From positions 6,328 to 70,327 of the IMG/VR virus record IMGVR_UViG_3300036985_005814: a stretch of DNA of 64,000 bases, one strand, 5' to 3'. The notes beneath the pieces were generated by a model. It saw only the letters and a list, made by a program, of their open reading frames with translations, did not search any database and had not been told where the DNA came from. Numbering within the stretch: position 1 is the stretch's first letter; each line of letters begins with the position of its first letter. This document shows, piece by piece, positions 1 through 64,000 of the stretch. Origin of the DNA: a virus. Both the position numbers and the translations under genes were made by a program.

Positions 1-165
1 GTTGAGCCAACTGAGCGCAATGCGCGCGAGTACACACTCTGGCGCCTCCGACTACACCGACGCCTGAAAAACGACGTTGAAATCCTTGAAGCCATCAACG
101 ACGCCAGAGGCCTTGGCCTGTACGATGAAAACCCTGGGAAACTTTGCTGGGATTGTGTGTTTTAG
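1..165 (+). CDS. 3' end of a hypothetical protein (starts before the window)
   Basis: Frame 1 is open from base 1 (VEPTERNAREYTLWRL...KLCWDCVF) to TAG at 163-165; the promoter motif follows immediately. Confidence 0.55.
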   Translation, partial: VEPTERNAREYTLWRLRLHRRLKNDVEILEAINDARGLGLYDENPGKLCWDCVF

Positions 166-195
166 GGTAAGATTAGTTAACTGTGATGAAAGTGT

Positions 196-570
196 ATGAA
201 TCCCCGTGCTGTTCAGATGGCAAAAGCCGTCGCCGAGTACGACGCCGGATCTATTGATACCGAGCTCCTAGGTAATATCCTGGCACCCCAATACAGAGGT
301 TGGACGAACAACAGCGCAAATTACTACACACGTAGTGCCCCGATTCCCCTATGGTATCAAGGTTCACCTTTTATGGGGCAACCTTGCGTGTATGGCTATT
401 TAGACGATGGTACACCGTTATACAGATGGTTTCCGGTTAGGCCCTCGAATTATTGGCCCACGGGGTTCGGGACCCCTGCTCAAGCTGTGCGCGGTATTGT
501 CCCTAGTCTGCTCTCGGGTTATCCAACACCTCCTCCGATCGATAACCTGAACTCATACACCACCCCCTGA
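196..570 (+). CDS. hypothetical protein
   Basis: 124-aa ORF with GGGTAAGATT 31 nt upstream; no recognised motif. Confidence 0.65.
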   Translation: MNPRAVQMAKAVAEYDAGSIDTELLGNILAPQYRGWTNNSANYYTRSAPIPLWYQGSPFMGQPCVYGYLDDGTPLYRWFPVRPSNYWPTGFGTPAQAVRGIVPSLLSGYPTPPPIDNLNSYTTP

Positions 571-597
571 TTTACAGCGGTTGCGCCCCGCTATACT
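571..597 (+). promoter_or_regulatory. putative sigma70-like/middle promoter of the polymerase gene
   Basis: TTTACA-N15-TATACT ending 5 nt before the ATG at 603. Confidence 0.45.
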
Positions 598-602
598 AAA
601 CC

Positions 603-3398
603 ATGAAAAATCTAACGTCCGTGAAGAAAACTCAACTTGGATACCCCGTTCTGTCAGACGACCTACATGACAAAATCTTTGGCACCGAGAAGCCACAGAA
701 AATGTCTCGTCTGTCCATTCAGAAAGCAGAAAACCTGCTGAAAGAGTTTGATATTCCTGTCCCTGTAGATCACCCTGCAGGTCTGTATGATGGCCCTCTG
801 CCGCTTCCAGACTTGAAGGGTGATTTTTTGCGCGATCATTTCGAAAAGATCGCTGGCGAGCAAGTTGGCCGCTACAAGAAGCTCGGTGATCAATTCTCTC
901 GCTGCAAACTTCCCCCCCTCCCTCCACCGGACCAGTTCGTATTTGAGCCAGGCTGGGTTCGTTACGAGTGGGTGGAGAATGAGGATGCGGGTGGGTGGTA
1001 TATTGAACATGTGGATTTTCCCGAGGAGGAAGCATTCACGTTTGATACCGAGACCTATGTGCACGGTGGTGCGTTCCCGATCATTGGCACCGCTCTCAGT
1101 GAGAAAGCGGCGTATGTGTGGATGGCTGCTGAACTAATTGATCCGACTATTCCGGAAAGTCAGTGGGACCAGCACGAGCTAATTCCGATTGGAACCAACC
1201 GCTTCATTCCCGGTCACAACATTAGCTATGACCGTGTTCGCGCCCGCGAAGGTTACAACCTCGACCAAACCACCCCGGAAAACTTCTACTTCGATACTCT
1301 GTCCGCTCACATCGGTGTGTCTGGCTTGGCCAGTGGTCAACGCTGGCTGTACGTTCTTGCAGGCAAAGACCCTGAGAGTCTGACTCCGGACGAGAAGCGG
1401 AAATTGCGATATGCGCCCAAGTGGCTTGACAAGGGTGCCACGAATAGCCTTGTGCAGTGTTACAACTTCCACGTTGCAGCCGTCCGAAAGTATTTCGGAG
1501 AAGATGTCAAAGAGCTGGGCGACGTAGATAAAAAGGTTCGTGACATCTTCGTGGATGCTACGCACCTTTCTCAGATTCGCCAGGTTCTGACTGACGCTCT
1601 CGACTACGCTCTGAAAGACGCTTACTACACCGCCGAATTGTTCCAGGCGCTGTGGCCAAAATATCTTGATAGCACACCTTCGATGGTGGCCCTCTGCGGT
1701 CACTACCATCTGAATGGGTCGATCATTCCTCTTGTGGATAACTGGTCCGAGTGGATTGAAGATGTAGAGAGCGTCTATAAGGAATACAACGACGAGATGA
1801 CGCAGATCTGTAAGGATCTGGTGTGGAAAACTTATGAAGACTGGCGCGTCTTGTACCTTAACGATCCTGCCAAAGCCCAGCAATGGGTTCGGAGAGATCC
1901 GTGGGTTTCTCAACTTGACTGGGAGATTAAGTCTACGAAAGGTAAATACGCGCACATCCCAAACTGGGTGCGTCCGTTCATCAAAGATGAGAATCAGCAC
2001 ATCGGTGTGAAGTCGAACCTGGCTCACCTGATGCTGAAACTCAAGTACGAAAACAGCCCGATGATCTTCACCAAGAATGATGGCTGGTGTTATCATGACG
2101 AGGACGGTAACCTGACGAAGATCCCCCACCCGAAAGGCAATGGAGACAATGTTGGCGGTGTGTTGAGCAAAGATTTCGTGGAAGATATGGCGGTCGGGCG
2201 CCTCAGCAGCGACCTTCCCGAAGCAAAACGTGCGCTCGAGATTGCCAACTCTGTGTCCTACTGGACGTCCGTGCGCAAGCGTGTGATGGATCGCATCTTC
2301 CTGCGTGCAAACAACCCTTACGGCGAAGACTCCCTGGTAACTCTGCCCGAGATCCTCTGCCACGGCACGGTTACTCGCAGAACCGTAGAATCGCTGATGG
2401 TTACGATGTGTTCTACCAAGAACTGGCGCATCGGCACAGAGCTGAAAACCCGAGTCAAAGCTCCCGATGGCTGGAAGATTGTGGGTGCTGACTTTGACGG
2501 TCAGGAAATGCAAATCGCTTCAATCTACAGCGACAAGTGGGAAGGTGGCCACATTGGTTGCTCACCTTTCGGTTACAACGTTCTGAGTGGCTCGAAAGAG
2601 GCAGGCACGGACCCACACAGCGCCCTCGCCAAGCTGGCAGGGGTGGACCGGGACACCGCTAAGATCGCCGGCTTCGCTGTTCTATACGGGGCTGGTGTCC
2701 GTGCTGTGCAGACCTACATCCGCCGCAAGTATCCAGAAAAGTCCCCCACAGAAGTGAAAAACTTCGCCTACCGTATTCTGGAAGGCAAGAAGGGTAAGCA
2801 GCGGTCCGGCCTTTACGAAGGAGGTTCTGACTCCGGTTGCTTCAACTATATGGAAGAGATCGCAATGCGAACTCGCGTGCCTCAACTCCCGTGCCTCGGT
2901 ACGAAGATCTCGACTGCGATGCGCCCCGCCGCTGTGGGTGACGACTTCAAGACTGGTCGGGTGAACTGGACGATTCAATCGTCGGGTGCGGAGATTCTGT
3001 CAATCTTCCTCACCTCGATCCACTGGCTTACCAAAGAGTACAAGATTCCAGCCCGGTTTATACTGAGTATCCATGACGAGATCTGGTTTATGACACCGGA
3101 TCGTTACGCAGAGCAATTTGCTGTTCTGTTTCAAATCGCTCACATGTACACCTGGTCTTTGTTTCACTCGGCGGTGGGAATTCCAGAGCTGCCGCTGTCG
3201 CGGGCATACTTCTCGAGCGTAGCGATTGACAACCGCATTCGCAAGTCTCCCAAGGAAAAGACTGTGACGCCCTCTAACCCTGGCGGTGACAAAGAACCTG
3301 CGGGGGTTGAATACTCGATGAGGGAACTGTCCGAAATCGGGGCAATCGACAAACTTAACACTCGCTTCAACGCAATCAAGAAAGGCCTCATCAAATGA
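603..3398 (+). CDS. family A DNA polymerase, mitochondrial polymerase gamma-like
   Basis: Exonuclease motifs FDTET, GHNISYDR and DTLSAHIGVSGL; polymerase motifs GADFDGQE (A), RDTAKIAGFAVLYGAG (B) and SIHDEI (C); POLG-type blocks GTVTRR, GSKEAGTDPHS, RVNWTIQSSG and TPSNP. Confidence 0.93.
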   Translation: MKNLTSVKKTQLGYPVLSDDLHDKIFGTEKPQKMSRLSIQKAENLLKEFDIPVPVDHPAGLYDGPLPLPDLKGDFLRDHFEKIAGEQVGRYKKLGDQFSRCKLPPLPPPDQFVFEPGWVRYEWVENEDAGGWYIEHVDFPEEEAFTFDTETYVHGGAFPIIGTALSEKAAYVWMAAELIDPTIPESQWDQHELIPIGTNRFIPGHNISYDRVRAREGYNLDQTTPENFYFDTLSAHIGVSGLASGQRWLYVLAGKDPESLTPDEKRKLRYAPKWLDKGATNSLVQCYNFHVAAVRKYFGEDVKELGDVDKKVRDIFVDATHLSQIRQVLTDALDYALKDAYYTAELFQALWPKYLDSTPSMVALCGHYHLNGSIIPLVDNWSEWIEDVESVYKEYNDEMTQICKDLVWKTYEDWRVLYLNDPAKAQQWVRRDPWVSQLDWEIKSTKGKYAHIPNWVRPFIKDENQHIGVKSNLAHLMLKLKYENSPMIFTKNDGWCYHDEDGNLTKIPHPKGNGDNVGGVLSKDFVEDMAVGRLSSDLPEAKRALEIANSVSYWTSVRKRVMDRIFLRANNPYGEDSLVTLPEILCHGTVTRRTVESLMVTMCSTKNWRIGTELKTRVKAPDGWKIVGADFDGQEMQIASIYSDKWEGGHIGCSPFGYNVLSGSKEAGTDPHSALAKLAGVDRDTAKIAGFAVLYGAGVRAVQTYIRRKYPEKSPTEVKNFAYRILEGKKGKQRSGLYEGGSDSGCFNYMEEIAMRTRVPQLPCLGTKISTAMRPAAVGDDFKTGRVNWTIQSSGAEILSIFLTSIHWLTKEYKIPARFILSIHDEIWFMTPDRYAEQFAVLFQIAHMYTWSLFHSAVGIPELPLSRAYFSSVAIDNRIRKSPKEKTVTPSNPGGDKEPAGVEYSMRELSEIGAIDKLNTRFNAIKKGLIK

Positions 3399-3583
3399 AA
3401 AAAACTCGCAAATCTCGCGTCGCGTCGGCTTCACTCGAAACAATGGTTAGCATCGCTGGAGTTTACTATTTGGTTACTCCCTATGATAAAAAAGGACGAG
3501 AAATTCCCTCGTCTGTGCACTGTGCTTACAACTCGGAGTACTTTTCACCTCAGCAGGCTTTTACGATGTCTCGCGCCCTATGA
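3395..3583 (+). CDS. hypothetical protein
   Basis: 62-aa ORF, coupled by ATGA overlaps to both neighbours. Confidence 0.6.
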   Translation: MKKTRKSRVASASLETMVSIAGVYYLVTPYDKKGREIPSSVHCAYNSEYFSPQQAFTMSRAL

Positions 3584-3804
3584 CACCTTTTCCCTTACCG
3601 CTTGATCCGTTCTTTCGGAAAGAGATTGTCTTCATGTGGATCTGCGACGTTGGCGACCGGCTAAAAACAGGAGATCTAGAGGGAGCAAAACAAAGTTGGA
3701 AAACTGCCCAAGATATATACCTTTCTTTGCCACCGGGCAACGGGTCCGAGTCGATTGAGAAGCAACTTGTGGAGGCGAGGGTAAAACTTGACAGATTCAC
3801 TTAG
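3580..3804 (+). CDS. hypothetical protein
   Basis: 74-aa ORF with ATGA overlap with the upstream gene. Confidence 0.6.
   Translation: MTPFPLPLDPFFRKEIVFMWICDVGDRLKTGDLEGAKQSWKTAQDIYLSLPPGNGSESIEKQLVEARVKLDRFT
3779..3786 (+). promoter_or_regulatory. GGGTAAAA putative late promoter (representative copy; all copies listed in findings)
   Basis: Same 8-mer recurs upstream of most structural genes; here it lies 34 nt before ATG 3813. Confidence 0.75.
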
Positions 3805-3812
3805 CAATTACT

Positions 3813-4142
3813 ATGCGAACCATTTCAACAGACGCTGGACAATCCACTCCAGCAGCGGAACCAAAACAAAAGAAAGTCGAAACATTCTCCACCACGATTT
3901 CCGACGGTCGTGAGATTCAAATCCGCGAGATGACTGGCCGCGACCTCCTGTATATGGAGAAAGAACTCGGCAAGGCTGGCGACGTTGAGCGGGGTATGAA
4001 AATCATTGAGCGCCTAATTGTGGGCTCTGACAAGATCTCCTACGAAGAAATCCTCGACCTTGGCGTGAAAGATTTCAAGAAGCTGAGCGATCTTGTTGCC
4101 AAGGCGAGTGGCTCGGATGAGGAGGACGCCGACCCAAACTGA
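3813..4142 (+). CDS. tail assembly chaperone (G-like)
   Basis: Small acidic protein with IQIREMTGRDL...EEILDLGVKDFKKL, typical of Mu gp41/P2 gpE-type chaperones; ends at a slippery heptamer. Confidence 0.7.
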   Translation: MRTISTDAGQSTPAAEPKQKKVETFSTTISDGREIQIREMTGRDLLYMEKELGKAGDVERGMKIIERLIVGSDKISYEEILDLGVKDFKKLSDLVAKASGSDEEDADPN

Positions 4143-4558
4143 TCGTTGAAGACCTTGAGGATTTCACCTACCTTTTGAGTTTTGGCGAGAACATTTCCAT
4201 TCATGTTCGAGAACTCTGCCCGAAAGATTTTTACTTCGCGCAGATTCTTCGAAATCAAGAAACCGGAATGCTCCCTCTGATTGCTCGACTCATTCAAAAC
4301 CACGACGATCTAGCCTACTTCACCCTCCCTCAAACGGAGAAAATCTTTAAATGGATTGGAGAAGAGGTAATCAACGAAAAAGTTTTGACGGTTGAAAACT
4401 GGCTCGAAGTTTCTTTCCACCTCTGCAAACAACGCTGGGACAGCACCGTAGACTGGTTAGAGAAGCAACCGATGAGCAAAGTCCTCACAATGATCAGCAT
4501 CGTTGAAGATTTTGCGGAAAAACAAGAGCAAGAGATCAAAAAGAGCGCGAAGCGGTAA
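4133..4558 (+). CDS. -1 frameshift extension (T-like) of the tail assembly chaperone
   Basis: C CCA AAC (4133-4139) fits X XXY YYZ just before TGA; the -1 frame is open from there to 4558. Confidence 0.7.
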   Translation, partial: PKLIVEDLEDFTYLLSFGENISIHVRELCPKDFYFAQILRNQETGMLPLIARLIQNHDDLAYFTLPQTEKIFKWIGEEVINEKVLTVENWLEVSFHLCKQRWDSTVDWLEKQPMSKVLTMISIVEDFAEKQEQEIKKSAKR

Positions 4559-4971
4559 TGATTACCTTTCAAGTGAAAAAAGGCGGTTTCACTCAGTTTA
4601 ACTTAAACTGGTGGAAGCCCACACAGAAAGAGTGGGCTCCCGTTCTCTTGAAAGACCACGCCGTCCCTTGGCGGCAGGAATCTGACCCGACGACGGGAAG
4701 ACCGTGGGTTTCCCTAACGCCAAAATACGCGATTGCGAAACTCCGCAGATACCCCGGCCAGCCTATTTTGCGGGCAACCGGGAAAATGCAAGATCAAGCC
4801 GAAATTCTACCGAAAGGGGAAGGCTTCGAGGTGAAAGCCGCTCCCTACGGAGTATATCACCAGTTCGGAACGTCACGAATGGCTGCGAGGCCATGGGTAG
4901 GAATTCCGGATAATTCCCTCAAGCAGATTGTCCCAATCGCTTGGAAAAACATTCTTACACAAAAACGTTAA
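4558..4971 (+). CDS. virion morphogenesis/tail completion protein (Mu gpG/P2 gpS-like)
   Basis: DPTTGRPWVSL...ILRATG...YHQFGT..MAARPWVG signature. Confidence 0.8.
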   Translation: MITFQVKKGGFTQFNLNWWKPTQKEWAPVLLKDHAVPWRQESDPTTGRPWVSLTPKYAIAKLRRYPGQPILRATGKMQDQAEILPKGEGFEVKAAPYGVYHQFGTSRMAARPWVGIPDNSLKQIVPIAWKNILTQKR

Positions 4972-4973
4972 CC

Positions 4974-5348
4974 ATGGCCCGAAAAAGAGCTCACAACGAA
5001 GACGGCACTTTCACCGCCGACGACGCCTCAACCGTTGAAGTCAACGAAGCTTTCGAGCAGGTGGAGGAAGCCAAAGCCGAAGCGCAACCTGAACCGGCAA
5101 AGATCGAGGTTCAAACCCCGAGCGAAGAACCGGTGGCTGCTCCCCCTGCCCCTGTGAAAGAGGTGATCGAGACCGACGTTCGCAAGAAACTGACGTCTCG
5201 CAGTCAAGAAGAAGATATCTTCACTCCTACCAGCCCCGCTGTTCTCGAAGCCGCTGCTAAAAAAGTGGCCGAAGACGAAGGTTTCGAACTTAACAGGGGT
5301 ACATCAATCGGCGCTCGCCTTTTAGCTCGCTCACGTAAGATGGTCTGA
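4974..5348 (+). CDS. hypothetical phage protein
   Basis: ATG at 4974 (MARKRAHNEDGTFTADD...VNEA); low-complexity Glu/Pro/Ala middle. Confidence 0.65.
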   Translation: MARKRAHNEDGTFTADDASTVEVNEAFEQVEEAKAEAQPEPAKIEVQTPSEEPVAAPPAPVKEVIETDVRKKLTSRSQEEDIFTPTSPAVLEAAAKKVAEDEGFELNRGTSIGARLLARSRKMV

Positions 5349-5350
5349 AA

Positions 5351-5719
5351 ATGATCACACTTCCCTTCCAGCCTCAGTTTACTTGGAGGAAACTCGGGTA
5401 CCAGTACTACACGAATTCCCTGGAATATCGCTCGGTCCTAGAGTTAAACCCCCAGTGGACAGTTACTGAGTTGCCTCCCCTGGGTGCGCAACTTCTTCTG
5501 CCCAACCCTGAGAGCCCGTCGGGAAGTTTGTCCCAAGCGACTTTCATTTCAGGCAGCGCAGAGGGGGAGCAAGCAGATGCGATCTTCCCCTTTGATACCG
5601 AAAGCGAATATATCGCCTCTTTAAACCGGTACACTCTGCAAGGAGTTGTTCTGCGTGAATCATTAAACGGTTACAGCTCAGATAGCCTGCCTGCAATCAC
5701 TGGAAACCAGCTAGGGTAA
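5351..5719 (+). CDS. baseplate/tail protein X-like (LysM-related)
   Basis: TWRKLGYQYY...VLELNP...LPPLGAQLLLP pattern as in P2 gpX-like proteins. Confidence 0.55.
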   Translation: MITLPFQPQFTWRKLGYQYYTNSLEYRSVLELNPQWTVTELPPLGAQLLLPNPESPSGSLSQATFISGSAEGEQADAIFPFDTESEYIASLNRYTLQGVVLRESLNGYSSDSLPAITGNQLG

Positions 5720-5823
5720 AAGTAAGCACACATTCGTGTCCCAAGGGTAGCTCTACGGAGACCACGCAGGAGTCCTCCTTGCCTGCACTACTTTCGGGAA
5801 AGAAGGAACACTTACTTGAAATC
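5720..5823 (+). promoter_or_regulatory. long structured 5' leader of the sheath gene
   Basis: Nested inverted repeats: AAGTAAG/CTTACTT, GTGTCC/GGAACAC, CTC-TACG-GAG, GCAGG/CCTGC. Confidence 0.4.
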
Positions 5824-8800
5824 ATGGCCACTTTTTCTCTAGGCGGTGGTGTAACCCCTGGCGCACCTGGTGTATACATCAATGAGCGCGCCGGTGTTGT
5901 TGCAAACGCTGACATTGCCAATTTTAGCACTGTTTACATGCTGGTGGAAACTCCAGAAACAGTGCCCGTTACAGTATTCCCTTATAACACACCAACTCCG
6001 GTCACTTCGCTCAACGACTACTTCGCCCTTGTTGGCGGAAGCGTTCCCGAAAGTCGGATCCCCCTGCTGAGCTACAACTGCGTCAACGAATTCTTCCAGA
6101 ACGCACAGGTTGGCGACCTTCGCGTTGTTCGCGTTGGCACACCTGACCAAATCGTTGAGATTGAGATTCTTCCCAACGGTACCAAGCAGAGCAATGCTGG
6201 TCTTCCCTCGAACTTCGAGGCTGGAGACGTCGTTTACGCTCAACTCGTGATCAACGGGAATCGCCTTGTAGCAGGTGATGGGTCTACAGGTTACAACGCC
6301 GACGGAGAGTGGCTGGGTGTTCCGGTTACAATTCCCGTAGATTATATCGCCGGCGACGAAGTCAACAACCGTCGAATCTCCTCGGCTATCGCAACTGCAA
6401 TTGCAGAAGCCATCGAGAGCAACCCGAGCGTTCGTAGCGCAGTCTACGTTCGTGACTTCGGTCTTGTGACAACGATTAACCCTCTGTCCAACTCTGAAAA
6501 TGCTTTCGTAAGCATTGCTGCTTCCACATTCGACGCCAACGTAAGCGTTGTTCCGCTGGTCCTGCCTGTTGGCGCCCAGTACGTAATGATGCAGAATGTT
6601 TACAACATTCAGAACATTGTTGGTCAGCAACAGAATCTGGAGAGAGTTCCTCAGGACTACATTCAGTGCATCAACACTGCTTTCGATGGTCAGCAAGATC
6701 AGGGCTACCTGATTACTCCTACTGCATACGCTCAGTTTGATGCTGACGGCCGTGCTGCGATTGGAGCTGCTGCTGCCGAGCATTGCGCTAACAACAACTA
6801 CAAGTGGATGGCACTTGCCGATCCCGGTCCTTTCCTTGTGACCGATGTCAACAAGTATAGCGTATACACTCCTCACCAACCCGCTGCTAACCTGGTTACC
6901 GGCCTCAAGTATCTGGTTGACAATGCCATGTACGAGTGGACCGGTGCCGATGTCACTTACGACAAGCTCACCTACCAAGCTCTGATCGCTTCACCGACTG
7001 CAGAAACTGCCGTTACTCAGTCGAAGACTGCGACTCCGGTTGCTGCTGGGGAGAAAGTTGGTCTTCTGGATTCCGCCTCTTTCGAGGTTGATTCGATCGT
7101 TGGCGACACAATGGTTGTCCTCGACGTCCAGAACTACTGGCCGGTTTCCTACCAGATCCAAGAAGTTACTTTCAGTGGTGCTACGGGAGACATCCTGAGC
7201 ACAATCGGGGAAGACGGAACAATCTTTGTTGTTGCTCCCCCATACGACCTGACAGCGACAGGCGATTACTCCTTCAACAACGTTTTCTTCGCTCTTGACG
7301 CTTCTAGTGCTGTTGCCGTCCTGAACGAAGTCATTGCTGCTGGTGGTTCGATCAACCTGACAACCCCAGTCAATGCTGTGGACTTTGGCGGAAGCGTTGG
7401 AACATGTAACCTCACCTACGTTGTTCCCTTCTACAACCTGCCTCAGACAATTAACGGTCAAACTTCAAACCTTCTGCAGAACATTACTGGAGCTGCCCAG
7501 TATGTGAACACACTGCACCTTCCTGCTAGCATTCAGGAAGCCACCGCTAACTACCGTCTGAATTTCGTATCTCGTACAATCCTGGACCCCGATGCCTCGG
7601 TGGCTGGTTCCACCGGACCCTACACAGGTGCGGCTCAGATTACTTGCGTCGGCCACGGTTTAACAAACGGTCAGAAACTGTACTTCACTCAACCAGTGAA
7701 GACAAACCTTGGTGCAAACCTTTTCCGTGCAACAACCAAGATTTCCGAGGTGCTTTACTACGTTAAAGTGATTGATGCGGACACCTTCAGCCTGGCTGAA
7801 AGCCTGACTGCTTACACCAGTGGTGCCTTCGTAACAATCCCGAGCGGAACATCGTCTCTGGTGTCGAGCCCCACGATCTTCTACACGAAAGTTCTTGGTG
7901 GTGAGGCAACTTCGGCCACCCTGGCGGAACTTTCTGTTGTTCCGTTTATTCGCGGTAGAAAGTACGGCCTGAACAGTGGCCAGATTGCATCGGAAGCTTC
8001 TGTTGCTGATGCTGCCCCGGCACCTGCAACATCCAACCCTGCCGTTTCAATCTTCTTCAACAACAGTCTGACTGCTCTTGGAGTTGGTCTTGTTTCCCCG
8101 TTCGGTGAAAACCCCACCGCCGGTTGGCTGCCTAAGCTTACTCTCACAGCCCCTGGTTCTTCTTCTACAACTCTTGAGAACTGGTACTGTACGCCTACTG
8201 TTGATCAAAACTTCGCGTCCCAGGCTTTCCTGGTTCCTTCGGTTGAACCCATTCTTGGCGGCTCTTACAACCCCACGGGAACATCTACCAAAGGTCCAAT
8301 TTCTACTCTGGGCAGTGTCACTGGCGGAACCGGGTATACTAACGGAACTTACTTAAATGTTGCCCTTACCGGTGGAACAGGCAGTGGTGCTACAGCTGAT
8401 ATCACCGTTGCTGCTGGTATCGTTACTGTTGTTACCCTCACGAACGGAGGTTTTGGTTACACAGCGGCGGATTCCCTGTCTGCTCCTACCTCCGTCATCG
8501 GTAGTGGAACACTATTCGCAGTTCCCGTTGGCGCCATCACGGCCGGGATTGGTATCCTATCCCTTGCAAAACCTTATGCTCAGGCCGCTGGTCTGGTTAA
8601 TGGGTCCGGTAGAGTTGACTTCCAGGGTCAAATTACCAAGTTAACTGGTGTTTACTTCGACGTAATTACAGCTAGTGGTTTTGCCCCTGACGGCACTACT
8701 CCCGTGATCATTGGTGATCGGATTGCTGTTATCTACAACGGAAGCTCCTACTCCTGGGCCGTGGTTCCTGCTGATGGCGATCTTTCCACCGTGGGTCAGC

Positions 8801-9708
8801 CCTGCTACGGCTCACAAGTGGGTCTCGACTTCACTCCGGAAACGACTCCTCCGTCAATCCTGTGGCGTTTCGATCCTATCACTTCCACCGAAATCATCAA
8901 TGATGCTCTTCGTGGAGTTGGTTTCAACGGTGTTCCCCAAGCTGAGTTCATCGAAGCCGGTGTTGATAACGTGAACCGTCTGTACACAGATAGTCAGCGT
9001 TATTTCCAACCCTTTGGTTTCATCGCGTACTACGGTCCGTATATCGAGAACGCTTCGGGTCAGTGGATTCCTCCTTCACCTTACGTGACTGGAATCGCCC
9101 TGCGTCGTTACCGTGCGGAAGGTTACCAGTTCCCGCCTGCCGGCGTCAAGTATCAACTTGCCGACGCTGTGGCTGCCCAGATTCCGATCAACTCGGCTCA
9201 GCAGAACCTGCTGAATCCGGACGGTTGCAACGCAATTCGTACCCTGCCTGGTTATCCGACGAGCGCAGTGTTCGTTTGGGGCGGAAGAACTCGTGTGAAC
9301 TCGGACGACGCTCAGCAGCGCCTGTATCAGTTCGTAAACACTCGCGTCATTCTGAACGTTGTTTACGGCTCGCTGAGAAACGCTTTCGACAGTCAGATCT
9401 TCAATGTGATCGACGGTTTCGGCGTTGCCTTCAACCAGATCATCTCTGTTGGAAACAGCGTTCTAAACCAGCTGTACTCGCGTGGTGCCCTGTTCGGTGC
9501 TCGCCCAAGCGACGCCTTCCAGGTTATCTGCGACTCTCGCATCAACCCTCCAGCGTCACTTGAGAACGGAATCGTCAACGCTAAAGTGTTTGTAACTCCT
9601 GTTCCAACTCTGGAAAGAATCCAAATCGACCTGATTCGGGTTGCCATTGGTCAGATGCAGAACGAGCTGAATGCTCAAGGACTGGGAACTAACAACACTG
9701 GTTTCTAA
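5824..9708 (+). CDS. contractile tail sheath protein with large insertions
   Basis: N-terminal PGVYINE; C-terminal YYGPY...IPPS, VWGGRT, FVNTRVI, GALFG, PVPTLERI; ATG at 5824. Confidence 0.92.
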   Translation: MATFSLGGGVTPGAPGVYINERAGVVANADIANFSTVYMLVETPETVPVTVFPYNTPTPVTSLNDYFALVGGSVPESRIPLLSYNCVNEFFQNAQVGDLRVVRVGTPDQIVEIEILPNGTKQSNAGLPSNFEAGDVVYAQLVINGNRLVAGDGSTGYNADGEWLGVPVTIPVDYIAGDEVNNRRISSAIATAIAEAIESNPSVRSAVYVRDFGLVTTINPLSNSENAFVSIAASTFDANVSVVPLVLPVGAQYVMMQNVYNIQNIVGQQQNLERVPQDYIQCINTAFDGQQDQGYLITPTAYAQFDADGRAAIGAAAAEHCANNNYKWMALADPGPFLVTDVNKYSVYTPHQPAANLVTGLKYLVDNAMYEWTGADVTYDKLTYQALIASPTAETAVTQSKTATPVAAGEKVGLLDSASFEVDSIVGDTMVVLDVQNYWPVSYQIQEVTFSGATGDILSTIGEDGTIFVVAPPYDLTATGDYSFNNVFFALDASSAVAVLNEVIAAGGSINLTTPVNAVDFGGSVGTCNLTYVVPFYNLPQTINGQTSNLLQNITGAAQYVNTLHLPASIQEATANYRLNFVSRTILDPDASVAGSTGPYTGAAQITCVGHGLTNGQKLYFTQPVKTNLGANLFRATTKISEVLYYVKVIDADTFSLAESLTAYTSGAFVTIPSGTSSLVSSPTIFYTKVLGGEATSATLAELSVVPFIRGRKYGLNSGQIASEASVADAAPAPATSNPAVSIFFNNSLTALGVGLVSPFGENPTAGWLPKLTLTAPGSSSTTLENWYCTPTVDQNFASQAFLVPSVEPILGGSYNPTGTSTKGPISTLGSVTGGTGYTNGTYLNVALTGGTGSGATADITVAAGIVTVVTLTNGGFGYTAADSLSAPTSVIGSGTLFAVPVGAITAGIGILSLAKPYAQAAGLVNGSGRVDFQGQITKLTGVYFDVITASGFAPDGTTPVIIGDRIAVIYNGSSYSWAVVPADGDLSTVGQPCYGSQVGLDFTPETTPPSILWRFDPITSTEIINDALRGVGFNGVPQAEFIEAGVDNVNRLYTDSQRYFQPFGFIAYYGPYIENASGQWIPPSPYVTGIALRRYRAEGYQFPPAGVKYQLADAVAAQIPINSAQQNLLNPDGCNAIRTLPGYPTSAVFVWGGRTRVNSDDAQQRLYQFVNTRVILNVVYGSLRNAFDSQIFNVIDGFGVAFNQIISVGNSVLNQLYSRGALFGARPSDAFQVICDSRINPPASLENGIVNAKVFVTPVPTLERIQIDLIRVAIGQMQNELNAQGLGTNNTGF

Positions 9709-9713
9709 CCTAA

Positions 9714-10004
9714 ATGAGAGTCAAAATGAACAAGGAATTAACGCTACTGATTCCTGACTCTCTTCTACTACAGCTTGAACTTAGGGCGAGAGAGCAGGGG
9801 GTTTCTACGGAAACCCTTTGCCTCTCCCTTCTTTCCAGCGTAAAACAAGAAGAGGATCTGGTGGATCCCTTATACTATCAATCCCTCAGTCACAGTAGCA
9901 TGCGGCTAGAGGTTAACAAAGTAATTCAAAGCCCTCTTTCTCCAGAGGAAGTTCGCAAAAGGCTAAACAGGCTTGAGTTTGAAATTTCCCGTAGATATCG
10001 ATGA
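9714..10004 (+). CDS. small protein with ribbon-helix-helix-like N-terminus
   Basis: LTLLIPDSLLLQLELRAREQGVS pattern. Confidence 0.5.
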   Translation: MRVKMNKELTLLIPDSLLLQLELRAREQGVSTETLCLSLLSSVKQEEDLVDPLYYQSLSHSSMRLEVNKVIQSPLSPEEVRKRLNRLEFEISRRYR

Positions 10005-10378
10005 GCATAACCGAACCCCTTTCACCAAGTATCCGCGGACTTGCATATCCTTTGCGGATTGAAAATGGAAATTTGGCAACAAGTACCGACTATGCGCTGA
10101 TCACGCAACAGATTCGCAGCGTTGTGGAAACACGGTACTACGAGCGTGTAATGCGCGCAAACTACGGTGTTGCAGACAATATCCTAAATGTGATGGATCC
10201 GGGTCAAATTAACTCCGAGTTCCAAGCTTCTATCTCAGCCAATGTTTCTGGTCTGTCCGCCCTGAACGTGAACGGTGACTGGATCACTCAAGGCGACGAT
10301 GGAGTATACCGTGTGTATATTGTCTACGCGGTGAACGGTGTTCCACAACCTCCAATGCAGTTTACTCTGGCAAACTGA
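10001..10378 (+). CDS. baseplate wedge / sheath initiator (gp25/W-like)
   Basis: GLAYPL...IRSVVETRYYERVMRANYG signature. Confidence 0.8.
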   Translation: MSITEPLSPSIRGLAYPLRIENGNLATSTDYALITQQIRSVVETRYYERVMRANYGVADNILNVMDPGQINSEFQASISANVSGLSALNVNGDWITQGDDGVYRVYIVYAVNGVPQPPMQFTLAN

Positions 10379-10539
10379 TGTACTCTTTACAAGAAAAAGA
10401 CGTCCACCGGTTGATCTCGGCTTGCCGGTACTATATGAGCCAAACGTCAAGCGAAAAACTTTATGAAGAGTACTCGCGAATTCTAGACAAGCTAGAAAAT
10501 TACATCTCACAGAATTTTCCTGAAACGCCCCGAGGGTAA
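10378..10539 (+). CDS. small hypothetical protein (53 aa; not in ORF track)
   Basis: MYSLQEKDVHRLISACRYY...KLENYISQNFPETPRG; TGATG overlap with the upstream gene. Confidence 0.65.
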   Translation: MYSLQEKDVHRLISACRYYMSQTSSEKLYEEYSRILDKLENYISQNFPETPRG

Positions 10540-10564
10540 AATAAACCATAAACGCTGTTGCCGT

Positions 10565-11239
10565 GTGAGTTACCTCAAACACTATATCAAACTAATGCGG
10601 AAGGCGGAGTACCGTGGGTGGACGAAAAAGTCTGCCCCGTGCTATGTTGAAGAGCACCACATTTTAATCAAGGCAATTTTTGGGGAGAATGACCGGGTGG
10701 TTTATTTGACGGCGAGGGAGCACTTTATTGCGCATCTGTTGCTGTGGAAGGCATGCCGAAAGCGGTATGGAGTTCAACACTGGAAAACGGCGAAAACTGG
10801 TAAAGCGCTCCAGTCTATGAGCATGAAGTCTAAGTTTACTGTAAACCGTTACGTTCTGAGCTCTCGGGAGTTTGAAATAGCAAGAGTGGCGAATATCGAA
10901 AGTATGCTTGGTGATAATCACTGGAGTAGGCAAGAAGGTGCTGTAAACCCTTTGATTGCCCTGAACAAAGATCCGGTTAGGGCACAGTACATCGGAGAAA
11001 TCAATGGAAAGCGGGAGAAAGAGAAGTGGGATAAAGGGGAGCATCAGTGGCAAGACCCCGAGTTCATCGAAAGCAAGAGGCAACGCATGGTTAATGGGCA
11101 AGCAGCGCTGATGGGGTCAAAAGTAAAAGGAAAACTCTGGTGGAATAACGGAGTGAAACAAACTCGTGCCCTTGAGTGCCCTGGCGAAGGGTGGGTCAGA
11201 GGCAGATTGCCTTTCCCAAAAATGTTCGGAGGTAAGTAA
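10565..11239 (+). CDS. free-standing HNH homing endonuclease
   Basis: EEHHIL...VYLTAREHFIAHLLL; C-terminal WWNNG...PGEGWVRGR. Confidence 0.85.
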   Translation: MSYLKHYIKLMRKAEYRGWTKKSAPCYVEEHHILIKAIFGENDRVVYLTAREHFIAHLLLWKACRKRYGVQHWKTAKTGKALQSMSMKSKFTVNRYVLSSREFEIARVANIESMLGDNHWSRQEGAVNPLIALNKDPVRAQYIGEINGKREKEKWDKGEHQWQDPEFIESKRQRMVNGQAALMGSKVKGKLWWNNGVKQTRALECPGEGWVRGRLPFPKMFGGK

Positions 11240-11240
11240 A

Positions 11241-12680
11241 GTGGCGCAAAGATTCAAAACTGCTCCGGTCCCTAGCGGGGAAGTTGCTCGCTACGTTTCT
11301 GACCCGTATAATTTGTCAAGCATTTACATGTTTGGCAGTTCAAGTCCATTTTCTGGAACGGGCAACACAATCGTCAGACCAAACGACGATCTCCTCATTC
11401 AGAAAGGCGGAAACCGTGCCTTAGCTGTATATCAGCGCCTCCTATATGACGAGCAAGTTCAAGGCTGTTTTGCCAAACTTGTTCAAGAAATTACCTCTCG
11501 CCCCTGGTACATCGAGCAATACAGCGATAAACCGGGCGACGTTGCCGTAAGAGATTTCGTAAGCGAAGTGCTCGAAGAAATTCCGCTGGATGATATTTAT
11601 AAAGGTTTAGCTGAAGCAATCATCTCAGGTTTCTCCGTAGGAGAGGTGATGTGGAAAAAGACGAAGAGAGGCGTAGTCCCGTTCGACGTTCGCATGCGTG
11701 ACCAGCGTCGGTTCGTGTTTCAGGAGAAAGAAGAGGCTCAAACGGGTTTCACAATGCGCTGCCTGACATTCAACCGAATGTTCGAGGGTGTTGAGCTCCC
11801 CAACCGCAAGTTCATCGTTAACCGTTACTGGGTTTCACACAACGGAGACCCCTATGGTGCTGCATTGGGCCGCATCTTGTACCCCCTTGTTAAATTCCGT
11901 CGCAGGGCGATTGAATCTTACGTTCTTTACGGCGACCGGTACGCCACACCGACTGCAGTTGCCAAAGCACCCCTGAGTGCAAGTACGAAAGAAATCGACA
12001 CCTTGTACGATCATCTTTCCAACCTGAGCCAAGAAACGGCAATGATCCTTCCGGAAGGTTACGAGCTGGAATTCGTAACACCCAGCGGAAGCCCCGATGT
12101 ATTTAAGAACCTGATTGACTATATCGACAAAGAAATCAGCGTTCTGATTTGCGGGGAAAATGAAGCGGGCCAAGCTGAAGCTGGCTCTCGGGCCTCTTCT
12201 CAAGTTGCCAATACTGTTCGAGTCGTAAAGGCTTCCGAACTTTCCGAGATTATCTCGCAGACCCTTACGCAAACTCTGGTTCGATGGATTGTAGACCTTA
12301 ACTTCGGAACCGATGTTGCTGCACCCGTTCTCACAAGAGAGTTCCGCATTGAGGAGTCAACTCTGACGATGCCGGACGTTTCTCTGCTCATTCAATCTGG
12401 ATTCACCCCTAAGAAAGAATGGCTGGAACGGCACTTCCGTGTTGAACTGGACGACAAGAAAGAAAGTGGTGGTCCTGCCGATACTTCTTCGGCAACGACT
12501 TACAATCCTGACGAAGATCAGAACCTGTTTGGTTCAATTTTCGGCGACGAAAGTGCAGCACCTTCTGAGGAAACTGCCCTTCCTGCGGAAGAACCGGAAG
12601 ATCCACAAGAAGCCCTCGCTGCTGAGAAAGAAGCTCTGCTTGCTGAGCAAGAAGCTCTCTCTGCTGAAGAAGAAGGGTAA
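11241..12680 (+). CDS. portal protein (Mu gp29/DUF935-like)
   Basis: GFSVGEVMW, PYGAALGRILY, GSRASSQV motifs; probable GTG start at 11241; acidic tail. Confidence 0.88.
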   Translation: MAQRFKTAPVPSGEVARYVSDPYNLSSIYMFGSSSPFSGTGNTIVRPNDDLLIQKGGNRALAVYQRLLYDEQVQGCFAKLVQEITSRPWYIEQYSDKPGDVAVRDFVSEVLEEIPLDDIYKGLAEAIISGFSVGEVMWKKTKRGVVPFDVRMRDQRRFVFQEKEEAQTGFTMRCLTFNRMFEGVELPNRKFIVNRYWVSHNGDPYGAALGRILYPLVKFRRRAIESYVLYGDRYATPTAVAKAPLSASTKEIDTLYDHLSNLSQETAMILPEGYELEFVTPSGSPDVFKNLIDYIDKEISVLICGENEAGQAEAGSRASSQVANTVRVVKASELSEIISQTLTQTLVRWIVDLNFGTDVAAPVLTREFRIEESTLTMPDVSLLIQSGFTPKKEWLERHFRVELDDKKESGGPADTSSATTYNPDEDQNLFGSIFGDESAAPSEETALPAEEPEDPQEALAAEKEALLAEQEALSAEEEG

Positions 12681-12708
12681 AAAATGTTATCAGATCCCCT
12701 TATAGACT

Positions 12709-15108
12709 GTGTTCACTAAAAGAATTCACGTATTTCGTGCGGGTGATCAGACCTCTGCTCAAGGAATTAAGCGGACATTCTCTCCGGAAGATCTTCAGCA
12801 AGTTGTCGACACATACGACCCCTCGGTCCATGAAGCCCCTATAGTTCTTGGCCACCAAGGGGACAACGACAGCTTGCCTTCTTTCGGGTGGATCCAAGGA
12901 TTTTCAAGAGAAGGGCAAAATCTTTACGCTGATGTCTCTTTTACTGACACGGCGAAAGATCTGGTCAAAGACGGTCACTACCGTAAAGTTTCAATCTCTT
13001 TCTATTCCCCTGATAGTCAAATCAACCCGCACGGGGGGAAATGGAGCGCCAGACATCTAGCATTGCTGGGGGCCTCTCCCCCGGCGGTGAAAGGTCTTGA
13101 GCCTTTCTCTTTTGTCGAGAAAGAGGGATGTTTTGACTTTGCTGTTACCCTCACCCCTGACCAAATTTTCGACGACGAACTTGGCCCCACCTTGATCGTT
13201 GAGAAAAGCCCGTTAGAGGTTCTTCGCGAGAAACTTGAAGAAGTACGACAGGATGTTTCATCCGCCGTTAAAGATCTTCAAGAATCGAACGACGAGCAGA
13301 AAGAAACGGGTGTGGACCAAGCGGCTGGAGCCGAAGTCCAGGCCGAAACTGCTAGCCCCGACGAAAACCAACAGTTTGCGGAGGGTTCGAAACAATCCAA
13401 ACGAAACATCAAAACCAACGAAATCACTCAGCAAACGGCTGAACTTGAAGACCAATTCCCAGAGGAACAATTTATGGAAGACGGAAAAATCAGCCGTAAG
13501 CACGCCAAAGGTGCCCACGGCCAAGTAATGCAAGTCGTAGAAAACGTTTACGACGAGCAACACAAAGAGCTGCCTCCAGCTCTGAAAGCTAAAGCGGAAG
13601 AAATGAAGGCCAAAGCCAAGGCTCACCCTGGCGAAAAAGTCGAGATGGAAGAAGGCGACGAAATGGATTATGACGAGACCGGTCGTTATGACACCGCTCG
13701 TTCTTCCGACAACGGTTACGCTGACCGCATGAAAACCGGTAAGGAAGGCAAGGGTGGCGTTGGCGATGATCGCATGCACACTGCTAAAAGCGGTGAGCAG
13801 GAAGCCGATCGCGTTAGCGTTGCCAAAAACTCCGAGCAAGACTCTGATCGCAAGAAGACTGCTAAGGACGGCTCCGATAATGCCACTGGCGAATCTCGCT
13901 GGGCTGGTCAAGCTGATGCCGAAGACCGCACCATGAACGGTGACCAATACGACACAGACGCTGATAGCTACCCTGAACCGAACCAGCCTAAGACTGCCTC
14001 CGGCGCTAATCCCGCTGGTCGTGAAGACTCTGATACCAAGATTCCTACCGAAACTGAGGAATCCCCCGACAATGAAGTATTCGCAGTCAGCACCATCAAC
14101 GTAATGTCTGATGGCAGCATGCGCGTAATGCGTCAAAAGAGCAGCGACGGTCGTCAAGCTACCAAGGGTGGCAAGATTGACCACGCCGAGCCCGAAGCAG
14201 ACGAAGTAACTTCTGAGCTGGGCGTAACTGCCATGGGCGAAGTTGACGATCTGACTCAAGGCAAAGCCAAGATCAAGAAGGGTCAACTGGAGCCTGGTCA
14301 GTTTGAAGGCGGAGTTGCCGAAGTAACTGGCCCCGATGGTGTGTTCGCCGAGGGTTACAAGGGAGAGAAGAAAGCTTCTAAGAAGCAACTTACTCCTGGT
14401 GCGATGGATGAGATTGACGAGGCCGCCCAAGTTGTTGGTCCCGAAGGCGCATTCGCCGAGGACAATCTGAGCGGTGAGTTTGAAGGTGGTCCGAACCAGA
14501 AGACTAAGCGTTCCGGCGGTGTGTTCGCTGAAGAGCACGGTGAGAAGAAGAACCCTTACACCAAGACTGGGTTCGGTTCCACCTACGACGAAGATGGCGA
14601 CGACGCCGACGAAGAAGATTACAACGAGCTTTCCGCTGACCATTGCGGAATGGATTACGGCATGGGTTCAATGGCCCAAGCTAAGCCAGATGGTTTCCCC
14701 TCCGCCATCTTCGAGGAGCTGGATCGCCTGAAGAAAGAGCACTCTGAACTGCAGCGTCGTTACGCTGAAGAGAAGATGAACGCCCGCAAGGCCAAGATTG
14801 CCTCATTCGTTGAGTCGCTCTACGAAGAAGGTCGTCTGACCGACGGTATCATGTCTCAGTCTGAGCTGCAAAGCTACTGCGAAGGTCTTGACTTCGGTAC
14901 TCTGGAGTTCTCTGAAGGTGAAACTGCTGCCACCAAACTGCTTGGTCTGCTGAGCAAACTTCCTCCGATGGTTTCCTACAGCGAAATCGCTGGTGGAACT
15001 TTCCAATACGCCGAGGAAGATCTGGATCCCCACGCAAAAGCTCTGAAACTGGTTGAATCCGAAGGAATCGACTACGTTGAAGCGATCAAGCGTACGATGT
15101 ACAGCTGA
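12709..15108 (+). CDS. prohead protease-scaffold fusion (Mu gpI-like)
   Basis: EAPIVLGH, GWI, YRKVSISFY, HLALLGASPPAVKGL; long acidic scaffold region. Confidence 0.85.
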   Translation: MFTKRIHVFRAGDQTSAQGIKRTFSPEDLQQVVDTYDPSVHEAPIVLGHQGDNDSLPSFGWIQGFSREGQNLYADVSFTDTAKDLVKDGHYRKVSISFYSPDSQINPHGGKWSARHLALLGASPPAVKGLEPFSFVEKEGCFDFAVTLTPDQIFDDELGPTLIVEKSPLEVLREKLEEVRQDVSSAVKDLQESNDEQKETGVDQAAGAEVQAETASPDENQQFAEGSKQSKRNIKTNEITQQTAELEDQFPEEQFMEDGKISRKHAKGAHGQVMQVVENVYDEQHKELPPALKAKAEEMKAKAKAHPGEKVEMEEGDEMDYDETGRYDTARSSDNGYADRMKTGKEGKGGVGDDRMHTAKSGEQEADRVSVAKNSEQDSDRKKTAKDGSDNATGESRWAGQADAEDRTMNGDQYDTDADSYPEPNQPKTASGANPAGREDSDTKIPTETEESPDNEVFAVSTINVMSDGSMRVMRQKSSDGRQATKGGKIDHAEPEADEVTSELGVTAMGEVDDLTQGKAKIKKGQLEPGQFEGGVAEVTGPDGVFAEGYKGEKKASKKQLTPGAMDEIDEAAQVVGPEGAFAEDNLSGEFEGGPNQKTKRSGGVFAEEHGEKKNPYTKTGFGSTYDEDGDDADEEDYNELSADHCGMDYGMGSMAQAKPDGFPSAIFEELDRLKKEHSELQRRYAEEKMNARKAKIASFVESLYEEGRLTDGIMSQSELQSYCEGLDFGTLEFSEGETAATKLLGLLSKLPPMVSYSEIAGGTFQYAEEDLDPHAKALKLVESEGIDYVEAIKRTMYS

Positions 15109-15116
15109 GGATTGAA

Positions 15117-15770
15117 ATGGATCTCCTCTCTTTGATTGGCATGGCCACGAAACGGAGGGGAGATTATTTCACCCAAGCCGAGGCTCTTCGAAAGAAAGTG
15201 AACTCTCAAGTCGAGCTTGAAGAGCGCATGACCGAGGAATCAAAAGTTTTGGTGAAAGGTCTTCGCGACAAGCAAATGAGGTGGGAGGAGTACGAAAGAT
15301 CTTTACTAGATAAAACTCTCACCTCTGCTCTCGCCGCTGTCAACCTCGGCGCCGAGGACATCAACCCTCGCGGTAAAATGGAACGAGCGTGGCCCACAAT
15401 CGTTGGCGAAATGCTTCCTCCCCTTTATGAATTTTTGGTTGAAACAAAAGACGCACTCGACAACGGGAGAATTCTGTTGGGCGACAAAACACAAGATTTC
15501 GGCGAAGTCACGAGTTGGCCTGGGTTGCTGATTCGCGTCATTCGCTATGTAGCGAATCCTTCCTACTCTTTCTTCAACCTCGGTCAATACTACGTTCGAC
15601 AAGATCAAGGATACCGAGAAATGCGGAGAGTTCCAAAACTTGATTCAAGAACTTGCTCCGATTGCGTTATGTTTGGTCGCCTTGGCTGGCAACCTCTGGG
15701 AACCCTTCCGATGCCAGGCAAAGAATGTCAATGCTACGACCGTTGCCGCTGTAGTATTGAATACCGTTAA
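15117..15770 (+). CDS. head morphogenesis protein (Mu gpF-like)
   Basis: C-terminal DSRTCSDC...PMPG..CQC.DRCRC; located in the head module. Confidence 0.6.
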   Translation: MDLLSLIGMATKRRGDYFTQAEALRKKVNSQVELEERMTEESKVLVKGLRDKQMRWEEYERSLLDKTLTSALAAVNLGAEDINPRGKMERAWPTIVGEMLPPLYEFLVETKDALDNGRILLGDKTQDFGEVTSWPGLLIRVIRYVANPSYSFFNLGQYYVRQDQGYREMRRVPKLDSRTCSDCVMFGRLGWQPLGTLPMPGKECQCYDRCRCSIEYR

Positions 15771-15856
15771 GGGTAAAACTATTGAGTTTAACTGGGTTAA
15801 AAACAAGCCCCAGAGCAAACAAAAAACATTGAAGTCCACTCTCTTAGGATAAAAAC

Positions 15857-16336
15857 ATGGCTACAAACGCAGGTCCCGTATACGGCCGCCAGTACATCCG
15901 TTACGCAGAAACTTTCGAAGCTCCTGCTGACAATCAAGATGGCGATCCCGGTGTTGTTGAAATCGGCGAGTTCCGCGCCGTTTCTTACGCAACTTGGGCT
16001 GGCCCTAACTTCGCTGCTGCCCCCGATGCTTTCACTACCCCCGGTAGTGTAACAACCATCGTTGGTATCAACCAGGCTTACATGCCTACCGCTCTGGCTC
16101 AGCCTTACACCGCTCGTCAGCTGACCGTTGCTACTTCCGGTCTTCTGCTGGTTGAAGTTGCCCCTGCTGCAACTCTGACCGCTCTGACCCTCAATACTCA
16201 GCTCGAGATCAACTCCCTTGGTCAAGCTGTTGCCGCCGCCGACGGAACCCCCGTCACCCTGGACGGCACCACACCTCTGATTCGCGAGCAAATCGGAATC
16301 GGCGGTCGCAAGTTCGTTCTCGTTTCTTTCGCTTGA
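15857..16336 (+). CDS. capsid cement/decoration protein (DUF2190-like)
   Basis: Small beta-rich protein (LTVATSGLLLVE...GQAV) directly upstream of the major capsid gene. Confidence 0.6.
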   Translation: MATNAGPVYGRQYIRYAETFEAPADNQDGDPGVVEIGEFRAVSYATWAGPNFAAAPDAFTTPGSVTTIVGINQAYMPTALAQPYTARQLTVATSGLLLVEVAPAATLTALTLNTQLEINSLGQAVAAADGTPVTLDGTTPLIREQIGIGGRKFVLVSFA

Positions 16337-16346
16337 TAACTAACTT

Positions 16347-16380
16347 CAGTTGGGCATCCTCCGGGTGTAAGTCCCAACTG
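16347..16380 (+). other. intergenic RNA hairpin upstream of the capsid gene
   Basis: CAGTTGGG...CCCAACTG 8-bp stem enclosing CATCC-TCCG-GGTG. Confidence 0.5.
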
Positions 16381-16428
16381 TGGTTTAACCATTTGAAGTC
16401 GTTTAATCCCCATTAGGAGAATACTCCC

Positions 16429-18371
16429 ATGATGAATCGAGTTGGTTCCCACCGGAAGTGATTCCGGATGGAAAATCGGGTGAATTGCTGGGACCCCCTA
16501 ACGTTTAGTCGAGGGAAATCAGCAGCCAAGTTTACTTCGGGTAACCTATTGTATAATAGGTTTGAAGTAAAAAGGTTCAACGACTAGAAAGTGACTTACC
16601 CAAGAATAAACTTTCCACGAGTGCCCGACGCTCGGATCGATCACTACTTCAATCGTTATCTTCGTATCTGTTGCTCTCTTCTTGACATTGGTCGAAAGAA
16701 GCGAAAAGGTGATTTCCTTGAGAAACACCGAATCTTTCCGGGGTCCCTCGGTGGAGACTATGGTGAGGAGAATGTTGTGATAGTTACACGAAGAGAGCAT
16801 GCTCTTCTTCATTTGTTACTTCACAAATCTTTCCCAGAACACAGGAAAATAGCGCAATGTGCCGCTATCATGTGTGGTTCAAAAGGCTCAAAAACCTACA
16901 AATCGCTTGCTTACATCCAGGGCTGTGAGGAAAAATCTAAACTCATAGCCGAGTCGAACAAAAGAAGGAAAGTCACCTGGGGTGACAAGATCTCTCAATC
17001 TTTGAAAGGTCAAGAGAAAACAGAAACTCATCGAGACAAGATCGGTAGATCTATGCGTAAGGTTTGGGAAACCGACCCTTCAATGAGAGACCGGTGTTCT
17101 CGAAAAGGTTCCAAACACACTGACGAGTCAAAACAAAAAACAAGTGAAAAAATCTCTCGTCAAAAATGGTACTGGAAGATAGAAGATGAAGTCGTGATTA
17201 GAACTCGGTCGGAAAAACACCCTGGGGATGGGTGGAGCCGAGGAAAAAATCCGAGATGATGATATAGTCTGACCTCACGCGAAATCGTGAGAAGTGGTGA
17301 ATAAAGAGTCATCACGATAACAAAGTGCTCCAGCAAACCTATGCTGGCGTAGATCCGATTCTGACTACGCTCGCACAAGGTTTCATGCTTCCGGCGACTA
17401 ATATCGCCAACTTTATTGCCCCTGTTGTTGACACCCCGACTCGTGCTGGCCGCATTCTGCGCTTCGGCAAAGAGCAATTCGCCATCAACGATTTCCGTCG
17501 TGCGTACGGAACCAACATTCCGTTCGTTCAAAGCCGTTACGATGCTGAGCCTTACGCGCTCGAGCAAGAAGTCGTGGCTTGGGAACTGCCCGAAGAAGTC
17601 ATCGAGAACGCTGGCGAAGGTCCTGCTCAGGTTGATCTGCGTGCGATCGAAACTCGCAACGCTATGAGCCGCCTGATGAATGCTTACGAGTACACTGTAA
17701 GCCAGGCTGTAACCGTAACCGCTGGTTACAACCCTTACGAGCCTTCTGCTGGTGCTGGCACTCAAACAGGTCTGGGTTTCACAACCTGGGCTAACTTCAA
17801 CACCGCCTACGGTTCTGCTACTGGCCCTTCGGCTTGGTCTTCACTGACTTCCAACCCGATCGAGGACATCCTGACCCTGAAGCGTTCGGTTGCCAACCAG
17901 ATTGGTATTCGCCCGAACTCGATGGTTCTGGGAACCGCTGTGTTTGACCAACTGCTGACCAACCAAGCGATCCTTGAGCGCATCAAGTACACGACTGCCG
18001 ATTCAATCGACACAGATCTTCTGGCTCGTTACTTCGGTCTTGAGCGTGGTCTGCGCGTTGCTGAAGGTCGTTATCTTGCCACCGATGGCACCCTGCAGCC
18101 TGTGTTCCCTTCAAACGGAATCCTGCTGTTCTACAGCCCCAATGGTCCTTCAGACAGCGTAATGCCTGCTGGTGGCGCTAACGCTGCTACCCCTGCTTTC
18201 GCCTACACCTATCAGCTGACCGGCACCCCTGCTGTGCGCCCCGAGTACTACATTCGTGAGCGTCGCGTGGTTCGTGCTGAAATCACTGTTGAGCGTGTTG
18301 TTAACCTGGTTGGCCTTGGCGCTACGGGTCTTATCGGTTCTGGTGCGATGATCTCCAACATTCTTGGTTGA
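16429..18371 (+). CDS. major capsid protein, spliced: join(16429..16437,17328..18371), 350 aa
   Basis: SD AGGAGA then ATG ATG AAT; splicing gives MMNLQQTYAGVDPILTTLAQG...; sequence resembles capsid proteins of Mu-related head modules and the gene position fits. Confidence 0.85.
16438..17327 (+). ncRNA. group I self-splicing intron
   Basis: P GAATTGCTGGGA, Q AATCAGCAGCCAAG, R GGTTCAACGACTAG, S GATATAGTCT; P7 GACTA/TAGTC; P1 GAAU/GUUC with U-G at the 5' splice site; terminal G at 17327. Confidence 0.92.
16591..17259 (+). CDS. intron-encoded HNH homing endonuclease
   Basis: EKHRIFPGSLGG...NVVIVTRREHALLH plus NUMOD3-like repeats (KHTDESKQK); lies between intron elements R and S. Confidence 0.88.
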   Translation: MTYPRINFPRVPDARIDHYFNRYLRICCSLLDIGRKKRKGDFLEKHRIFPGSLGGDYGEENVVIVTRREHALLHLLLHKSFPEHRKIAQCAAIMCGSKGSKTYKSLAYIQGCEEKSKLIAESNKRRKVTWGDKISQSLKGQEKTETHRDKIGRSMRKVWETDPSMRDRCSRKGSKHTDESKQKTSEKISRQKWYWKIEDEVVIRTRSEKHPGDGWSRGKNPR

Positions 18372-18399
18372 TCCAAGAAATACTTAAGGAGGTATCATC

Positions 18400-18843
18400 A
18401 TGGCTATTTTAAGACCGATTACCAAATCGCAGTACGAGGTTTCTTTCTCCGCCCTTGGGGGACCCACTTTTACAGCGGTGTTCACCAAGTTCAGCGGCGT
18501 GAAAGATTCTGCCGAAGACAGCCGGTACGCGAACGGATCTGGCAACAGACTGTACCACGTTATTGGCCCACGCACTGCGGATGACGTGACTTTGGAAGCC
18601 CCGTACGATCCCGCCATCTTCAAACAACTGGAACAGTTCTGGCTTTCCTACAACTGCGAAGACATTACGGTTACCGTAACCCCTAAAGACTGCACCGGTG
18701 CCGGTGGAGCAGTGGGTGGTGGCCAATACGTTCTTTACGGTTGCCAGTACAAGTCAATCACAACCGCTGATGTAGATCGCGAAAGCGGAAACGTACAGAC
18801 GATCGAGTGTGCGTTCACGGTGAACTACTGGGAGCGTGTTTGA
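18400..18843 (+). CDS. tail tube protein
   Basis: 147 aa, SD AGGAGG; FTKFSG...DVTLEAPYDP...DVDRESGNVQTIECAFTV tube-like pattern. Confidence 0.7.
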   Translation: MAILRPITKSQYEVSFSALGGPTFTAVFTKFSGVKDSAEDSRYANGSGNRLYHVIGPRTADDVTLEAPYDPAIFKQLEQFWLSYNCEDITVTVTPKDCTGAGGAVGGGQYVLYGCQYKSITTADVDRESGNVQTIECAFTVNYWERV

Positions 18844-18852
18844 ACTACTGGG
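18821..18852 (+). repeat. 12-bp direct repeat TGAACTACTGGG
   Basis: Copies at 18821-18832 and 18841-18852, at the tube gene/HNH junction. Confidence 0.8.
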
Positions 18853-18880
18853 TTTACCTTTTAGTTTACTTTCCTATAAT

Positions 18881-18912
18881 GCCTTCAAGAGTTACCTCTT
18901 GGAGGCTTTTTT
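18881..18912 (+). terminator. intrinsic terminator hairpin that also contains the HNH ribosome-binding site
   Basis: GCCTTCAAGAG-TTAC-CTCTTGGAGGC (11-bp stem) followed by TTTTTT. Confidence 0.8.
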
Positions 18913-19434
18913 ATGTTTACCGTTGAGCACATTGACCCTCAAAAGGGAGTTTTGGTTTCGGGTCTCGACATTGAGCTCAATGTCATTATCGCAGACGAAA
19001 GTTACAACAAACGTAAAACAAATAGGTTTGTCCCCTATCGAATAAAAGACCATCCCGCCCCTGTGAACTTTGGTGAGATGGGCGAGTTTTTGATAGGGGG
19101 TGAATGGGTGGTTTGCGAGTTTGGTGGGACAGAGTGGTGGGACGAGAGTACAAAAATAGGGTGCTCTCAAACCTCCTCTCGCCGAAACTTTGCAGCCACT
19201 CGGGTGTTTTTTGACGGTGAGCGTTGGGACAAACAAACACGTCAAAAAATGAGTGAGAGTGCCAAAAAACCCGGAGCCCAACCGCCACACAAAAAAGCCG
19301 CTCAGTCTCAGGCCGTATCCGCAACCAACGCCAAAAAACAACCATGCCCCCATTGTGGCATGCTCATGAATGTTGGCAACCTTACAAAACATCTTAAAGG
19401 TACTCGCTGCAAAGGTACACCGCAAGTAGGGTAA
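18913..19434 (+). CDS. free-standing HNH endonuclease-like protein
   Basis: VEHIDP...VSGL...N...YNKRKTN; C-terminal CPHCG...H...C finger. Confidence 0.7.
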   Translation: MFTVEHIDPQKGVLVSGLDIELNVIIADESYNKRKTNRFVPYRIKDHPAPVNFGEMGEFLIGGEWVVCEFGGTEWWDESTKIGCSQTSSRRNFAATRVFFDGERWDKQTRQKMSESAKKPGAQPPHKKAAQSQAVSATNAKKQPCPHCGMLMNVGNLTKHLKGTRCKGTPQVG

Positions 19435-19466
19435 AACCAATGCAAGAAGGTAATCCGTAGGGATTC

Positions 19467-20039
19467 ATGAAGACAACTTTTTCTAGTGGTGTCATCGTTA
19501 CAAGCCAGTGGCTGAATGGTGCTAAGCAAATTTCGTTTGACGGTCAAGACCTTGACTGGCATTACCCTCCGCTTGGCCTAAATTCTTTCATCACTGCAGG
19601 CCCGAATGGCCTTGACTCCAGATATGTCACACTGGCGACCCCGCAGCCTAACTTAGAGGGTGACGTTTTTCAGGGCGGTTACGCCATCTCCGGAACAAAA
19701 GTAGTTTCCGGTGTGTGGAACTTTGGTTACAGCTCAGCCACGGGAAACCCCGAAAACGTTCGAGACAACGCTCCCAAAAGTTATACGACGAACGACAAAT
19801 ACCTTTACGCGGCAGGCATTTCTCCTGCTACAATCCCTCAGAAATTTGACGCGCTGCAAAGCGAAGATCTGATTACGAAACTCGTTCTGAAAGATCAGAT
19901 TGAATATCTTCTGGATAGCCTAGTAATTGACAACGGCTGGTACTATCTTGAGGACTCCAACGGACAATCTTGCGAGTGCAACAACTACTCCCTGGGACCT
20001 GTACCCCCTAGAAGCACAACGATTTGCAATCCCTGCTGA
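19467..20039 (+). CDS. hypothetical structural protein
   Basis: 190-aa ORF after GGGTAAAA; first gene of the baseplate block. Confidence 0.65.
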   Translation: MKTTFSSGVIVTSQWLNGAKQISFDGQDLDWHYPPLGLNSFITAGPNGLDSRYVTLATPQPNLEGDVFQGGYAISGTKVVSGVWNFGYSSATGNPENVRDNAPKSYTTNDKYLYAAGISPATIPQKFDALQSEDLITKLVLKDQIEYLLDSLVIDNGWYYLEDSNGQSCECNNYSLGPVPPRSTTICNPC

Positions 20040-20048
20040 GGTTAACTG

Positions 20049-23000
20049 ATGCCTAGATATGCTCCGCTACCCTCTGTTTCCATTGATCCCCGGAATGAGG
20101 CGCAGCTTGTTCAAGAGGCTTCGCAGAGGGTCTATCAAGCGTCTAATCAAACCCTTAACGATTTTAGCTCTGGAAACCCCCTGGCAGCTTTGCTTGAGGG
20201 GCAGGTCTTCGCACAAGGCGAATTTCTCTTCTGGCTGAATCAACTACCCGAAAAGATCCTGCTTGAATGGATTGGCCCTTTCCTGGGTGCCATGAGGCGT
20301 CTGGGTACGGCGTCGATTGCGCGTTTGGCGTTAACCATACCCCCATCAAGTTCTGCCGTCACAGTTCCGTCTGGTTCGTCTTTTACTACCGACCCGAACA
20401 TTACCGGTGGCGAAGTTTTCAGCTTCGTAACGCTTGAGAACCACACATTTCCGCCGGGTGAAACTGTTCTCTATGTTCCTGTTTACTCGGAGTTTGTAGG
20501 TTCTCAGTATAACGTCCCTGCAAACGCAATCGTAGGATCCTCTGCTGTAAACGTTGCTGGGTTAAGCGCGATTAACCCTCAGCCAGCTACTGGTGGATCC
20601 GACGTTGAAACTTACCAAGAGGTTCAGGAACGTTTCTTCACGCTGATTCGCCGGAAGAACCCTGTCAGCTCACAGGATTGGCAAGATTTCTTCATCGACT
20701 TTTTCGGTGTTGGCACACAAACTTCAGTGCAACCCAACAGAGGGTCCGAGTACTCTTACAACTATCTGACGGACTACATCCTACCTAGCGGACAAGTTTC
20801 TTTCTTCGTTCTTGGACCAGGCGGAGTGGAGTTAACGCAAGAACAGCTGAGCAGAGGCCAAAACGTTGTTAACTTTTCAGTGCCGATTGGCACAACGGGG
20901 CATCTGTACCCTCTCACACTAAGCCAGGTTCAGTACGATATCACGCTAGAAGTTGACGCAAACAGCTCCTACGGAGTTAACCTGCGAAATGCTTCTCTGG
21001 ACTTTAGAAACCGGCTGTTTCAGATTCTGCAGCCAGGCAACGTCTTTCCTGCGTACACTGACCCAAGCGTCAGCGATGTTGATTCAGCCTTCAACTTAAC
21101 TTTCGATACCCCGTCGCGATACGTGAACCCGCGCATCGTCACAGCCAAAGCATTCAATACTCCGCCTCAACTCGGACCCACCGCAGCCCTTTATACACAG
21201 GTTTACGCTTTCGAACCAACCGAGTATCTTGTGAACCAAGACGATTTGGTTCTGGAAACGATTCCTTCCCAGAAATACTATCCTGCAACGACTTCTTTCA
21301 CCCCGTACTCGGACAGCAAAAAAGACCAGACAATTTACAACAACCTTCAGATGAAACAAATCCAGCGTCTGCAAGCTGGAAGTTTTCTGCAGAGCGACGT
21401 AGTTTGGTGGAGCCCCGCCGATGGGGGCGACGGGTCACTTCGGGTAATTCTGGATAATGTTAACATCGGATCGAAGACTGAAATTCCGGTCTTGATCGCA
21501 CAAGGCAAGATTTCGGGTCAGAAAACCTACTCCCCGTGGGTTGTTGGGAATAGCTACGCAAGCACCGTAAGCGGTGCGTACAACCCTGAGATTATTGAGT
21601 ACGACTACGTTCCGGGAGACGGGCAATTCATTCCGGAAACTCCGCAAGAGCTCCTGGTTGGCCCCATTTCCTCGTTCGGACCAATCACCCCCGGTCTAAG
21701 TTACACTGATGGCACATACACCGGGGTCCCATTACTCAATCTGTCAGGTCCCGGAGAAAACGCTGAGGCAACCATCACAGTTACCGGCGGCTCCGTGACA
21801 GCCGTCAACCTAGGGTTCGCGGGAACGGGGTATACCCCCGATTCTGTTTTAACAGCGTCTGATTCTAGTTTGGGGAACAGCGGTTCTGGTGATGGTTTTA
21901 GCATCCCGGTTGCTACAGTTACCGTTCCACGGTTAGGAAGCCTGGTTTGGGTTGTTGAGCAAAACTTCACACTAAATCCCCCTTCAAACAGCACTACGAG
22001 CGCTCTTGCTGAGGGTCTTCTCGGGTCTCCGGTTACACCAAACGTTCTTTCTTCCGGTGAATCCTACTTTGCAGGTACATGGGTAACCACTCCCCAAATC
22101 GGATCGGGGCCTAACGCCATCGCCGACCCTTACTACAACTATGTAGATCCGTTAAAGGGAGGCGTGAACAAATTCGCCTACGTTCTGCAAGGGTTTGTCT
22201 ACGAGCCTAGCACTCTGTCGACGAAAGAATACTTCGACCTTCTTGTTGAACTTGGGATTATCAAAGAGATCATTGTACGGAATGCGGATCTCGGTCTGCC
22301 TGTGTACAAGTACAAACCTCGCTTCCCGGTAGGAACGTACCTTGAGTACAGGGAGTCGAGTGTTTCTGAACCGCAGTATTTTGTTGCGACCGAGTACTTC
22401 ACCCCGAACAGCACTCTCATCAACGACCTGATTCAAGAAAACCTCGTTATTCCCCTTGCCTACACTCCTTCTCAACGGGTCAGTCTTGCAAACGCCATAA
22501 GCAACGGGGATATCACGACTCCAACAAGAATGTTTAGGTTCTTCAGAGGTGACACCACGTTTTTCCGGCAAGGTAGCACTGTTCTGTCGTACACTGCTAC
22601 AACGAACGTAACTCCCCTGTTTGACTTCTCGGTTTACCTCGAGAACGGTATTTTTGTCCCCTCCCGCGATTTCGCTGGGGAAGGTTTCTTCACGCTTCCT
22701 TACGTCCCGTACTTCAACCCTGCTTACGCTCTGTACTCTGAGGATACGATCACGTCGGAAGATGGCAGGAACCTTTACCGAGTCATGCGTGCTTTCACGC
22801 CGCAGCCTACCGTGACGGACTGGACAAACACAGTGGTAACGAACACTGCCAGAATTCAAGAATACGCCGGCAATCTTCTGCGGTACGTGAACGTTTACAC
22901 CTGCGATGAGCAGATCAGGTCTCAGTTCGGCCGAGATATCTCCGCGATCAAGTTAGGCATCGCAGACATCACACTGATTCCAAAGAACGAAGAGCGATTT

Positions 23001-23138
23001 AGCAATGCCTCGACTTCTTTCTCCTACGTTTGGGAGAACACTGCGACTGCGACGGAAACCCCGCAGCTTTCGTGGTTCACAGGTACAACCTATCTTTACT
23101 CGCCTCCAAACTATAGAAACGGGACGATGAGTCTATGA
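20049..23138 (+). CDS. baseplate J-like protein with C-terminal extension
   Basis: IDPRNEAQLV, G..YNVPANAI, NPQPATGGSDVET and VSSQDW motifs. Confidence 0.8.
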   Translation: MPRYAPLPSVSIDPRNEAQLVQEASQRVYQASNQTLNDFSSGNPLAALLEGQVFAQGEFLFWLNQLPEKILLEWIGPFLGAMRRLGTASIARLALTIPPSSSAVTVPSGSSFTTDPNITGGEVFSFVTLENHTFPPGETVLYVPVYSEFVGSQYNVPANAIVGSSAVNVAGLSAINPQPATGGSDVETYQEVQERFFTLIRRKNPVSSQDWQDFFIDFFGVGTQTSVQPNRGSEYSYNYLTDYILPSGQVSFFVLGPGGVELTQEQLSRGQNVVNFSVPIGTTGHLYPLTLSQVQYDITLEVDANSSYGVNLRNASLDFRNRLFQILQPGNVFPAYTDPSVSDVDSAFNLTFDTPSRYVNPRIVTAKAFNTPPQLGPTAALYTQVYAFEPTEYLVNQDDLVLETIPSQKYYPATTSFTPYSDSKKDQTIYNNLQMKQIQRLQAGSFLQSDVVWWSPADGGDGSLRVILDNVNIGSKTEIPVLIAQGKISGQKTYSPWVVGNSYASTVSGAYNPEIIEYDYVPGDGQFIPETPQELLVGPISSFGPITPGLSYTDGTYTGVPLLNLSGPGENAEATITVTGGSVTAVNLGFAGTGYTPDSVLTASDSSLGNSGSGDGFSIPVATVTVPRLGSLVWVVEQNFTLNPPSNSTTSALAEGLLGSPVTPNVLSSGESYFAGTWVTTPQIGSGPNAIADPYYNYVDPLKGGVNKFAYVLQGFVYEPSTLSTKEYFDLLVELGIIKEIIVRNADLGLPVYKYKPRFPVGTYLEYRESSVSEPQYFVATEYFTPNSTLINDLIQENLVIPLAYTPSQRVSLANAISNGDITTPTRMFRFFRGDTTFFRQGSTVLSYTATTNVTPLFDFSVYLENGIFVPSRDFAGEGFFTLPYVPYFNPAYALYSEDTITSEDGRNLYRVMRAFTPQPTVTDWTNTVVTNTARIQEYAGNLLRYVNVYTCDEQIRSQFGRDISAIKLGIADITLIPKNEERFSNASTSFSYVWENTATATETPQLSWFTGTTYLYSPPNYRNGTMSL

Positions 23139-24451
23139 GTCAACAACTTGTCCCTATAAACGGCGGAGTTCAAACTCTTCAGACGACCTCTCAACGGCGA
23201 AGTGTTAATACTCTGTCCGTTCAGTCTATCGAGGTCAAGAACTTAAAAAGTCGGCCAACCGAGTGGATTCCCGGCGGAAGGCCAATCTACCGAAGATTGC
23301 CAGCGGCTAGCGAGACTTACCAGGTAAATTTCTTTGACATTCTGCCAGCGTCGAACACCGCTGTTAGTCTGAACGGAATTCAAGACGTTGGTTACGTTTA
23401 CATTCCGTGGGGAGAAGGCATTTTCGGACCAAACTCTCTGGAAGTTGTGGCTTCGCCAACGTTTGAGGACTTGATTGTAAAGTCTGGTCAAGTTGTGTGG
23501 AAATACGGAACGATTGTTGTTCCGCCTGCAATCATCAACTTGAAAGAGTTGGACTTTGATAGCGGACGCTATCTGGTAGCGTATCAGCTTAGCTACGATG
23601 ATGCGCCTCTCGAACATCTGTACCAAGTTGAAGATTACCTTTTGACTGGAACTAAACTGCTAATCACCTCAAGCAGTGACTCGGTTGTTGGTTGGCGATA
23701 CCCTGCCTTGAATGCGTTTCTAAATTCAACAACCTACTGGTCGAACTCCGACAGTTTCTTCCCCCCTCTCCAGCAACCTTCTGAGGCTTTCATCCAGTGG
23801 GTTAGCAACGAAACTTTCCAGAGTTCGTCGACTTCTCCGGAAAAAGTCCTTGCGTCAGCATACTCGAAGATTGTCCTCCGTTGCCCCAAGGGAATGATCT
23901 TCTCAGGAAACGCCACACTTAGCTATCTAGATGAATCGGGTTTGAATTTAGTTTCAACCGTGTCCGTGTCAAAAGACGACACAAGTCAGTACTTCGAGTT
24001 CACTATTACTTCGCCCAGTTTTCAAACCGGGTGGAGGGTTGATTTTACCGATTTTAACGTCAAGCTTCAAACCATCACGGTCTCAGGAATTGTTACGAAG
24101 GTAACTCAACAAGTAGAGCCTTCGTCGCGATGCGTTCTTGCGATATACCCGGCAGGAACCGAGCCGAGCAAAGTCCTTAGCCCGGAAGGGGACGAGATTA
24201 CCGTAACATACTGCAATCTTGCGTATATCGATGTTGACTCAAATTTCTTCCTCACCGACATACAAGATGTTCGACCTGTCATTCACCGCGATTACAAACC
24301 TATCGCCGATTGGTTGACTCGCCCTTTCGACGAGGACTTGATCAACTTTTACGAGCAAATTTCAGGTTATTCTGTGCTGTGGATGAGCCCGGATGTTTGC
24401 CTAAGTCAGGAGTATTTGACCCTGGAAAATTACGGAGTGGAGTTAACTTAA
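23135..24451 (+). CDS. putative baseplate/tail protein
   Basis: 438-aa ORF coupled to baseplate J; context only. Confidence 0.6.
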   Translation: MSQQLVPINGGVQTLQTTSQRRSVNTLSVQSIEVKNLKSRPTEWIPGGRPIYRRLPAASETYQVNFFDILPASNTAVSLNGIQDVGYVYIPWGEGIFGPNSLEVVASPTFEDLIVKSGQVVWKYGTIVVPPAIINLKELDFDSGRYLVAYQLSYDDAPLEHLYQVEDYLLTGTKLLITSSSDSVVGWRYPALNAFLNSTTYWSNSDSFFPPLQQPSEAFIQWVSNETFQSSSTSPEKVLASAYSKIVLRCPKGMIFSGNATLSYLDESGLNLVSTVSVSKDDTSQYFEFTITSPSFQTGWRVDFTDFNVKLQTITVSGIVTKVTQQVEPSSRCVLAIYPAGTEPSKVLSPEGDEITVTYCNLAYIDVDSNFFLTDIQDVRPVIHRDYKPIADWLTRPFDEDLINFYEQISGYSVLWMSPDVCLSQEYLTLENYGVELT

Positions 24452-27400
24452 ATGACAACAGCAAACCCTAGTTTTAGTCCGAGTGAGTTCGAGCTTCGTA
24501 ATTTTACGAACAAATATCTTTCTCCTGATCAAGCGTCTCAAGTTGACCTTGTTAAGTCTCGCGTAAACGGCCAACTGGACTTCCTGGCACAAATGCTAGG
24601 GTGGAGCGGGGCTAACTATTGGACAAATCTCCCCCGAACAGTTTCTCAGAAGAGGCAATTACTAGGAGGGACATTTGGCGTCTACGAAAGTTATGTAATC
24701 CCTCGCATTCTGTCTGTCAAAACGTGGGAAAATATCGACGATTTCTCCTCCCCCCGCGTGGCGGTCATTGAGATTGAGAAAGACGAAAGAATTCAGGCAT
24801 CTCAAACGGCGTACCTCGGCACTAACTCGTACACGATTCTGTCGTTGTCGCAAAATGCCGGCGGCATGACCTTAAACTTCGGCGAAGTTGATGATACTTT
24901 CTTCACCGAAATTAACAACAACACACAACTTCGAATCGATGTTGTTGAAGCACGACCGGCGCCGTTCTACCGCCCAACCGTGGGTGTTGCGGGGGATAAT
25001 GCGTTTCATTGCAAGAATGAGAACGGTATCCTAACCCTTTACCCGAGTTACGACACTACTGAGCTCTTCCCTTACATCTTCCCCATCATCTTTGCGGGAT
25101 CGGTGTATACTTTCGACCAGCCAGTATTTCTTTCTTACGACACTTCCTATAACGTAGACATTGCCTCGGTGTACGATCAAGACACCGAAAGGTGGGTTCT
25201 TAGCCTTCCTGCGGACTTAGGGCAAAACTCCCTTGGGGTGATAGCATTCTTGTCGCTATCAATGGTTGTGTCCCACTTGCAGGTCAAAGTTCAAAATTGG
25301 GTTGACCCTTCGGACTGGAACATCAACTGTGTTCTAGATAACTTCCTCGGCGCCTGGGGGAACAAAGGCGGTCCGCTCCCCTTCAATTTAGCTTTCGACA
25401 GCCTTTCGATTCATGGTTTTGATGAGAACAATTCGCTGTTTTTGCCGGAGATCGTTCGCGAGCTGGAGTTTAACGATATTGTAGACCTGGTTTACGCTCA
25501 AAGGGCGGTTATTGATTCGGGGATTCCAGGGCAACTTCCGCCCGGAAAACTGTGGTGGAACAGCACCTCTGGAAAACTTGCTATTCAGATTGAACAAGAG
25601 GAGGAATGTCCTTTCTGGGTTGAGATCGTATATCGCGAGGCTCCGGACCAAGAAATCGTTCCCGATTACGTTTATCCAGATGTTGCTACTTTCGTGGCTG
25701 AGTCCGCAGGAGTGCCCGAGAATACACTCTGCGTAGCCATTGCGAACATCACAGGGTTGTCTAGCTCAGATAACGTACTCAACATTGAAGGTCAGTTTGG
25801 GGGACCGGGTGTTGTTTACCTATACCCTCAACCGGGCACTCAATACTGGGTCCCGATTCGGTTCCAGTTTGCAAATGTTGCTAATTTTGAAGTCGCGAGT
25901 GAGCATATTCCCCTGAACGTGCCTGCCTATATACTGAACTCTCTTGGTCTTGCCCCTTTTGGGTCAACCTACTCGATCGACAATCTGAAGATCAACATTA
26001 GTGGTGCCTATGAGACGGTCCTGGTCAAGGAAAACAACATGTTTGACTGGACGTTGTTCCCAGATTCGATCCTAAAGTTCATTGCTAACAGCTCACTTTA
26101 CTACGATTTTGCTCTCACGACGCTCGACGTGTCGGTGGCGGACGTTCCTATTTCCTCCTTACAACAGGGTGAACTCTGGTGGGACTACGCGAACCCCGAT
26201 GTTCCTAATCGAAACGCAAAGATTTTCTACGGGTCGGATTGGATTTCATTAAACGAGAACGTAGCATTGTCCGCTCCGCCGGATGGGTACGACCCCACCG
26301 TGGTGCGGTTCTACTGTAACGGTAATCTTCTACAGTTCGGGCAAAGTTACGTCACAAACGATTTTGAATTTTGTGTGTTTGCTAGTTTTAAGTTTGGTTT
26401 CTACGGTATTCTGTACCGGGCTTTCAGCCTTTCAGGTAGAACACAATTCCCGGTTATTGAAATATCTGACTCTCTTACGTCGTCGTATCGCCTAGACATC
26501 TCTTCTTTGGTGTTTAGCGGTATAACCTACAAGATGTCACCGAACGTTTACGACGCCGAGGCTCCATTGAGGTTGTGGAAAACACAGCAGCTTCAGGCAG
26601 CCGACACCACCGAACTCGTCAACAGAGACATTTACCCAAACCCGTTAGTTGCGGACCTTAATAACGGCCCAGCTCTCGACAATTGGCAGCGTTTCTTTGT
26701 TCGCATGCCGCTGGATTACGGTCGAAACCAGGCTGTTTGGCAGAAGACCGCACTGATCTGTGAAAACTTTGCATACTTCGGCAGCAATGTTGAGCCGGAA
26801 AAGATGGATTGCCCACCTCCGGCAAGTCTTCCGCAAATTTATGAGGAAATCTGCCTAAGGGGCGATCGTACAGATTACACCTATGTGTACTCCGAGCCGT
26901 ACTTCTATTCCACGGTGGTCTACGACGACTTTGCATCTGTCGACGCATCTTACACAAATGCTTCGGTTCGCCCGACTGTTGATGTAGACTACGATGAGTT
27001 TGCCGAGGCGCAATTCATTGAGTACGACCCCCTACACAACCGTTTGGTTGATTTTTCGACGGAAAACTTTGGCAACTGGCAAGGCGTGTACATGAACGTG
27101 AATGCCTGTGGTTTCTTGACAGGGTATTACGTTAACGATGTTCTAGACGCAACACTTGAGTTGATTGAACCGCCAGTGTGGGACGCAAGCATCTACAAGT
27201 TTCCGCCAACGTGCGACAACCCGTCGGGAACTTACAGTGTTGACGCGAACAACTACAAGATTTGCTACGCCTACTTCGTGGCAGATGCTTCGGCTGCTGA
27301 GGACGGTTTCTTTGACCCGCAACAAGAAGCTTCCTGGAGGGTTCCTGAAACTCAACCTAAAACTCTCTACATCGTCCCGGAATGCCCGACTGAGCCTTCT

Positions 27401-27526
27401 GGACCCGAGGAGCCAATCACCGTGACAATCTTGCCGACGCCTCCTCCTATAGACTCGCCCACCTTTCTAGCCACATGGTTAAACTGCAGCAGTCTAACGT
27501 CCTTCCCCGTAGCTAACCCGGAATAG
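24452..27526 (+). CDS. putative baseplate/tail protein
   Basis: 1024-aa ORF; LDFLAQMLGW near the N-terminus resembles P2 gpI-like wedge proteins; repeated G.LWW motifs. Confidence 0.6.
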   Translation: MTTANPSFSPSEFELRNFTNKYLSPDQASQVDLVKSRVNGQLDFLAQMLGWSGANYWTNLPRTVSQKRQLLGGTFGVYESYVIPRILSVKTWENIDDFSSPRVAVIEIEKDERIQASQTAYLGTNSYTILSLSQNAGGMTLNFGEVDDTFFTEINNNTQLRIDVVEARPAPFYRPTVGVAGDNAFHCKNENGILTLYPSYDTTELFPYIFPIIFAGSVYTFDQPVFLSYDTSYNVDIASVYDQDTERWVLSLPADLGQNSLGVIAFLSLSMVVSHLQVKVQNWVDPSDWNINCVLDNFLGAWGNKGGPLPFNLAFDSLSIHGFDENNSLFLPEIVRELEFNDIVDLVYAQRAVIDSGIPGQLPPGKLWWNSTSGKLAIQIEQEEECPFWVEIVYREAPDQEIVPDYVYPDVATFVAESAGVPENTLCVAIANITGLSSSDNVLNIEGQFGGPGVVYLYPQPGTQYWVPIRFQFANVANFEVASEHIPLNVPAYILNSLGLAPFGSTYSIDNLKINISGAYETVLVKENNMFDWTLFPDSILKFIANSSLYYDFALTTLDVSVADVPISSLQQGELWWDYANPDVPNRNAKIFYGSDWISLNENVALSAPPDGYDPTVVRFYCNGNLLQFGQSYVTNDFEFCVFASFKFGFYGILYRAFSLSGRTQFPVIEISDSLTSSYRLDISSLVFSGITYKMSPNVYDAEAPLRLWKTQQLQAADTTELVNRDIYPNPLVADLNNGPALDNWQRFFVRMPLDYGRNQAVWQKTALICENFAYFGSNVEPEKMDCPPPASLPQIYEEICLRGDRTDYTYVYSEPYFYSTVVYDDFASVDASYTNASVRPTVDVDYDEFAEAQFIEYDPLHNRLVDFSTENFGNWQGVYMNVNACGFLTGYYVNDVLDATLELIEPPVWDASIYKFPPTCDNPSGTYSVDANNYKICYAYFVADASAAEDGFFDPQQEASWRVPETQPKTLYIVPECPTEPSGPEEPITVTILPTPPPIDSPTFLATWLNCSSLTSFPVANPE

Positions 27527-27528
27527 TC

Positions 27529-29853
27529 ATGCCAAATTTCAACTGTGACCCTAATGTAGACACTGCCGGATTGGTGGATTTATCATACGGTTGGGAAGGC
27601 TGCACCTCTATAGAGAGTTTCCCGCCCAAAGATTTCAGCTCAGGGCTTAATTTCAATTATACTTGGGCTAATTGCTCTTCAATGGCAACTATCTCCACGC
27701 TTTACCTATACAACCAGTTGCGAGACGCAACCGAGTTCGTACAGACTTGGGAGGGTTGTTCGAGTCTTACGAGTTTTGGAGCTTTGGATCTGAGCTCGGC
27801 TACTCTGTTCGACCGAACTTGGAAAAACTGCAGCAGTTTGACAAGTTTTCCGTTCATTTTTGTTGATTCGGGTACCACTTTTACTAGCACCTGGGAAGGT
27901 TGCTCCAGTCTAACCTCCTTCCCTCTACTTGACGTTAGCAGCGGAACTAATTTCGTCGCTGCTTGGAAAAATTGCGAAAGTCTCAGCACATTCCCTGCTG
28001 GAATGTTCGACACTTGCACAGCAACCAACTTCAACCTTGCTTGGCAAAATTGTGCGCTTACCTTTCAAAGCATCGAAAACATTCTCGTTTCTTTGGACAC
28101 TAGCGGGGTAACTGGGGGAACTTTGAGTATTGACGGGGGAACTAACGCCTGCTTCGGGGATTGGACTGTACTTGCCACTGCCGCTTACGATGATCTAATT
28201 GGTAAATCCTGGACGATTGCTTACAACGACTGCCTTCCCGGTTATCCGCCGATCACTATTGATTTAATTCCTGAGGCTCCCTCCCCTTATGCCTTACCTT
28301 TGACTGATTACACTACTATAGATATTGTTATGCCTGCGGGTAGCGACCCTTTGATCGCAGGCCAATACAATCTTTTCACTCTCACTTTAACCCCACTTGC
28401 CGGAACCCCTGACCTCGACTACTTTTTCCCCATAACGGGGACAGGGTACGACTTCCTGGACGTGAATTACACCGGTAGTGTGTTAGGGGCCTGGGTTGGC
28501 TCACCCTGGGGACCGAATGGCCCTTATTTCTCCCCCGTGAGGATCGGAAACGGCCCCGACTACGTATTCGTGTGTACGGCTTTAAACACTTCTTTGAACA
28601 CGATTCCTGCTGGCTCGCTTCTAGGGAAGCTATATTTACACACTCCCCCAGTTTGTACGTTGGGTGTCTCAACTGGCGCGAGTTGGGAAATCTCTATCTC
28701 GCAGACAACACAACAAGAACTTGATGCCTCCTACGCGATCGGCCAAACTCTGTCGCCTGGGTACCCCCCCTTCGAACTTCGCCCCGCAGTCGTTCCAGAC
28801 CCAGCTCCGTTAGAATCCGGGTATACAGTTGACGGAGAACGTTTAACGTTCCCTCCTAGCGAACCCGCATACAGCGTGCCCGCGTGCTTACCGCCAAGTT
28901 CTGCTGCCGTATTAAATTGGGGGTCAGTTTATGGACCCGGCGGCGTCTTCTACAGGACCAGGATATACATTGAGGACTCAAGTTACTATAACGACGTCCC
29001 TTACCTGGATTTAGACTACTCAGGACCTGAACCAGTTTCCGTACAACCTTACCTTGACCCCCCGTTCGAGAATAACGGTTGGTCCATTCTTAGCGCTCCT
29101 GTTGCTACCTACGGTTCAGTCATATACGCAACGGTCGTAGGCGTTCAACTTATAAGAGTTTGGGCTGGTGCTAACCCAGCGGGCGTTCTTGTGTGGTCTG
29201 ATACCCCGCAACCACCCTCGCCCCCTGTTGCAATACAACAGACTATTTATATTCGAAGCATTCTTGAAACCATCGGTGGAAACCTGCTGACCGGGGAAGT
29301 TAACACCCCTGGACCCAACCCCACCCTTCCGGTAGTTTCCGTGTCGCCTGTTGTTGGTGTTGGGGGACCGGACTACCAAATTTTTGAGCTTATCAGTGAT
29401 TCTATTGGGTCCTACGGTGTATTCACCTTGAGTTCAAACGGAGATTTCGAATACACTGTTGATTTAACCAACGCGATAGTTGGCGACCTTAGCCCTTACA
29501 CACCCCCTTACTACACCCAGGTGAGTGAACCTTTTCAGTTCCGTGTTACAGACCTCGTCGGAAACACTAGCGAAGGTGTTGTAAACGTTACTATCCAAGC
29601 AAGCTACACAAGGGTCGCTGCTGCTTTCACTTTTGATCCCATTCCGCCCGTTCCCCCAAACCAAGGAAAGAAAAAGTGGTGGCTGAACGAACCTCTTATA
29701 TCCACCTTAGCCAACCCGAACTACACATTCTTCGGTTTAAACTACCCCTGGACCGGGCCAGTTGGTGATCCTGCTCCGTACATTGCAGGCTATACGGATC
29801 AACCCGGAAACTGGCTCATAGGCGAACCGCCGCCTGCAGGCTTCTTTGACTGA
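27529..29853 (+). CDS. surface/fibre protein with DUF285/BspA-like repeats and a VCBS-like Ig domain
   Basis: About 6 copies of (T/A)W.(G/N)CSSLTSFP; GSYGVFTLSSNGDFEYTVD. Confidence 0.65.
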   Translation: MPNFNCDPNVDTAGLVDLSYGWEGCTSIESFPPKDFSSGLNFNYTWANCSSMATISTLYLYNQLRDATEFVQTWEGCSSLTSFGALDLSSATLFDRTWKNCSSLTSFPFIFVDSGTTFTSTWEGCSSLTSFPLLDVSSGTNFVAAWKNCESLSTFPAGMFDTCTATNFNLAWQNCALTFQSIENILVSLDTSGVTGGTLSIDGGTNACFGDWTVLATAAYDDLIGKSWTIAYNDCLPGYPPITIDLIPEAPSPYALPLTDYTTIDIVMPAGSDPLIAGQYNLFTLTLTPLAGTPDLDYFFPITGTGYDFLDVNYTGSVLGAWVGSPWGPNGPYFSPVRIGNGPDYVFVCTALNTSLNTIPAGSLLGKLYLHTPPVCTLGVSTGASWEISISQTTQQELDASYAIGQTLSPGYPPFELRPAVVPDPAPLESGYTVDGERLTFPPSEPAYSVPACLPPSSAAVLNWGSVYGPGGVFYRTRIYIEDSSYYNDVPYLDLDYSGPEPVSVQPYLDPPFENNGWSILSAPVATYGSVIYATVVGVQLIRVWAGANPAGVLVWSDTPQPPSPPVAIQQTIYIRSILETIGGNLLTGEVNTPGPNPTLPVVSVSPVVGVGGPDYQIFELISDSIGSYGVFTLSSNGDFEYTVDLTNAIVGDLSPYTPPYYTQVSEPFQFRVTDLVGNTSEGVVNVTIQASYTRVAAAFTFDPIPPVPPNQGKKKWWLNEPLISTLANPNYTFFGLNYPWTGPVGDPAPYIAGYTDQPGNWLIGEPPPAGFFD

Positions 29854-29901
29854 ATCTGAAAAGTCGTAAACGGGTAAAATTAACCAGTCTCTAACCAACA
29901 C

Positions 29902-30144
29902 ATGGCTTCCAGACGACGTAGACCAGTAAACACCCCTGAAGAGAACTCATTCGAAACCATGGAAGAAGAACTTCAACCAACAGCGGAGGAAAAAACAGAA
30001 AACCCGGTAGAAGTCGTCCCCGCCGAGAGTGTAATTCCTACGAGCAACGAAGAAAAACGAGAACGAACCCCGCTGACCCCAAAACCAGTTAGACTTCACC
30101 CTCGAAACATCCCCAAATTCTCAAAGTCTCGTAAAGGTATTTGA
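29902..30144 (+). CDS. hypothetical protein
   Basis: 80-aa ORF 30 nt after GGGTAAAA. Confidence 0.6.
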   Translation: MASRRRRPVNTPEENSFETMEEELQPTAEEKTENPVEVVPAESVIPTSNEEKRERTPLTPKPVRLHPRNIPKFSKSRKGI

Positions 30145-30146
30145 GC

Positions 30147-30944
30147 ATGATCAAACTCAGAGCCTCTCCTTTTGTGCAGGACTTTGTTGCGATGCTCAAT
30201 GCAACCGAAGCAAACATGAAGTTTGCCGGGTTGCCACGGGGGACTCTTCGTGGCACGATCGTTGACATCAACGACCCGCTCAACCGGGGAAGAGTGAAGG
30301 TTATCTTCGACGACCACAATATCGAAATCCCCCAAATCTCTGGTGCCACTGGAGAATTTTCCGCTGAACGGGAAGGGGAGCAGTCGAAACCATCGCACTG
30401 GATTGACACATCTCCTGCGTTCAAAGGGAAACAACCGAAAGGTTTAGTTGGAAAACGGGTTAACATCGTTCCGTCAAGTGGTGAATACCAGTATTCTATC
30501 CTGCAAGACGTTCTGTACGATCCTCAACTTCTGGCTTCAACCGCTGAGAAAAAACTGAAGATGCCGGACAACAGCACGATGGTCCGGCTTCCGATCTACC
30601 CTGCAGGAAGTCTTCCACCGGCATCAAAGGAAAACCATGGCTGCACCGTTATTGAAGAAGGCGGACCTATGAGTTCAGACTGGATGTGCGTCTGTCTGAA
30701 ACGGCAAGGGAAATACATCTGGGTCCGTCACGTTGACCTCGCCCACGGTCACGCAGGTGAGAATGACGGCAAACAACCCCCCGACTCCCGTGGAGACGCG
30801 GAACAGCCGGTCAATGAGCAGTCAATCTGGGATTTTGTTTTCCCAACTTCTGCCAAAGCGATGGCGAAGAGTTCCCGATATGGCACTTCTCCTCGGCCAA
30901 ACCCTTACGGCGGAAAAGCCACTTGGTACGAGCCACCTTCTTGA
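30147..30944 (+). CDS. baseplate spike/hub protein with OB-fold (gpV/gp5-like)
   Basis: GTIVDINDPLNRGRVKV; H.H near the C-terminus. Confidence 0.65.
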   Translation: MIKLRASPFVQDFVAMLNATEANMKFAGLPRGTLRGTIVDINDPLNRGRVKVIFDDHNIEIPQISGATGEFSAEREGEQSKPSHWIDTSPAFKGKQPKGLVGKRVNIVPSSGEYQYSILQDVLYDPQLLASTAEKKLKMPDNSTMVRLPIYPAGSLPPASKENHGCTVIEEGGPMSSDWMCVCLKRQGKYIWVRHVDLAHGHAGENDGKQPPDSRGDAEQPVNEQSIWDFVFPTSAKAMAKSSRYGTSPRPNPYGGKATWYEPPS

Positions 30945-30947
30945 ACT

Positions 30948-31370
30948 ATGGCAATTCGTCGCCCCAGTATCTATTCGCCAACTTGGCTTTTTCAGGATTT
31001 TCTGTATCATGAAGATCCGCCGGAAGAACTTCGCTATCTTTTGGTGAAGTGGGACGGAGAGCCATTCGAAAGAGTCTCAGAAACTTTCGACTATAGTAAT
31101 CCCCCTTACCCAAACGATGAGCAAAGGGGAGGTTCGATTGTTGCCCGAATCGACTATACTATCGAAGGTTTTCTGATAACAATCGACTCCTGGGAAACAA
31201 ACTGGAAAGACGAGTGGCCTTTGCGTTTGGCGTCAAACTACCTCCAACACTGCAAATACCGGTCCGTCAAAGGTTACGTTATCCAGGTTCCGAAAGACGC
31301 ATATTCATTCTGGGTCAGCGAGCGTTACCTTCCGTTCTCTAACGACCCTAACACCAATCTTTACACCTGA
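30948..31370 (+). CDS. hypothetical protein
   Basis: 140-aa ORF in the operon. Confidence 0.6.
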   Translation: MAIRRPSIYSPTWLFQDFLYHEDPPEELRYLLVKWDGEPFERVSETFDYSNPPYPNDEQRGGSIVARIDYTIEGFLITIDSWETNWKDEWPLRLASNYLQHCKYRSVKGYVIQVPKDAYSFWVSERYLPFSNDPNTNLYT

Positions 31371-31378
31371 GGAAGCTG

Positions 31379-32458
31379 ATGGCCGCGCCCAAGATTAAAG
31401 AAATTCTGGTTTCGACTCCGACAACAGTCGTTCTGTATTTTGACGCGCCACTGGACACAAATGTGCCGGTCCCGCTAACCTCGTTCACCGTAAATTACGG
31501 GCAGTACGGGGTGGAAACTCTGATCTATTCATCGGACACAATGGTGTCGATTGGGTTAGACAGCACTCTGACACCGTGGGACCAAGCGTTCGTATCCTAC
31601 GAGCCGCCTCTTGATCTTAACTTGTGCCTACGTGGCCCAATTCCTCCCTCTGCAAATGACGTTGTCAAGAAGCGCAATGCCGTTCGCGCCTTTTACCGTG
31701 TTGCAGCGCGAAACACGCTCGCACCGGATGAGTCAACCGACGGCTCTCGAATTCAGGCCAACCTGGGTCAAACAATCGGCGGTTACGGTTTCCCGTATCA
31801 GAATCGCTCGGGGGTTTTAACCAGTCACAAGTCCGATCCCCGAAGTGCTTCTCCAGACGACTTTATTGTCGCATACGGCTTGAAAGAAGCCATTCAACTC
31901 ACCAACATTGATGATGCGGCAGCCACCTCGGTAAACGTGGCAAAGCTTCAGATGGCGATTCAAGACGCCAACTCCTTGATTGACTCTTACATTGAGCAGT
32001 CTGGGAAAGCTGGGATGGTGTTAATCACCAGCAACCGCCGCCGCACAGCTCTGGTTATCGCTCGCTATTACCTGGATACGGTTCGCCGCAGAGAAGACGT
32101 CTACAAAGATTATGACGCTGCTCTGAAGCAGATGCAGGCCGAGATGGCAATGACTGCGATCCGCGCAGGTAATGGGGACTCGGCGATTGACACTCCGCGA
32201 GGAATTATGCGGTCGTGGCGTGTGCCGCAACGTTACAACGCAGTTTCTGGAAAAGGTTTCTCAGGGTGGACAACGGACACGGCAGGGGATCAAGCGCCGG
32301 ATTACCGTCTCGGTTGGGGTGCAATCGGGCAGAACAACGATTTCCCAAACTGGATCTCGTCGGCCAACTATCTTGAACTCGGCGGCTCGCTTCTGACAGC
32401 CCAACCGAACGACGCCGGTGGTTGGTACATCGACGGTTCAAACACAAATTTCCCGTAA
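31379..32458 (+). CDS. head-tail adaptor (Mu gp36/DUF1320-like) with an extra N-terminal Ig-like domain
   Basis: EAIQLTN...AIQDANSLIDSYI...IARYYL...YDAALK. Confidence 0.7.
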   Translation: MAAPKIKEILVSTPTTVVLYFDAPLDTNVPVPLTSFTVNYGQYGVETLIYSSDTMVSIGLDSTLTPWDQAFVSYEPPLDLNLCLRGPIPPSANDVVKKRNAVRAFYRVAARNTLAPDESTDGSRIQANLGQTIGGYGFPYQNRSGVLTSHKSDPRSASPDDFIVAYGLKEAIQLTNIDDAAATSVNVAKLQMAIQDANSLIDSYIEQSGKAGMVLITSNRRRTALVIARYYLDTVRRREDVYKDYDAALKQMQAEMAMTAIRAGNGDSAIDTPRGIMRSWRVPQRYNAVSGKGFSGWTTDTAGDQAPDYRLGWGAIGQNNDFPNWISSANYLELGGSLLTAQPNDAGGWYIDGSNTNFP

Positions 32459-32461
32459 GCC

Positions 32462-33679
32462 ATGGAATTGAATACTATATCCCGTATCGAACAATACATT
32501 GTTGATGCCCTGATCGCATCACCGTTGATTCCGATTAGCGTCAACGTTCTCCGCCTTGCGGATGCGGTTGACAACGAAGGTGTTGTTCAACAAACAAATA
32601 ACATCGTTGTTCGTTACGTTGGCTCTTCAAACACGGTCAAGAATCGCATTCCGATGGTGTTTGAGCGAAACATGAGTTTCGAGTTGAATTTCTCGTGTCA
32701 GAACTATCTGACGTCGTCCGGTCACGACTTTGCGACCCAACTGATCACGGGTGCTTTCATTACTCTTAACGGCGGCGTTCCGTCTGGTGCCTCGATTCAA
32801 GTGATCGAGCCATTCACTTGCCAAAACGAGAATTTCACAGGTTTGAGTCAAGAATCCCAGTACACCTACACTCAAACATACGTACTAACGGCTGAGGAAA
32901 CCCTTCCCTTCGTTGCTCTTGACCCTTGCGTACAGCGTGGAGATTGCAGCAAAATCTTCCCCGGTCAAAACGTGGAAACACGCCTTCCGTTGGCCGGTGT
33001 TGTTGACTCGGCGAGCGGAGAGATTTACGTTCCATGGTACACAGGCAACAAGACTCCGCTGGAAGATTACTCGGCACCCTACGGGGTTCGCTGGAGCAAC
33101 CCTGCCACTCAGTCGGGAGATTGGGTGTTCATTTGTGATCCCGACACGGTCTTTCTTCCAGATCCGTTGAATCAACCGATATACTTGTTGAGCAACAATA
33201 ACTATACTGAGGATGGCAGACTTGTTGTAACCGTGTGGGATGCAGAAACTTCGGAACCGATTGAAGAAGTATTCTACTCACCTACGGGTAAGTTTTTAGC
33301 AAGGTATGCCGTGGAACTCTGGAACGACGTTGCAGGGAAAGCCGACCCGATTTCCTCTCGTGCGTCGAAGTACGCTGAGTGGTTTACGGGATTCAACGAA
33401 GGTGAATTCGCCGTTGTGACTGGCGGGTATGCCTTCTTGAACATCGACCCGTTGAACCCAGAAGCGAAGCAACTTTACCTCGACGGCGGTGCTCTTATCG
33501 GCATCAGCCCGGAGACTTTCATTCAGACGCCCAAAGGACGGTTCTACTTCGTAGCGAAATCGCCACAGGGTAGAGGGTGGATCCACGAAGATTCCTTCGA
33601 GTTGGCAACTATCAACTCTCTGTGGAAACTTGGTTGCCTGCCTTGCGACGGAAATCCTGGTCCCATTGCTCCTTGTTAA
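32462..33679 (+). CDS. putative neck/tail terminator (Mu gp37-like) with extension
   Basis: ISRIEQYIVDAL N-terminus; follows the gp36-like gene. Confidence 0.5.
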   Translation: MELNTISRIEQYIVDALIASPLIPISVNVLRLADAVDNEGVVQQTNNIVVRYVGSSNTVKNRIPMVFERNMSFELNFSCQNYLTSSGHDFATQLITGAFITLNGGVPSGASIQVIEPFTCQNENFTGLSQESQYTYTQTYVLTAEETLPFVALDPCVQRGDCSKIFPGQNVETRLPLAGVVDSASGEIYVPWYTGNKTPLEDYSAPYGVRWSNPATQSGDWVFICDPDTVFLPDPLNQPIYLLSNNNYTEDGRLVVTVWDAETSEPIEEVFYSPTGKFLARYAVELWNDVAGKADPISSRASKYAEWFTGFNEGEFAVVTGGYAFLNIDPLNPEAKQLYLDGGALIGISPETFIQTPKGRFYFVAKSPQGRGWIHEDSFELATINSLWKLGCLPCDGNPGPIAPC

Positions 33680-33837
33680 TGACCTCATCCCAAGAACTTT
33701 GGCACAATTATCATCTCGCTGTTCAACGAGGTGACATGGAAGCCGCCAAGAAAATCCTGAAGCAAATCACGAGCTACAGGGGTAATCCGCCTCCGCCATC
33801 TGGCGGGTGCGCAAAATGTAAACGGAGATTCCACTAA
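33679..33837 (+). CDS. small hypothetical protein
   Basis: MTSSQELWHNY...GGCAKCKRRFH; TAATG overlaps on both sides. Confidence 0.6.
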   Translation: MTSSQELWHNYHLAVQRGDMEAAKKILKQITSYRGNPPPPSGGCAKCKRRFH

Positions 33838-34115
33838 TGGCAAAATCACGCGAAGACATTATCAAACAGAAAGAGCTTCTGGCTCAAGACACACTTCTTG
33901 TAGCCAAAGATGCTCTCGACCAGCTTGCCAATCAGATGGAAGAGTGCTCCACTCGTGACCTCGTATCCATCTTCAATAGTGCGATCAAGGCACACAGAGA
34001 AATCACTTCGGACATCGTTGCTCTAACCCAAGTTGATTCAAAGAGCGAGCAGGAATTAGCAGTCGCGTTCGACGGGAAAGTCGGAGAGCTCTTGAAGAAA
34101 CTGACAGGAGATTGA
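33837..34115 (+). CDS. helical protein, possible terminase small subunit
   Basis: Directly upstream of the large terminase; position only. Confidence 0.4.
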   Translation: MAKSREDIIKQKELLAQDTLLVAKDALDQLANQMEECSTRDLVSIFNSAIKAHREITSDIVALTQVDSKSEQELAVAFDGKVGELLKKLTGD

Positions 34116-34116
34116 T

Positions 34117-35850
34117 ATGCGTCCGGTAATCACAAAAGCAAGCCAACTCGAAGAGCACAGCTCTTGGAGAAAATACCAGCGAGGCATTCGTGAGTTGACT
34201 CTCATGGAAGCACCACGCATGGTTATACAGGATTTTAAGTACAAAGCGGCTCGAGATTGTTTTCTTGCTTTTTGTGATATCATGAAGCACGGCGACCTCC
34301 AGGTTGCCCCGTTTCACGAACTAATCGGCTCGGCATTTGAGGATCTTGCAACAAGACGATATAAGCGGTTGATTGTTTCCTGCCCGCCTCGTTCTGGAAA
34401 GTCAATGCTTGCAACCATGTTCCTCGCCTGGTTGCTCGGGCGAGACCAGAAAACTCAGCACGTTATTGCCTCTTACGGTGCGTCCCTCTCCTTCAAGTTT
34501 CACCGTGAAGTAGTTCACATGATGAAGTCGAAGGAGTTCAAGAGGGTGTTCCCCGAGTGGCTTGGATTCTCTCCCGATTCCAAGTATGACATGGTTGGTG
34601 GAGGTTACATTCTCGCGACGTCTGTTGGCGGGGTGTTAACCGGTTTCACCGCAGGAACCACGGATATGGACAGCCCTGGCGTTGGCGCCATGGTGATTGA
34701 CGACCCTTTGAAATCTTCGGACTCAAAGCAAGCCCTGGACAACTTGGAATCCTGGTGGCAGGAGCAAGCATCCACTCGTCGAACAAACCATTACTGCCAG
34801 ATGGTTATCGCAACTCGCTTTCACGAGAAAGATCTACACGGCGTTCTGATGGACGGCGACGGTCTTTATGATGAGGTTCACAATCCCTTTGGATGGCGTT
34901 GGATCAACATCGCAGGACTTTGCGAAGATCCTTCGTTAGACCCGCTTCAACGGGAGATTGGGGAGTCGCACTGGTCGGACAACCCGACATTCTCGGTGCC
35001 GATGCTTGAGTCCCAGAAGAAGATCATGGGCAGCTTTAAGTTTGCCGCGCTTTACCAAGGTGTTCCGGTTGCCGCAGAGGGACAGATTGTCAAAAACAGT
35101 TGGATCGAAGTCGTAGACGAGGAGGATTGCCCGCCGCTGGATGTTGTGTGGCTTGCTGCTGACTGTGCGTTCTCCGAGAAACAAATGGCGGATGAGACGG
35201 CCATTTGCGTGGCGGGTATTAGCATGCGTGATCCGACTGTGATTTACATTCGCGAGATTGTCAAAGGCCGATGGGGATTTCCAGATCTCGTTGAAGCTGT
35301 GAAGCAAAACTACACATACTACCAGGCGAAAGTTCTCTGTATCGAGAAAGCCGCGTCGGGGCACTCCTTGATTCAAGTTCTTCGAAAGGAAGCCAAAGTC
35401 CCCATCGAAGAGATGCGACCGCTGAAGTCGAAGACGACGCGATTGCAGGCAATCTGTCCTTTACTCGAGAACAGTCGGGTTAAACTGGTTCAGGGGCATT
35501 GGACCGACGCCTTCATTAAAGAACTGACCGCATTCCCATTCGTTCGTCATGACGATAGCACGGATGCTTTTACTTGGGCGCTCACTTACTATGCGATGAA
35601 GATGGACGTTACTGATCGTGGCCTACAGGAAACGATTATTCAGAACAAACGATTCAAAGGGGAGCTTCTTCGTGAGGGGCTCAGTGATAAGTCGGTCTTC
35701 GGGGAGATTCGCACAGGTCGGCAGAAATTATTCTCGGGTGACACCGCGATTAACGACCCGGATTACGACGCCTCAACGATGGGAATCGACTCCCGTTCGC
35801 CGTTCGCCAGCGGAAGACGGGGTGGCAGAGGAAGGCTCGGGTACGAGTGA
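34117..35850 (+). CDS. terL: terminase large subunit
   Basis: Walker A PPRSGKS, Walker B MVIDDP, ATRFH, nuclease motifs AADCA, IEKAASG and HDDSTDA. Confidence 0.93.
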   Translation: MRPVITKASQLEEHSSWRKYQRGIRELTLMEAPRMVIQDFKYKAARDCFLAFCDIMKHGDLQVAPFHELIGSAFEDLATRRYKRLIVSCPPRSGKSMLATMFLAWLLGRDQKTQHVIASYGASLSFKFHREVVHMMKSKEFKRVFPEWLGFSPDSKYDMVGGGYILATSVGGVLTGFTAGTTDMDSPGVGAMVIDDPLKSSDSKQALDNLESWWQEQASTRRTNHYCQMVIATRFHEKDLHGVLMDGDGLYDEVHNPFGWRWINIAGLCEDPSLDPLQREIGESHWSDNPTFSVPMLESQKKIMGSFKFAALYQGVPVAAEGQIVKNSWIEVVDEEDCPPLDVVWLAADCAFSEKQMADETAICVAGISMRDPTVIYIREIVKGRWGFPDLVEAVKQNYTYYQAKVLCIEKAASGHSLIQVLRKEAKVPIEEMRPLKSKTTRLQAICPLLENSRVKLVQGHWTDAFIKELTAFPFVRHDDSTDAFTWALTYYAMKMDVTDRGLQETIIQNKRFKGELLREGLSDKSVFGEIRTGRQKLFSGDTAINDPDYDASTMGIDSRSPFASGRRGGRGRLGYE

Positions 35851-35901
35851 TTGGCGATTGGTAACCGCCTAAAAAGTTGCTGTTGTTTACAACAGATTAC
35901 C

Positions 35902-36099
35902 ATGGCTATTCATCCGACTGACTTTAACAGTGAGATTATGCGTGCCGAACACGGCACCGTAGTATTGGCAACTTCGCCAATAGCTGACCAGTATTTGCAG
36001 AAAGCAAGAGCGAGACAATACAACGTACCGAACGACCGGTACTCACGATGGTGTGGCGGGCAAAACGGGTTTGACGACTTCGCCGAGCGGCTTCATTAA
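35902..36099 (+). CDS. small hypothetical protein
   Basis: ATG at 35902 (MAIHPTDFNSE...). Confidence 0.55.
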   Translation: MAIHPTDFNSEIMRAEHGTVVLATSPIADQYLQKARARQYNVPNDRYSRWCGGQNGFDDFAERLH

Positions 36100-36103
36100 G
36101 GGG

Positions 36104-36793
36104 TTAAACCTTTTCCAGAGAGGAAGCTATTAGGAAGATAAGGTCTAGCTTGTGCATCTTTCTTCTTTCGGGATGGGTGTGGTGATCAGAATGAAATTCT
36201 TCGCCCCACATCAGTGGGTAGAGGAAGGGAACATTCAGAGAGCTATCACCCTCCCCCTCACCTGAATGATTCACAATAAAGATTAGGTTCAGCATCCAAA
36301 AAGACACCACCGGTATAAAGGGGAACACAAGGGACGAAAAGAGAAAGAATTTTGCGTTGTTCTGATGCTGCAAAAGAATCTCGTCGTCTCTCAAGTATCT
36401 CGCGTAGGACTTAACAGGTGGATAGAATTTTTCGTCCCATTGTTTGAAGATTGTCTTTACCAAACCTATCCGACGAAAGTCGTGCGGGTCGAGCCGAGTG
36501 TCGCTATACTTGTGGTGTTGAGTGTGAACTGCGCAATTGACGGCAAGGCTACCGAACCCGCACATTGAAAAGAGGTTGCACAGAAACCTCTTAACTCGGA
36601 GAGAAAAGTGAAATTGATTGTGTGCAACTGCCCTATGCATAAACGCATAAGTTGCGGTATTGAAAATGAGCAGTCCCAAGAATAAAGCGGTTACTGCATA
36701 GATTTGACCGAAAACGTAAAGATACACCGCCAGGACGACATGGCTTAACGTGTAAAGAGTTGCGTATAGTCTTGCGTTCCTTTGCAGTTTCAT
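36104..36793 (-). CDS. membrane fatty-acid (acyl-lipid) desaturase
   Basis: Three His boxes HRAVAH, HTQHH(KYSDT..DPH) and EEFHSDHH; hydrophobic segments. Confidence 0.85.
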   Translation of the reverse strand: MKLQRNARLYATLYTLSHVVLAVYLYVFGQIYAVTALFLGLLIFNTATYAFMHRAVAHNQFHFSLRVKRFLCNLFSMCGFGSLAVNCAVHTQHHKYSDTRLDPHDFRRIGLVKTIFKQWDEKFYPPVKSYARYLRDDEILLQHQNNAKFFLFSSLVFPFIPVVSFWMLNLIFIVNHSGEGEGDSSLNVPFLYPLMWGEEFHSDHHTHPERRKMHKLDLIFLIASSLEKV

Positions 36794-36794
36794 T

Positions 36795-37259
36795 TCAACC
36801 CGCTGCCCTGAAGTCTTTGAAGTAAAGATCCACCTTAACGGAAGGCTCGAATTGGTACCTTCTTAAGAGGTTATCCGAGATTTTACTGTTTTTCCGAAGA
36901 ATGGCAACCCCTTTCACGTTGGGTTGCTGAAAGTTGCGCAAGAGGTTGTACGTTTTGTTCAGAATCTTCGGTCTGTCACAGTGACCTGGTAAAATAAAGA
37001 CCCCGAGGTAGTAGTATTTGCCTTGCAGGTGGGACGAATACTGCTGAATTCCCGTTACGGTTCCCACGATCGCGTTCGTTGGTTTGTGCCAAATTGCTAT
37101 TACAAGCTTATCAAGCCTGCTCTTCGCAAGATTAAGGCTGTAGATTTTGTTGTTTACCCATAGATCTACAACTTGAGTTTGAACCACCGTCGTTTTTAAG
37201 TCTTCGCCAAAAAGTACACTGTACTCCCTATTTTGATCTTCAGTCACAACTCTGACCAA
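36795..37259 (-). CDS. hypothetical protein, possibly GNAT-like
   Basis: NAIVGT...YYYLGVFILPGH; co-oriented with the desaturase; start uncertain. Confidence 0.45.
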   Translation of the reverse strand: MVRVVTEDQNREYSVLFGEDLKTTVVQTQVVDLWVNNKIYSLNLAKSRLDKLVIAIWHKPTNAIVGTVTGIQQYSSHLQGKYYYLGVFILPGHCDRPKILNKTYNLLRNFQQPNVKGVAILRKNSKISDNLLRRYQFEPSVKVDLYFKDFRAAG

Positions 37260-37310
37260 GGCAGTTGATTGTTGTCATTTTGTTTGGACTTGCGTTCACT
37301 AAGCTATTTC

Positions 37311-37320
37311 AATCTTACCC
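37311..37320 (-). promoter_or_regulatory. late-promoter motif on the minus strand
   Basis: Reverse complement reads GGGTAAGATT, identical to 165-174; points into the desaturase cassette. Confidence 0.6.
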
Positions 37321-37381
37321 GCCACCCGGTGTTCGTCGGGGAGGTAGGGTAAAATTCACTGTACGAGTTGCCCTTCCAACC

Positions 37382-38203
37382 ATGACTCGTCCCATTAGTT
37401 CTGAAGGGGGTGATAAGGATGTAATCCTGTTAAGCAGCAAAGTGTATGACCTACCCACCGACTGTCCCACCCCTTTAGACATGTTAGATTCAAAGACAAA
37501 GCGCAAAGCTCGCCGTGCTGAAAGTGCCCAGATGTTAGAGCATTCCTACTCGAAAGGAATGGATGTTATGCCCCCCAAGTTTCTAACTTGGCGGCAAGAA
37601 GATCTGTGGAACACCCTTAAGAAGAACACCGTCACAGTCGCCCACGGTTGCGCCGGTACTGGGAAAACGCTGATAGCGTTGCACTACGGGTTGTTTGGTG
37701 TTGCCTCTGGCGACTTCGACAAGATTTACTACGTCCGGAGTGACGTAGGTGTCGAATTCCAACGCGGACGCGGAGCACTCCCTGGAGACCTTTCCGAAAA
37801 GATCGCACCCCTGATTGCGCCTGTTCTTGACAACTTGCCCTGCATCATGAAGTCGCATGGCGCAAGTGAGTATCTGCTGAACAAGAAAATTATCGAGCCG
37901 GTTCTGCTGGAAGACATCCGCGGACGGTCGCTCAACGAGTCGTTCATTATTGTTGATGAAGCTCAAAATTTCCTCCCCTCGCAAATCAAAACGGTTCTGA
38001 CTCGTGTCGGAAAGGATTCGAAGATCCTCCTGATCGGTGACACGAAACAGACTGATATGGAAGTTTTCCGGAGGGAAAATGGCCTGGTTGATGCTATTCA
38101 TCGCCTGCGCCACCTGTCGGAAGTTGGTATCGTAGAGTTCTCGAAAGAGGACATCGTTCGCAACTCCGTCATCGCTCACATCTTGGACCGTTACGAAGAC
38201 TGA
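37382..38203 (+). CDS. phoH: PhoH-family ATPase
   Basis: GCAGTGKT, GALPGDLSEK, RGRSL, IIVDEAQN, LTRVG, IGDTKQTD, DIVRN. Confidence 0.93.
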   Translation: MTRPISSEGGDKDVILLSSKVYDLPTDCPTPLDMLDSKTKRKARRAESAQMLEHSYSKGMDVMPPKFLTWRQEDLWNTLKKNTVTVAHGCAGTGKTLIALHYGLFGVASGDFDKIYYVRSDVGVEFQRGRGALPGDLSEKIAPLIAPVLDNLPCIMKSHGASEYLLNKKIIEPVLLEDIRGRSLNESFIIVDEAQNFLPSQIKTVLTRVGKDSKILLIGDTKQTDMEVFRRENGLVDAIHRLRHLSEVGIVEFSKEDIVRNSVIAHILDRYED

Positions 38204-38208
38204 TTGCA

Positions 38209-40035
38209 ATGGGAAGTAAGTACCGCTGGTTTGATTTTGCAGACTCCCGCAATCTGCAAGGGGATGATGCAAAAGTAGAGCGTCTTGGGCAAAGACAAGG
38301 GCTTACAGGCGCATCCTCGCCTTTGCCGGGCAAACCAGCGACTTCTCCCAGATCAAGTAAATCTAACACAGTTCAAGGAGAGAACAGAACTCACACCTCT
38401 GGAGAGATTTTAAGAGCGAAAGAAAATCTTTCTGGTTCTGGTACAAAAAAGTGTGAAAAAGGCAAATCTTGCAACGCCACTTGCATATTTAGGGGTGACG
38501 ATTGTATTTCTCTACTAAGCCCAGATTTGCAGGGGGCTCTAGCGGATGTAAGGGATATGCTCATGGAGCGTGTCGCTTCTGGAAAAATGACGCAAGAAGA
38601 AGCAGAAGGTTACTTCAAAAGGTTGGCTCAAGATAAATCCAAGAAGAAAGAAGGTGAGGATGAGGAGGATGAAGATGAAGACACAGGTGACAAGGAAGCT
38701 GGATTCCCTAAAGCTAGAATTAAAGAGTTTCGTAATGCGGTGGAGTCTTTACGAGCCAAAAACACCAAAAATGGAGTTTTAGACAATGAAACTTACCAAA
38801 AACAACTCGACAATGTTGTTGAGCTAGCAGTTGCCGCCTCTTTTACAGACAGAGAGAAGAAAATTCCCATCTCTCCGGATGAAGCTGAAGCTATTCAAAA
38901 ACGGTACAAACAGCTTGAAGCTTACGACAAACTCTCGAAAGAGGTTGAAAGTCGCAAAAAGGAGGGCAATCCAATGTCTCCCGAAGAACTCGGAGAGAAA
39001 CTGCGTCCTCTAGCAGAAGCGCGAAGAAAACCAGTGAGCGAAGAAGAAGTGGCTTTGTTTATAGCTATGCTACCTGAGTCTGAAAGAAAATACCTTCAAA
39101 AAGCTGGGGCCTTAGACAAGAAGGAAACGGCAGGTCGTTTCTCAGAGGACTCCAAGTCAGATTCCTTACCGGAAAATTATGGTCCCTTGAAAGACCAAGG
39201 TTCAACCTACGGTAATAATCGCTTGAAAATGTTGGCTCGAATTTACCTGGAAGAGGATGGCAGAGACTTTGCTTCTGGCCTAAGAGTACCAATTACACAC
39301 TGCGACTTGGAGCACACTGTTGCTGAAGAAACGGCAGGAAAAGCCGCTGAGCAAGGCTTGAACTACTCCTTCATGAAAACCGGACTCAACGTTGGTAGAG
39401 GCAACACTCCTCACTTGGCCTGGTGGGCAGCCCGTTCCAGAGAGCATGGTTACAAATTTGATGAAAACGGCAATTTGCTGCCAGAAAGCAGAGCAAAAGT
39501 GCAAGCCAATTTTGACAAAGTGATGCGTCAGATTGAATTTAAGAACCGGGTCGAAATGGAAGCTGCAAGAGCCAAAAATGCTGACATGCTTAGAGAGCTT
39601 TATAAACAGGCGCAAGCAGAAGAAGATACAGACTTGAAGAAGAAACTGTTCACCAAAATCATCGCTTATAACCTGGGAACCTCTGAGACCGTTGGCGGGG
39701 GCATTCAAAGTCACGGGCGAGGAGACAAGAGGTGGTACTGGCTGGGCAAGGACACCAATCAAGGGGATAAAGTTAGCAGCCGTATGATAGAAAAACTGAT
39801 TTCTCTGTACGAGGCGGGTGACACAGAAGGCATTGCCAAATTCCGGTCTATTTTAGGCCAAGCTTCTGAGAGAGTTAAAGCAGAAGTAAAACAAAGAGTT
39901 ACACCCGATGCGGCGGATATAGATCCTTCAACAGGCGAACTGTTCGTTCGTGTCAAAGGAGATCGAGGGAAGCAAGTTCGAGACATCGTTACCGAAGTCC
40001 GAGACCAAGTTCTTGATGAAATTCTCTCAATTTGA
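38209..40035 (+). CDS. putative virion cargo protein: Cys4 domain plus HNH-like domain
   Basis: KKCEKGKSCNATCI...C; DLEHTV...NYSF...LNVGRG. Confidence 0.55.
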   Translation: MGSKYRWFDFADSRNLQGDDAKVERLGQRQGLTGASSPLPGKPATSPRSSKSNTVQGENRTHTSGEILRAKENLSGSGTKKCEKGKSCNATCIFRGDDCISLLSPDLQGALADVRDMLMERVASGKMTQEEAEGYFKRLAQDKSKKKEGEDEEDEDEDTGDKEAGFPKARIKEFRNAVESLRAKNTKNGVLDNETYQKQLDNVVELAVAASFTDREKKIPISPDEAEAIQKRYKQLEAYDKLSKEVESRKKEGNPMSPEELGEKLRPLAEARRKPVSEEEVALFIAMLPESERKYLQKAGALDKKETAGRFSEDSKSDSLPENYGPLKDQGSTYGNNRLKMLARIYLEEDGRDFASGLRVPITHCDLEHTVAEETAGKAAEQGLNYSFMKTGLNVGRGNTPHLAWWAARSREHGYKFDENGNLLPESRAKVQANFDKVMRQIEFKNRVEMEAARAKNADMLRELYKQAQAEEDTDLKKKLFTKIIAYNLGTSETVGGGIQSHGRGDKRWYWLGKDTNQGDKVSSRMIEKLISLYEAGDTEGIAKFRSILGQASERVKAEVKQRVTPDAADIDPSTGELFVRVKGDRGKQVRDIVTEVRDQVLDEILSI

Positions 40036-40078
40036 ATACCCTGTGTTGGGGTAAAATAAGTCAAAGCGTCATTTAGCA

Positions 40079-41221
40079 ATGAACGGCCATTTTTCCGAAA
40101 AAGCTCTTCAACAATTTGCCGAAATGGCGGCTCAGAGTCAATACGTGGAGTTCTCAGAGGAGGGAACTTACGATTTCACTCGTTGTGTGAGACCTAACGG
40201 CACTGCGTATGGTACTGGCGGTAAATGCCGGAAAGGGACTGAAGCAGCAGGGGTTGAAAAAACACCCTCAACCCGTTCCTCGGGTTCTACAACATTCCCT
40301 GAATCGAAAGCTCGGGAAATTGCTTCCGCTCTTGCGGAAAAACACAAAGATAACAACTATCACGTTGTTAAATCGGGAGACGGTCACAAGGTAGCCCACA
40401 CATACTACAGTAACAGTCAAGTTAATAATCAGGTTAAAAACCATCTGCAAGAAAAATCAACCGGCGGTCAGACGAAGGCTCAATCCTCAGGAATGACTGA
40501 AGAAAAAGCCAAACAGATTGCTGCGGAGCTGGCAAAAGAAAAGCGGGACAATAACTATCAAGTTGTTAAATCAGGGGCTGGATACAAGGTTATTCACGCG
40601 TATGAAGACGACGCCGTTGTTGAAAAACAAGTTAAGAGTCGTCTAAAAGGAACTGAGCAGGCGGCAAGACTTGAAAAGGAAATTCCCGGAATTGGAGGTA
40701 ATTTTCACGTTCCCGGAAGGGCAAAATCAGAAAGCCCGGTGGAGGAAAAGGCAAGGATCGCTGAAGTTGCAAAACGCCAAAGCTCCGCGAAAGCTAGAAA
40801 AGAAAGTCTTCGGAAATTTGACGAAAGTGTTGAGACGATGGCAGGGCAGCATTCAAAGATGACTAACCGTAATGCCGATGACACAAAAGACGACCTGAGG
40901 ACAGCTCACTCTGCCGGCAGAGGTTCAAAAACTTCGAAGTTAATCGAGAGTGGTAACCTAAGTGCTGTTGTTCAACATGCACAAGAAGTAACCAAAGGCG
41001 GAATAGAAGCACACATCAAATCTAGAGTGCAAGAACAAAGGGAAAGGCAAAAAACCGAAGACAAGCAAAGAATTCAGGCGTTGAAAGAAAGCGGGGCAAC
41101 TCCTGAGGAAATGGCAAGGTCTAAGTCAGACGCTCAGTTCTATAACAAGAGAGAACTGAAGAGAACAAAAGTCCAAGCAGAGTCTGAATTTAACGCCCTA
41201 CTAAGATTAGCTCGTCCTTGA
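40079..41221 (+). CDS. putative internal head protein with shared leader
   Basis: GHFSEKALQQF leader; YDFTRCVRPNGTAYGTGGKCRKG; internal duplicated 35-aa unit. Confidence 0.6.
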   Translation: MNGHFSEKALQQFAEMAAQSQYVEFSEEGTYDFTRCVRPNGTAYGTGGKCRKGTEAAGVEKTPSTRSSGSTTFPESKAREIASALAEKHKDNNYHVVKSGDGHKVAHTYYSNSQVNNQVKNHLQEKSTGGQTKAQSSGMTEEKAKQIAAELAKEKRDNNYQVVKSGAGYKVIHAYEDDAVVEKQVKSRLKGTEQAARLEKEIPGIGGNFHVPGRAKSESPVEEKARIAEVAKRQSSAKARKESLRKFDESVETMAGQHSKMTNRNADDTKDDLRTAHSAGRGSKTSKLIESGNLSAVVQHAQEVTKGGIEAHIKSRVQEQRERQKTEDKQRIQALKESGATPEEMARSKSDAQFYNKRELKRTKVQAESEFNALLRLARP

Positions 41222-41240
41222 GCGAGAGTGATAACTAACA

Positions 41241-41573
41241 ATGCGCAAAGACACACGATTCAATCGCCCCGAGCGGCACGAAATTGAAGCCAAACTCAAA
41301 CCTGGAACTTTGGCCGACGCTCAAGCACTCGGGGTGTGGAATATGATGCTGCAGGCAGACGACCCGTCGGAAGTTTGCCGCTGGTATCGTTCCTACCGTG
41401 ATAGCGATCATTGCACTCTGCCGCGTCAGCAGCTTCGCGATATGCGTGACACAATGATTCAGTCGATGCGCGAAACAAATCGCCAAGATTCAAACCCCCG
41501 CAAAGAAAAGCGAAAGGGAGTACACTACGACGAGCACAACGACGGTCGCATTCGCCCACGATCTGGAGCCTGA
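41241..41573 (+). CDS. hypothetical protein
   Basis: 110-aa ORF. Confidence 0.6.
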   Translation: MRKDTRFNRPERHEIEAKLKPGTLADAQALGVWNMMLQADDPSEVCRWYRSYRDSDHCTLPRQQLRDMRDTMIQSMRETNRQDSNPRKEKRKGVHYDEHNDGRIRPRSGA

Positions 41574-41574
41574 C

Positions 41575-42021
41575 ATGAACGCACTCGAAGAAATTTCGCA
41601 ACACAGGATCCCCTGCGGACCGATGACTGTGGCGGCCACTGGCGTTTGCAGACGGCGCCTAAAGGACAGCTACGACCAGCTTCTTGATCGTCTGACAAAA
41701 GAAATTCACCAGGAATACACTCCACCCGAGCTTCCGAAAGATCACGAGTTTGACAAAGACGGGACTCTCATTCACAAGGATGAACTTGCCAAGCGGGAGA
41801 AGACGGTCAAGTCAATGCAGAAGGGCAAGGAAAAGGCGAAGAAAGAGCGCGAGAAGAATGCCCCCCACTCCCCTGAAATTCTTGAGTCCAAGAAAGAGAA
41901 GCTTCTGCAGGAAGGTATGATGAAGGCAGACGTGAAGAAACAAGTGAAAGAATACGAGGAGAAACTCATGGGAAATAGCAAGATGCTGCAAGACACCTCC
42001 GGGAAGATTAAGAAGCGTTGA
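41575..42021 (+). CDS. hypothetical Lys/Glu-rich protein
   Basis: 148-aa ORF. Confidence 0.6.
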   Translation: MNALEEISQHRIPCGPMTVAATGVCRRRLKDSYDQLLDRLTKEIHQEYTPPELPKDHEFDKDGTLIHKDELAKREKTVKSMQKGKEKAKKEREKNAPHSPEILESKKEKLLQEGMMKADVKKQVKEYEEKLMGNSKMLQDTSGKIKKR

Positions 42022-42058
42022 GCGGGTAAAATAATCAAAGTTCCAGTACAACTAACAA

Positions 42059-42418
42059 ATGACCAACAGAATTGGTGGCGATTTCGACATGGACGCCGTT
42101 GAAGCATTTCGCGCCGCGTATGCCGCTCAACTGATGACCCCGGAAGACCAGGATATGGACGCCCGCACCGGTCTCCCCACTGGCGAAATCTCAAACACTT
42201 CCCCTTGGATTGAACACACTGGCCTTTGGCGCTATCCCAGCGGAAAAGGTCCGGACGACGACCTCAAGCAACCTTTCGTACCTGAGCAGTACTACGAGGA
42301 AGATGAGGAAGAGGATGAAAATCCAAGCGACGATGAGATCGACACTCTTATTGACGAAATTCTTGACGAAATTAGAGCAGAGGACGACAATGGGTTTGAT
42401 AACGAAGACGACGAGTAA
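42059..42418 (+). CDS. acidic protein with shared leader
   Basis: GGDFDMDAVEAFRAAYA leader; own GGGTAAAA. Confidence 0.6.
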   Translation: MTNRIGGDFDMDAVEAFRAAYAAQLMTPEDQDMDARTGLPTGEISNTSPWIEHTGLWRYPSGKGPDDDLKQPFVPEQYYEEDEEEDENPSDDEIDTLIDEILDEIRAEDDNGFDNEDDE

Positions 42419-42710
42419 TTTCAACGAGCGGCGTTTCCTGATTCGCAGCCTGGTTGCCATCTTTGTCATTCAATTCCTTTCAACAGGAGCTCAATTTGCG
42501 AATTGTTTCCGCCTTACACACGGGTCTGGTGACGCAGAAAAAGCAGCTCTTATCTGCGGTCAAGCCAACGCAAGTTTTTCCGAGACAGGAAAGCTCGCTC
42601 TGACAACTTTACTGGCGCTCTTAGTACCTGCTGCGTCAGCTGGTGCTATGATCCCGGTTGAAACACCAGTCAGAAAACGGAAGAGCACAGACGACCCTGA
42701 AGTTCCGTGA
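42390..42710 (+). CDS. small membrane protein (holin-like candidate)
   Basis: Two hydrophobic segments and a basic tail; probable ATG at 42390. Confidence 0.45.
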   Translation: MGLITKTTSNFNERRFLIRSLVAIFVIQFLSTGAQFANCFRLTHGSGDAEKAALICGQANASFSETGKLALTTLLALLVPAASAGAMIPVETPVRKRKSTDDPEVP

Positions 42711-42747
42711 CTCAAGGGTAAAAAGTAGGTATTGCCACTACCCCTCT

Positions 42748-43455
42748 ATGTACGGATCTCGTCTCGACTTCTCCGACGTTTCGCTTCCTGGCGTGGGCGG
42801 TAACATTAACGCCTCGAATGCGATTAGCGTGGACAGGTTGAAAGAAATGAACGCCTCGGGCAAGAAGTGGGCCCCGGACATCACTGGTGGGATGTCTCAC
42901 CACAACGAAAACGTTCTGAAAATGAACGCTGCCAATCGCGAAAAGCGTGCCAGTCTCGTCAATCGGGACTACAACGAAAACTGCGATGGCAACAAAGCCA
43001 TGAAAGAGATTTTCGACCGCAAAAAATCTCGGATGGCTTCCTTTAAGGAAATGAAGAAGGCTGAGTATGGCTTCGCCGAGGGCGATTCTCAGGACACCGA
43101 ACTTCTCTCGATGCCGCTACCTTTCGCAATGGCCGAGTGCGAATGCGGCGGATCTTGCCCCACTTGCCGTGAGAAAAAGCGCAAAGAAACTGAGTATCGC
43201 GAGTGGAGCACCGAGAAGCGCAAAGAGCTGAAAGCCGGTTCGGTCAAAGGTGAGTTTGCCGGCCCTGACATGTCGTTCCCAATCTCGAGCCCGGAAGACG
43301 TTGCTGCTGCCTGGTCTTCTGTGGGCAGAGGGCAAAATCCTCGCAAAATCATGGCTAACATCATTCGTATCGCGAAGAAACACGGCTGGGAGTCGGGTTT
43401 ACCGCAATCCGTGAAAGACCGGTTAGCTTCAGGTCAATCAGGTCTGCCGGAGTAG
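42748..43455 (+). CDS. putative internal head protein
   Basis: ATG 32 nt after GGGTAAAA; C-terminal FAGPDMSFPI...DVAAAW...IIRIAKKHG domain; several [FY]xE sites. Confidence 0.6.
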   Translation: MYGSRLDFSDVSLPGVGGNINASNAISVDRLKEMNASGKKWAPDITGGMSHHNENVLKMNAANREKRASLVNRDYNENCDGNKAMKEIFDRKKSRMASFKEMKKAEYGFAEGDSQDTELLSMPLPFAMAECECGGSCPTCREKKRKETEYREWSTEKRKELKAGSVKGEFAGPDMSFPISSPEDVAAAWSSVGRGQNPRKIMANIIRIAKKHGWESGLPQSVKDRLASGQSGLPE

Positions 43456-43456
43456 T

Positions 43457-43723
43457 ATGGAACCCATAGCTATTGTAAGTTTTCTAGCGTCTGTTGTCAC
43501 GACTGTTACCGGAATTGGGTGGGTTCTCGAACGAAACGGGAAGCGAATCGACGACCGGTTCGGAACGATTATCCGTCATATGGAAAAGATGGAAATGGTT
43601 CTTGACAACTTACGGACGGACCTGCCGATCAAGTACACTCTTCGAGAGGACCACCTCCGGTTATCCGAAAAAGTCGAGGATATCCAGAAAGAACTCATCA
43701 TCTGGAAGAGCACGGAGGGGTGA
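43457..43723 (+). CDS. single-TM coiled-coil protein (holin-like candidate)
   Basis: N-terminal hydrophobic helix followed by a heptad region. Confidence 0.55.
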   Translation: MEPIAIVSFLASVVTTVTGIGWVLERNGKRIDDRFGTIIRHMEKMEMVLDNLRTDLPIKYTLREDHLRLSEKVEDIQKELIIWKSTEG

Positions 43724-43724
43724 A

Positions 43725-44276
43725 ATGAACTTTAAAGATTTTGACTGGAGCCGCCTAGACGGGCTAGGTTTCAAAGAAAGCACAAAAGACGACCTCAAGG
43801 ACGCTTGCTGGAAAGGCTACAAAGCGTACGGGCTCAAACCAAAAGGCGGGAGAATGGTCCCGAACTGCGTCAAGATCGACAGCAAACACAGCGAAGGCGA
43901 CATCGCCACCGCTGAAATGACTCCCAACTACCTACCCAAAGAACCCGGTGAAGGCGACGAGAAGAACCCCCAGATGACAGAGGGAATTCGCATGCCTCGC
44001 ATGGAAGAAATCAAGAAAGCAGCAAACAAAAACGGTCAACTCGCAATGCACGCTTCTGTGAACAACTCATCTTACTCCGAAATTCTCCAGTCCACTGAAA
44101 ATAATGGCGGGATGATTATCACGCAACTTCGTGTCGCTCAAGAGAAGATCGAAATAATGCTCGATATGCTCGACGAAGAAGACAACCTTCCGCCTTGGGC
44201 AGCAACTAAGATCGCAAACGCTGGCGTTGCCCTGGCAAGCGTCGGTGACTACATTCGCTTCGGTGAGGAAGGCTAA
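43725..44276 (+). CDS. putative internal head protein
   Basis: ACWKGY...GGRMVPNCVK and GMIITQL...NLPPWAATKI...DY modules, recalled from large-phage small proteins. Confidence 0.6.
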   Translation: MNFKDFDWSRLDGLGFKESTKDDLKDACWKGYKAYGLKPKGGRMVPNCVKIDSKHSEGDIATAEMTPNYLPKEPGEGDEKNPQMTEGIRMPRMEEIKKAANKNGQLAMHASVNNSSYSEILQSTENNGGMIITQLRVAQEKIEIMLDMLDEEDNLPPWAATKIANAGVALASVGDYIRFGEEG

Positions 44277-44602
44277 TGTGGGGCTCTTTCTCTGACGAAA
44301 TTCTCGAGCAGTTTTACAGGGATTACGCTGAGAAAGCAAATTTAGCCTGCAACAAACCGCAGGCGGACACTCAAGGCGGACACAGCCACGTTGTGAAAGC
44401 GTGCTACGGCGGTCAAGAAAAGTTGATTCGTTTTGGTCAAGCTGGCGTCAAAGGGTCCCCCAAGAAAGAAGGCGAGTCGGAGTCCTACAGAAAACGCCGC
44501 GAAGCCTTCAAAGCCCGGCACGCAAAAAACATCGCGAAGGGTCCTTCCTCGGCCGCATATTGGGCAGACAAGTGGAAATGGGCTGAGCAAAATCAATGTT
44601 AA
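44276..44602 (+). CDS. putative internal head protein with shared leader
   Basis: MWGSFSDEILEQFYRDYAE then KLIRFGQ...RREAFKARH...SAAYWA. Confidence 0.65.
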   Translation: MWGSFSDEILEQFYRDYAEKANLACNKPQADTQGGHSHVVKACYGGQEKLIRFGQAGVKGSPKKEGESESYRKRREAFKARHAKNIAKGPSSAAYWADKWKWAEQNQC

Positions 44603-44617
44603 ATATCCCCTAGAACC

Positions 44618-45283
44618 ATGAAACATCGGCACCATTTAATTCCAAAACACAGAGGGGGGAACAATGACGAGTCAAATTTAACACAACCTATACACCCTAC
44701 AAAGTGTTTAGACGGGTGGTCCTCCCACGCTTTGTTTCATTACTGCGAGTGGAAGTTATGGGGGAAAAATCAAGATTACCTTGCCTGGAAGGGTCTATCA
44801 GGATTTCTGGGGAAAGAGGATATTATTGACACACTTATGGAAGAAGGAAGGAAAAAGGGGAGGGAAACAAACAAAAAGACAACTAGAAAAATGATCTTGG
44901 AAGGGAGTTTTATCCTCCTTCAGCCGGATGTGAGAAATAAAGCGATAGCGGCATCACAGAAGTCTCAAAGAAAACTGATAGATCAAGGTTTACACGCTCT
45001 TCAGAATCCCGAGATGAGGGCACGTAAAGCAGCGGAAGACAGTAAAAGGAGGAAAGAAGAGTTTGAGCTAGGAATAGCCTCTCTTCAACGACCTGAAGTT
45101 GTAGCCAGACAAAAAGAAAAAAGTTCTCGATCTAGATCTTGTCAAAACTCCACAAAAATAACTTGCCCCCACTGCGGAAAAACCGGGGGTCACACAAATA
45201 TGAAAAGATATCACTTCGACAACTGTAAATTCAAGGGTAAAACCACGGAAACGGGAGTTTTGAATGTGGGGATCGTTCTCTGA
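44618..45283 (+). CDS. free-standing HNH endonuclease
   Basis: HRHHLIPKHRGGNNDESNL...HALFH; C-terminal CPHCGK...YHFDNCK. Confidence 0.85.
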   Translation: MKHRHHLIPKHRGGNNDESNLTQPIHPTKCLDGWSSHALFHYCEWKLWGKNQDYLAWKGLSGFLGKEDIIDTLMEEGRKKGRETNKKTTRKMILEGSFILLQPDVRNKAIAASQKSQRKLIDQGLHALQNPEMRARKAAEDSKRRKEEFELGIASLQRPEVVARQKEKSSRSRSCQNSTKITCPHCGKTGGHTNMKRYHFDNCKFKGKTTETGVLNVGIVL

Positions 45284-45728
45284 AGAGCTGCTCAACCAAT
45301 TTAAGCACGATTACACTGAGCGTAACCAGACACAAAAGGATTGTGAGCCGGGGGAGAGGGTTGTATTTGGCAGATGTGCGAAAGGGGATAATATAGGCGA
45401 TAAAAAAATTGATGAGATTCAGAAAAAGGCTAGAGAGCCTGGGGCCGAGGGAGTAAGTAACGACAAAGGCCCCCTCATAGTGAAAGGCCGGAAAATGGGG
45501 TGGGCTATCAAAGATGGTAAACCCGTTTTAGTTGACTATGGCTCAGTCGCAGGTGAGAAGAAAGTGGGGCCGAAACCCCCGAAACCAAGTCAATCACCCC
45601 GCCCAAAAAACGTTCAACCCCCGGCTCCCGCTCAATCAGCGGCAGCTTTAGCGAATCCCAACGCCAGCGGTTCGGCTCGGCAACAGGCCATCAACCAAAT
45701 TGGCCGTAAAACCCTTGAAAACACTTGA
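45264..45728 (+). CDS. putative internal head protein with shared leader
   Basis: MWGSFSEELLNQFKHDYTE leader; own GGGTAAAA. Confidence 0.65.
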   Translation: MWGSFSEELLNQFKHDYTERNQTQKDCEPGERVVFGRCAKGDNIGDKKIDEIQKKAREPGAEGVSNDKGPLIVKGRKMGWAIKDGKPVLVDYGSVAGEKKVGPKPPKPSQSPRPKNVQPPAPAQSAAALANPNASGSARQQAINQIGRKTLENT

Positions 45729-45763
45729 TAGGGTAAAAGTATCTATAAAGTCTCCGTCCCGAC

Positions 45764-46276
45764 ATGCGGAAAGATTCAATTTCTGACAAGGCTATTGAAC
45801 AAGCCTACTTGATTTACTCAGAGCGGGGACATCAGATCCTCGATTACTCTCACACACCCACAGATTACGCTCGCGGCACAGTGATGGAGCCCGAGAACAC
45901 GTCTGTGATCAACTCCCGTTTCGGTGAGCTTCTGCCGGAAAGCATTCGTGACGGCGGGGAGTACGACAGCATTTCTGAACAAGAAAATTCCCTTAATCTG
46001 CGCATCGACTCTCTGCAAAACGAGATGCGTACTTCACGCATGCGTGGCAATTTCAAAGGGCTGCAAGCTCAGATGAAAGAAATGCACAACCTGATCAAAG
46101 CGAAAGAAGCTCTCGATGCGAAACTCGCAACTCTTGATCTTGGCCGCAAACAAATGGACGATTACGATCGAACAATGAATCAGGACGACTCCTACTCCGA
46201 ACAGATTCAGTCCGTCGGTTCTCGCATCGCTGAACTCGAAGCCAAACTGCAAGAGTACCGGGAGAGCACAAAGTGA
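45764..46276 (+). CDS. coiled-coil protein with shared leader
   Basis: DSISDKAIEQAYLIYSE leader; own GGGTAAAA. Confidence 0.6.
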   Translation: MRKDSISDKAIEQAYLIYSERGHQILDYSHTPTDYARGTVMEPENTSVINSRFGELLPESIRDGGEYDSISEQENSLNLRIDSLQNEMRTSRMRGNFKGLQAQMKEMHNLIKAKEALDAKLATLDLGRKQMDDYDRTMNQDDSYSEQIQSVGSRIAELEAKLQEYRESTK

Positions 46277-48201
46277 GAAAAAGGTGCAGCCGTAGTAAAT
46301 CCTGTGGAGCGGGTTGCATCAGCAATGCAAAATCTTGCAGACTCAATTTCCCCACAGCCGTCAATGGCATCTTAAACAAGGCGTCGGACCAGGTCGGAGT
46401 TGTTGAACTTTACCGTGCCGCTGCTGCGGGTGGTAAGCGTGGTAACGCTGCTCAGTTTAACCGAATCAGAAAAGAACTGCGTCAAGAACTTGGTAGAAAT
46501 ATCCGCGCAGGTGAGGACGCTCGCGAGCTAAAACGGCGCCTTGTTGCAGCCGGGGTGATCCCTGCTCGCGGAGCAAAACCGAAATCCGAGGAAGATGCCG
46601 GACAGATTTTCCAAAACGCCGTTCAAAAACCGGTTTCAGTTCCTTCCGCTCTTCGTAAAGAGTTGCAGCAGCTGGCTGCGAAAGACCAACAAGAGAAGAT
46701 TGCCTCAAAACCTGACGAGCTGTACGGAGCATGGGATACGAACGCTCTCGTCAAGTTTCGTAAAGGTTTTTCAAATCTGGGGGCGGACTATCAAGGGGCC
46801 AAAGATAGAATTGACCGTGAGTTAGCTCGCCGGAAAGCGCAAGAGCCTGAAAAACCAGTAGTTCTCGAACCTCGTCAACTGGACAAATCGCCAGGTGCTC
46901 GCACGAGAACGGTTCTCCCGCCAAAGAGGACGGTAGCCACCGAAGAGGTGATGGATGATATTTCACGCCTCATGAAAGGTGAGTCGCCACAGAACATCTC
47001 GATGGTGGGCGACAACAGCGCACGAGTTAAAATCAAGTCACAAATTGGTCAGCTTCAATCCGTTCTCGGACTTGGCGCCCAAACCCGTAAAGAAGTTGGC
47101 CGTGACCTAGAGGGACTTATCGATGAAGCTTGGAATTTGCGAAATAACTTAAAATCGCAACTTTTGCGGGTAAAGCCGGGTCCGCTTCGCGACAAGCTGG
47201 TTGATCGGCTCGTTGTTGTGGAAGAGGCGATTAAAGGTCCACAAACAAAAGCAACCGGAAACGTTCGCTACGCTCGTGAAGATGCGAGAGATCACGACGG
47301 CGATATGCTGAGCAAGGGAATTTCCCGTGAACTTGGCAACAAGTCTTACCGCTGGGAAGATTCTTACGGCTCAGGCTCTACTCTGCTCGGCAGGGGGTCA
47401 TACGGCACCGTTCTTCGCGAGCCGAACAAAGGGAACGCCATCAAGAGAGGAGAAGTTGGTAAAATTGAAGCCGATTTGATTGATCGCCTTGGAAAAGTTG
47501 ACCTTGGACCGAAACTCCTTGCCGCTCAACTTGACGGAGATTCTCAATACAACCCCGGTACAAAGATCGGTCGCGTTGCCATGGGCGTTGTTGCCGGAAG
47601 CCCGATCGGTTCAAAAGCGCCTGACAAGGAAATCGGCGGCGTCAAAGTTGCTGACGCATACTGGGTTGCTCGCGCGAAACTCCACAGAATGGGAATCGCC
47701 CACAACGATATGCACATTGACAACGTTCTTGTGGACCGCAAAGGTCAAGCTCGTTTCGTTGACATGGGTCTTGCTCAAGATTCACCGAAAGCGGCGTTAG
47801 CGGAGGCCATGGGGGCATTCTCTCCACCATCAAGAGCTGTGGCAGACCGGGGCAGAGGCGCCGCAGGGCAAGGAGATTGGCAAGTCCGCAGATGGGAAGG
47901 AACGGGTGGACAGCTGCTTAATCGCTATGAGCTGGAGCTGAACTATGGTGGGGGAAGGGGGGACGCCAATAGTGCGCAAAAGGAGCTTGAAGCAAAAGCA
48001 CCAGTTCTTGCCCGTATACATGACAACAAAGGCGCTGTTCAATACGAGATGAAGAGAGACGGTTTCACCCTCGATGATATTGCCACGGTGATCGACCACG
48101 GGATTCGCTCCCCGATGGAGACTTACGAGCAGGGTGTTTGGGCTAAAATGACGAATGAACAGGCGCAAAAATACATCTCGATTCTTTACGAGGGGGTTTG
48201 A
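46273..48201 (+). CDS. protein kinase-like protein with N-terminal Cys4 domain
   Basis: LGRGSYGTV, AIK, HNDMHIDNVL and VDMGLA kinase motifs; RCSRSKSCGAGCI...C at the N-terminus. Confidence 0.8.
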   Translation: MRKRCSRSKSCGAGCISNAKSCRLNFPTAVNGILNKASDQVGVVELYRAAAAGGKRGNAAQFNRIRKELRQELGRNIRAGEDARELKRRLVAAGVIPARGAKPKSEEDAGQIFQNAVQKPVSVPSALRKELQQLAAKDQQEKIASKPDELYGAWDTNALVKFRKGFSNLGADYQGAKDRIDRELARRKAQEPEKPVVLEPRQLDKSPGARTRTVLPPKRTVATEEVMDDISRLMKGESPQNISMVGDNSARVKIKSQIGQLQSVLGLGAQTRKEVGRDLEGLIDEAWNLRNNLKSQLLRVKPGPLRDKLVDRLVVVEEAIKGPQTKATGNVRYAREDARDHDGDMLSKGISRELGNKSYRWEDSYGSGSTLLGRGSYGTVLREPNKGNAIKRGEVGKIEADLIDRLGKVDLGPKLLAAQLDGDSQYNPGTKIGRVAMGVVAGSPIGSKAPDKEIGGVKVADAYWVARAKLHRMGIAHNDMHIDNVLVDRKGQARFVDMGLAQDSPKAALAEAMGAFSPPSRAVADRGRGAAGQGDWQVRRWEGTGGQLLNRYELELNYGGGRGDANSAQKELEAKAPVLARIHDNKGAVQYEMKRDGFTLDDIATVIDHGIRSPMETYEQGVWAKMTNEQAQKYISILYEGV

Positions 48202-48362
48202 TGGGTAAGCACGACGAACAGTATATCGCTCTGATGTCACGTTACAAGGAGCGCAGACAGGAACTGGGCGAAAAAGCAGACCTATATCTTGAAGCGGCGA
48301 TGAAACTTCGCGAAAAGGGCGAAGTGAGTGAAGATGCGATTATTGGTGGGGCGTACCTCTAG
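48201..48362 (+). CDS. small hypothetical protein (53 aa; not in ORF track)
   Basis: MGKHDEQYIALMSRYKERR...GGAYL; TGATG overlap with the kinase gene. Confidence 0.6.
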   Translation: MGKHDEQYIALMSRYKERRQELGEKADLYLEAAMKLREKGEVSEDAIIGGAYL

Positions 48363-48410
48363 GGTAAAAAGTTGAAGCGTCGTTACGCGTCACAACTCGC
48401 TCTTTAGCAA

Positions 48411-51400
48411 ATGTCTGCTGTAAAAGTTATCTTCAAGCGTTCGAGCATTCCGGGAAAGCGCCCGACGAGCTCAAACCTTGAGGTCGGTGAGATTGGCCTG
48501 AATACAAACTCGAACGATCCAGGTCTTTTCTTCGAAGTGAATGACGACAGTGTCGTCAAAGTCGGCCCAACATCAGTTCTTCCGGAAGCTCCAACAAATT
48601 CGCCGTCCAAGGGCGAACTTTGGTTGAACACGCAGGATGGAACTCTTAATGCCGGTGTCTTCAAGGATTCCGCCGCGCAGTGGCAGACGATTGCGGCGCC
48701 CTACTTAGGTGGGGGAGGTTACGTTGTATTCGTCGCACCTGAATTTCCAGGCTCTACAGACTCAGTGTTGAACGACGGACAGGCTCTGCCTTTCCAAACT
48801 CTGACTCGAGCCATTCTTGAGTTGAGCAAGATTACAATCAATGCGATCTTGGCGGGTTCAACCCCCGCAAGCGAGAACAGCAAATATACGATCTATGTCG
48901 CACCGTCCCGTGTCACAGCTAACAACGGGCCTGGCGCCAGCTTAGCAGAATTTAACGTAAACTTCTCTGCCGACCCTTTCGCGAAAGTTACAACAACGCA
49001 GTTAACACAATTCAACAGTTCGACGGGGGGAGTGATTGTTCCCCGAGGTATTTCGATTGTAGGTCTTGACCTGAAGAAGTGCATTATCAGCCCTACATAC
49101 GTACCGAAATACAGAAATCCTGCTTTCTCGTCAGGTGTAAATGGCAACTTCAATCAGCCGATTACCTCCGTCTTTAAGTGGACTGGTAACGCCTATCTTA
49201 ACAATTTCTCGATACTCGACAAAGTAAAGGCAAGAGATGTCTATAAAATTGAGTCGTCATCAAACGGAGAAGCGATTTTTTACTCAACAAGGCCTCACGG
49301 TCTAGAAGTGAACGATATTGTGAATGTAGAGTTCGCAGCGAGTGTGAATCAAATTACCGGGTCTTTCCGAGACGGTGAGTACTACGCGTATCCTATCGAC
49401 ACTTTCTCTTTCTACCTGCGCACCGCCCCGGACTCACTATACGTAAAGTATTCCGAACTTCCAACGATTTCGACGTCTTCATCGGTGATTCTGTACGTTA
49501 CAAACACACTGAAGTCGGCTCACCGTCTTCGTGGAACTCTGAACACGACTCTTGAAGAATTAGCAGACTACTATACGAAAGTTCAAAGAGCTTTCCCCGA
49601 CTTCTTTGGTGGCCAGGTTACCAACGGTGCCTTCCTTGTGAGCCAAGCGGAGTACACTATAGTTGCGCCAACTGATTCCACGTATCCCAACAACCGTGAG
49701 GTTAACACCACTGGCAACTCGTCGGCTTACGCGAACAGTGTGAATGTTCGGTCCGATTACGGAATGTGCTGGGGCGAGATTATCGGTAGCCAAATTAAAG
49801 GGTTCCGATCCCTAATCGCCAACGAATGCACTTGCGTTTCATTACAGAACGATCCTGCAGCGTACGAGATTTATACGACTCTGCCCAACCCAACCACAAA
49901 CGTTTTAGAGCAAAAGTGGTGGTCTTTAGCGAGAGCGACGTACCTGTCGTACCCTCTTGATGAGCGTCCTAGTTCAATCGACGCGGTTTCTACTGCCGAT
50001 CAACTAAGCCTTCTCAACAGAACTCAGATTAAAAACATTCGTTATTACTACCAGAACCAAGTTATCTCTGGGATCGACAAAAGTATTGGCATCGTGGATG
50101 TAGAGGAGGATTTTCGCCACTTTGGCTTCCGGGTTCGTGATAACGCTTACGCACAACTCCAGTCCATCTATACCATCGGTTGCGCGACTGGCGTTTGGGC
50201 TTTGAATGGTGGATACATCTCGCTTACAAACAGCACCAGCAATTTTGGCTCCGTCGCAATGAAGTCGGAAGGGTTCTTTGGGATCAACACCGTTGGCGGG
50301 GCTGAAGACAACCAGACTGGTTTCCTGTTTGAGGGAATTCAGAGGCCGCTGGCTTTAACTGAATCTCAGGCGTGCTCGAACCTTAACAAACAGATACTTT
50401 CCCTCGGTGCACAGATTGTGTCAGTAACCGAAGATGAGCTTGACCCTGAGATCCAGCTAATCCAGCTAAGTGCAGAGTTCTCCCCGTGCTATATCCTTCC
50501 TTACGCGCTCAATCCAGGAAGCGCAGTGTGGATTAAAAACTTTGCAACGGACGAGACTTACAGGGGTTTCTTTGCAACAGATGGTGGACCGACCGTCATT
50601 TCCACGCCCGGCTCATGCGGGTCAACAACAACCCTTCGAATTCGGGCTTCCGACAGCACGATTCCAATGGCTTCGGTAATAAACAACTTGGAAGTTCCGT
50701 ACATTCGCAGGTTCCTTGACCCTCGGTCGGAATTTGATCGTGCGTATAGTTTCAAGGTTTCTAACACGTATCCTACGGTAATTCCCCCACAAGTCGGTGC
50801 GGTTCTACGTCTCAACCAACTCAACCAGGCTATTAACCCTGGCACACTTCGCCCGAACGTTCAGTTTGACCCCGGAATTACTGGTGGATGGGGAAGAATT
50901 TTCACCGTTGACCACGTATTCACCGCAGCTTTGGCTGAGTCACCGCAGTTTAACTACGTAATCGGGGACAGCAACGAGAACGTTAACTACTACTTTACGG
51001 CCACTGTTTCCGACTACGCTCGGCCGTGGAAACAAGAGTTTAACAACGCGACAGGTTCTATAGTCACGTATCAGCAAAGAAATTGGTACGCTGCGGAGAA
51101 TAATCTGTGGCAAACCCTGTACTACGGGGGTGCCGCTTCTTTCAGACCAAATGCTGGACCCTTCAAACTTGCCCCAACAGAAGCATGCTCGCCTTTCGTT
51201 GATACTAGCGTTCTTGACCGGCAGGACTTTGTTTTTGACCAACAAGGTGGAATTCCGGGTACTTACCAAGGAACTTACGCTCAAGACCCCTACGCTGTGG
51301 GCGACCTGTACTCCGAAACGGATACGTATTTCCGTGGTTCCACCTACCCGTACCCCTCCTACACGATTCAATCGTACTACGATGGGGATGATGGTTCAAT

Positions 51401-52259
51401 TAGCATGGGACTTTGTTTAACGGATGTTTCAACAACTTCGGTAACGCAGACAGTTGGTGGTGTCTCAGTGGTTCAGACGGAAGTTATCCCGGAGATGACC
51501 CCCGGTAACGCTCAAACAAGGTATAGACCGGAGATCGTTCAATTCACGGTCGCCAATGTGTCGGTAATAAATAACCCTTCGGAAGAAGTTTCGATCGTGA
51601 AGTTCAAGAACGTAACAGATTCCGAATATTTACAAGTTATCGACATCACGGGCTCGGTAGTGAAAGCCATTCGGTTAAACAGAACCAATAGCTACTACCC
51701 GAACCCCACCACTGAGGGCAAAAATTGGCCTACGGCGACTACAGTTACTGTCTGCGAAACCAACAATACTCCGAACACCGAAGCTTATGACCCGATCTGG
51801 GGTAATACGAAGCAAGCAGTTCTTCGGTTTTTCCAAATTATGGGTTATAGTGACACCGAGGTTCTTCCGACCCTTGAGCCACGCTACTGGGGTGACAGGT
51901 TCCTGGCGATAACTTCTCTGTCCCTAGCTCCCACTCAAGGTTATGCTCTAGTTACTGAGCGCTGGCCCTTGGAGTTTAATAGTCCTTCAACGATTATCGC
52001 TAACACGCACACTTGGGCCTTTTCTGGCTACCTAGATTACTCCCGTGGTTTGCCAAAATATCAGAACAACGATTTGTCTCGCAAACTTACCGCTGATTAT
52101 CAATCCACCGTCCTTTGGGGTGGCAGAGTCACAGTGACCGGTGTGAGTAATCGCGGAGAGATCGTTCTGTTTGGTCCGCAACGTCAGGCTTTGACGGGAC
52201 GATTCTACGAGGATGTTAACCCCCTAATCAACTTTGCAAACCAACAACTTTCTCAATGA
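48411..52259 (+). CDS. large tail fibre/spike protein
   Basis: IFKRSSIPGKRP...GEIGLNTN..DPGLFF fibre N-terminus; DG...PFQTLTRA beta-helix cap. Confidence 0.7.
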   Translation: MSAVKVIFKRSSIPGKRPTSSNLEVGEIGLNTNSNDPGLFFEVNDDSVVKVGPTSVLPEAPTNSPSKGELWLNTQDGTLNAGVFKDSAAQWQTIAAPYLGGGGYVVFVAPEFPGSTDSVLNDGQALPFQTLTRAILELSKITINAILAGSTPASENSKYTIYVAPSRVTANNGPGASLAEFNVNFSADPFAKVTTTQLTQFNSSTGGVIVPRGISIVGLDLKKCIISPTYVPKYRNPAFSSGVNGNFNQPITSVFKWTGNAYLNNFSILDKVKARDVYKIESSSNGEAIFYSTRPHGLEVNDIVNVEFAASVNQITGSFRDGEYYAYPIDTFSFYLRTAPDSLYVKYSELPTISTSSSVILYVTNTLKSAHRLRGTLNTTLEELADYYTKVQRAFPDFFGGQVTNGAFLVSQAEYTIVAPTDSTYPNNREVNTTGNSSAYANSVNVRSDYGMCWGEIIGSQIKGFRSLIANECTCVSLQNDPAAYEIYTTLPNPTTNVLEQKWWSLARATYLSYPLDERPSSIDAVSTADQLSLLNRTQIKNIRYYYQNQVISGIDKSIGIVDVEEDFRHFGFRVRDNAYAQLQSIYTIGCATGVWALNGGYISLTNSTSNFGSVAMKSEGFFGINTVGGAEDNQTGFLFEGIQRPLALTESQACSNLNKQILSLGAQIVSVTEDELDPEIQLIQLSAEFSPCYILPYALNPGSAVWIKNFATDETYRGFFATDGGPTVISTPGSCGSTTTLRIRASDSTIPMASVINNLEVPYIRRFLDPRSEFDRAYSFKVSNTYPTVIPPQVGAVLRLNQLNQAINPGTLRPNVQFDPGITGGWGRIFTVDHVFTAALAESPQFNYVIGDSNENVNYYFTATVSDYARPWKQEFNNATGSIVTYQQRNWYAAENNLWQTLYYGGAASFRPNAGPFKLAPTEACSPFVDTSVLDRQDFVFDQQGGIPGTYQGTYAQDPYAVGDLYSETDTYFRGSTYPYPSYTIQSYYDGDDGSISMGLCLTDVSTTSVTQTVGGVSVVQTEVIPEMTPGNAQTRYRPEIVQFTVANVSVINNPSEEVSIVKFKNVTDSEYLQVIDITGSVVKAIRLNRTNSYYPNPTTEGKNWPTATTVTVCETNNTPNTEAYDPIWGNTKQAVLRFFQIMGYSDTEVLPTLEPRYWGDRFLAITSLSLAPTQGYALVTERWPLEFNSPSTIIANTHTWAFSGYLDYSRGLPKYQNNDLSRKLTADYQSTVLWGGRVTVTGVSNRGEIVLFGPQRQALTGRFYEDVNPLINFANQQLSQ

Positions 52260-52304
52260 AGAAGTTAAAGGGTAAAACCTTGCATAGGCCGTTTTGAGAC
52301 CCAA

Positions 52305-52691
52305 ATGTCTTTACCAACTCCCCCTCCTTTCTCAGATCCTATCCCTAATCCTTCTCCGACCGTTCCCAACGTTCCGGAAGAGTACATCGTGAAAGGCCCT
52401 TACTGGGACATGAAAGTCGTGACTGCGAGCGGGTTGTCAGTGACTTCAGACGGAAAACTGCAGGTAACCGGTTCTTCTACAGTATATCCTTCCGCAGAAA
52501 CTTCCAACCTTGCTAGCTATTCCGGAAATCTAAACATCGGTAACGGAATTGGTGTTGTGGGTGGCAACAACCTGCAAACTGGAACGGGGAGTAACACGAT
52601 CCCTTACTACGTGAAAGTGGCTCAAGGTCTTCTGATCCTTGGGAATGGATTTGATGTGAACAGTGCGACAGGCACTCTGAGCCTAGACTGA
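52305..52691 (+). CDS. hypothetical structural protein
   Basis: Repeated G.G..V...G.L units. Confidence 0.55.
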   Translation: MSLPTPPPFSDPIPNPSPTVPNVPEEYIVKGPYWDMKVVTASGLSVTSDGKLQVTGSSTVYPSAETSNLASYSGNLNIGNGIGVVGGNNLQTGTGSNTIPYYVKVAQGLLILGNGFDVNSATGTLSLD

Positions 52692-52752
52692 CAGGGTAAA
52701 AGTTACCATATCTCCAAACAACTCCCCTTTCGAAAATTAGTCAGCATACGTA

Positions 52753-54972
52753 ATGGCCAATTCGACCCCAATTCAATTACTACGTTCCAAGGCTTTCCGG
52801 CAACGACCAGACCCTCAATATTTACTAGAAGGTCAACCTGCAGTAAATATCAACGAGTTTGAACCCGGACTTTTCTTTGCGGACGCGGCTGCCCAACTTT
52901 TCAAGGTTGGGCCTACTGCCGTTGGACCGACAGCACCGAACTCAGGCATTTCCGGCTCGGGAGCAGAGTTTCTTCTGACGGGAGCTGTTACTGCAGCATC
53001 GGTTAATGCTGGCGGCACCGCTTACGCGGTAAATAACCTGTTGACTGTCCTTGGTGGTACCGGGACGCCGGCAGTTCTAAAAGTTACTGCTGTTTCCCTG
53101 ACAGGTGCAATCACCTCGGTCAGTGTTCAAAGTGCTGGTAGTTATACCACTTTCCCCGTCTCTCCTGTCATCGTAACAGGGGGAGCGGGTTCCGCAGCGT
53201 CTTTTAACTTGAGTGGCGGAGTTACATCCGCAAACATTTCTTTCGGCGGCACTGGATACCTTGTAAACGACATTCTAAACTTGGCCGGAGGCACCGGGCT
53301 TTCAGCAGCTCTGCAGGTTTCTTCTGTTTCTGGTGGGTCGGTAACGGGAGTCACTGTTTTAGCGTCTGGAAGTTACTCTGTGTTTCCGGTTGCACCCGTA
53401 AGCGTAAGGGAGAGCTCTGGGCCTGGCGGGAACAGTATCGGAGAACAGTGGTTAGACACCTCCAACCCAAATGCGCCTGGACTCAAAGTTTTCGACGGTG
53501 CTCGTTGGAGAGGTATCACCCCGATCTCGAACACTCTTTGGGTAGACGTGAATGGGGACGACATCAACGATGGAACAAGTCCGCAGACTGCGAAAAGAAC
53601 GATCAAGAGCGCCCTCGCTCTTGCGACAGCTGGAACTCAAATTCGAGTTGCTTCCGGTAACTACGAAGAAGCGAACCCTTTAATTTTTCCTTTCCCCGAT
53701 ATTTCGATTGTCGGAGCCGATCTTAGGTCCACAATCATTGAACTCTTGAACCCGGACGGCGATTTATTCCAGGTTCTTAATGGGTGTTATGTTCAGAATT
53801 TTTCCTTTGTAGGCTCAGTCAACCTTATACCGAACCCCCTAAACCCTTTGGAGCAAATCCAAGGTTACGGCATTATGTCGTTCAAGGAAACTGGGTCAGG
53901 TGTCATCACGCAAAGCCCTTACGTTCAAAACTGCACAAACTTTGTGGAGAACAGCATCGGCTTAAATGTCAATGGCAACAAGGCAGGTGGCTTGAAGAGC
54001 ATGGTTCTCGATAGCTTTACGCAATACAACCCTAACGGGCTGGGCGTCAAAGTTTACAATCTAGGTTACTGTCAAGTTGTGAGTATGTTCACAATCTGCT
54101 GTGACAAATCCGTTCTGGCGGAAACTGGAGGCTTAGTTAGTGTTACCAATAGTAACTCCGACTTTGGAAATTACGGGATGTATGCCGACGGCACTGGCCC
54201 TCTAGAGCAATCTGGAGAGCTTGTTAGTTCAACTATCAACAACAGCGTCTTCAGTCTGGATAATCTAACTACAGGTCAAGTGCCCTATGTGGGGCAAGTG
54301 ATTACGGTTGGGGAATTGTACTATAATGTTGGCTCATTTGAAATTACCAACCCCGGAAGCGGATATACAAGCAATCCTACTGTAACGGTTTCGATTGGAA
54401 CAGGGCCGAATGCCATTGCGGCACAAGGAATTGCGATTATCGACAACAATCAGCTGATTGGGATCGAAGTTGCGTCTTCTGGACAAAACTACACCGCTTC
54501 GGACACGATCACGGTCACGATCACAGGGGGAGGAGGAGCAAGTGCGGCAGCAACCGCAGTCAAGAACCCTGTGTATTACACAGTCGCTGGCGTTACCGAA
54601 CCCTTCACAGGAGTCGGAGGCACAGTAACGGTTGCCATTCAGGAAAACCTGCCTTACACACCGTCTACGGGTGATACCGTTAACTTCTGGCGCGTAAGTC
54701 GAATCATTGCCAACTCTCACTGTATGGAATACGTGGGAAGTGGAATTGACATCAACACTGCTGTTCCCTTCACAGGCGGAACTGCCATCCAAGCTAACGA
54801 AGTCATTCAGATCAACGGCGGTCGCGTGGCGATTACAAGCACGGACCAACTTGGTGACTTCCGCGTTGGCGAAGACCTCGTGATTAATCAAAACACTGGA
54901 ACAATCTCTGGCCAAGCGTTTAGAAAGTCGATCCTGGCCATCGTAATTCCTTACATCCTCGCCCTCTCTTGA
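52753..54972 (+). CDS. tail fibre/spike protein with beta-helix
   Basis: Paralogous N-terminus (IQLLRS...EGQPAVN...PGLFF); GDDINDGTSPQTAKRTIKSAL; SPYVQNCT. Confidence 0.7.
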   Translation: MANSTPIQLLRSKAFRQRPDPQYLLEGQPAVNINEFEPGLFFADAAAQLFKVGPTAVGPTAPNSGISGSGAEFLLTGAVTAASVNAGGTAYAVNNLLTVLGGTGTPAVLKVTAVSLTGAITSVSVQSAGSYTTFPVSPVIVTGGAGSAASFNLSGGVTSANISFGGTGYLVNDILNLAGGTGLSAALQVSSVSGGSVTGVTVLASGSYSVFPVAPVSVRESSGPGGNSIGEQWLDTSNPNAPGLKVFDGARWRGITPISNTLWVDVNGDDINDGTSPQTAKRTIKSALALATAGTQIRVASGNYEEANPLIFPFPDISIVGADLRSTIIELLNPDGDLFQVLNGCYVQNFSFVGSVNLIPNPLNPLEQIQGYGIMSFKETGSGVITQSPYVQNCTNFVENSIGLNVNGNKAGGLKSMVLDSFTQYNPNGLGVKVYNLGYCQVVSMFTICCDKSVLAETGGLVSVTNSNSDFGNYGMYADGTGPLEQSGELVSSTINNSVFSLDNLTTGQVPYVGQVITVGELYYNVGSFEITNPGSGYTSNPTVTVSIGTGPNAIAAQGIAIIDNNQLIGIEVASSGQNYTASDTITVTITGGGGASAAATAVKNPVYYTVAGVTEPFTGVGGTVTVAIQENLPYTPSTGDTVNFWRVSRIIANSHCMEYVGSGIDINTAVPFTGGTAIQANEVIQINGGRVAITSTDQLGDFRVGEDLVINQNTGTISGQAFRKSILAIVIPYILALS

Positions 54973-54976
54973 TAAC

Positions 54977-55312
54977 ATGGCACTTCCATTAACAGTCTTT
55001 CAGACCATCCCAGTCGATGTCCCAGCCTCGGCAACCATTGTTTATACCGCTCCTGTTGGTTACAACTCTATTGTCCTCACAGCGCAAGTGGTTAACACCG
55101 CTGCCAACTCTCTAACTTTCTCGATGTCATTGAGACGAGGATCTACAGACTATCCTGTTGTGTACGATTACCCAATTCCCGCGAATGAAGTTCTTATTGC
55201 CTCCGGAGGAACTGCTGGTAAACTAGTTCTTCAAACTGGGGACTCGCTTAGAATCTCGGGGGCCGGTACCGACCTAAAATTCACTTTAAGCGTTCTTGAA
55301 ACTCTGGTGTAA
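54977..55312 (+). CDS. small structural beta-sandwich protein
   Basis: VYTAP.G...IVL.AQV.N...KLVLQTGDSL. Confidence 0.6.
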   Translation: MALPLTVFQTIPVDVPASATIVYTAPVGYNSIVLTAQVVNTAANSLTFSMSLRRGSTDYPVVYDYPIPANEVLIASGGTAGKLVLQTGDSLRISGAGTDLKFTLSVLETLV

Positions 55313-55315
55313 ATT

Positions 55316-56269
55316 ATGGCAGGATTTTTTGACGGAAAAGTAATTCCTACCCCTCCTCTTGACGCTGACCCGCGCCGTTATATTGTCTTTGGACTCAAGG
55401 ACGCTGAGCCGAATTTAGGGGTTCCTCTAGTAGATGGTTACTCGCTGGTTAGCACAGCGGACGGCGATAGAAGCTGGGCACCTGTACCCCCCGCTGGACC
55501 TCCTGGTCCAACTGGACCGATTGGACCGACTGGGAATACAGGCCCAACTGGGCCGGTGGGTCCCACTGGAACAGGGGCGCCGGGCCCTACTGGACCCACA
55601 GGAGACGTGGGACCTACGGGTCCAATCGGCCCTACGGGACCGGCTGGTGGTGGGATCTATGCCCTGTATCTTGATGACATCAGCTCATCTTTCAACGGAA
55701 CAGCGACTGTTTTCACACTTCAAGTCGGAGCTGTTAACCTCCCGGCGACAGTCGTTCAAACGGACTTACTCCTTTTTGTCGGGGGTTCTGTTCAACTTGC
55801 GGGGGACGGTTTTACTTGGAATGCGGCTACCAGCCAGGTAACATTTACGAGTGCCCCGGAAACTGGGTATACTTTTGTGGGCTGGGTGGTCAACAAAGAC
55901 GCAAACCCTGGGCCAACAGGGGCACCGGGAACGCCGGGGTCAGCTGGTGGTCCTGGAAGCCCTGGCTCCCCTGGAGGACCTGGTCCAGCCGGTGCTCCTG
56001 GTCCGCCGGGGCCGTCGGGGTCAAATACACTTCCGCAGCAGGCTGTAGGAACCACAGTATATGGTCAACCTTTCACCGGCTTCGGCGCCGCCAACAATAT
56101 ACCGGGAGGGTCGGTTGTCAGCCCATGGTATGGGTCGGCAGGCACCGGGTTCCAGGGATTTGGGGGAACTTGGATCACACATGGTCAAACGGAATGGCGT
56201 CAGGTGACCAACCCGCAATCAGGGAGCACCAACATCTACCGACCCGCCTCCGCGCAACGTATAGCCTGA
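55316..56269 (+). CDS. collagen-like fibre protein
   Basis: Two G-X-Y tracts flanking an [10 protein letters not shown] domain; GTW...RIA C-terminus. Confidence 0.75.
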
Positions 56270-56315
56270 TAATTACTTTCAACTCTTGTCAAGAACAACA
56301 ACAACTCTCATCACA

Positions 56316-56915
56316 ATGTCAAACCCACTGATTCAAATCGTTCCTACTCTTTCTTCGGAAGAAGTTCAAAGAGTTAACGAGTTTTGCGAGTCATACAAAC
56401 AACGCTCAAAGAACACGGTTTTTTCTGGCAAAAGTCTCAAAGTGGATACCTCCATTCGATCGAGTGAAGGTTTCTCCCTAACGGAAGGACAGGAGATCAC
56501 AAACCTATTGGCAAATTCGATTAACTCCGCACTGCTCGCATATCGAGACAAACTTGCGGAGGTTCACCCTTCCTTGACACACTACTCTTTGGCTCCCGGT
56601 GCAACCGGAACTCATTCTCACCGGGAAGGCATTCAAGTTCTGGAATACCGGCCAAACCAACAATATCATTTCCACTACGACCAGAATTGGGACCGCAATC
56701 AACAAACTTTTTACAGAACAATTTCTGTTGTCTTGTACCTGACGTCCGACTTTGAAGGTGGTGGAACCGAGTTCGTGGATAAAGTTTACAAGCCACAACC
56801 GGGTGAAGCTCTGATCTTCCCTTCAAATTGGTGTTTCCCCCATTCGGGTCAACTGGTTACCTCCGGGATGAAGAGAGTTGCGGTTACGTGGTACTACGTG
56901 TACCCGGCAAAGTAA
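56316..56915 (+). CDS. 2OG-Fe(II) oxygenase, prolyl-hydroxylase-like
   Basis: HYD, VLYL..DFEGG.TEF, IFPSNW.FPH, VTSG.K. Confidence 0.85.
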   Translation: MSNPLIQIVPTLSSEEVQRVNEFCESYKQRSKNTVFSGKSLKVDTSIRSSEGFSLTEGQEITNLLANSINSALLAYRDKLAEVHPSLTHYSLAPGATGTHSHREGIQVLEYRPNQQYHFHYDQNWDRNQQTFYRTISVVLYLTSDFEGGGTEFVDKVYKPQPGEALIFPSNWCFPHSGQLVTSGMKRVAVTWYYVYPAK

Positions 56916-56950
56916 ATTTTCGGGTAAAACTTAACAATCTTGCACAAACT

Positions 56951-57268
56951 ATGGCTTACTCTTGTTCTCAACCTTTTGATTTCAGCGAAACCGCAACAGG
57001 AATCTCTCTGATCTGGGATCACCCAACTTTCGGCCCCATTCCTTTCCTGGCGATGCCCAACGACGTGGAACCACACGGAGTTGAAATTTACTACGAAGCT
57101 TTAGCCGGTGAATACGGACCTGTGGTTTCCTACGCAGATTCCCACTGGTATTCCACAGTGGACGGAAATGTGTGGCAAGGTCAAACTTACGGTGTGGGCG
57201 GTTTGATGATTTCCCCGACCGGAGTGCAACCTCCCAACTCAACTCAAACACCTCCCCCACAATCTTGA
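56951..57268 (+). CDS. tail fibre assembly chaperone-like protein
   Basis: IPFLAMPNDVEPHG.EIY..ALAGEYGPV; ATG 29 nt after GGGTAAAA. Confidence 0.65.
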   Translation: MAYSCSQPFDFSETATGISLIWDHPTFGPIPFLAMPNDVEPHGVEIYYEALAGEYGPVVSYADSHWYSTVDGNVWQGQTYGVGGLMISPTGVQPPNSTQTPPPQS

Positions 57269-57274
57269 TTCAAA

Positions 57275-57613
57275 ATGTTACAACCTCAAGAACTATTCGT
57301 CAGCTGGGACGGCAATGGCTGGCGTCAATCCCCCTTTAAGTGGGACGAGTCCCTCGAGAATTCACAGGCATACATGAACTCTCAGATGGACTCTTTTGCC
57401 TACACAATCCTCTCTCCAACCGACTGGTATGTCACCCGCCAGGTTGAAGCGGGCGTTCCTGTTCCCGCAGAAATGGGGGCGTGGCGGCAGGAGATTCGAG
57501 ACGCGGCCAGAATCAAGAGGCAAAGTGTCATGGAATGCGATACGAAAGAAGAGCTGAATACCTACACCACGAGCGAAGAATACCTGTTCTGGCCGGATCA
57601 ACCTCAAGTCTGA
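57275..57613 (+). CDS. tail fibre assembly chaperone-like protein
   Basis: LSPTDWYV.R..E.G..VP...WRQEIR...WP. Confidence 0.7.
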   Translation: MLQPQELFVSWDGNGWRQSPFKWDESLENSQAYMNSQMDSFAYTILSPTDWYVTRQVEAGVPVPAEMGAWRQEIRDAARIKRQSVMECDTKEELNTYTTSEEYLFWPDQPQV

Positions 57614-57667
57614 GCGAACTGAGGGTAAAAGTAGGAATCAAAGTAGACAGACCGAACGGGTGCCGTA

Positions 57668-58345
57668 ATGCCTACGCTTATTTTTCCTTCGTCGCCTGTT
57701 AACGGACAAATATATCCGGAACAAGCAATACCGGGAGTAAACCAGTATCAATACGATCAGCAATCGGATACCTGGGTGTTAGTTCAAACTAGCGGTCCTT
57801 CCGGCCCCCCTGGACCACCGGGTCCTGCTGGGACTCCGGGTTCACCTGGGCCAACAGGACCGAATGGCCCCACGGGACCAACTGGACCTACCGGTAATAA
57901 CGGGACTCCGGGTTCACCTGGGCCAGCAGGCCCACCGGGACCTCCGGGGCCTGGCGCGTCACTCGCACCAACTGTTTTTTCTGTCACTACGAATTTACTC
58001 GCACCGGGGGAGACACAGGATTTTTCCAGTGCGGACCCAGGCAATATTTACGAACTTCTGGTCGTCGAGAGCAATACTCCGGCGTGGCTTCGCGTGTATA
58101 GCAGCGCAGCAGCTCGTTCAGCAGACACACGTATTGCGCCCGGTGGAACTCCACCGCTTTCCGGTACCGGTTTTTTCGCAGAGCTTGCTACAACTTCCTC
58201 CCCTGAGACGATTGAGTTTGCGCCTGTTCCCCTCGTTCAAACCTCCGGATTAACCTACTTTCGTGTTGTAAACACAGACGTTGTCCCTCAAACGATCACC
58301 CTTACGTTTACGGTTTTGGTATTTTACACCGCAGGCCCCGGTTAA
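57668..58345 (+). CDS. collagen-like fibre protein
   Basis: [10 protein letters not shown]-terminus; about 18 G-X-Y triplets. Confidence 0.75.
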
Positions 58346-58390
58346 ACAAGGGGGTAAAGCTAATTAACTAATCGTTGTTTTCACTCAGTC

Positions 58391-59422
58391 ATGGCAGTTA
58401 CAAAAGAAGTTTACACGCTGACCGCCGGTTTCACACCCGCCAGCGTCATCGGAATCCTGGAGCAGGCTTTCATCGACGCCGGCTTGATGACCGGATGGCA
58501 TGATTCTTTTTCTAGTGGTGGCAAGGGGTTTGGAGTTCTTGAGTGCGTTTACGACCCGACAAAAACGTTCGGAACCACTTATTACCTTTTTACTGCGGAC
58601 GCTAACCGAGTTGGCGTAAGTGTAGGAACAGGTTGGGACACTGTAACCAACACATTCACGGGGACTCAGTTCCTCGACTACTACGTACAACCCCCGAATA
58701 CTGAACCGTACTTGAATTATAGGGGTACGAATATCACAACTCCCCTGGAGTATTACAACACGAGTGCTCTCTCCCTGTACCGGTACACGTCGACAGCCAG
58801 CGTTAATCAAAGTTGGTTCGTGTTTCAACAGGGCTTGTCTGTAAGCAACCCCTTTGCCATTCACCACCCGGCGCAATCTCTCTACTCATGGCTGGACCTC
58901 GATCTTGGGATGATTCCAGGTCTTTATACGGTTGCAACGTCTACAGTTAACACCACGGGTAACACATCTTTCTACATGCAGGAGAACCTTCTCCGTGCGT
59001 ACCCTTGTGGCCAAGCTATTATCGGTTACACGAACACAAGCTATGGGGGCTCAGTCTTTAGTGGTCTTAATCTGGGAATGTACTCTTACGTAGGCTCAGG
59101 AAAAACGAGTGATAACGCTATCAACAACCTCTCCTTTGGAGCAAACGGAAAAACAGTTCTCCCAATCGCGTCTGCCGCCGCAAACCCTGCATACACCCAG
59201 GATTACAACCCGATTTGCTCCGAACTCCCCTGGACTTCTTTCTCGCCGGGTCCACTAGCCACGGATTTTGGTGTCTACATGCACTACGCGAACAACACTC
59301 TAAACTTTGAAGATCGGTTCGTGGTTGACCCTGGTGTGGAAGAGTGGGAAATTCTTGATTGCACAAATAATTTCGTGGTGACAACGGCTGCGAGCCCAAC
59401 GTTCATTGCCCGTGTGGTCTGA
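58391..59422 (+). CDS. putative tail-associated protein
   Basis: 343-aa ORF after GGGTAAAG. Confidence 0.6.
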   Translation: MAVTKEVYTLTAGFTPASVIGILEQAFIDAGLMTGWHDSFSSGGKGFGVLECVYDPTKTFGTTYYLFTADANRVGVSVGTGWDTVTNTFTGTQFLDYYVQPPNTEPYLNYRGTNITTPLEYYNTSALSLYRYTSTASVNQSWFVFQQGLSVSNPFAIHHPAQSLYSWLDLDLGMIPGLYTVATSTVNTTGNTSFYMQENLLRAYPCGQAIIGYTNTSYGGSVFSGLNLGMYSYVGSGKTSDNAINNLSFGANGKTVLPIASAAANPAYTQDYNPICSELPWTSFSPGPLATDFGVYMHYANNTLNFEDRFVVDPGVEEWEILDCTNNFVVTTAASPTFIARVV

Positions 59423-59424
59423 AG

Positions 59425-60636
59425 ATGGCCACCTTTCCGATTAGCGACGACCGAATCAACCTTGATCTGTTCCCTTCGGAACCGTGCCCGACTCTGCCAA
59501 CTCAGGGTCAGATTTGGCCGCAAGGTTTGTTTCTTGGATCCTACGCCAATCTTTCTATCCCAACACCCCCTCCCCCTGCGGAACCGCCAATACCCCTGCA
59601 GGATGTTGCTTACAGCAAAAATGATGTTTGGTGGTCCGGGTTTGACCCTGCGTACGAAACGCCACTGGGCAATCCCTCTTTCTGGGATGGGTTGGCTACC
59701 CAGGGTGGTGCTGTGGCTCAAGGCGGCTATATCAAGATGGATCTTGGGCAAATTTACACAGTAGACAGGATCTTCATAGGATCTTGGTACAATGGGTTTG
59801 TTCCGCCGTGGTCAGTTACAAACAGTAATGATGTGTTGTATTCTGTTGACGGTACAACATGGTCGACAGCTTTTAGCCTTGTGGGGGAATTTACGGATAC
59901 TTCGATAAAACAGTTCAACGTTAATCTTGAGGCTCGATATTTTGCGATTAAGAATATCAATTTCGACGACTACATAGGGGCAAGTGAATTTTATGCTCTT
60001 GCACCAGGTCAGGTGCTTACTGATCCCTACTGGACTGATGTTACCCGTCTGTATAGTTTCTCCAATGCACCTATCACCGACGCAAGTTTGTCCGAAAGCA
60101 ATCCTACCTTAGTGAATGACGTTCAGGTTGTTAATGATCAGTCACCTTTTGCGGGAGGGGGCTCATCCGCATACTTTAATGGAACGTCAAGCTACATCGA
60201 AATTCCAACTATTAGTCTTAGTTCTTTTACCGATTTGACAGTAGAGTTCTGGATTCGTCCCGAGGAAGGATCTAGAATACACACTGTTCTGATCGACAAC
60301 CCTAACTATGCCAGCAAAGATCGAATCTTGGTCGATAACTTCAATAAATTCATTGTAAGCAACAACAACGATGGGCCGACTGTCACACCCGGTGTCTGGC
60401 ATCACTTGGCTTTTGTTAGAAGTTCGAACGTTGAAAAAGGTTATGTAAATGGCGTTGGCTATACATATGGAGTCGAGACTGTGGCGCGTAGTTACGATCG
60501 AATTGGAAACGTTATTGCAGACGGAAGTCCTGTTTGGTATTTGAAAGGCTGGTTGTCTAACATGCGGATCACCCCTGGCATTGCACGCTATACGGCCGAC
60601 TTCACCCCACCCACCGCACCATTCCCTAACAGTTAA
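59425..60636 (+). CDS. carbohydrate-binding protein: discoidin (F5/8C) plus LamG domains
   Basis: IKMDLG...YSVDGTTW...ARYF; DLTVEFWI...WHHLAFVR...RIT.GIARYT.DFTPP. Confidence 0.8.
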   Translation: MATFPISDDRINLDLFPSEPCPTLPTQGQIWPQGLFLGSYANLSIPTPPPPAEPPIPLQDVAYSKNDVWWSGFDPAYETPLGNPSFWDGLATQGGAVAQGGYIKMDLGQIYTVDRIFIGSWYNGFVPPWSVTNSNDVLYSVDGTTWSTAFSLVGEFTDTSIKQFNVNLEARYFAIKNINFDDYIGASEFYALAPGQVLTDPYWTDVTRLYSFSNAPITDASLSESNPTLVNDVQVVNDQSPFAGGGSSAYFNGTSSYIEIPTISLSSFTDLTVEFWIRPEEGSRIHTVLIDNPNYASKDRILVDNFNKFIVSNNNDGPTVTPGVWHHLAFVRSSNVEKGYVNGVGYTYGVETVARSYDRIGNVIADGSPVWYLKGWLSNMRITPGIARYTADFTPPTAPFPNS

Positions 60637-60663
60637 TGTTTCACCTCTTATAGGCAGAACAAC

Positions 60664-61137
60664 ATGGCAACTTTTCCGATTGGCGATGACTTCATTTATA
60701 ACCTCGTTAGCACCACATCGTTCAACGAGGTGTCTAACGGTAGCCAGGGGGAACTGTTGCCACGGTCTTGGCCTGCGCAGGAGCAACTCAATCTACAAAC
60801 GCTCTCATCTCTCACACCACTACTCAATCAGACGAGCCAAGTTTCCGTCCGCACCTGGCCAGCGCAGGAGCAACTCAATCTACAAACGCTCTCATCTCTC
60901 ACACCACTACTCAATCAGACGAGCCAAGTTTCCGTCCGCACTTGGCCAGCTCAGGGAGAACTCAATCTACAAACGCTCTCGTCCCTCACACCGCTAGTCA
61001 ACCAGACAAGTCAAGTATCAGTTCGAACCTACGTTGCAACAAGCACGTTGAGCATGAACTTCTCGGGCTCGCCTACTTGCAACTGGCCAACACTGCCGAC
61101 TACAGGACAAATTTGGCCGCTGGATAACTACTTTTAG
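60664..61137 (+). CDS. repeat-containing protein related to the N-terminus of 59425
   Basis: MATFPI.DD start, three 29-aa repeats, PTLPT.GQIWP. Confidence 0.65.
   Translation: MATFPIGDDFIYNLVSTTSFNEVSNGSQGELLPRSWPAQEQLNLQTLSSLTPLLNQTSQVSVRTWPAQEQLNLQTLSSLTPLLNQTSQVSVRTWPAQGELNLQTLSSLTPLVNQTSQVSVRTYVATSTLSMNFSGSPTCNWPTLPTTGQIWPLDNYF
60769..61029 (+). repeat. 87-bp tandem repeat, 3 copies
   Basis: Units start at 60769, 60856 and 60943 (WPAQEQLNLQTLSSLTPLLNQTSQVSVRT). Confidence 0.9.
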
Positions 61138-61200
61138 GTTTGCATTCTTTGTCTCACCCCCGTTACGGGTAAAATTCACCATAAGGGCTAAATAACTTCA

Positions 61201-61712
61201 ATGGCAATTAGTAAAGTTGAACTCTTGAACGACACGGGTGTAACGCCCGGTAGTTACACTTTTGCCGATCTAACGATCGGTTCGGACGGTAGAATCACCA
61301 GCGCCTCGTCTAACCCTTCGGGAGGATCTATTCCCGTAGGTGGAATTATCATATGGTCAGGCACGATTGCCTCTATTCCCTCGGGTTGGCGCCTTTGCGA
61401 CGGGTCACTTGGGGCACCCGACCTTCGAGATCGCTTTATTATTGGTGCCGGAGATCTTTACGATCCGGATGATAGTGGCGGGTCCGCAGATGCAGTGGTT
61501 GTAAGTCACTCTCACACAGTCACTCCTTCTGGCAGCTCGTTCGCAAGATTTGTTGTTGACGACTCCGACTCCCCCCGGAAATTACCATTGGCAACGGAAC
61601 AAGATATGCGAACCTGCAGTCCACTGTGAACACAAGTACTGCAGGGGGGTCAGGCGTTAACCAAAACCTCCCCCCTTACTACGCTCTTGCGTATATCATA
61701 CGAGTTTCTTAA
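61201..61712 (+). CDS. short fibre with collar domain, frameshifted at a C6 run (61571-61576)
   Basis: IPVGGIIIWSG...GWRLCDG...PDLRDRF collar; the expected ending NLPPYYALAYII lies in the -1 frame, with stop at 61710-61712. Confidence 0.8.
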
Positions 61713-61853
61713 AAATTCAAGCCCAAACCAGAGGAACTATCCGACTTGAAGTAACGATGCAGGTTCTCAGGAGCTTCACATTCACCGGAACCTTTACTCC
61801 GGTTGGCACTGGCGAGGACGATTGCGTACTTTGCCGTTCTATAATGAATCTCT
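61709..61853 (-). pseudogene. 3' remnant of a homologue of the 63337-64000 gene
   Basis: Translates [22 protein letters not shown]...LNF*; 41 bp identical (61789-61829 = 63417-63457). Confidence 0.85.
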
Positions 61854-61934
61854 CACACGACCCTGGGGGGTAAAATTCAGTAACGCTTACTAGATCGCGA
61901 ACTCTTCACCCAAACTTGAATTTAGGTTACGCCG

Positions 61935-62732
61935 ATGGCACTCGACAAAGTTCAGTTACTCAACAACACAGGTGTAACTGCGGGAAGTTACGTCAACCCG
62001 AACCTGACCGTAACCTCTGACGGTAGAATTTCGAGTATCACTTCGGACCCAACTCCAGGCCCTCCCGGCACACCAGGAACTGATGGAACACCGGGAACAC
62101 CAGGAACCCCTGGTACTGATGGAACACCGGGTGGCCCAGGTCCTTCAGGTGACCCAGGAACCCCTGGTACTGATGGAACACCAGGAACCCCTGGTACTGA
62201 TGGAACACCGGGTGGCCCAGGTCCTTCAGGTGACCCAGGAACCCCTGGTACTGATGGAACACCGGGAACACCAGGAACCCCTGGTACTGATGGAACACCG
62301 GGTGGCCCAGGTCCTTCAGGTGACCCAGGAACCCCTGGTACTGATGGAACACCGGGAACTCCTGGAACCCCTGGTACTGATGGAACACCGGGTGGCCCAG
62401 GTCCTTCAGGTGACCCAGGAACCCCTGGTACTGATGGAACACCGGGAACTCCTGGAACCCCTGGAACCCCCGGAACCCCCGGAACTATCGGAACCCCCTT
62501 CTACCTTGACGACATAAGTTCTTCATTTAACGGAACGACTACGGTTTTCACTTTACAAGTTGGATCGGTCAATCTACCTTCAACAATTGTTCAGACAAAT
62601 CTGCTCCTGTTCGTTGGGGGTTCTATTCAACGTCCGGGAATTGGTTTCACATGGAACTCATCAACTAGCCAAGTAACCTTTACCAGTGCCCCCTCAACTG
62701 GGGCTTCTTTTGCGGGATGGGCTTTCCCGTGA
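61935..62732 (+). CDS. collagen-like fibre protein
   Basis: Shared [18 protein letters not shown]-terminus, long G-X-Y tract, [11 protein letters not shown]-terminal domain. Confidence 0.8.
62057..62495 (+). repeat. collagen-coding tandem repeat
   Basis: Four copies of a 54-nt unit at 62103, 62184, 62274 and 62364, plus shorter GTP/GTD units. Confidence 0.9.
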
Positions 62733-62788
62733 GCCGCTTCCTTCTAGGCTATAAGGGTAAAATTCACCATAATGGCTAAATAACTTCA

Positions 62789-63340
62789 ATGGCACTTGAT
62801 AAAGTTCAACTGCTTAACGATACGGGTGTGACGGCAGGTAGTTACGTTAACCCTAACCTTACGGTAACTTCCGACGGCAGGATTACCAGCATTACTTCGG
62901 ATCCTACGCCGGGACCAACTGGGCCGACAGGCCCGACGGGTCCCACAGGCCCCACGGGAGGTGAGGGACCGCCGGGACCGACAGGCCCGACGGGTCCAAC
63001 TGGCCCCACTGGAGGCGGGGGACCTCCGGGACCGCCAGGACCGGTTTCTGTTCCGGGTGTGTCAGCTGTCGGCGATTTCTCTATATTGTCCTTTACGGGG
63101 TCTATTTCTGGTGGTATCACGGAAATAAACCTGGGGGATTTAACGTCCGGCTGGCAATATTCAGGTTACCAGCTTGTAGGCTGGTCTTCCATCGAGCCGG
63201 CGGCAACTGGAACCGCTGTCTGGACCAGCGAAGCCGGGTCGGCTGGAGGAACGTGGCAAGCACGTTCTTATGCCGCACCGGTCTATCCGCAAACCCTCAC
63301 CGGCTGGAGACTTTACGCACTTTTCTGCAGAATTGCTTAA
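62789..63340 (+). CDS. collagen-like fibre protein
   Basis: Shared N-terminus, G-P-T tract, GTW...RIA C-terminus. Confidence 0.8.
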
Positions 63341-64000
63341 AAATCAAGACTCAACTCCGACGGATCTTGCGTCTGAAACGAACCGTATAAACTGTCAGGA
63401 GTTTCATATTCACCGCAACCTTTACTCCGGTTGGCACTGGCGAGGACGATTGCGTACCTCGCCTTTTCATTATGGAATCTCTTCCAGGACTCCCAAAGCG
63501 TTTCGAGTCGAAACTTCTTCGCAGTCGGGGGCCCAACCAGCGCGATGTCTGTGTACTTCAACTTGTTTTCGGTAAGAAAACAATCTGCAATTTCTGAGAA
63601 TGTGGTTCCGACATGGTCTACATCTGTCGCTACGCCTGGTCTAAGTTTCTTTCCGGTTATACAACAAATAATTGGGAAGTTCACCGAGTCGCGAAAAAGT
63701 TTCATTTGATGGAGAATACCTCCGCGCATTGCGCGTTTAACATTGTTGTAATGCTTTTCTTCGGGTGTTGCCGTCGTCGCAATCTTCTTGGTCGGATACA
63801 GAGCCTCAACCAACTTGCTCTTTGAAATAGGCTGGCGAGTTCCACCCCGCTCGAGTGAAAGCATCTTCACACGTCGCCCACCTGCGATTTCAACGTTGCG
63901 TAGGTAGACGCAAGTTTCCGGATCTCCTCCGAGTTTCCCCCACTGCTCTGTCAAACGGCAGCTTCGCAGAATGAACTCGGCGGGTTCACCGCAGAGGCGA
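63337..64000 (-). CDS. DCL/DUF3223-like protein with HNH-like C-terminus (5' end probably outside the window)
   Basis: AMR..I..Q...CCITG...DVDH...F..I...W..FH...ANRSKG; frame stays open to the window edge. Confidence 0.55.

Follow-up and report, generated by a model that had tools for sequence, protein, structure and literature searches.

DNA polymerase gamma (Pol gamma) has been described in a few phages of cyanobacteria. According to PMC7156551, the cyanomyophages S-TIM5 (Sabehi 2012) and S-CBWM1 (Xu 2018) carry it, as do the siphoviruses A-HIS1/2 and Mic1, the gene of the last being split by an intron; the same source describes a Phe/Tyr split in motif B among the phage enzymes, with S-TIM5 having Tyr. 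The primary study of the A-HIS phages is that of Chan 2011, as cited in PMC7156551 and PMC10201439. A total of eight cultured phages carry Pol gamma, and the family present in metagenomes is far larger.

The window analyzed here is a stretch of 64,000 nucleotides of the virus record IMGVR_UViG_3300036985_005814. Its ORF 603..3398 (+), hereafter polG, encodes a protein that is 56.5% identical over its full length to gp77 of S-CBWM1 (MG450654.1; Aokuangvirus), annotated as “DNA polymerase gamma”. The Pol gamma proteins of the S-TIM5 group (S-TIM5, S-TIM54, S-TIM61, S-TIM66) are about 38% identical to it over 96–97% of the length. These phages are also myoviruses; they differ from the window's virus in their marine hosts and in being far more distant from it than S-CBWM1 is. 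Identity falls to 28–32% for A-HIS1/A-HIS2 (from Acaryochloris) and Mic1 (from Microcystis), which are siphoviruses with long non-contractile tails. We read 603..3398 as the DNA replicase, of the single-chain gamma type, of a so far uncultured myovirus that resembles S-CBWM1 and is probably a freshwater cyanophage, and give this reading a probability of about 0.88. A preliminary description of this DNA had proposed that Pol gamma in a myovirus with a Mu-like head would extend the range of the enzyme. The Pol gamma genes of S-TIM5 (2012) and S-CBWM1 (2018) had already been published. Pol gamma in contractile-tailed cyanophages is already known, the window is an uncultured relative of described phages, and the known range (siphoviruses and myoviruses of cyanobacteria) is not widened by it.

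Gene content of the window and its relation to S-CBWM1

The genes that follow polG are those of a contractile-tailed phage with a Mu-like head, just as the preliminary description had stated. A tail completion/Neck1-like protein is encoded at 4558..4971 (+) (phrog_26, E 5.7e-14; homologue of S-CBWM1 gp81), and a tail sheath of 1309 aa at 5779..9708 (+) (phrog_17610, E 7.9e-46; phrog_23, E 4.9e-23; a weak match to PF17482), which is 45.5% identical to the S-CBWM1 tail sheath gp167. The Mu-type portal (11166..12680, +; PF06074, E 3e-73; 63% identity to S-CBWM1) is followed by a protein with a Mu-like prophage protease I domain, assigned to head maturation (12709..15108, +; PF10123, E 1.4e-7), and by the major capsid protein (17325..18371, +; PF03864, E 1.3e-8), which shares 66.1% identity with S-CBWM1, 39% with S-TIM5 and 32% with RcapMu. 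Further downstream are a Baseplate J-like protein (20049..23138, +; PF04865, E 6.6e-11), a Mu gp36 match (31379–32458; E 1.3e-11), the terminase large subunit TerL (34117..35850, +; PF17289, E 5.5e-14; 58.5% identity to S-CBWM1 and 32% to the S-TIM5 group) and a PhoH-like ATPase (37265..38203, +; PF02562, E 7.3e-52). TerL and the Mu-related capsid protein both point to S-CBWM1 and the S-TIM5 group as the closest cultured relatives, so this type of head, too, was known before. A tRNA-Leu predicted by ARAGORN at 48765–48862 (−) was discarded as a probable false positive; it is 98 nt long and lies inside an ORF of 1282 aa.

S-CBWM1 resembles the window's virus in most respects. It is a myovirus with a Mu-type portal and protease, TerL and PhoH, its polymerase gene is accompanied by the same upstream gyrA-like gene, downstream small genes and tail completion gene, and 41 of the 76 ORFs of the contig match it in collinear blocks (gyrA-like to polG to tail genes) with one module translocated. 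The G+C content is near 50% in the contig and similar in S-CBWM1 (51.6%, as given in a table of PMC7472177). The differences concern arrangement, size and origin. The block comprising sheath, portal, protease, capsid and baseplate J genes comes directly after the polG cluster in the window and lies about 75 kb away in S-CBWM1. CheckV estimates the 70-kb contig to be about 32% complete, from which a genome of roughly 215–225 kb is expected, vs 139 kb in S-CBWM1; and S-CBWM1 is an estuarine isolate, whereas the window DNA recurs in freshwater-type metagenomes. In ICTV practice, membership of a common genus is judged by high genome-wide nucleotide identity. When positions 1–25000 of the window were compared by megablast with 50,697 phage records, S-CBWM1 included, no match was obtained, and by that measure the virus falls outside Aokuangvirus. 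The contig thus represents part of an S-CBWM1-like myovirus genome, probably that of a freshwater cyanophage, and it adds to the described phages an uncultured, apparently freshwater, larger-genomed sister lineage of S-CBWM1.

Family assignment, catalytic residues and predicted structure of the polG product

The polG ORF begins with ATG and encodes 931 aa (protein P0001) with no internal stop codon. It forms a single chain in which an N-terminal 3′-5′ proofreading exonuclease of the Pol gamma type is joined by a short spacer to a polymerase domain at the C-terminus. The exonuclease domain (residues 67–354; 801..1664, +) matches the Pfam family PF18136, “DNA mitochondrial polymerase exonuclease domain”, at E 3.9e-60, with 203.9 bits (cut-off, 26.7) and with profile positions 6–282 of 282 covered. 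The palm/fingers region (residues 612–843; 2436..3131, +) matches the generic family A profile PF00476 at E 8.6e-11, which also exceeds its cut-off. When the protein was compared with the PDB by phmmer, 32 sequences matched at E<=1; 14 of them were Pol gamma sequences (E 2.6e-115 to 1.3e-105), yeast Mip1 and human POLG being among the top matches (E about 1e-115 to 1e-105), and the best non-gamma match was a Pol I at E 0.031. The blocks that the preliminary description had singled out as going beyond the generic family A motifs (DTLSAHIGVSGL..QR, WLD...NSL, GTVTRR, GTDPHS, RVNWTIQSS, YFSSVAID and TPSNP) are all present in the translation and align, in HMMER alignments, with conserved blocks of Mip1 and POLG, an agreement far beyond chance.

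Domain order, catalytic residues and gamma-specific blocks are all common to polG and the Mip1/POLG enzymes. Near-collinearity with Mip1 is evident, residues 66–498 and 502–894 of polG aligning with Mip1 residues 72–484 and 522–934. The mitochondrial enzymes are longer (about 1200–1250 aa vs 931 aa). Between the first two aligned stretches, human POLG has about 249 residues and polG has 54; the phage protein is devoid of most of the animal spacer insertion as well as of the long fungal C-terminal tail. The region of about 249 residues in human POLG presumably includes the part contacting the accessory subunit. A holoenzyme with the Pol gamma B accessory subunit is confined to animals, and the polG product would work without a subunit of that type.

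The catalytic residues of both activities form a complete set. In the exonuclease, these are D148/E150 (Exo I), D210 (Exo II) and Y335/D339 (Exo III), which align with the corresponding eukaryotic, T7 and PolA residues and are invariant across 73 homologous sequences. In the polymerase, they are D630/E635 (motif A), R683, K687, F691 and Y695 (motif B) and H824, D825 and E826 (motif C), of which D630, E635, K687 and D825 are invariant in the 73-sequence alignment. Position 691 in motif B is Phe where the mitochondrial and T7 enzymes have Tyr. Phe is also found in S-CBWM1, A-HIS1/2 and E. coli PolA, whereas S-TIM5 has Tyr like the eukaryotic and T7 enzymes. In family A polymerases, Phe at this position leads to discrimination against dideoxynucleotides; since Phe691 replaces Tyr, the polG product is predicted to discriminate against them as well.

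The AlphaFold (AF2) model of the protein has a pLDDT of 94.4 and a pTM of 0.93. In a Foldseek search with this model, ranks 1–35 are all mitochondrial Pol gamma (TMq 0.73–0.86, E 8.5e-65 to 1.1e-26), and the solved Pol gamma structures are matched full-length, with the segment that links exonuclease and polymerase domains included. The first non-gamma matches (Aquifex Pol I, G20c, Klenow and T7) have TMq values of 0.32–0.38 and E-values of about 1e-13. A protein this compact, a single chain with a confident model and with Phe in motif B, would be a convenient Pol gamma for biochemistry and for structure-function comparison with the human disease gene.

An ordinary family A polymerase, T7-like or of the bacterial Pol I type, whose likeness to Pol gamma consists of generic motifs, would account for the match to PF00476 and for the Phe in motif B, a residue shared with E. 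coli Pol I where mitochondrial Pol gamma has Tyr. T7 gp5, too, belongs to family A and has a proofreading exonuclease fused to its polymerase. Nevertheless, this identity, which the preliminary description had named as the one to be set against its own, is refuted by the Pfam, PDB, tree and fold results, and we consider its probability negligible. It does not explain the match to the Pol-gamma-specific profile, the roughly 100 orders of magnitude that separate the E-values of Pol gamma and Pol I, or a full-length fold match obtained with Pol gamma only (TMq of T7 gp5 to the model, just 0.35–0.36); the long branch lying between the gamma family on one side and T7, CRP-171 and PolA on the other, described below, is likewise against it. 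By family, fold, intact catalytic residues and phylogenetic position, the polG product is a Pol gamma homologue. An antisense ORF of 444 aa, located inside polG at 1179..2513 (−), was also noted; it is without support.

Role of polG and other replication genes

We searched S-CBWM1 and the relatives of the window for other DNA polymerases. A family A search returned exactly one match, polG, in each of five records (the complete S-CBWM1, three long relatives and the own contig), and neither family B nor family C polymerases were found in any of five (the complete S-CBWM1 and four long relatives), the controls being positive. Because Pol gamma is the only recognizable DNA polymerase in the complete genome of S-CBWM1, it probably acts as the main replicative polymerase, an argument that draws on this complete genome and on half-complete relatives. 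A GyrA/TopoIV-A (topoisomerase II A-subunit) homologue is encoded about 2 kb upstream of polG (E 3.1e-105), and a FEN-type 5′-3′ exonuclease and other replication genes are encoded elsewhere in the relatives.

A genuine Pol gamma homologue might instead serve an auxiliary or repair function, the genome being copied by a polymerase encoded in the unsequenced two thirds or by the host Pol III. With about 32% of the genome on the own contig, another polymerase or helicase could sit on the missing part; a replicative helicase was not identified beside polG, and S-CBWM1 also carries a Pol III epsilon-like exonuclease. Against this stand the complete S-CBWM1 genome, with one family A gene and neither family B nor family C, the presence, in every relative seen, of a full-length polG whose proofreading and polymerase residues are intact, and the conserved arrangement in which polG adjoins the topoisomerase gene. 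We therefore regard an auxiliary role as unlikely and a replicative one as the better account of polG.

The preliminary description had suggested looking for a Twinkle-like helicase elsewhere in the genome. None was found, either in the contigs of the lineage, which are partial, or in four complete phages. The profile of the DnaB/gp4/Twinkle-type (SF4) helicases, PF03796, had no match in five long relatives or in the four complete Pol gamma phages S-CBWM1, S-TIM5, A-HIS1 and Mic1 (T7 control, E 6.8e-20). A protein search with T7 gp4, run without a positive control on five records about 32–53% complete, the own contig among them, was also negative. T7-type single-subunit RNA polymerase (PF00940) gave the same picture, with no match in five lineage contigs, here without a positive control, or in the same four complete phages (T7 control, E 9.9e-110). 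The own contig and its relatives being about 32–53% complete, a helicase or an RNA polymerase may sit on their missing parts. In the four complete Pol gamma phages, neither a Twinkle-type helicase nor a T7-type RNA polymerase, the mitochondrial companions of Pol gamma, is present, which disfavours the simple picture in which one phage gave all three.

A primase-annotated P-loop protein was present in three of the five records searched and was not seen on the own contig. Its only Pfam match is DUF5906 at E 2.8e-5, under the family cut-off. One representative of 661 aa, from a relative, had no homologue among solved structures (best match, E 0.3), and similarity to T7 gp4 was absent (E 1.3). Gene content suggests a replisome in which the polG product, as the predicted main replicative polymerase, would act with the topoisomerase II A-subunit homologue, with the DUF5906 protein, the FEN-type exonuclease and other replication genes encoded elsewhere in the relatives as putative partners, and presumably not with a helicase-primase of the T7/Twinkle type.

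Distribution, host and expression

Full-length polG is kept in 65 IMG/VR loci and in at least 119 protein clusters with 67–83% identity. In public metagenomes, counted with its eukaryotic members, the Pol gamma family comprises 1484 representatives at E<=1e-3, of which 511 reach E<=1e-30. The Pol gamma gene of the window's lineage is therefore intact, conserved and abundant in metagenomes. Protein P0161 as lone query had no match in IMG/VR, and alignment A2 recovered six loci there. With a narrower alignment, A3, two Pol gamma loci were found among 185,579 prokaryotic species genomes in a scan that used two peptide patterns only and was thus of low sensitivity. Both are on contigs of metagenome-assembled genomes: one, L097, is by gene order a phage contig of the window's group, and the other is a 2.8-kb contig without context. 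This gives a slight indication that bacteria may have no Pol gamma of their own. In five loci polG is interrupted. An Rfam search of them gave no match that reached the gathering score, group I introns included; the insertions may be mobile introns, to which HNH ORFs point.

With respect to the host, psbA (PF00124) is present in four of five long relatives, three of which have a Pol gamma 94–97% identical to that of the window; it was not seen on the own contig, about 32% complete. The host is probably a cyanobacterium. Contigs of three RNA libraries from three studies overlap polG at 90–99% identity. The runs were picked for holding polG, DNA carry-over is possible, and the parts of the stretch that the RNA contigs leave uncovered mean nothing; the overlap hints faintly that polG may be transcribed.

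Phylogeny of the Pol gamma family

Trees were calculated with IQ-TREE (LG+C20) and FastTree, with T7 gp5, CRP-171 polymerase and E. coli PolA as outgroups; Mic1 was omitted because its gene is split by an intron. Both trees place the protein in the gamma clade and not among T7-like or Pol I enzymes, which agrees with the identity first proposed for it. The gamma family is separated from the three outgroups with support of 99 in IQ-TREE, on a branch of length 1.66, and of 97 in FastTree. The polG protein and S-CBWM1 gp77 are sisters in both trees (support 99), within a clade of 18 rows that also holds S-TIM5 (100 in IQ-TREE and likewise recovered by FastTree). A-HIS sits in a separate clade of 14 rows (96, IQ-TREE).

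The preliminary description had expected this gene to shed light on where the mitochondrial replicase came from, an expectation that the trees do not bear out: it is another lineage than that of polG which stands nearest to the eukaryotic clade. In the outgroup-rooted trees, eukaryotic Pol gamma appeared nested within phage diversity. This nesting was dropped after an AU test in which 43 phage-sized rows were held together against 16 rows of the eukaryotic clade and the three outgroups: the constrained alternative was not rejected (p-AU 0.699), its tree exceeding that of the free quick search by 9.62 log-likelihood units. In view of this test, no position is claimed for the root of the gamma family and no direction for a transfer. 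The gene adds little on where the mitochondrial enzyme comes from and does not settle it.

The absence of a preferred root side bears also on the idea that polG was captured recently from a eukaryote, for instance as a fungal or protist gene for the mitochondrial polymerase, or that the contig is an assembly chimera. Apart from phages, opisthokonts are where the family is known, and a transfer of the whole family from eukaryotes to phages is compatible with the AU test. A recent capture or a chimera is nonetheless highly improbable in our view, as polG is only 31–36% identical to eukaryotic proteins, has no introns and has the same G+C content as its surroundings, and the same gene recurs in the same context in the 65 IMG/VR loci, in S-CBWM1 and in L097. 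Moreover, Pol gamma, TerL and the major capsid protein order the cultured relatives alike, S-CBWM1 first and the S-TIM5 group second, which is the pattern expected of vertical inheritance within a phage lineage.

A wider scenario may be put forward tentatively, although we think it rather doubtful at present. Pol gamma could be the ancestral replicase of a large and mostly uncultured phage assemblage, of which the freshwater lineage of the window, with a genome of probably about 200 kb, would be one abundant branch; the polymerase would have been inherited together with the Mu-related head, in a replisome without T7/Twinkle-type parts, and a group of short enzymes would stand nearer to those of opisthokonts. 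If this were true and the root lay among phage branches, the short-enzyme phages, and not the cyanophages discussed here, would be the closest living kin of the donor of the mitochondrial replicase. The enzymes of this group (about 880–970 aa) are nearer to opisthokont mitochondrial Pol gamma than is any named cyanophage polymerase, and at least two members, identical to each other (L088 and L089), are located on IMG/VR viral contigs with phage-type neighbours.

The polG Gene Encodes a Homologue of DNA Polymerase Gamma

The polG gene (603..3398, + strand) is a single ORF of 931 codons, with an ATG start and free of internal stops. A Pfam search of its product showed that residues 67-354 match nearly the entire profile PF18136, "DNA mitochondrial polymerase exonuclease domain" (E 3.9e-60), and that residues 612-843 match the family A polymerase profile PF00476 (E 8.6e-11). 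A search of all PDB chains gave 32 matches at E<=1. Among these, the E-values of the 14 Pol gamma sequences ranged from 2.6e-115 to 1.3e-105, and the runner-up, a Pol I, had 0.031. The preliminary description had named several POLG-type peptide blocks and taken the protein for a Pol gamma homologue. Every one of these blocks is present in the translation and coincides, in HMMER alignments, with a block conserved in yeast Mip1 and human POLG, and the assignment itself is borne out by the Pfam and PDB matches as well as by the fold match and the trees described below. This confirms the presence of the Pol gamma signature, at a level far outside what chance would give.

We aligned the motifs of the window protein with those of S-CBWM1 (a cultured Synechococcus myovirus), S-TIM5, A-HIS1/2, two unnamed short relatives, four named opisthokont enzymes, T7 gp5 and E. 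coli PolA. The protein has Exo I (D148/E150), Exo II (D210), Exo III (Y335/D339), motif A (D630/E635), motif B (R683, K687, Y695) and motif C (H824-D825-E826). Across a 73-sequence alignment, residues D148, E150, D210, Y335, D339, D630, E635, K687 and D825 show no variation. Position 691 in motif B is Phe in the window protein, S-CBWM1, A-HIS1/2 and E. coli PolA, and Tyr in the eukaryotes, T7 and S-TIM5. In work on the T7 and Taq polymerases, a Phe here confers on family A enzymes discrimination against dideoxynucleotides, and such discrimination is predicted for the window enzyme. The same Phe/Tyr split among phage Pol gamma enzymes is described in a published study (PMC7156551).

An AlphaFold2 model built from the 73-sequence alignment was of very high confidence (mean pLDDT 94.4, pTM 0.93). 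Foldseek ranks 1-35 against the PDB were exclusively mitochondrial Pol gamma structures (human, mouse, yeast; TMq 0.73-0.86), and the first non-gamma matches (Aquifex Pol I, phage G20c, Klenow, T7) reached TMq 0.32-0.38. The protein is near-collinear with the yeast Mip1 core, residues 66-498 and 502-894 aligning with Mip1 72-484 and 522-934. In the alignment with human POLG, 54 residues separate the first two matching stretches of the phage protein, against about 249 in the human chain. Because of these two features, the window enzyme is a compact, Mip1-like and probably single-chain form.

The Window Protein Falls Inside the Gamma Family

A FastTree phylogeny (143 rows, 865 columns) was computed from the window protein, four named phage enzymes, 135 of the 150 listed representatives (800-1700 aa) and, as outgroups, T7 gp5, the CRP-171 polymerase and E. 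coli PolA; Mic1 was omitted because its gene is split. A second tree was obtained with IQ-TREE (LG+C20+F+G4, 844 columns, quick search, SH-aLRT support only) from 62 of these rows, hand-picked across clades. In both trees the protein falls inside the gamma family, rather than with T7-like enzymes or Pol I, and pairs with S-CBWM1 (99 in each). IQ-TREE separates the gamma family from the outgroups at 99, on a branch of length 1.66. The window's lineage and S-TIM5 belong to an 18-row clade (100); A-HIS1/2 lie in an adjoining 14-row clade (96%), and the union of the two has a support of just 80.

All six eukaryote-named rows (two chytrids, Kwoniella, Trichinella, a choanoflagellate and an ichthyosporean) fall inside one 16-row clade (99), which in IQ-TREE joins not the named cyanophage enzymes but eight short unnamed rows, in a 24-row clade (99). 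These short rows (P0153, P0161, P0162, P0164, P0198, P0211, P0231 and P0263) are of 884-966 aa, with one of 1225 aa. When eight IMG/VR sequences were added to the FastTree analysis, the short group, including contigs L088-L090, again grouped with the opisthokont clade (96-99), the mutually identical L088 and L089 were placed among the short rows (99), and the window lineage (with L014, L025 and L044) was again sister to S-CBWM1. The neighbours of polG in L089, namely C5 and Dam DNA methyltransferases, an RNA ligase, an SF1 helicase, a deoxynucleoside kinase and a ribonucleotide reductase, are phage-like. An open-access keyword literature search found no paper on this short clade adjoining eukaryotes.

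An AU test did not reject a single clade of all 43 phage-sized rows (p-AU 0.699), and the tree containing this clade was 9.62 log-likelihood units better than that of the free quick search. Because of this test the rooted reading should not be pushed: these data fix neither the root nor, with it, which way the gene passed between phages and eukaryotes. The bearing on the origin of the mitochondrial replicase that had been proposed is, for the window gene, small.

The Virus Belongs to an Uncultured Sister Lineage of S-CBWM1

The IMG/VR viral contig from which the window comes (70,327 bases, of which the window is bases 6328-70327) is classed as linear, with a CheckV completeness of about 32%. 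Downstream of polG lie genes for a tail completion protein, a 1309-aa tail sheath (phrog_17610, E 7.9e-46), a Mu-type portal (E 3e-73), a Mu-like protease, the capsid protein, Baseplate J, a Mu gp36-like protein, TerL and PhoH; upstream, just beyond the window edge, there is a GyrA/TopoIV-A homologue (E 3.1e-105). The capsid protein is also related to those of RcapMu-type Mu-like phages.

Of the 76 contig ORFs with a length of 60 aa or more, 41 match S-CBWM1 by tblastn, with 21-66% identity (major capsid protein 66%, portal 63%, TerL 58%, polG 56.5%). The common ORFs form collinear blocks, and the order from the gyrA-like gene through polG to the tail completion gene is kept. In S-CBWM1, however, the sheath-portal-protease-capsid-baseplate J module (122,036-139,069) is about 75 kb from the polG cluster, whereas in the window it follows directly (5779-23138), between homologues of S-CBWM1 gp83 and gp84, an arrangement shared by the metagenomic contig L097. 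The S-CBWM1 genome is of 139 kb, against the approximately 215-225 kb that CheckV completeness implies arithmetically for the window lineage. TerL, capsid protein and Pol gamma rank the cultured relatives alike, S-CBWM1 first and the S-TIM5 group second. A megablast search with window bases 1-25000 found no nucleotide-level match among 50,697 phage records; the lineage is an uncultured sister of S-CBWM1 and, by nucleotide identity, a different genus.

The preliminary description had regarded a Mu-headed myovirus as an extension of the range of Pol gamma. This is not supported: PMC7156551 records the enzyme in the siphoviruses A-HIS1/A-HIS2 (2011), the cyanomyoviruses S-TIM5 (2012) and S-CBWM1 (2018), and Mic1 (2020), and another paper places "several cyanophages" in the family A Pol gamma cluster and describes their function as unproven (PMC10201439). 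Near-full-length homologues occur in 11 of the 50,697 deposited phage records, corresponding to eight phages, all of them cyanophages. From the published cases and these records, a contractile-tailed, Mu-headed cyanophage with Pol gamma was already known; what the window adds is an uncultured sister lineage of S-CBWM1 with this enzyme, and the keyword search of open-access literature found no paper on this probably freshwater lineage.

Several further features of the window were recorded. Two ORFs of about 222 aa on the + strand, at 10565-11239 (before the portal gene) and 16591-17259 (before the capsid gene), resemble S-CBWM1 gp28, "putative HNH nuclease" (33-38% identity over 65-108 aa), and are possibly free-standing homing endonucleases within the head module. 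Collagen triple-helix repeat proteins at 55316-56269 and 61935-62732 (+; E 2.2e-7 and 9.6e-22), for which tblastn of the contig ORFs found no S-CBWM1 counterpart, are probably tail fibres. The 642-aa protein at 46273-48201 (+) has a weak, below cut-off protein-kinase match (E 2.9e-5) and resembles the APH-like kinase region of S-CBWM1, a phage annotated with several kinases and phosphatases of the Ser/Thr type; upstream of the window (600-1430 of the stretch L003) there is an APH/choline-kinase-like ORF. A 98-nt tRNA-Leu(CAA) called by ARAGORN at 48765-48862 (-) is a probable false positive, being inside a 1282-aa baseplate-wedge-like ORF on the opposite strand; S-CBWM1 has 34 numbered tRNA genes elsewhere in its genome. 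S-CBWM1 gp8 (L071:3729-5165), annotated "putative SNF2 DNA repair protein", matches in Pfam the 2OG-Fe(II) dioxygenase domain Tet_JBP (E 4.3e-18), which hints at DNA base modification in that phage.

Pol Gamma as the Putative Replicase

Neither family B nor family C polymerases were found in complete S-CBWM1 and four long relatives, positive controls being detected. Family A gave one match each, polG itself, in all five records searched (complete S-CBWM1, three long relatives and the window's own contig). Because no family B or C polymerase and a single family A gene were found in these records, Pol gamma would be the replicase of the phage, with proofreading built in.

The preliminary description had suggested looking for a Twinkle-like helicase. 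The gp4/Twinkle family domain DnaB_C was found in none of the five long relatives (99-118 kb, about 46-53% complete) and in none of the four complete Pol gamma phage genomes, S-CBWM1, S-TIM5, A-HIS1 and Mic1 (T7 control, E 6.8e-20), and a protein search with T7 gp4 gave no match in the own contig (about 32% complete), three relatives and S-CBWM1. T7-type RNA polymerase was likewise found neither in the four complete genomes (T7 control, E 9.9e-110) nor in five records of the window's lineage. A primase-annotated protein of about 660 aa is present in S-CBWM1 and in three of five records (own contig and four long relatives); it matches phrog_25243 (E 6.3e-131), with a sub-threshold DUF5906 P-loop match, and has no similarity to T7 gp4. 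S-CBWM1 also encodes a FEN-type 5'-3' exonuclease and an RNase T/epsilon-like exonuclease. Judging from gene content, these three proteins, instead of the T7 or mitochondrial set, may be the replication partners of Pol gamma.

Distribution, Host and Expression

The same polymerase was found in 65 IMG/VR loci, in most at 76-97% identity. At least 119 protein clusters contain it too, with 67-83% identity, and their contigs reach 165,888 bases. Counting eukaryotes, an exhaustive profile-free search for the family yielded 1484 cluster representatives at a threshold of E<=1e-3, of which 511 reached E<=1e-30; metagenomes contain much more of this family than the cultured record suggests. Window DNA turns up again in metagenomes from freshwater, reservoirs, drinking water and sediment (13 coded studies). 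Contigs of three RNA libraries (three studies; runs chosen for holding the gene) overlap polG at 90-99% identity, a weak hint of transcription, with DNA carry-over possible.

The presence of psbA in four of the five long relatives points to probable cyanobacterial hosts. The psbA of a close relative (G002:C1:99966-101655; L084, L086) was matched as two separate pieces, reminiscent of S-CBWM1, in which psbA is annotated as intron-split.

It has been published that no bacterium carries a Pol gamma gene. Two peptide patterns, scanned against 185,579 prokaryotic species genomes, matched only two MAG contigs, a result weakly consistent with that statement. One of these is L097 (CALGUV010000039.1), a 50,162-base contig of a MAG titled uncultured Microbacteriaceae bacterium, with a polG 57% identical to that of the window and, downstream of it, the window's genes in identical order through the tail sheath. 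Its gene order plainly marks it as one of this group's phage contigs, apparently binned into a bacterial MAG.

Interrupted polG Genes in Relatives

In several relatives polG is broken up at or near catalytic motifs; that of the window is uninterrupted. In window numbering, the breaks in three loci are near residues 683-701, in motif B (L046:12104-12950, L068:3832-7011 and L093:11807-12409), that in a fourth is near residues 625-632, in motif A (L090:11798-12656), and that in a fifth is near residues 481-501 (L054:7242-7875). Rfam detected no intron family in the interrupted loci. The insertion ORF in L090 polG carries HNH_3 and NUMOD4 domains, and that in L054 polG carries an HNH domain.

Follow-up and report, generated by a model that had tools for sequence, protein, structure and literature searches.

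A group I intron splits the major capsid gene after codon 3 in a freshwater relative of Synechococcus phage S-CBWM1

Where does the major capsid gene of this phage begin, and what separates its start region from its reading frame? In the 64,000-nucleotide stretch of viral DNA analysed here (the window), the automated list of open reading frames (ORFs) begins the capsid ORF at GTG 17325. The original prediction, made from the sequence letters, had called this start misleading and had placed a group I intron after codon 3 of a gene that starts upstream. Our analysis supports, with a probability of about 0.9, the view that in this freshwater relative of Synechococcus phage S-CBWM1 a mobile group I intron, which encodes an endonuclease, separates codon 3 of the major capsid gene from codon 4 (Table 1).

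Table 1. Positions of the capsid gene, the intron and its structural elements in the window.
Feature	Positions	Strand	Details	Evidence
Co-conversion tract	16401-16437	+	5' UTR with Shine-Dalgarno sequence, plus exon 1	L002/L003 comparison
Shine-Dalgarno (SD) AGGAG, capsid gene	16415-16419	+	9 nt before ATG 16429	sequence reading
Exon 1, major capsid gene	16429-16437	+	ATGATGAAT = ATG ATG AAT (M M N)	intron-less relatives; S-CBWM1 head protein
P1 hairpin	16434-16448	+	16434-16438 with 16444-16448: G16434-C16448, A-U, A-U, U16437.G16445, C16438-G16444	RNAalifold, 8 copies
Group I intron	16438-17327	+	890 nt; last base is terminal G 17327	Rfam RF00028, intron-less alleles, covariation
P2	16449-16471	+	GNRA loop GUGA 16458-16461	compensatory changes in 6/8 P2 pairs across copies
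Core, 5' half	16476-16637	+		Rfam alignment; consensus fold
Intron ORF, putative HNH-like homing endonuclease	16591-17259	+	222 aa	PHROGs matches
Core, 3' half	17248-17327	+	P8 3' strand, J8/7, P7 3' strand (in 17261-17269), P9, P9.1, terminal G	Rfam alignment
Exon 2, major capsid gene	17328-18371	+	through stop codon	phrog_1005 major head protein 5.7e-51; Pfam Phage_cap_E 1.3e-08

The exon junction can be read directly from relatives. In IMG/VR, 312 capsid relatives were confirmed by tblastn, and the best 80 were kept for comparison of the locus. The intron is absent from 76 of these 80, which read ATGATGAA(C/T)|CT..., with CTN CAR CAR as the next codons; because the intron-less alleles read in this way, both splice sites are fixed to the base. 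Exon 1 ends in AAC at 74 of the intron-less loci and in AAT at two, and the annotated major head gene of the isolate S-CBWM1, also without an intron, starts ATGATGAAT-CTC (MMNL...). AAC as the exon-1 end of every intron-less allele is thus too strong a statement, given AAT in 2 of 76 and in S-CBWM1. The synonymous variants CTGCAACAA occur at 41 of the 76 loci, against CTCCAGCAA in the L003-type allele. The search for intron-less alleles had been suggested as a check on the original prediction; its outcome bears out the insertion after codon 3, and the proposed in-frame join of ATGATGAAT to CTCCAGCAA matches the intron-less alleles and the S-CBWM1 protein. As the window is a linear metagenomic viral contig with an estimated completeness of 32, a chimeric assembly might have put the intron into the capsid gene; however, the same arrangement recurs in six other IMG/VR contigs from different samples, by which such an artefact is effectively refuted.

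The inserted segment matches a ribozyme along its whole model. A covariance-model search, another of the suggested checks, places RF00028 at 16375-17291 on the + strand with 61.0 bits, above the gathering score of 50 (E 5e-13), and model positions 1-253 of 253 are all aligned. RF00028 is the sole Rfam family matched across the 64 kb; no second intron was found in the 70,327-base record, where both partial matches fall within the intron at 16438-17327. In the Rfam alignment the P/Q/R/S core reads AAUUGCUGGGA, AAUCAGCAGCC, GUUCAACGACUA (16575-16586) and GAUAUAGUC (17261-17269). The Rfam placement of P1, at 16379-16402, is poor and was rejected as wrong. Helices were taken from an RNAalifold consensus of eight homologous site-1 copies, which represent only about five distinct lineages. 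Compensatory changes are present in P2, P3, P5, P6, P7.1, P9 and P9.1. Across these eight diverged copies they affect 25 of the 54 predicted pairs in the 5' half of the core, which holds P3 (16476-16482 with 16622-16628), P4-P6 with extensions, the 5' strand of P7 (in 16580-16587) and the P7.1 hairpin; two-sided changes that keep the pair are seen in 8 of 18 pairs of the 3' part, and in 8 of 14 pairs for P9 (17274-17280 with 17285-17291) plus P9.1 (17294-17300 with 17309-17315). Covariation in the long-range P8 (16631-16637 with 17248-17254) is seen by eye in the alignment, and P7 is invariant. The loop-closing pair of P9 is a C.U mismatch in the window and G-C in relatives.

At the splice sites the pairings are short. 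P1 comprises four exon base pairs (GAAU) and one intron pair. Each of the five is found in all eight copies, including the U16437.G16445 wobble that marks the 5' splice site; because P1 is invariant among the copies, covariation speaks neither for nor against it. P10 has at most 3 bp (GAG 16439-16441 with CUC 17328-17330) and shows no covariation. An apparent P10 covariation between GAG/CUC in the window and AAG/CUU in L101 was dropped, as the true exon 2 of L101 starts CUA. Downstream of P7 and before the 3' strand of P3, alignment columns 175-206 form a single hairpin that covaries. An extra P7.1/P7.2 in this interval is described for subgroup IA2 (PMC3428280), and the P7.1 hairpin found here may be of the kind seen in subgroup IA. 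Taken together, sequence comparisons establish both the ribozyme structure and its exact boundaries, and all elements listed originally (core, P1 with its U-G pair, GNRA-capped P2, P9 hairpins and terminal G) are found in place.

A ribozyme of this form might still splice poorly or not at all, with the capsid protein made from unspliced RNA at GTG 17325 and two residues shorter. GTG 17325 is in frame and opens a 348-aa ORF, the site-1 copies all finish with a GTG or TTG that reads in frame into exon 2, and P9 of the window carries its one mismatched pair. However, an SD-like sequence is absent before GTG 17325, where the bases are GATAACAAA, and the terminal ...TG is no conserved start signal because it is common across the intron subfamily whatever gene lies downstream. 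Moreover, the core helices are all intact and covarying, and every intron-plus copy keeps exon 1, the SD and the T required for the U.G pair. On this evidence, we consider capsid synthesis from the unspliced RNA very unlikely.

The intron ORF opens with a GTG that lies within P7.1; it takes up the P8 loop and terminates in J8/7. It matches phrog_655 (homing endonuclease, 1.6e-18) and phrog_12434 (HNH endonuclease, 5.3e-06); a Pfam search returned no HNH match, only NUMOD3 at E 0.85, and there was no match among NCBIfam models or PDB sequences. An H...N...H motif (EKH...EEN...REH) was picked out by eye, and the putative HNH assignment rests on the PHROGs matches and this motif. The length of 222 aa is kept in six of six copies, with a GTG or ATG start at the same place. 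Seven pairs with estimable dS among the window, L002, L142, L150 and L188 give dN/dS values of 0.09-0.15, and the near-identical pair L101/L188 gives 0.26. By these comparisons, the endonuclease ORF is intact and under purifying selection. A second HNH-like ORF is found at 18913-19434.

Could the insertion be a homing endonuclease cassette standing on its own, or what is left of a decayed intron, that sits between a three-codon stub and a re-started capsid gene and contains no working ribozyme? ORF-less versions of 266 nt occupy exactly the same site in L181 and L170 and are sensible only as ribozymes; likewise, the complete match to RF00028 at a score above gathering and the compensatory changes in the seven helices named above argue against such a cassette. 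It is true that free-standing HNH genes are reported as frequent in phage structural modules (PMC3706429) and that the ORF at 18913-19434 lies nearby, yet we rate this explanation as even less probable than initiation at GTG 17325.

The distribution of the group I intron points to mobility. The same intron is found in four of the 80 kept relatives (L002, L006, L007 and L016), further close copies in L142 and L150, and diverged copies at the same site in L101, L181, L188 and L170. It resides on at least four capsid backgrounds, and pS of the endonuclease ORF between the window and L002 (0.58) is far above the capsid divergence of about 5% (55/1100); both observations point to independent histories. 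Downstream of the site, in the capsid gene, intron-plus L002 and intron-less L003 are identical at all but 1 of 1100 bases; upstream they differ at 29 of 700, and 17 of these differences cluster at -37 to -15 and at -1. So many clustered 5' differences, set against a single one downstream, are a signature of co-conversion during homing. The 23-nt flank AGGAGAATACTCCCATGATGAAT occurs in five IMG/VR contigs, all five of them intron-plus, and the intron-type flank in 0 of 76 intron-less loci. Judged by this presence/absence polymorphism and the linked flank, the element is a mobile (homing) intron. The original prediction went too far in stating that the homing site necessarily reaches into the 5' UTR: what is observed is a 5' flank of about 37 nt, including the SD, that travels with the intron. 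For characterised HNH intron endonucleases, short and asymmetric sites are possible, with 14 bp described for I-PfoP3I (PMC3428280). Some relatives contain six introns in the same capsid gene (L101, L181 and L188 are intron-rich), which leave micro-exons of 9, 27, 39 and 18 nt at its 5' end; intron sites were recorded in L101, L192 and L170.

Sequencing runs were screened for RNA from this locus: each of the 24 runs contained at most 0.15 of the sampled words, and contigs from four of them (X3, X5, X6 and X7, from four studies) were aligned. In all four sets, lake metatranscriptome contigs bridge 16406 to 17328, with 30 replacement letters ending ATGATGAAC in between. Because these contigs have the 5' UTR of the intron-less type and AAC, they derive from intron-less relatives and do not document splicing. 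Among the X6 contigs, one of 343 nt (depth 8.5; mismatched to the window at 13 of 143 nt) has a 5' UTR like that of the intron type and ATGATGAAT, followed by CTCTC. It could be the spliced RNA of a variant; AAT-CTCTCG is also present in intron-less DNA (L048 and L081). A second X6 contig (151 nt, depth 3.8) covers 16566-16664 only and diverges on both sides. That RNA contigs do not otherwise cover the intron carries no weight either way.

How translation might coexist with an intron at this position is suggested by the start region itself. The SD is predicted to be part of a small hairpin, with GGAG paired to CUCC, both before and after splicing. Unmasking of the SD by splicing is unsupported, the predicted probability of being unpaired amounting to 0.15 in the unspliced and 0.08 in the spliced RNA. 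A promoter and terminator scan of 16100-17500 gave nothing useful upstream of the capsid gene. Read-through from exon 1 encodes the peptide MMNRVGSHRK, with an in-frame stop after 10 codons at UGA 16459-16461 in the P2 loop. Early in-frame stops are viewed as aiding the folding of other group I introns (PMC3984707). That ribosome loading would compete with P1 folding, as put forward originally, is plausible by analogy, in that it fits the account of T4 introns in PMC3984707.

Splicing in vivo, the activity of the endonuclease and the interplay with translation are steps that we infer from the sequence, and they can be combined into the following scheme. In the late transcript, the SD, the AUG and the three codons would all reside in exon 1. 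The ribozyme would fold with P1 formed by exon-1 GAAU and intron GGUUC; guanosine would attack after U16437, and joining at the 3' splice site after G17327 would yield AUG AUG AAU CUC CAG .... Only in the spliced RNA would the ribosome-binding site be linked to the capsid frame. Initiation on unspliced RNA would produce the decapeptide and halt in the P2 loop; because ribosomes would stop at this UGA, the catalytic core would escape translation, and P1 and P2 would be swept. Splicing would then be confined to the gaps between rounds of initiation. During mixed infections, the 222-aa endonuclease would cut or nick intron-less capsid alleles, and repair would copy in the intron along with some 15-37 nt of donor 5' flank, bringing the SD variant of the donor and the T at -1 needed by the U.G pair. 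In its full form, the proposal states that the ribozyme separates the start region from the frame, that GTP-dependent self-splicing gates capsid synthesis and competes kinetically, and directly, with a ribosome at initiation (its footprint would extend over the 5' splice site and P1), that the intron moves with its own competition-tuned variant of the ribosome-binding site, and that in this phage lineage the capsid 5' end is an intron hot spot. We offer it as a speculative model with only a small chance of being right in its entirety.

Group I introns in capsid genes are already in print, for mycobacteriophage LittleE (PMC3706429) and for crAss-like phages (PMC7886860), and on this point the original prediction was overstated. 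The LittleE intron (Pope et al. 2013, PMC3706429), about 820 nt long, resembles the present one in several respects: it contains an endonuclease ORF and splits the gene of the major capsid subunit, a U precedes the 5' splice site, a G ends the intron, and the site was set by intron-less relatives. For LittleE, splicing was confirmed by RT-PCR and N-terminal protein sequencing (PMC3706429). The two differ in location, that of LittleE being far inside the gene and close to the delta-domain cleavage site instead of 9 nt after the start codon. They also differ in the ORF, which in LittleE is LAGLIDADG-like and encoded on the opposite strand but here is HNH-like and on the same strand. The type of the LittleE intron is left uncertain in that account (PMC3706429), whereas the present ribozyme scores above the Rfam cut-off. 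In crAss-like phages of the Delta and Zeta groups (Yutin et al. 2021, PMC7886860), likewise known from metagenomic genomes, group I introns split the capsid gene, in one case into five fragments, similar to the intron-rich relatives described above. These phages belong to another order and to the human gut, their introns were recognised via protein domains, and the portions of PMC7886860 at hand report none at a start-codon position.

The interplay of translation with splicing has its own precedents. For the T4 introns, Sandegren and Sjoberg reportedly addressed the coupling of the two in 2007. The T4 td, nrdB and nrdD introns resemble the present one in their protein-coding hosts, a stop codon in frame shortly behind the 5' splice site, an endonuclease ORF in a peripheral loop and an influence of upstream-exon ribosomes on folding (PMC3984707). 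Because the upstream exons of T4 are long, the ribosome arrives there by elongation (PMC3984707), whereas in the present gene the 5' splice site and P1 would be covered as soon as a ribosome initiates. The DNA polymerase intron of cyanophage Pf-WMP3, which encodes the HNH nicking enzyme I-PfoP3I, is likewise a freshwater group I intron, possesses P7.1/P7.2 (IA2), and shares an endonuclease ORF (HNH there, HNH-like here) overlapping core helices, the U.G at the 5' splice site, the terminal G and a short P10 (PMC3428280). Its host is a replication gene, interrupted mid-gene at Pro363/Asn364 (PMC3428280). A group I ribozyme of Clostridium difficile that depends on c-di-GMP and is located in a 5' UTR also sits at an initiation region, and its splicing sets the placement of the ribosome-binding site for the downstream ORF; however, that element is allosteric, non-mobile and wholly in the UTR, whereas here the start codon is in exon 1 (PMC3984707). 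Unlike the C. difficile ribozyme, the present intron gives no sign of a ligand-sensing domain. A few word searches of the literature, too few to prove absence, found no earlier case of such an intron lying among the first codons of a gene, and a word search on S-CBWM1 found no paper on capsid introns in that lineage.

What is unusual is thus the position of the intron at the translation start, 9 nt into the gene, capsid introns themselves being known. Gene callers will start the capsid at GTG 17325 and miss exon 1, and will shatter the capsid genes of the six-intron relatives; because this capsid family is common in lake viromes (312 IMG/VR relatives), the error will recur. The near-identical genomes with and without the intron, in which a sharply bounded co-conversion tract on one side takes in the SD, provide a snapshot of homing in wild phage populations, and such pairs are ready-made substrates for mapping the endonuclease. 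As the sequence suggests, the late protein needed most abundantly would rely on a ribozyme inside the footprint of the initiating ribosome, which would take the recognised conflict between translation and the folding of group I introns (PMC3984707) to its extreme. If true, the locus would constitute a natural system in which translation initiation and ribozyme folding coexist.

Within the window, the Rfam group I intron model matches positions 16375-17291 on the plus strand with 61.0 bits (E 5e-13; gathering score, 50 bits) over all 253 model positions, and this is the sole Rfam match in the 64 kb. A search of the whole viral record of 70,327 bases returned two partial intron matches only, both inside the same intron. 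The conserved P4, P6, P7 and J8/7 sequences are recognisable in the alignment, where the P8 loop contains a large insertion; P1 is poorly placed by the model, and the true 5' end was taken from comparative data. IMG/VR yielded 312 confirmed relatives of the capsid protein, of which the best 80 were kept for comparison. In 76 of these 80, there is no intron at this position: the Shine-Dalgarno sequence (SD) is followed by ATGATGAA(C/T) joined directly to CT(C/G/T), then CA(G/A) or TCG and CA(A/G) AC..., encoding M-M-N-L-Q/S-Q-T-Y (AAC in 74, AAT in 2). The annotated major head gene of Synechococcus phage S-CBWM1, the closest isolate to the capsid gene (67.7% nucleotide identity across the gene), opens ATGATGAAT CTC (MMNL...), also without an intron. 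The window has 890 nt between ATGATGAAT (16429-16437) and CTCCAGCAA, which begins at 17328. Under the group I boundary rules, with a U before the 5' splice site and a G at the intron end, we place the intron at 16438-17327, the only solution consistent with both the rules and the alleles. On this placement the GTG at 17325 is an annotation trap, since the codon's final base is also the terminal G of the intron. The original prediction of a group I intron after capsid codon 3 is borne out by two of the checks it had proposed, the group I model search and the intron-less alleles; that annotation would wrongly start the capsid at this GTG is just what automatic ORF calling does. The observation is confirmed and its core interpretation supported.

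For eight copies of the intron at this insertion point (site 1), the 5' half and the 3' part were folded separately with RNAalifold. In the 5' half it recovered, unprompted, P1, P2 with a GNRA loop, P3, P4, P5 and P6 with extensions, as well as an additional hairpin that follows P7 and precedes the 3' strand of P3; in 25 of the 54 pairs predicted for the 5' half, both sides have changed with pairing retained. P1 joins 16434-16438 to 16444-16448, and its U16437.G16445 pair is present in all eight copies. The 3' part forms P9 and P9.1, with compensatory changes in 8 of 18 predicted pairs; a leftover four-pair helix in this fold is probably an artefact of splitting the molecule in two. By eye, P8 covaries as well (CUCGGAU/AUCCGAG in the window, CUUUGC/GCAAAG and CCCGAUC/GAUCGGG in the related viral contigs L181 and L170). 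Weak points are P1, with only four exon pairs; P10, which is GAG/CUC at most and lacks covariation; and the window's P9, which contains one C.U mismatch.

The site-1 intron is also present in four of the best 80 of the 312 relatives (L002, L006, L007 and L016), with further copies in L142 and L150 and diverged forms in L101, L188, L181 and L170; those of L181 and L170 are 266-nt versions without an ORF. An 18-nt motif of its 3' core (J8/7-P7) occurs at many insertion sites in at least 119 IMG/VR viral contigs (L084-L202) and, as judged from sequence, marks a widespread phage intron subfamily. Downstream of the motif come a P9 hairpin and then a P9.1 one, whose loop is GAUAAAGAGC-like, and after these many different exon sequences. 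The intron ORF matches homing-endonuclease families in PHROGs (see table) and nothing in Pfam, NCBIfam or PDB. Its length is the same in six of six copies, and its start codon, GTG in four copies and ATG in two, does not shift its place within the P7.1 hairpin; 68 nt separate its stop from the intron end. A dN/dS of 0.09-0.15 indicates that the ORF is maintained by selection. Because both its ends overlap ribozyme helices, ribozyme folding and endonuclease translation should be mutually exclusive, and analogous exclusivity has been described for other phage introns (PMC3428280).

Features of the capsid region in window coordinates
Feature	Position	Strand	Matches or remarks
Head maturation protease/scaffold gene	12709-15108	+	phrog_976, 6.1e-68
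Two small ORFs	between protease/scaffold gene and capsid region		
TTTGAAG motif	16390-16400		
SD of capsid gene (AGGAG)	16415-16419		
Intron ORF, 222 aa	16591-17259	+	phrog_655 homing endonuclease, 1.6e-18; phrog_12434 HNH, 5.3e-06
Major head protein ORF, 348 aa	called start GTG 17325	+	phrog_1005, 5.7e-51; Pfam Phage_cap_E, 1.3e-08
Tail-tube-like gene	18400-18843		3' of capsid region
173-aa ORF	18913-19434	+	

Comparison of intron-plus with intron-less alleles bears on mobility. Downstream of the site, L002 (intron-plus) and L003 (intron-less) differ at 1 of 1100 bases, a span that includes the whole capsid gene, whereas the 700 bases upstream contain 29 differences, 17 of them at -37 to -15 and at -1. 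Intron-plus alleles on four different capsid backgrounds all share the flank ...TTAGGAGAATACTCCC ATGATGAAT; this 23-nt flank turns up in five IMG/VR contigs, each with the intron, and is absent from all 76 intron-less loci among the best 80 of 312. The window and L002 are identical at -25 to -1 and differ from -26 outward, which is what independent recombination end-points would give. Between these two loci, synonymous divergence of the endonuclease ORF (pS 0.58) greatly exceeds the divergence of the capsid genes (55 of 1100 nt differ). Taken together, these observations bear the signature of homing with one-sided co-conversion, and the SD variant and the T required for the U.G pair travel with the intron. 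A co-converted 5' flank does not by itself mean that the endonuclease recognises the 5' UTR.

Site-by-site intron occupancy varies among relatives. The capsid gene of L101 (L101:286-4263) contains six Rfam group I matches within 4 kb, all above the cut-off, with exons of 9, 27, 39, 18, 225, 577 and about 158 nt; a T precedes every intron, a G ends each, and joining the exons computationally gives an open frame of 351 codons. This six-intron arrangement belongs to a sister lineage that also includes L181, L188, L130 and L151. In L192 the site-1 intron is missing, but introns follow codons 12 and 25 and others lie further on, including one near codon 119; L170 (2648-3857) combines its ORF-less site-1 intron with another that carries an ORF and lies near codon 25-26. 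At L101:1736-1760, an exon ending GCGAAT gives way to the fourth intron of L101, which begins CGATAGG; the L170 site-1 intron agrees with it in the final four bases of the exon (GAAT) and the opening seven of the intron. The likeness may record the transfer of an intron to a second site where P1 matches.

The SD and AUG of exon 1 would be needed for capsid translation and, given their location in that exon, full-length MMNLQQ... protein would come from spliced RNA only. In unspliced RNA, the exon 1 frame enters the intron and is closed after 10 codons by a UGA within the P2 loop, GUGA. For T4 and bacterial introns, in-frame stops shortly after the start of a group I intron have been described, as has the ribosome's part as both chaperone and competitor (PMC3984707). 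A special feature of the window intron is the distance of 9 nt from its 5' splice site to the A of the AUG. Judging by typical footprint sizes of ribosomes, the initiating ribosome would itself cover P1. We saw no sign of SD unmasking by splicing, the SD being predicted equally paired before and after. In the predicted fold of 16415-16428, GGAG of the SD can pair with CUCC just 5' of the AUG, and by eye this hairpin is retained in intron-type and intron-less 5' UTRs of relatives though their loops differ.

Lake metatranscriptome contigs from four sets bridge the intron, carrying the UTR and AAC of the intron-less allele. A 343-nt RNA-library contig from the lake run X6, aligned at 17333-17475, has an intron-type-like 5' UTR and ATGATGAAT joined directly to the CTCTC... 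exon 2 of a 91% identical variant, a combination present in none of the 80 DNA loci kept as the best of 312. It may derive from a relative's RNA after splicing, or from an intron-less allele outside the sampled loci.

Elsewhere in the region, the 799-aa protease/scaffold ORF matches head maturation proteases at its N-terminus (residues 3-317), continues with a long acidic stretch of low complexity and ends in a coiled C-terminus; it looks like a protease-scaffold fusion. On inspection by eye, the 173-aa ORF between the tail-tube-like gene and the following gene is HNH-like at its N-terminus (EHIDP...N...N) and has a CxxC at its C-terminus; it has no match in Pfam, PHROGs or NCBIfam and may be a free-standing homing endonuclease. 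The TTTGAAG motif, ~30-45 nt 5' of the capsid start codon and at the equivalent place in L003-L081, is kept across relatives whose 5' UTRs otherwise diverge; it could be a late promoter or processing signal, and a sigma-70 promoter scan found nothing there. The relative S-CBWM1 and the lake-water source of runs with related sequence suggest a cyanobacterial host for the phage.

Published accounts include a capsid-gene intron in mycobacteriophage LittleE, supported by RT-PCR and N-terminal sequencing (PMC3706429), and capsid-gene group I introns in lactococcal phage Tuc2009 (as cited in PMC3706429) and crAss-like phages, one of whose capsid genes lies in five fragments (PMC7886860). Terminase and other phage late genes also contain group I introns (PMC8541194, PMC7344957, PMC12880540), and in S-CBWM1 psbA reportedly contains a group I intron whose endonuclease ORF measures 633 bp (PMC8557907). 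In view of these capsid and late-gene examples, the premise of the original prediction that introns in structural genes are exceptional is dated: group I introns in phage capsid genes were already known, and the window's is another such, at the translation start. A limited literature search turned up no phage gene described as having a group I intron in its first few codons; among elements at a translation start, the c-di-GMP-dependent ribozyme of Clostridium difficile is functionally the closest (PMC3984707). Its translation-start position, co-converted ribosome-binding site and intron-rich relatives make the window intron well suited to experiments, though they do not amount to a new principle.
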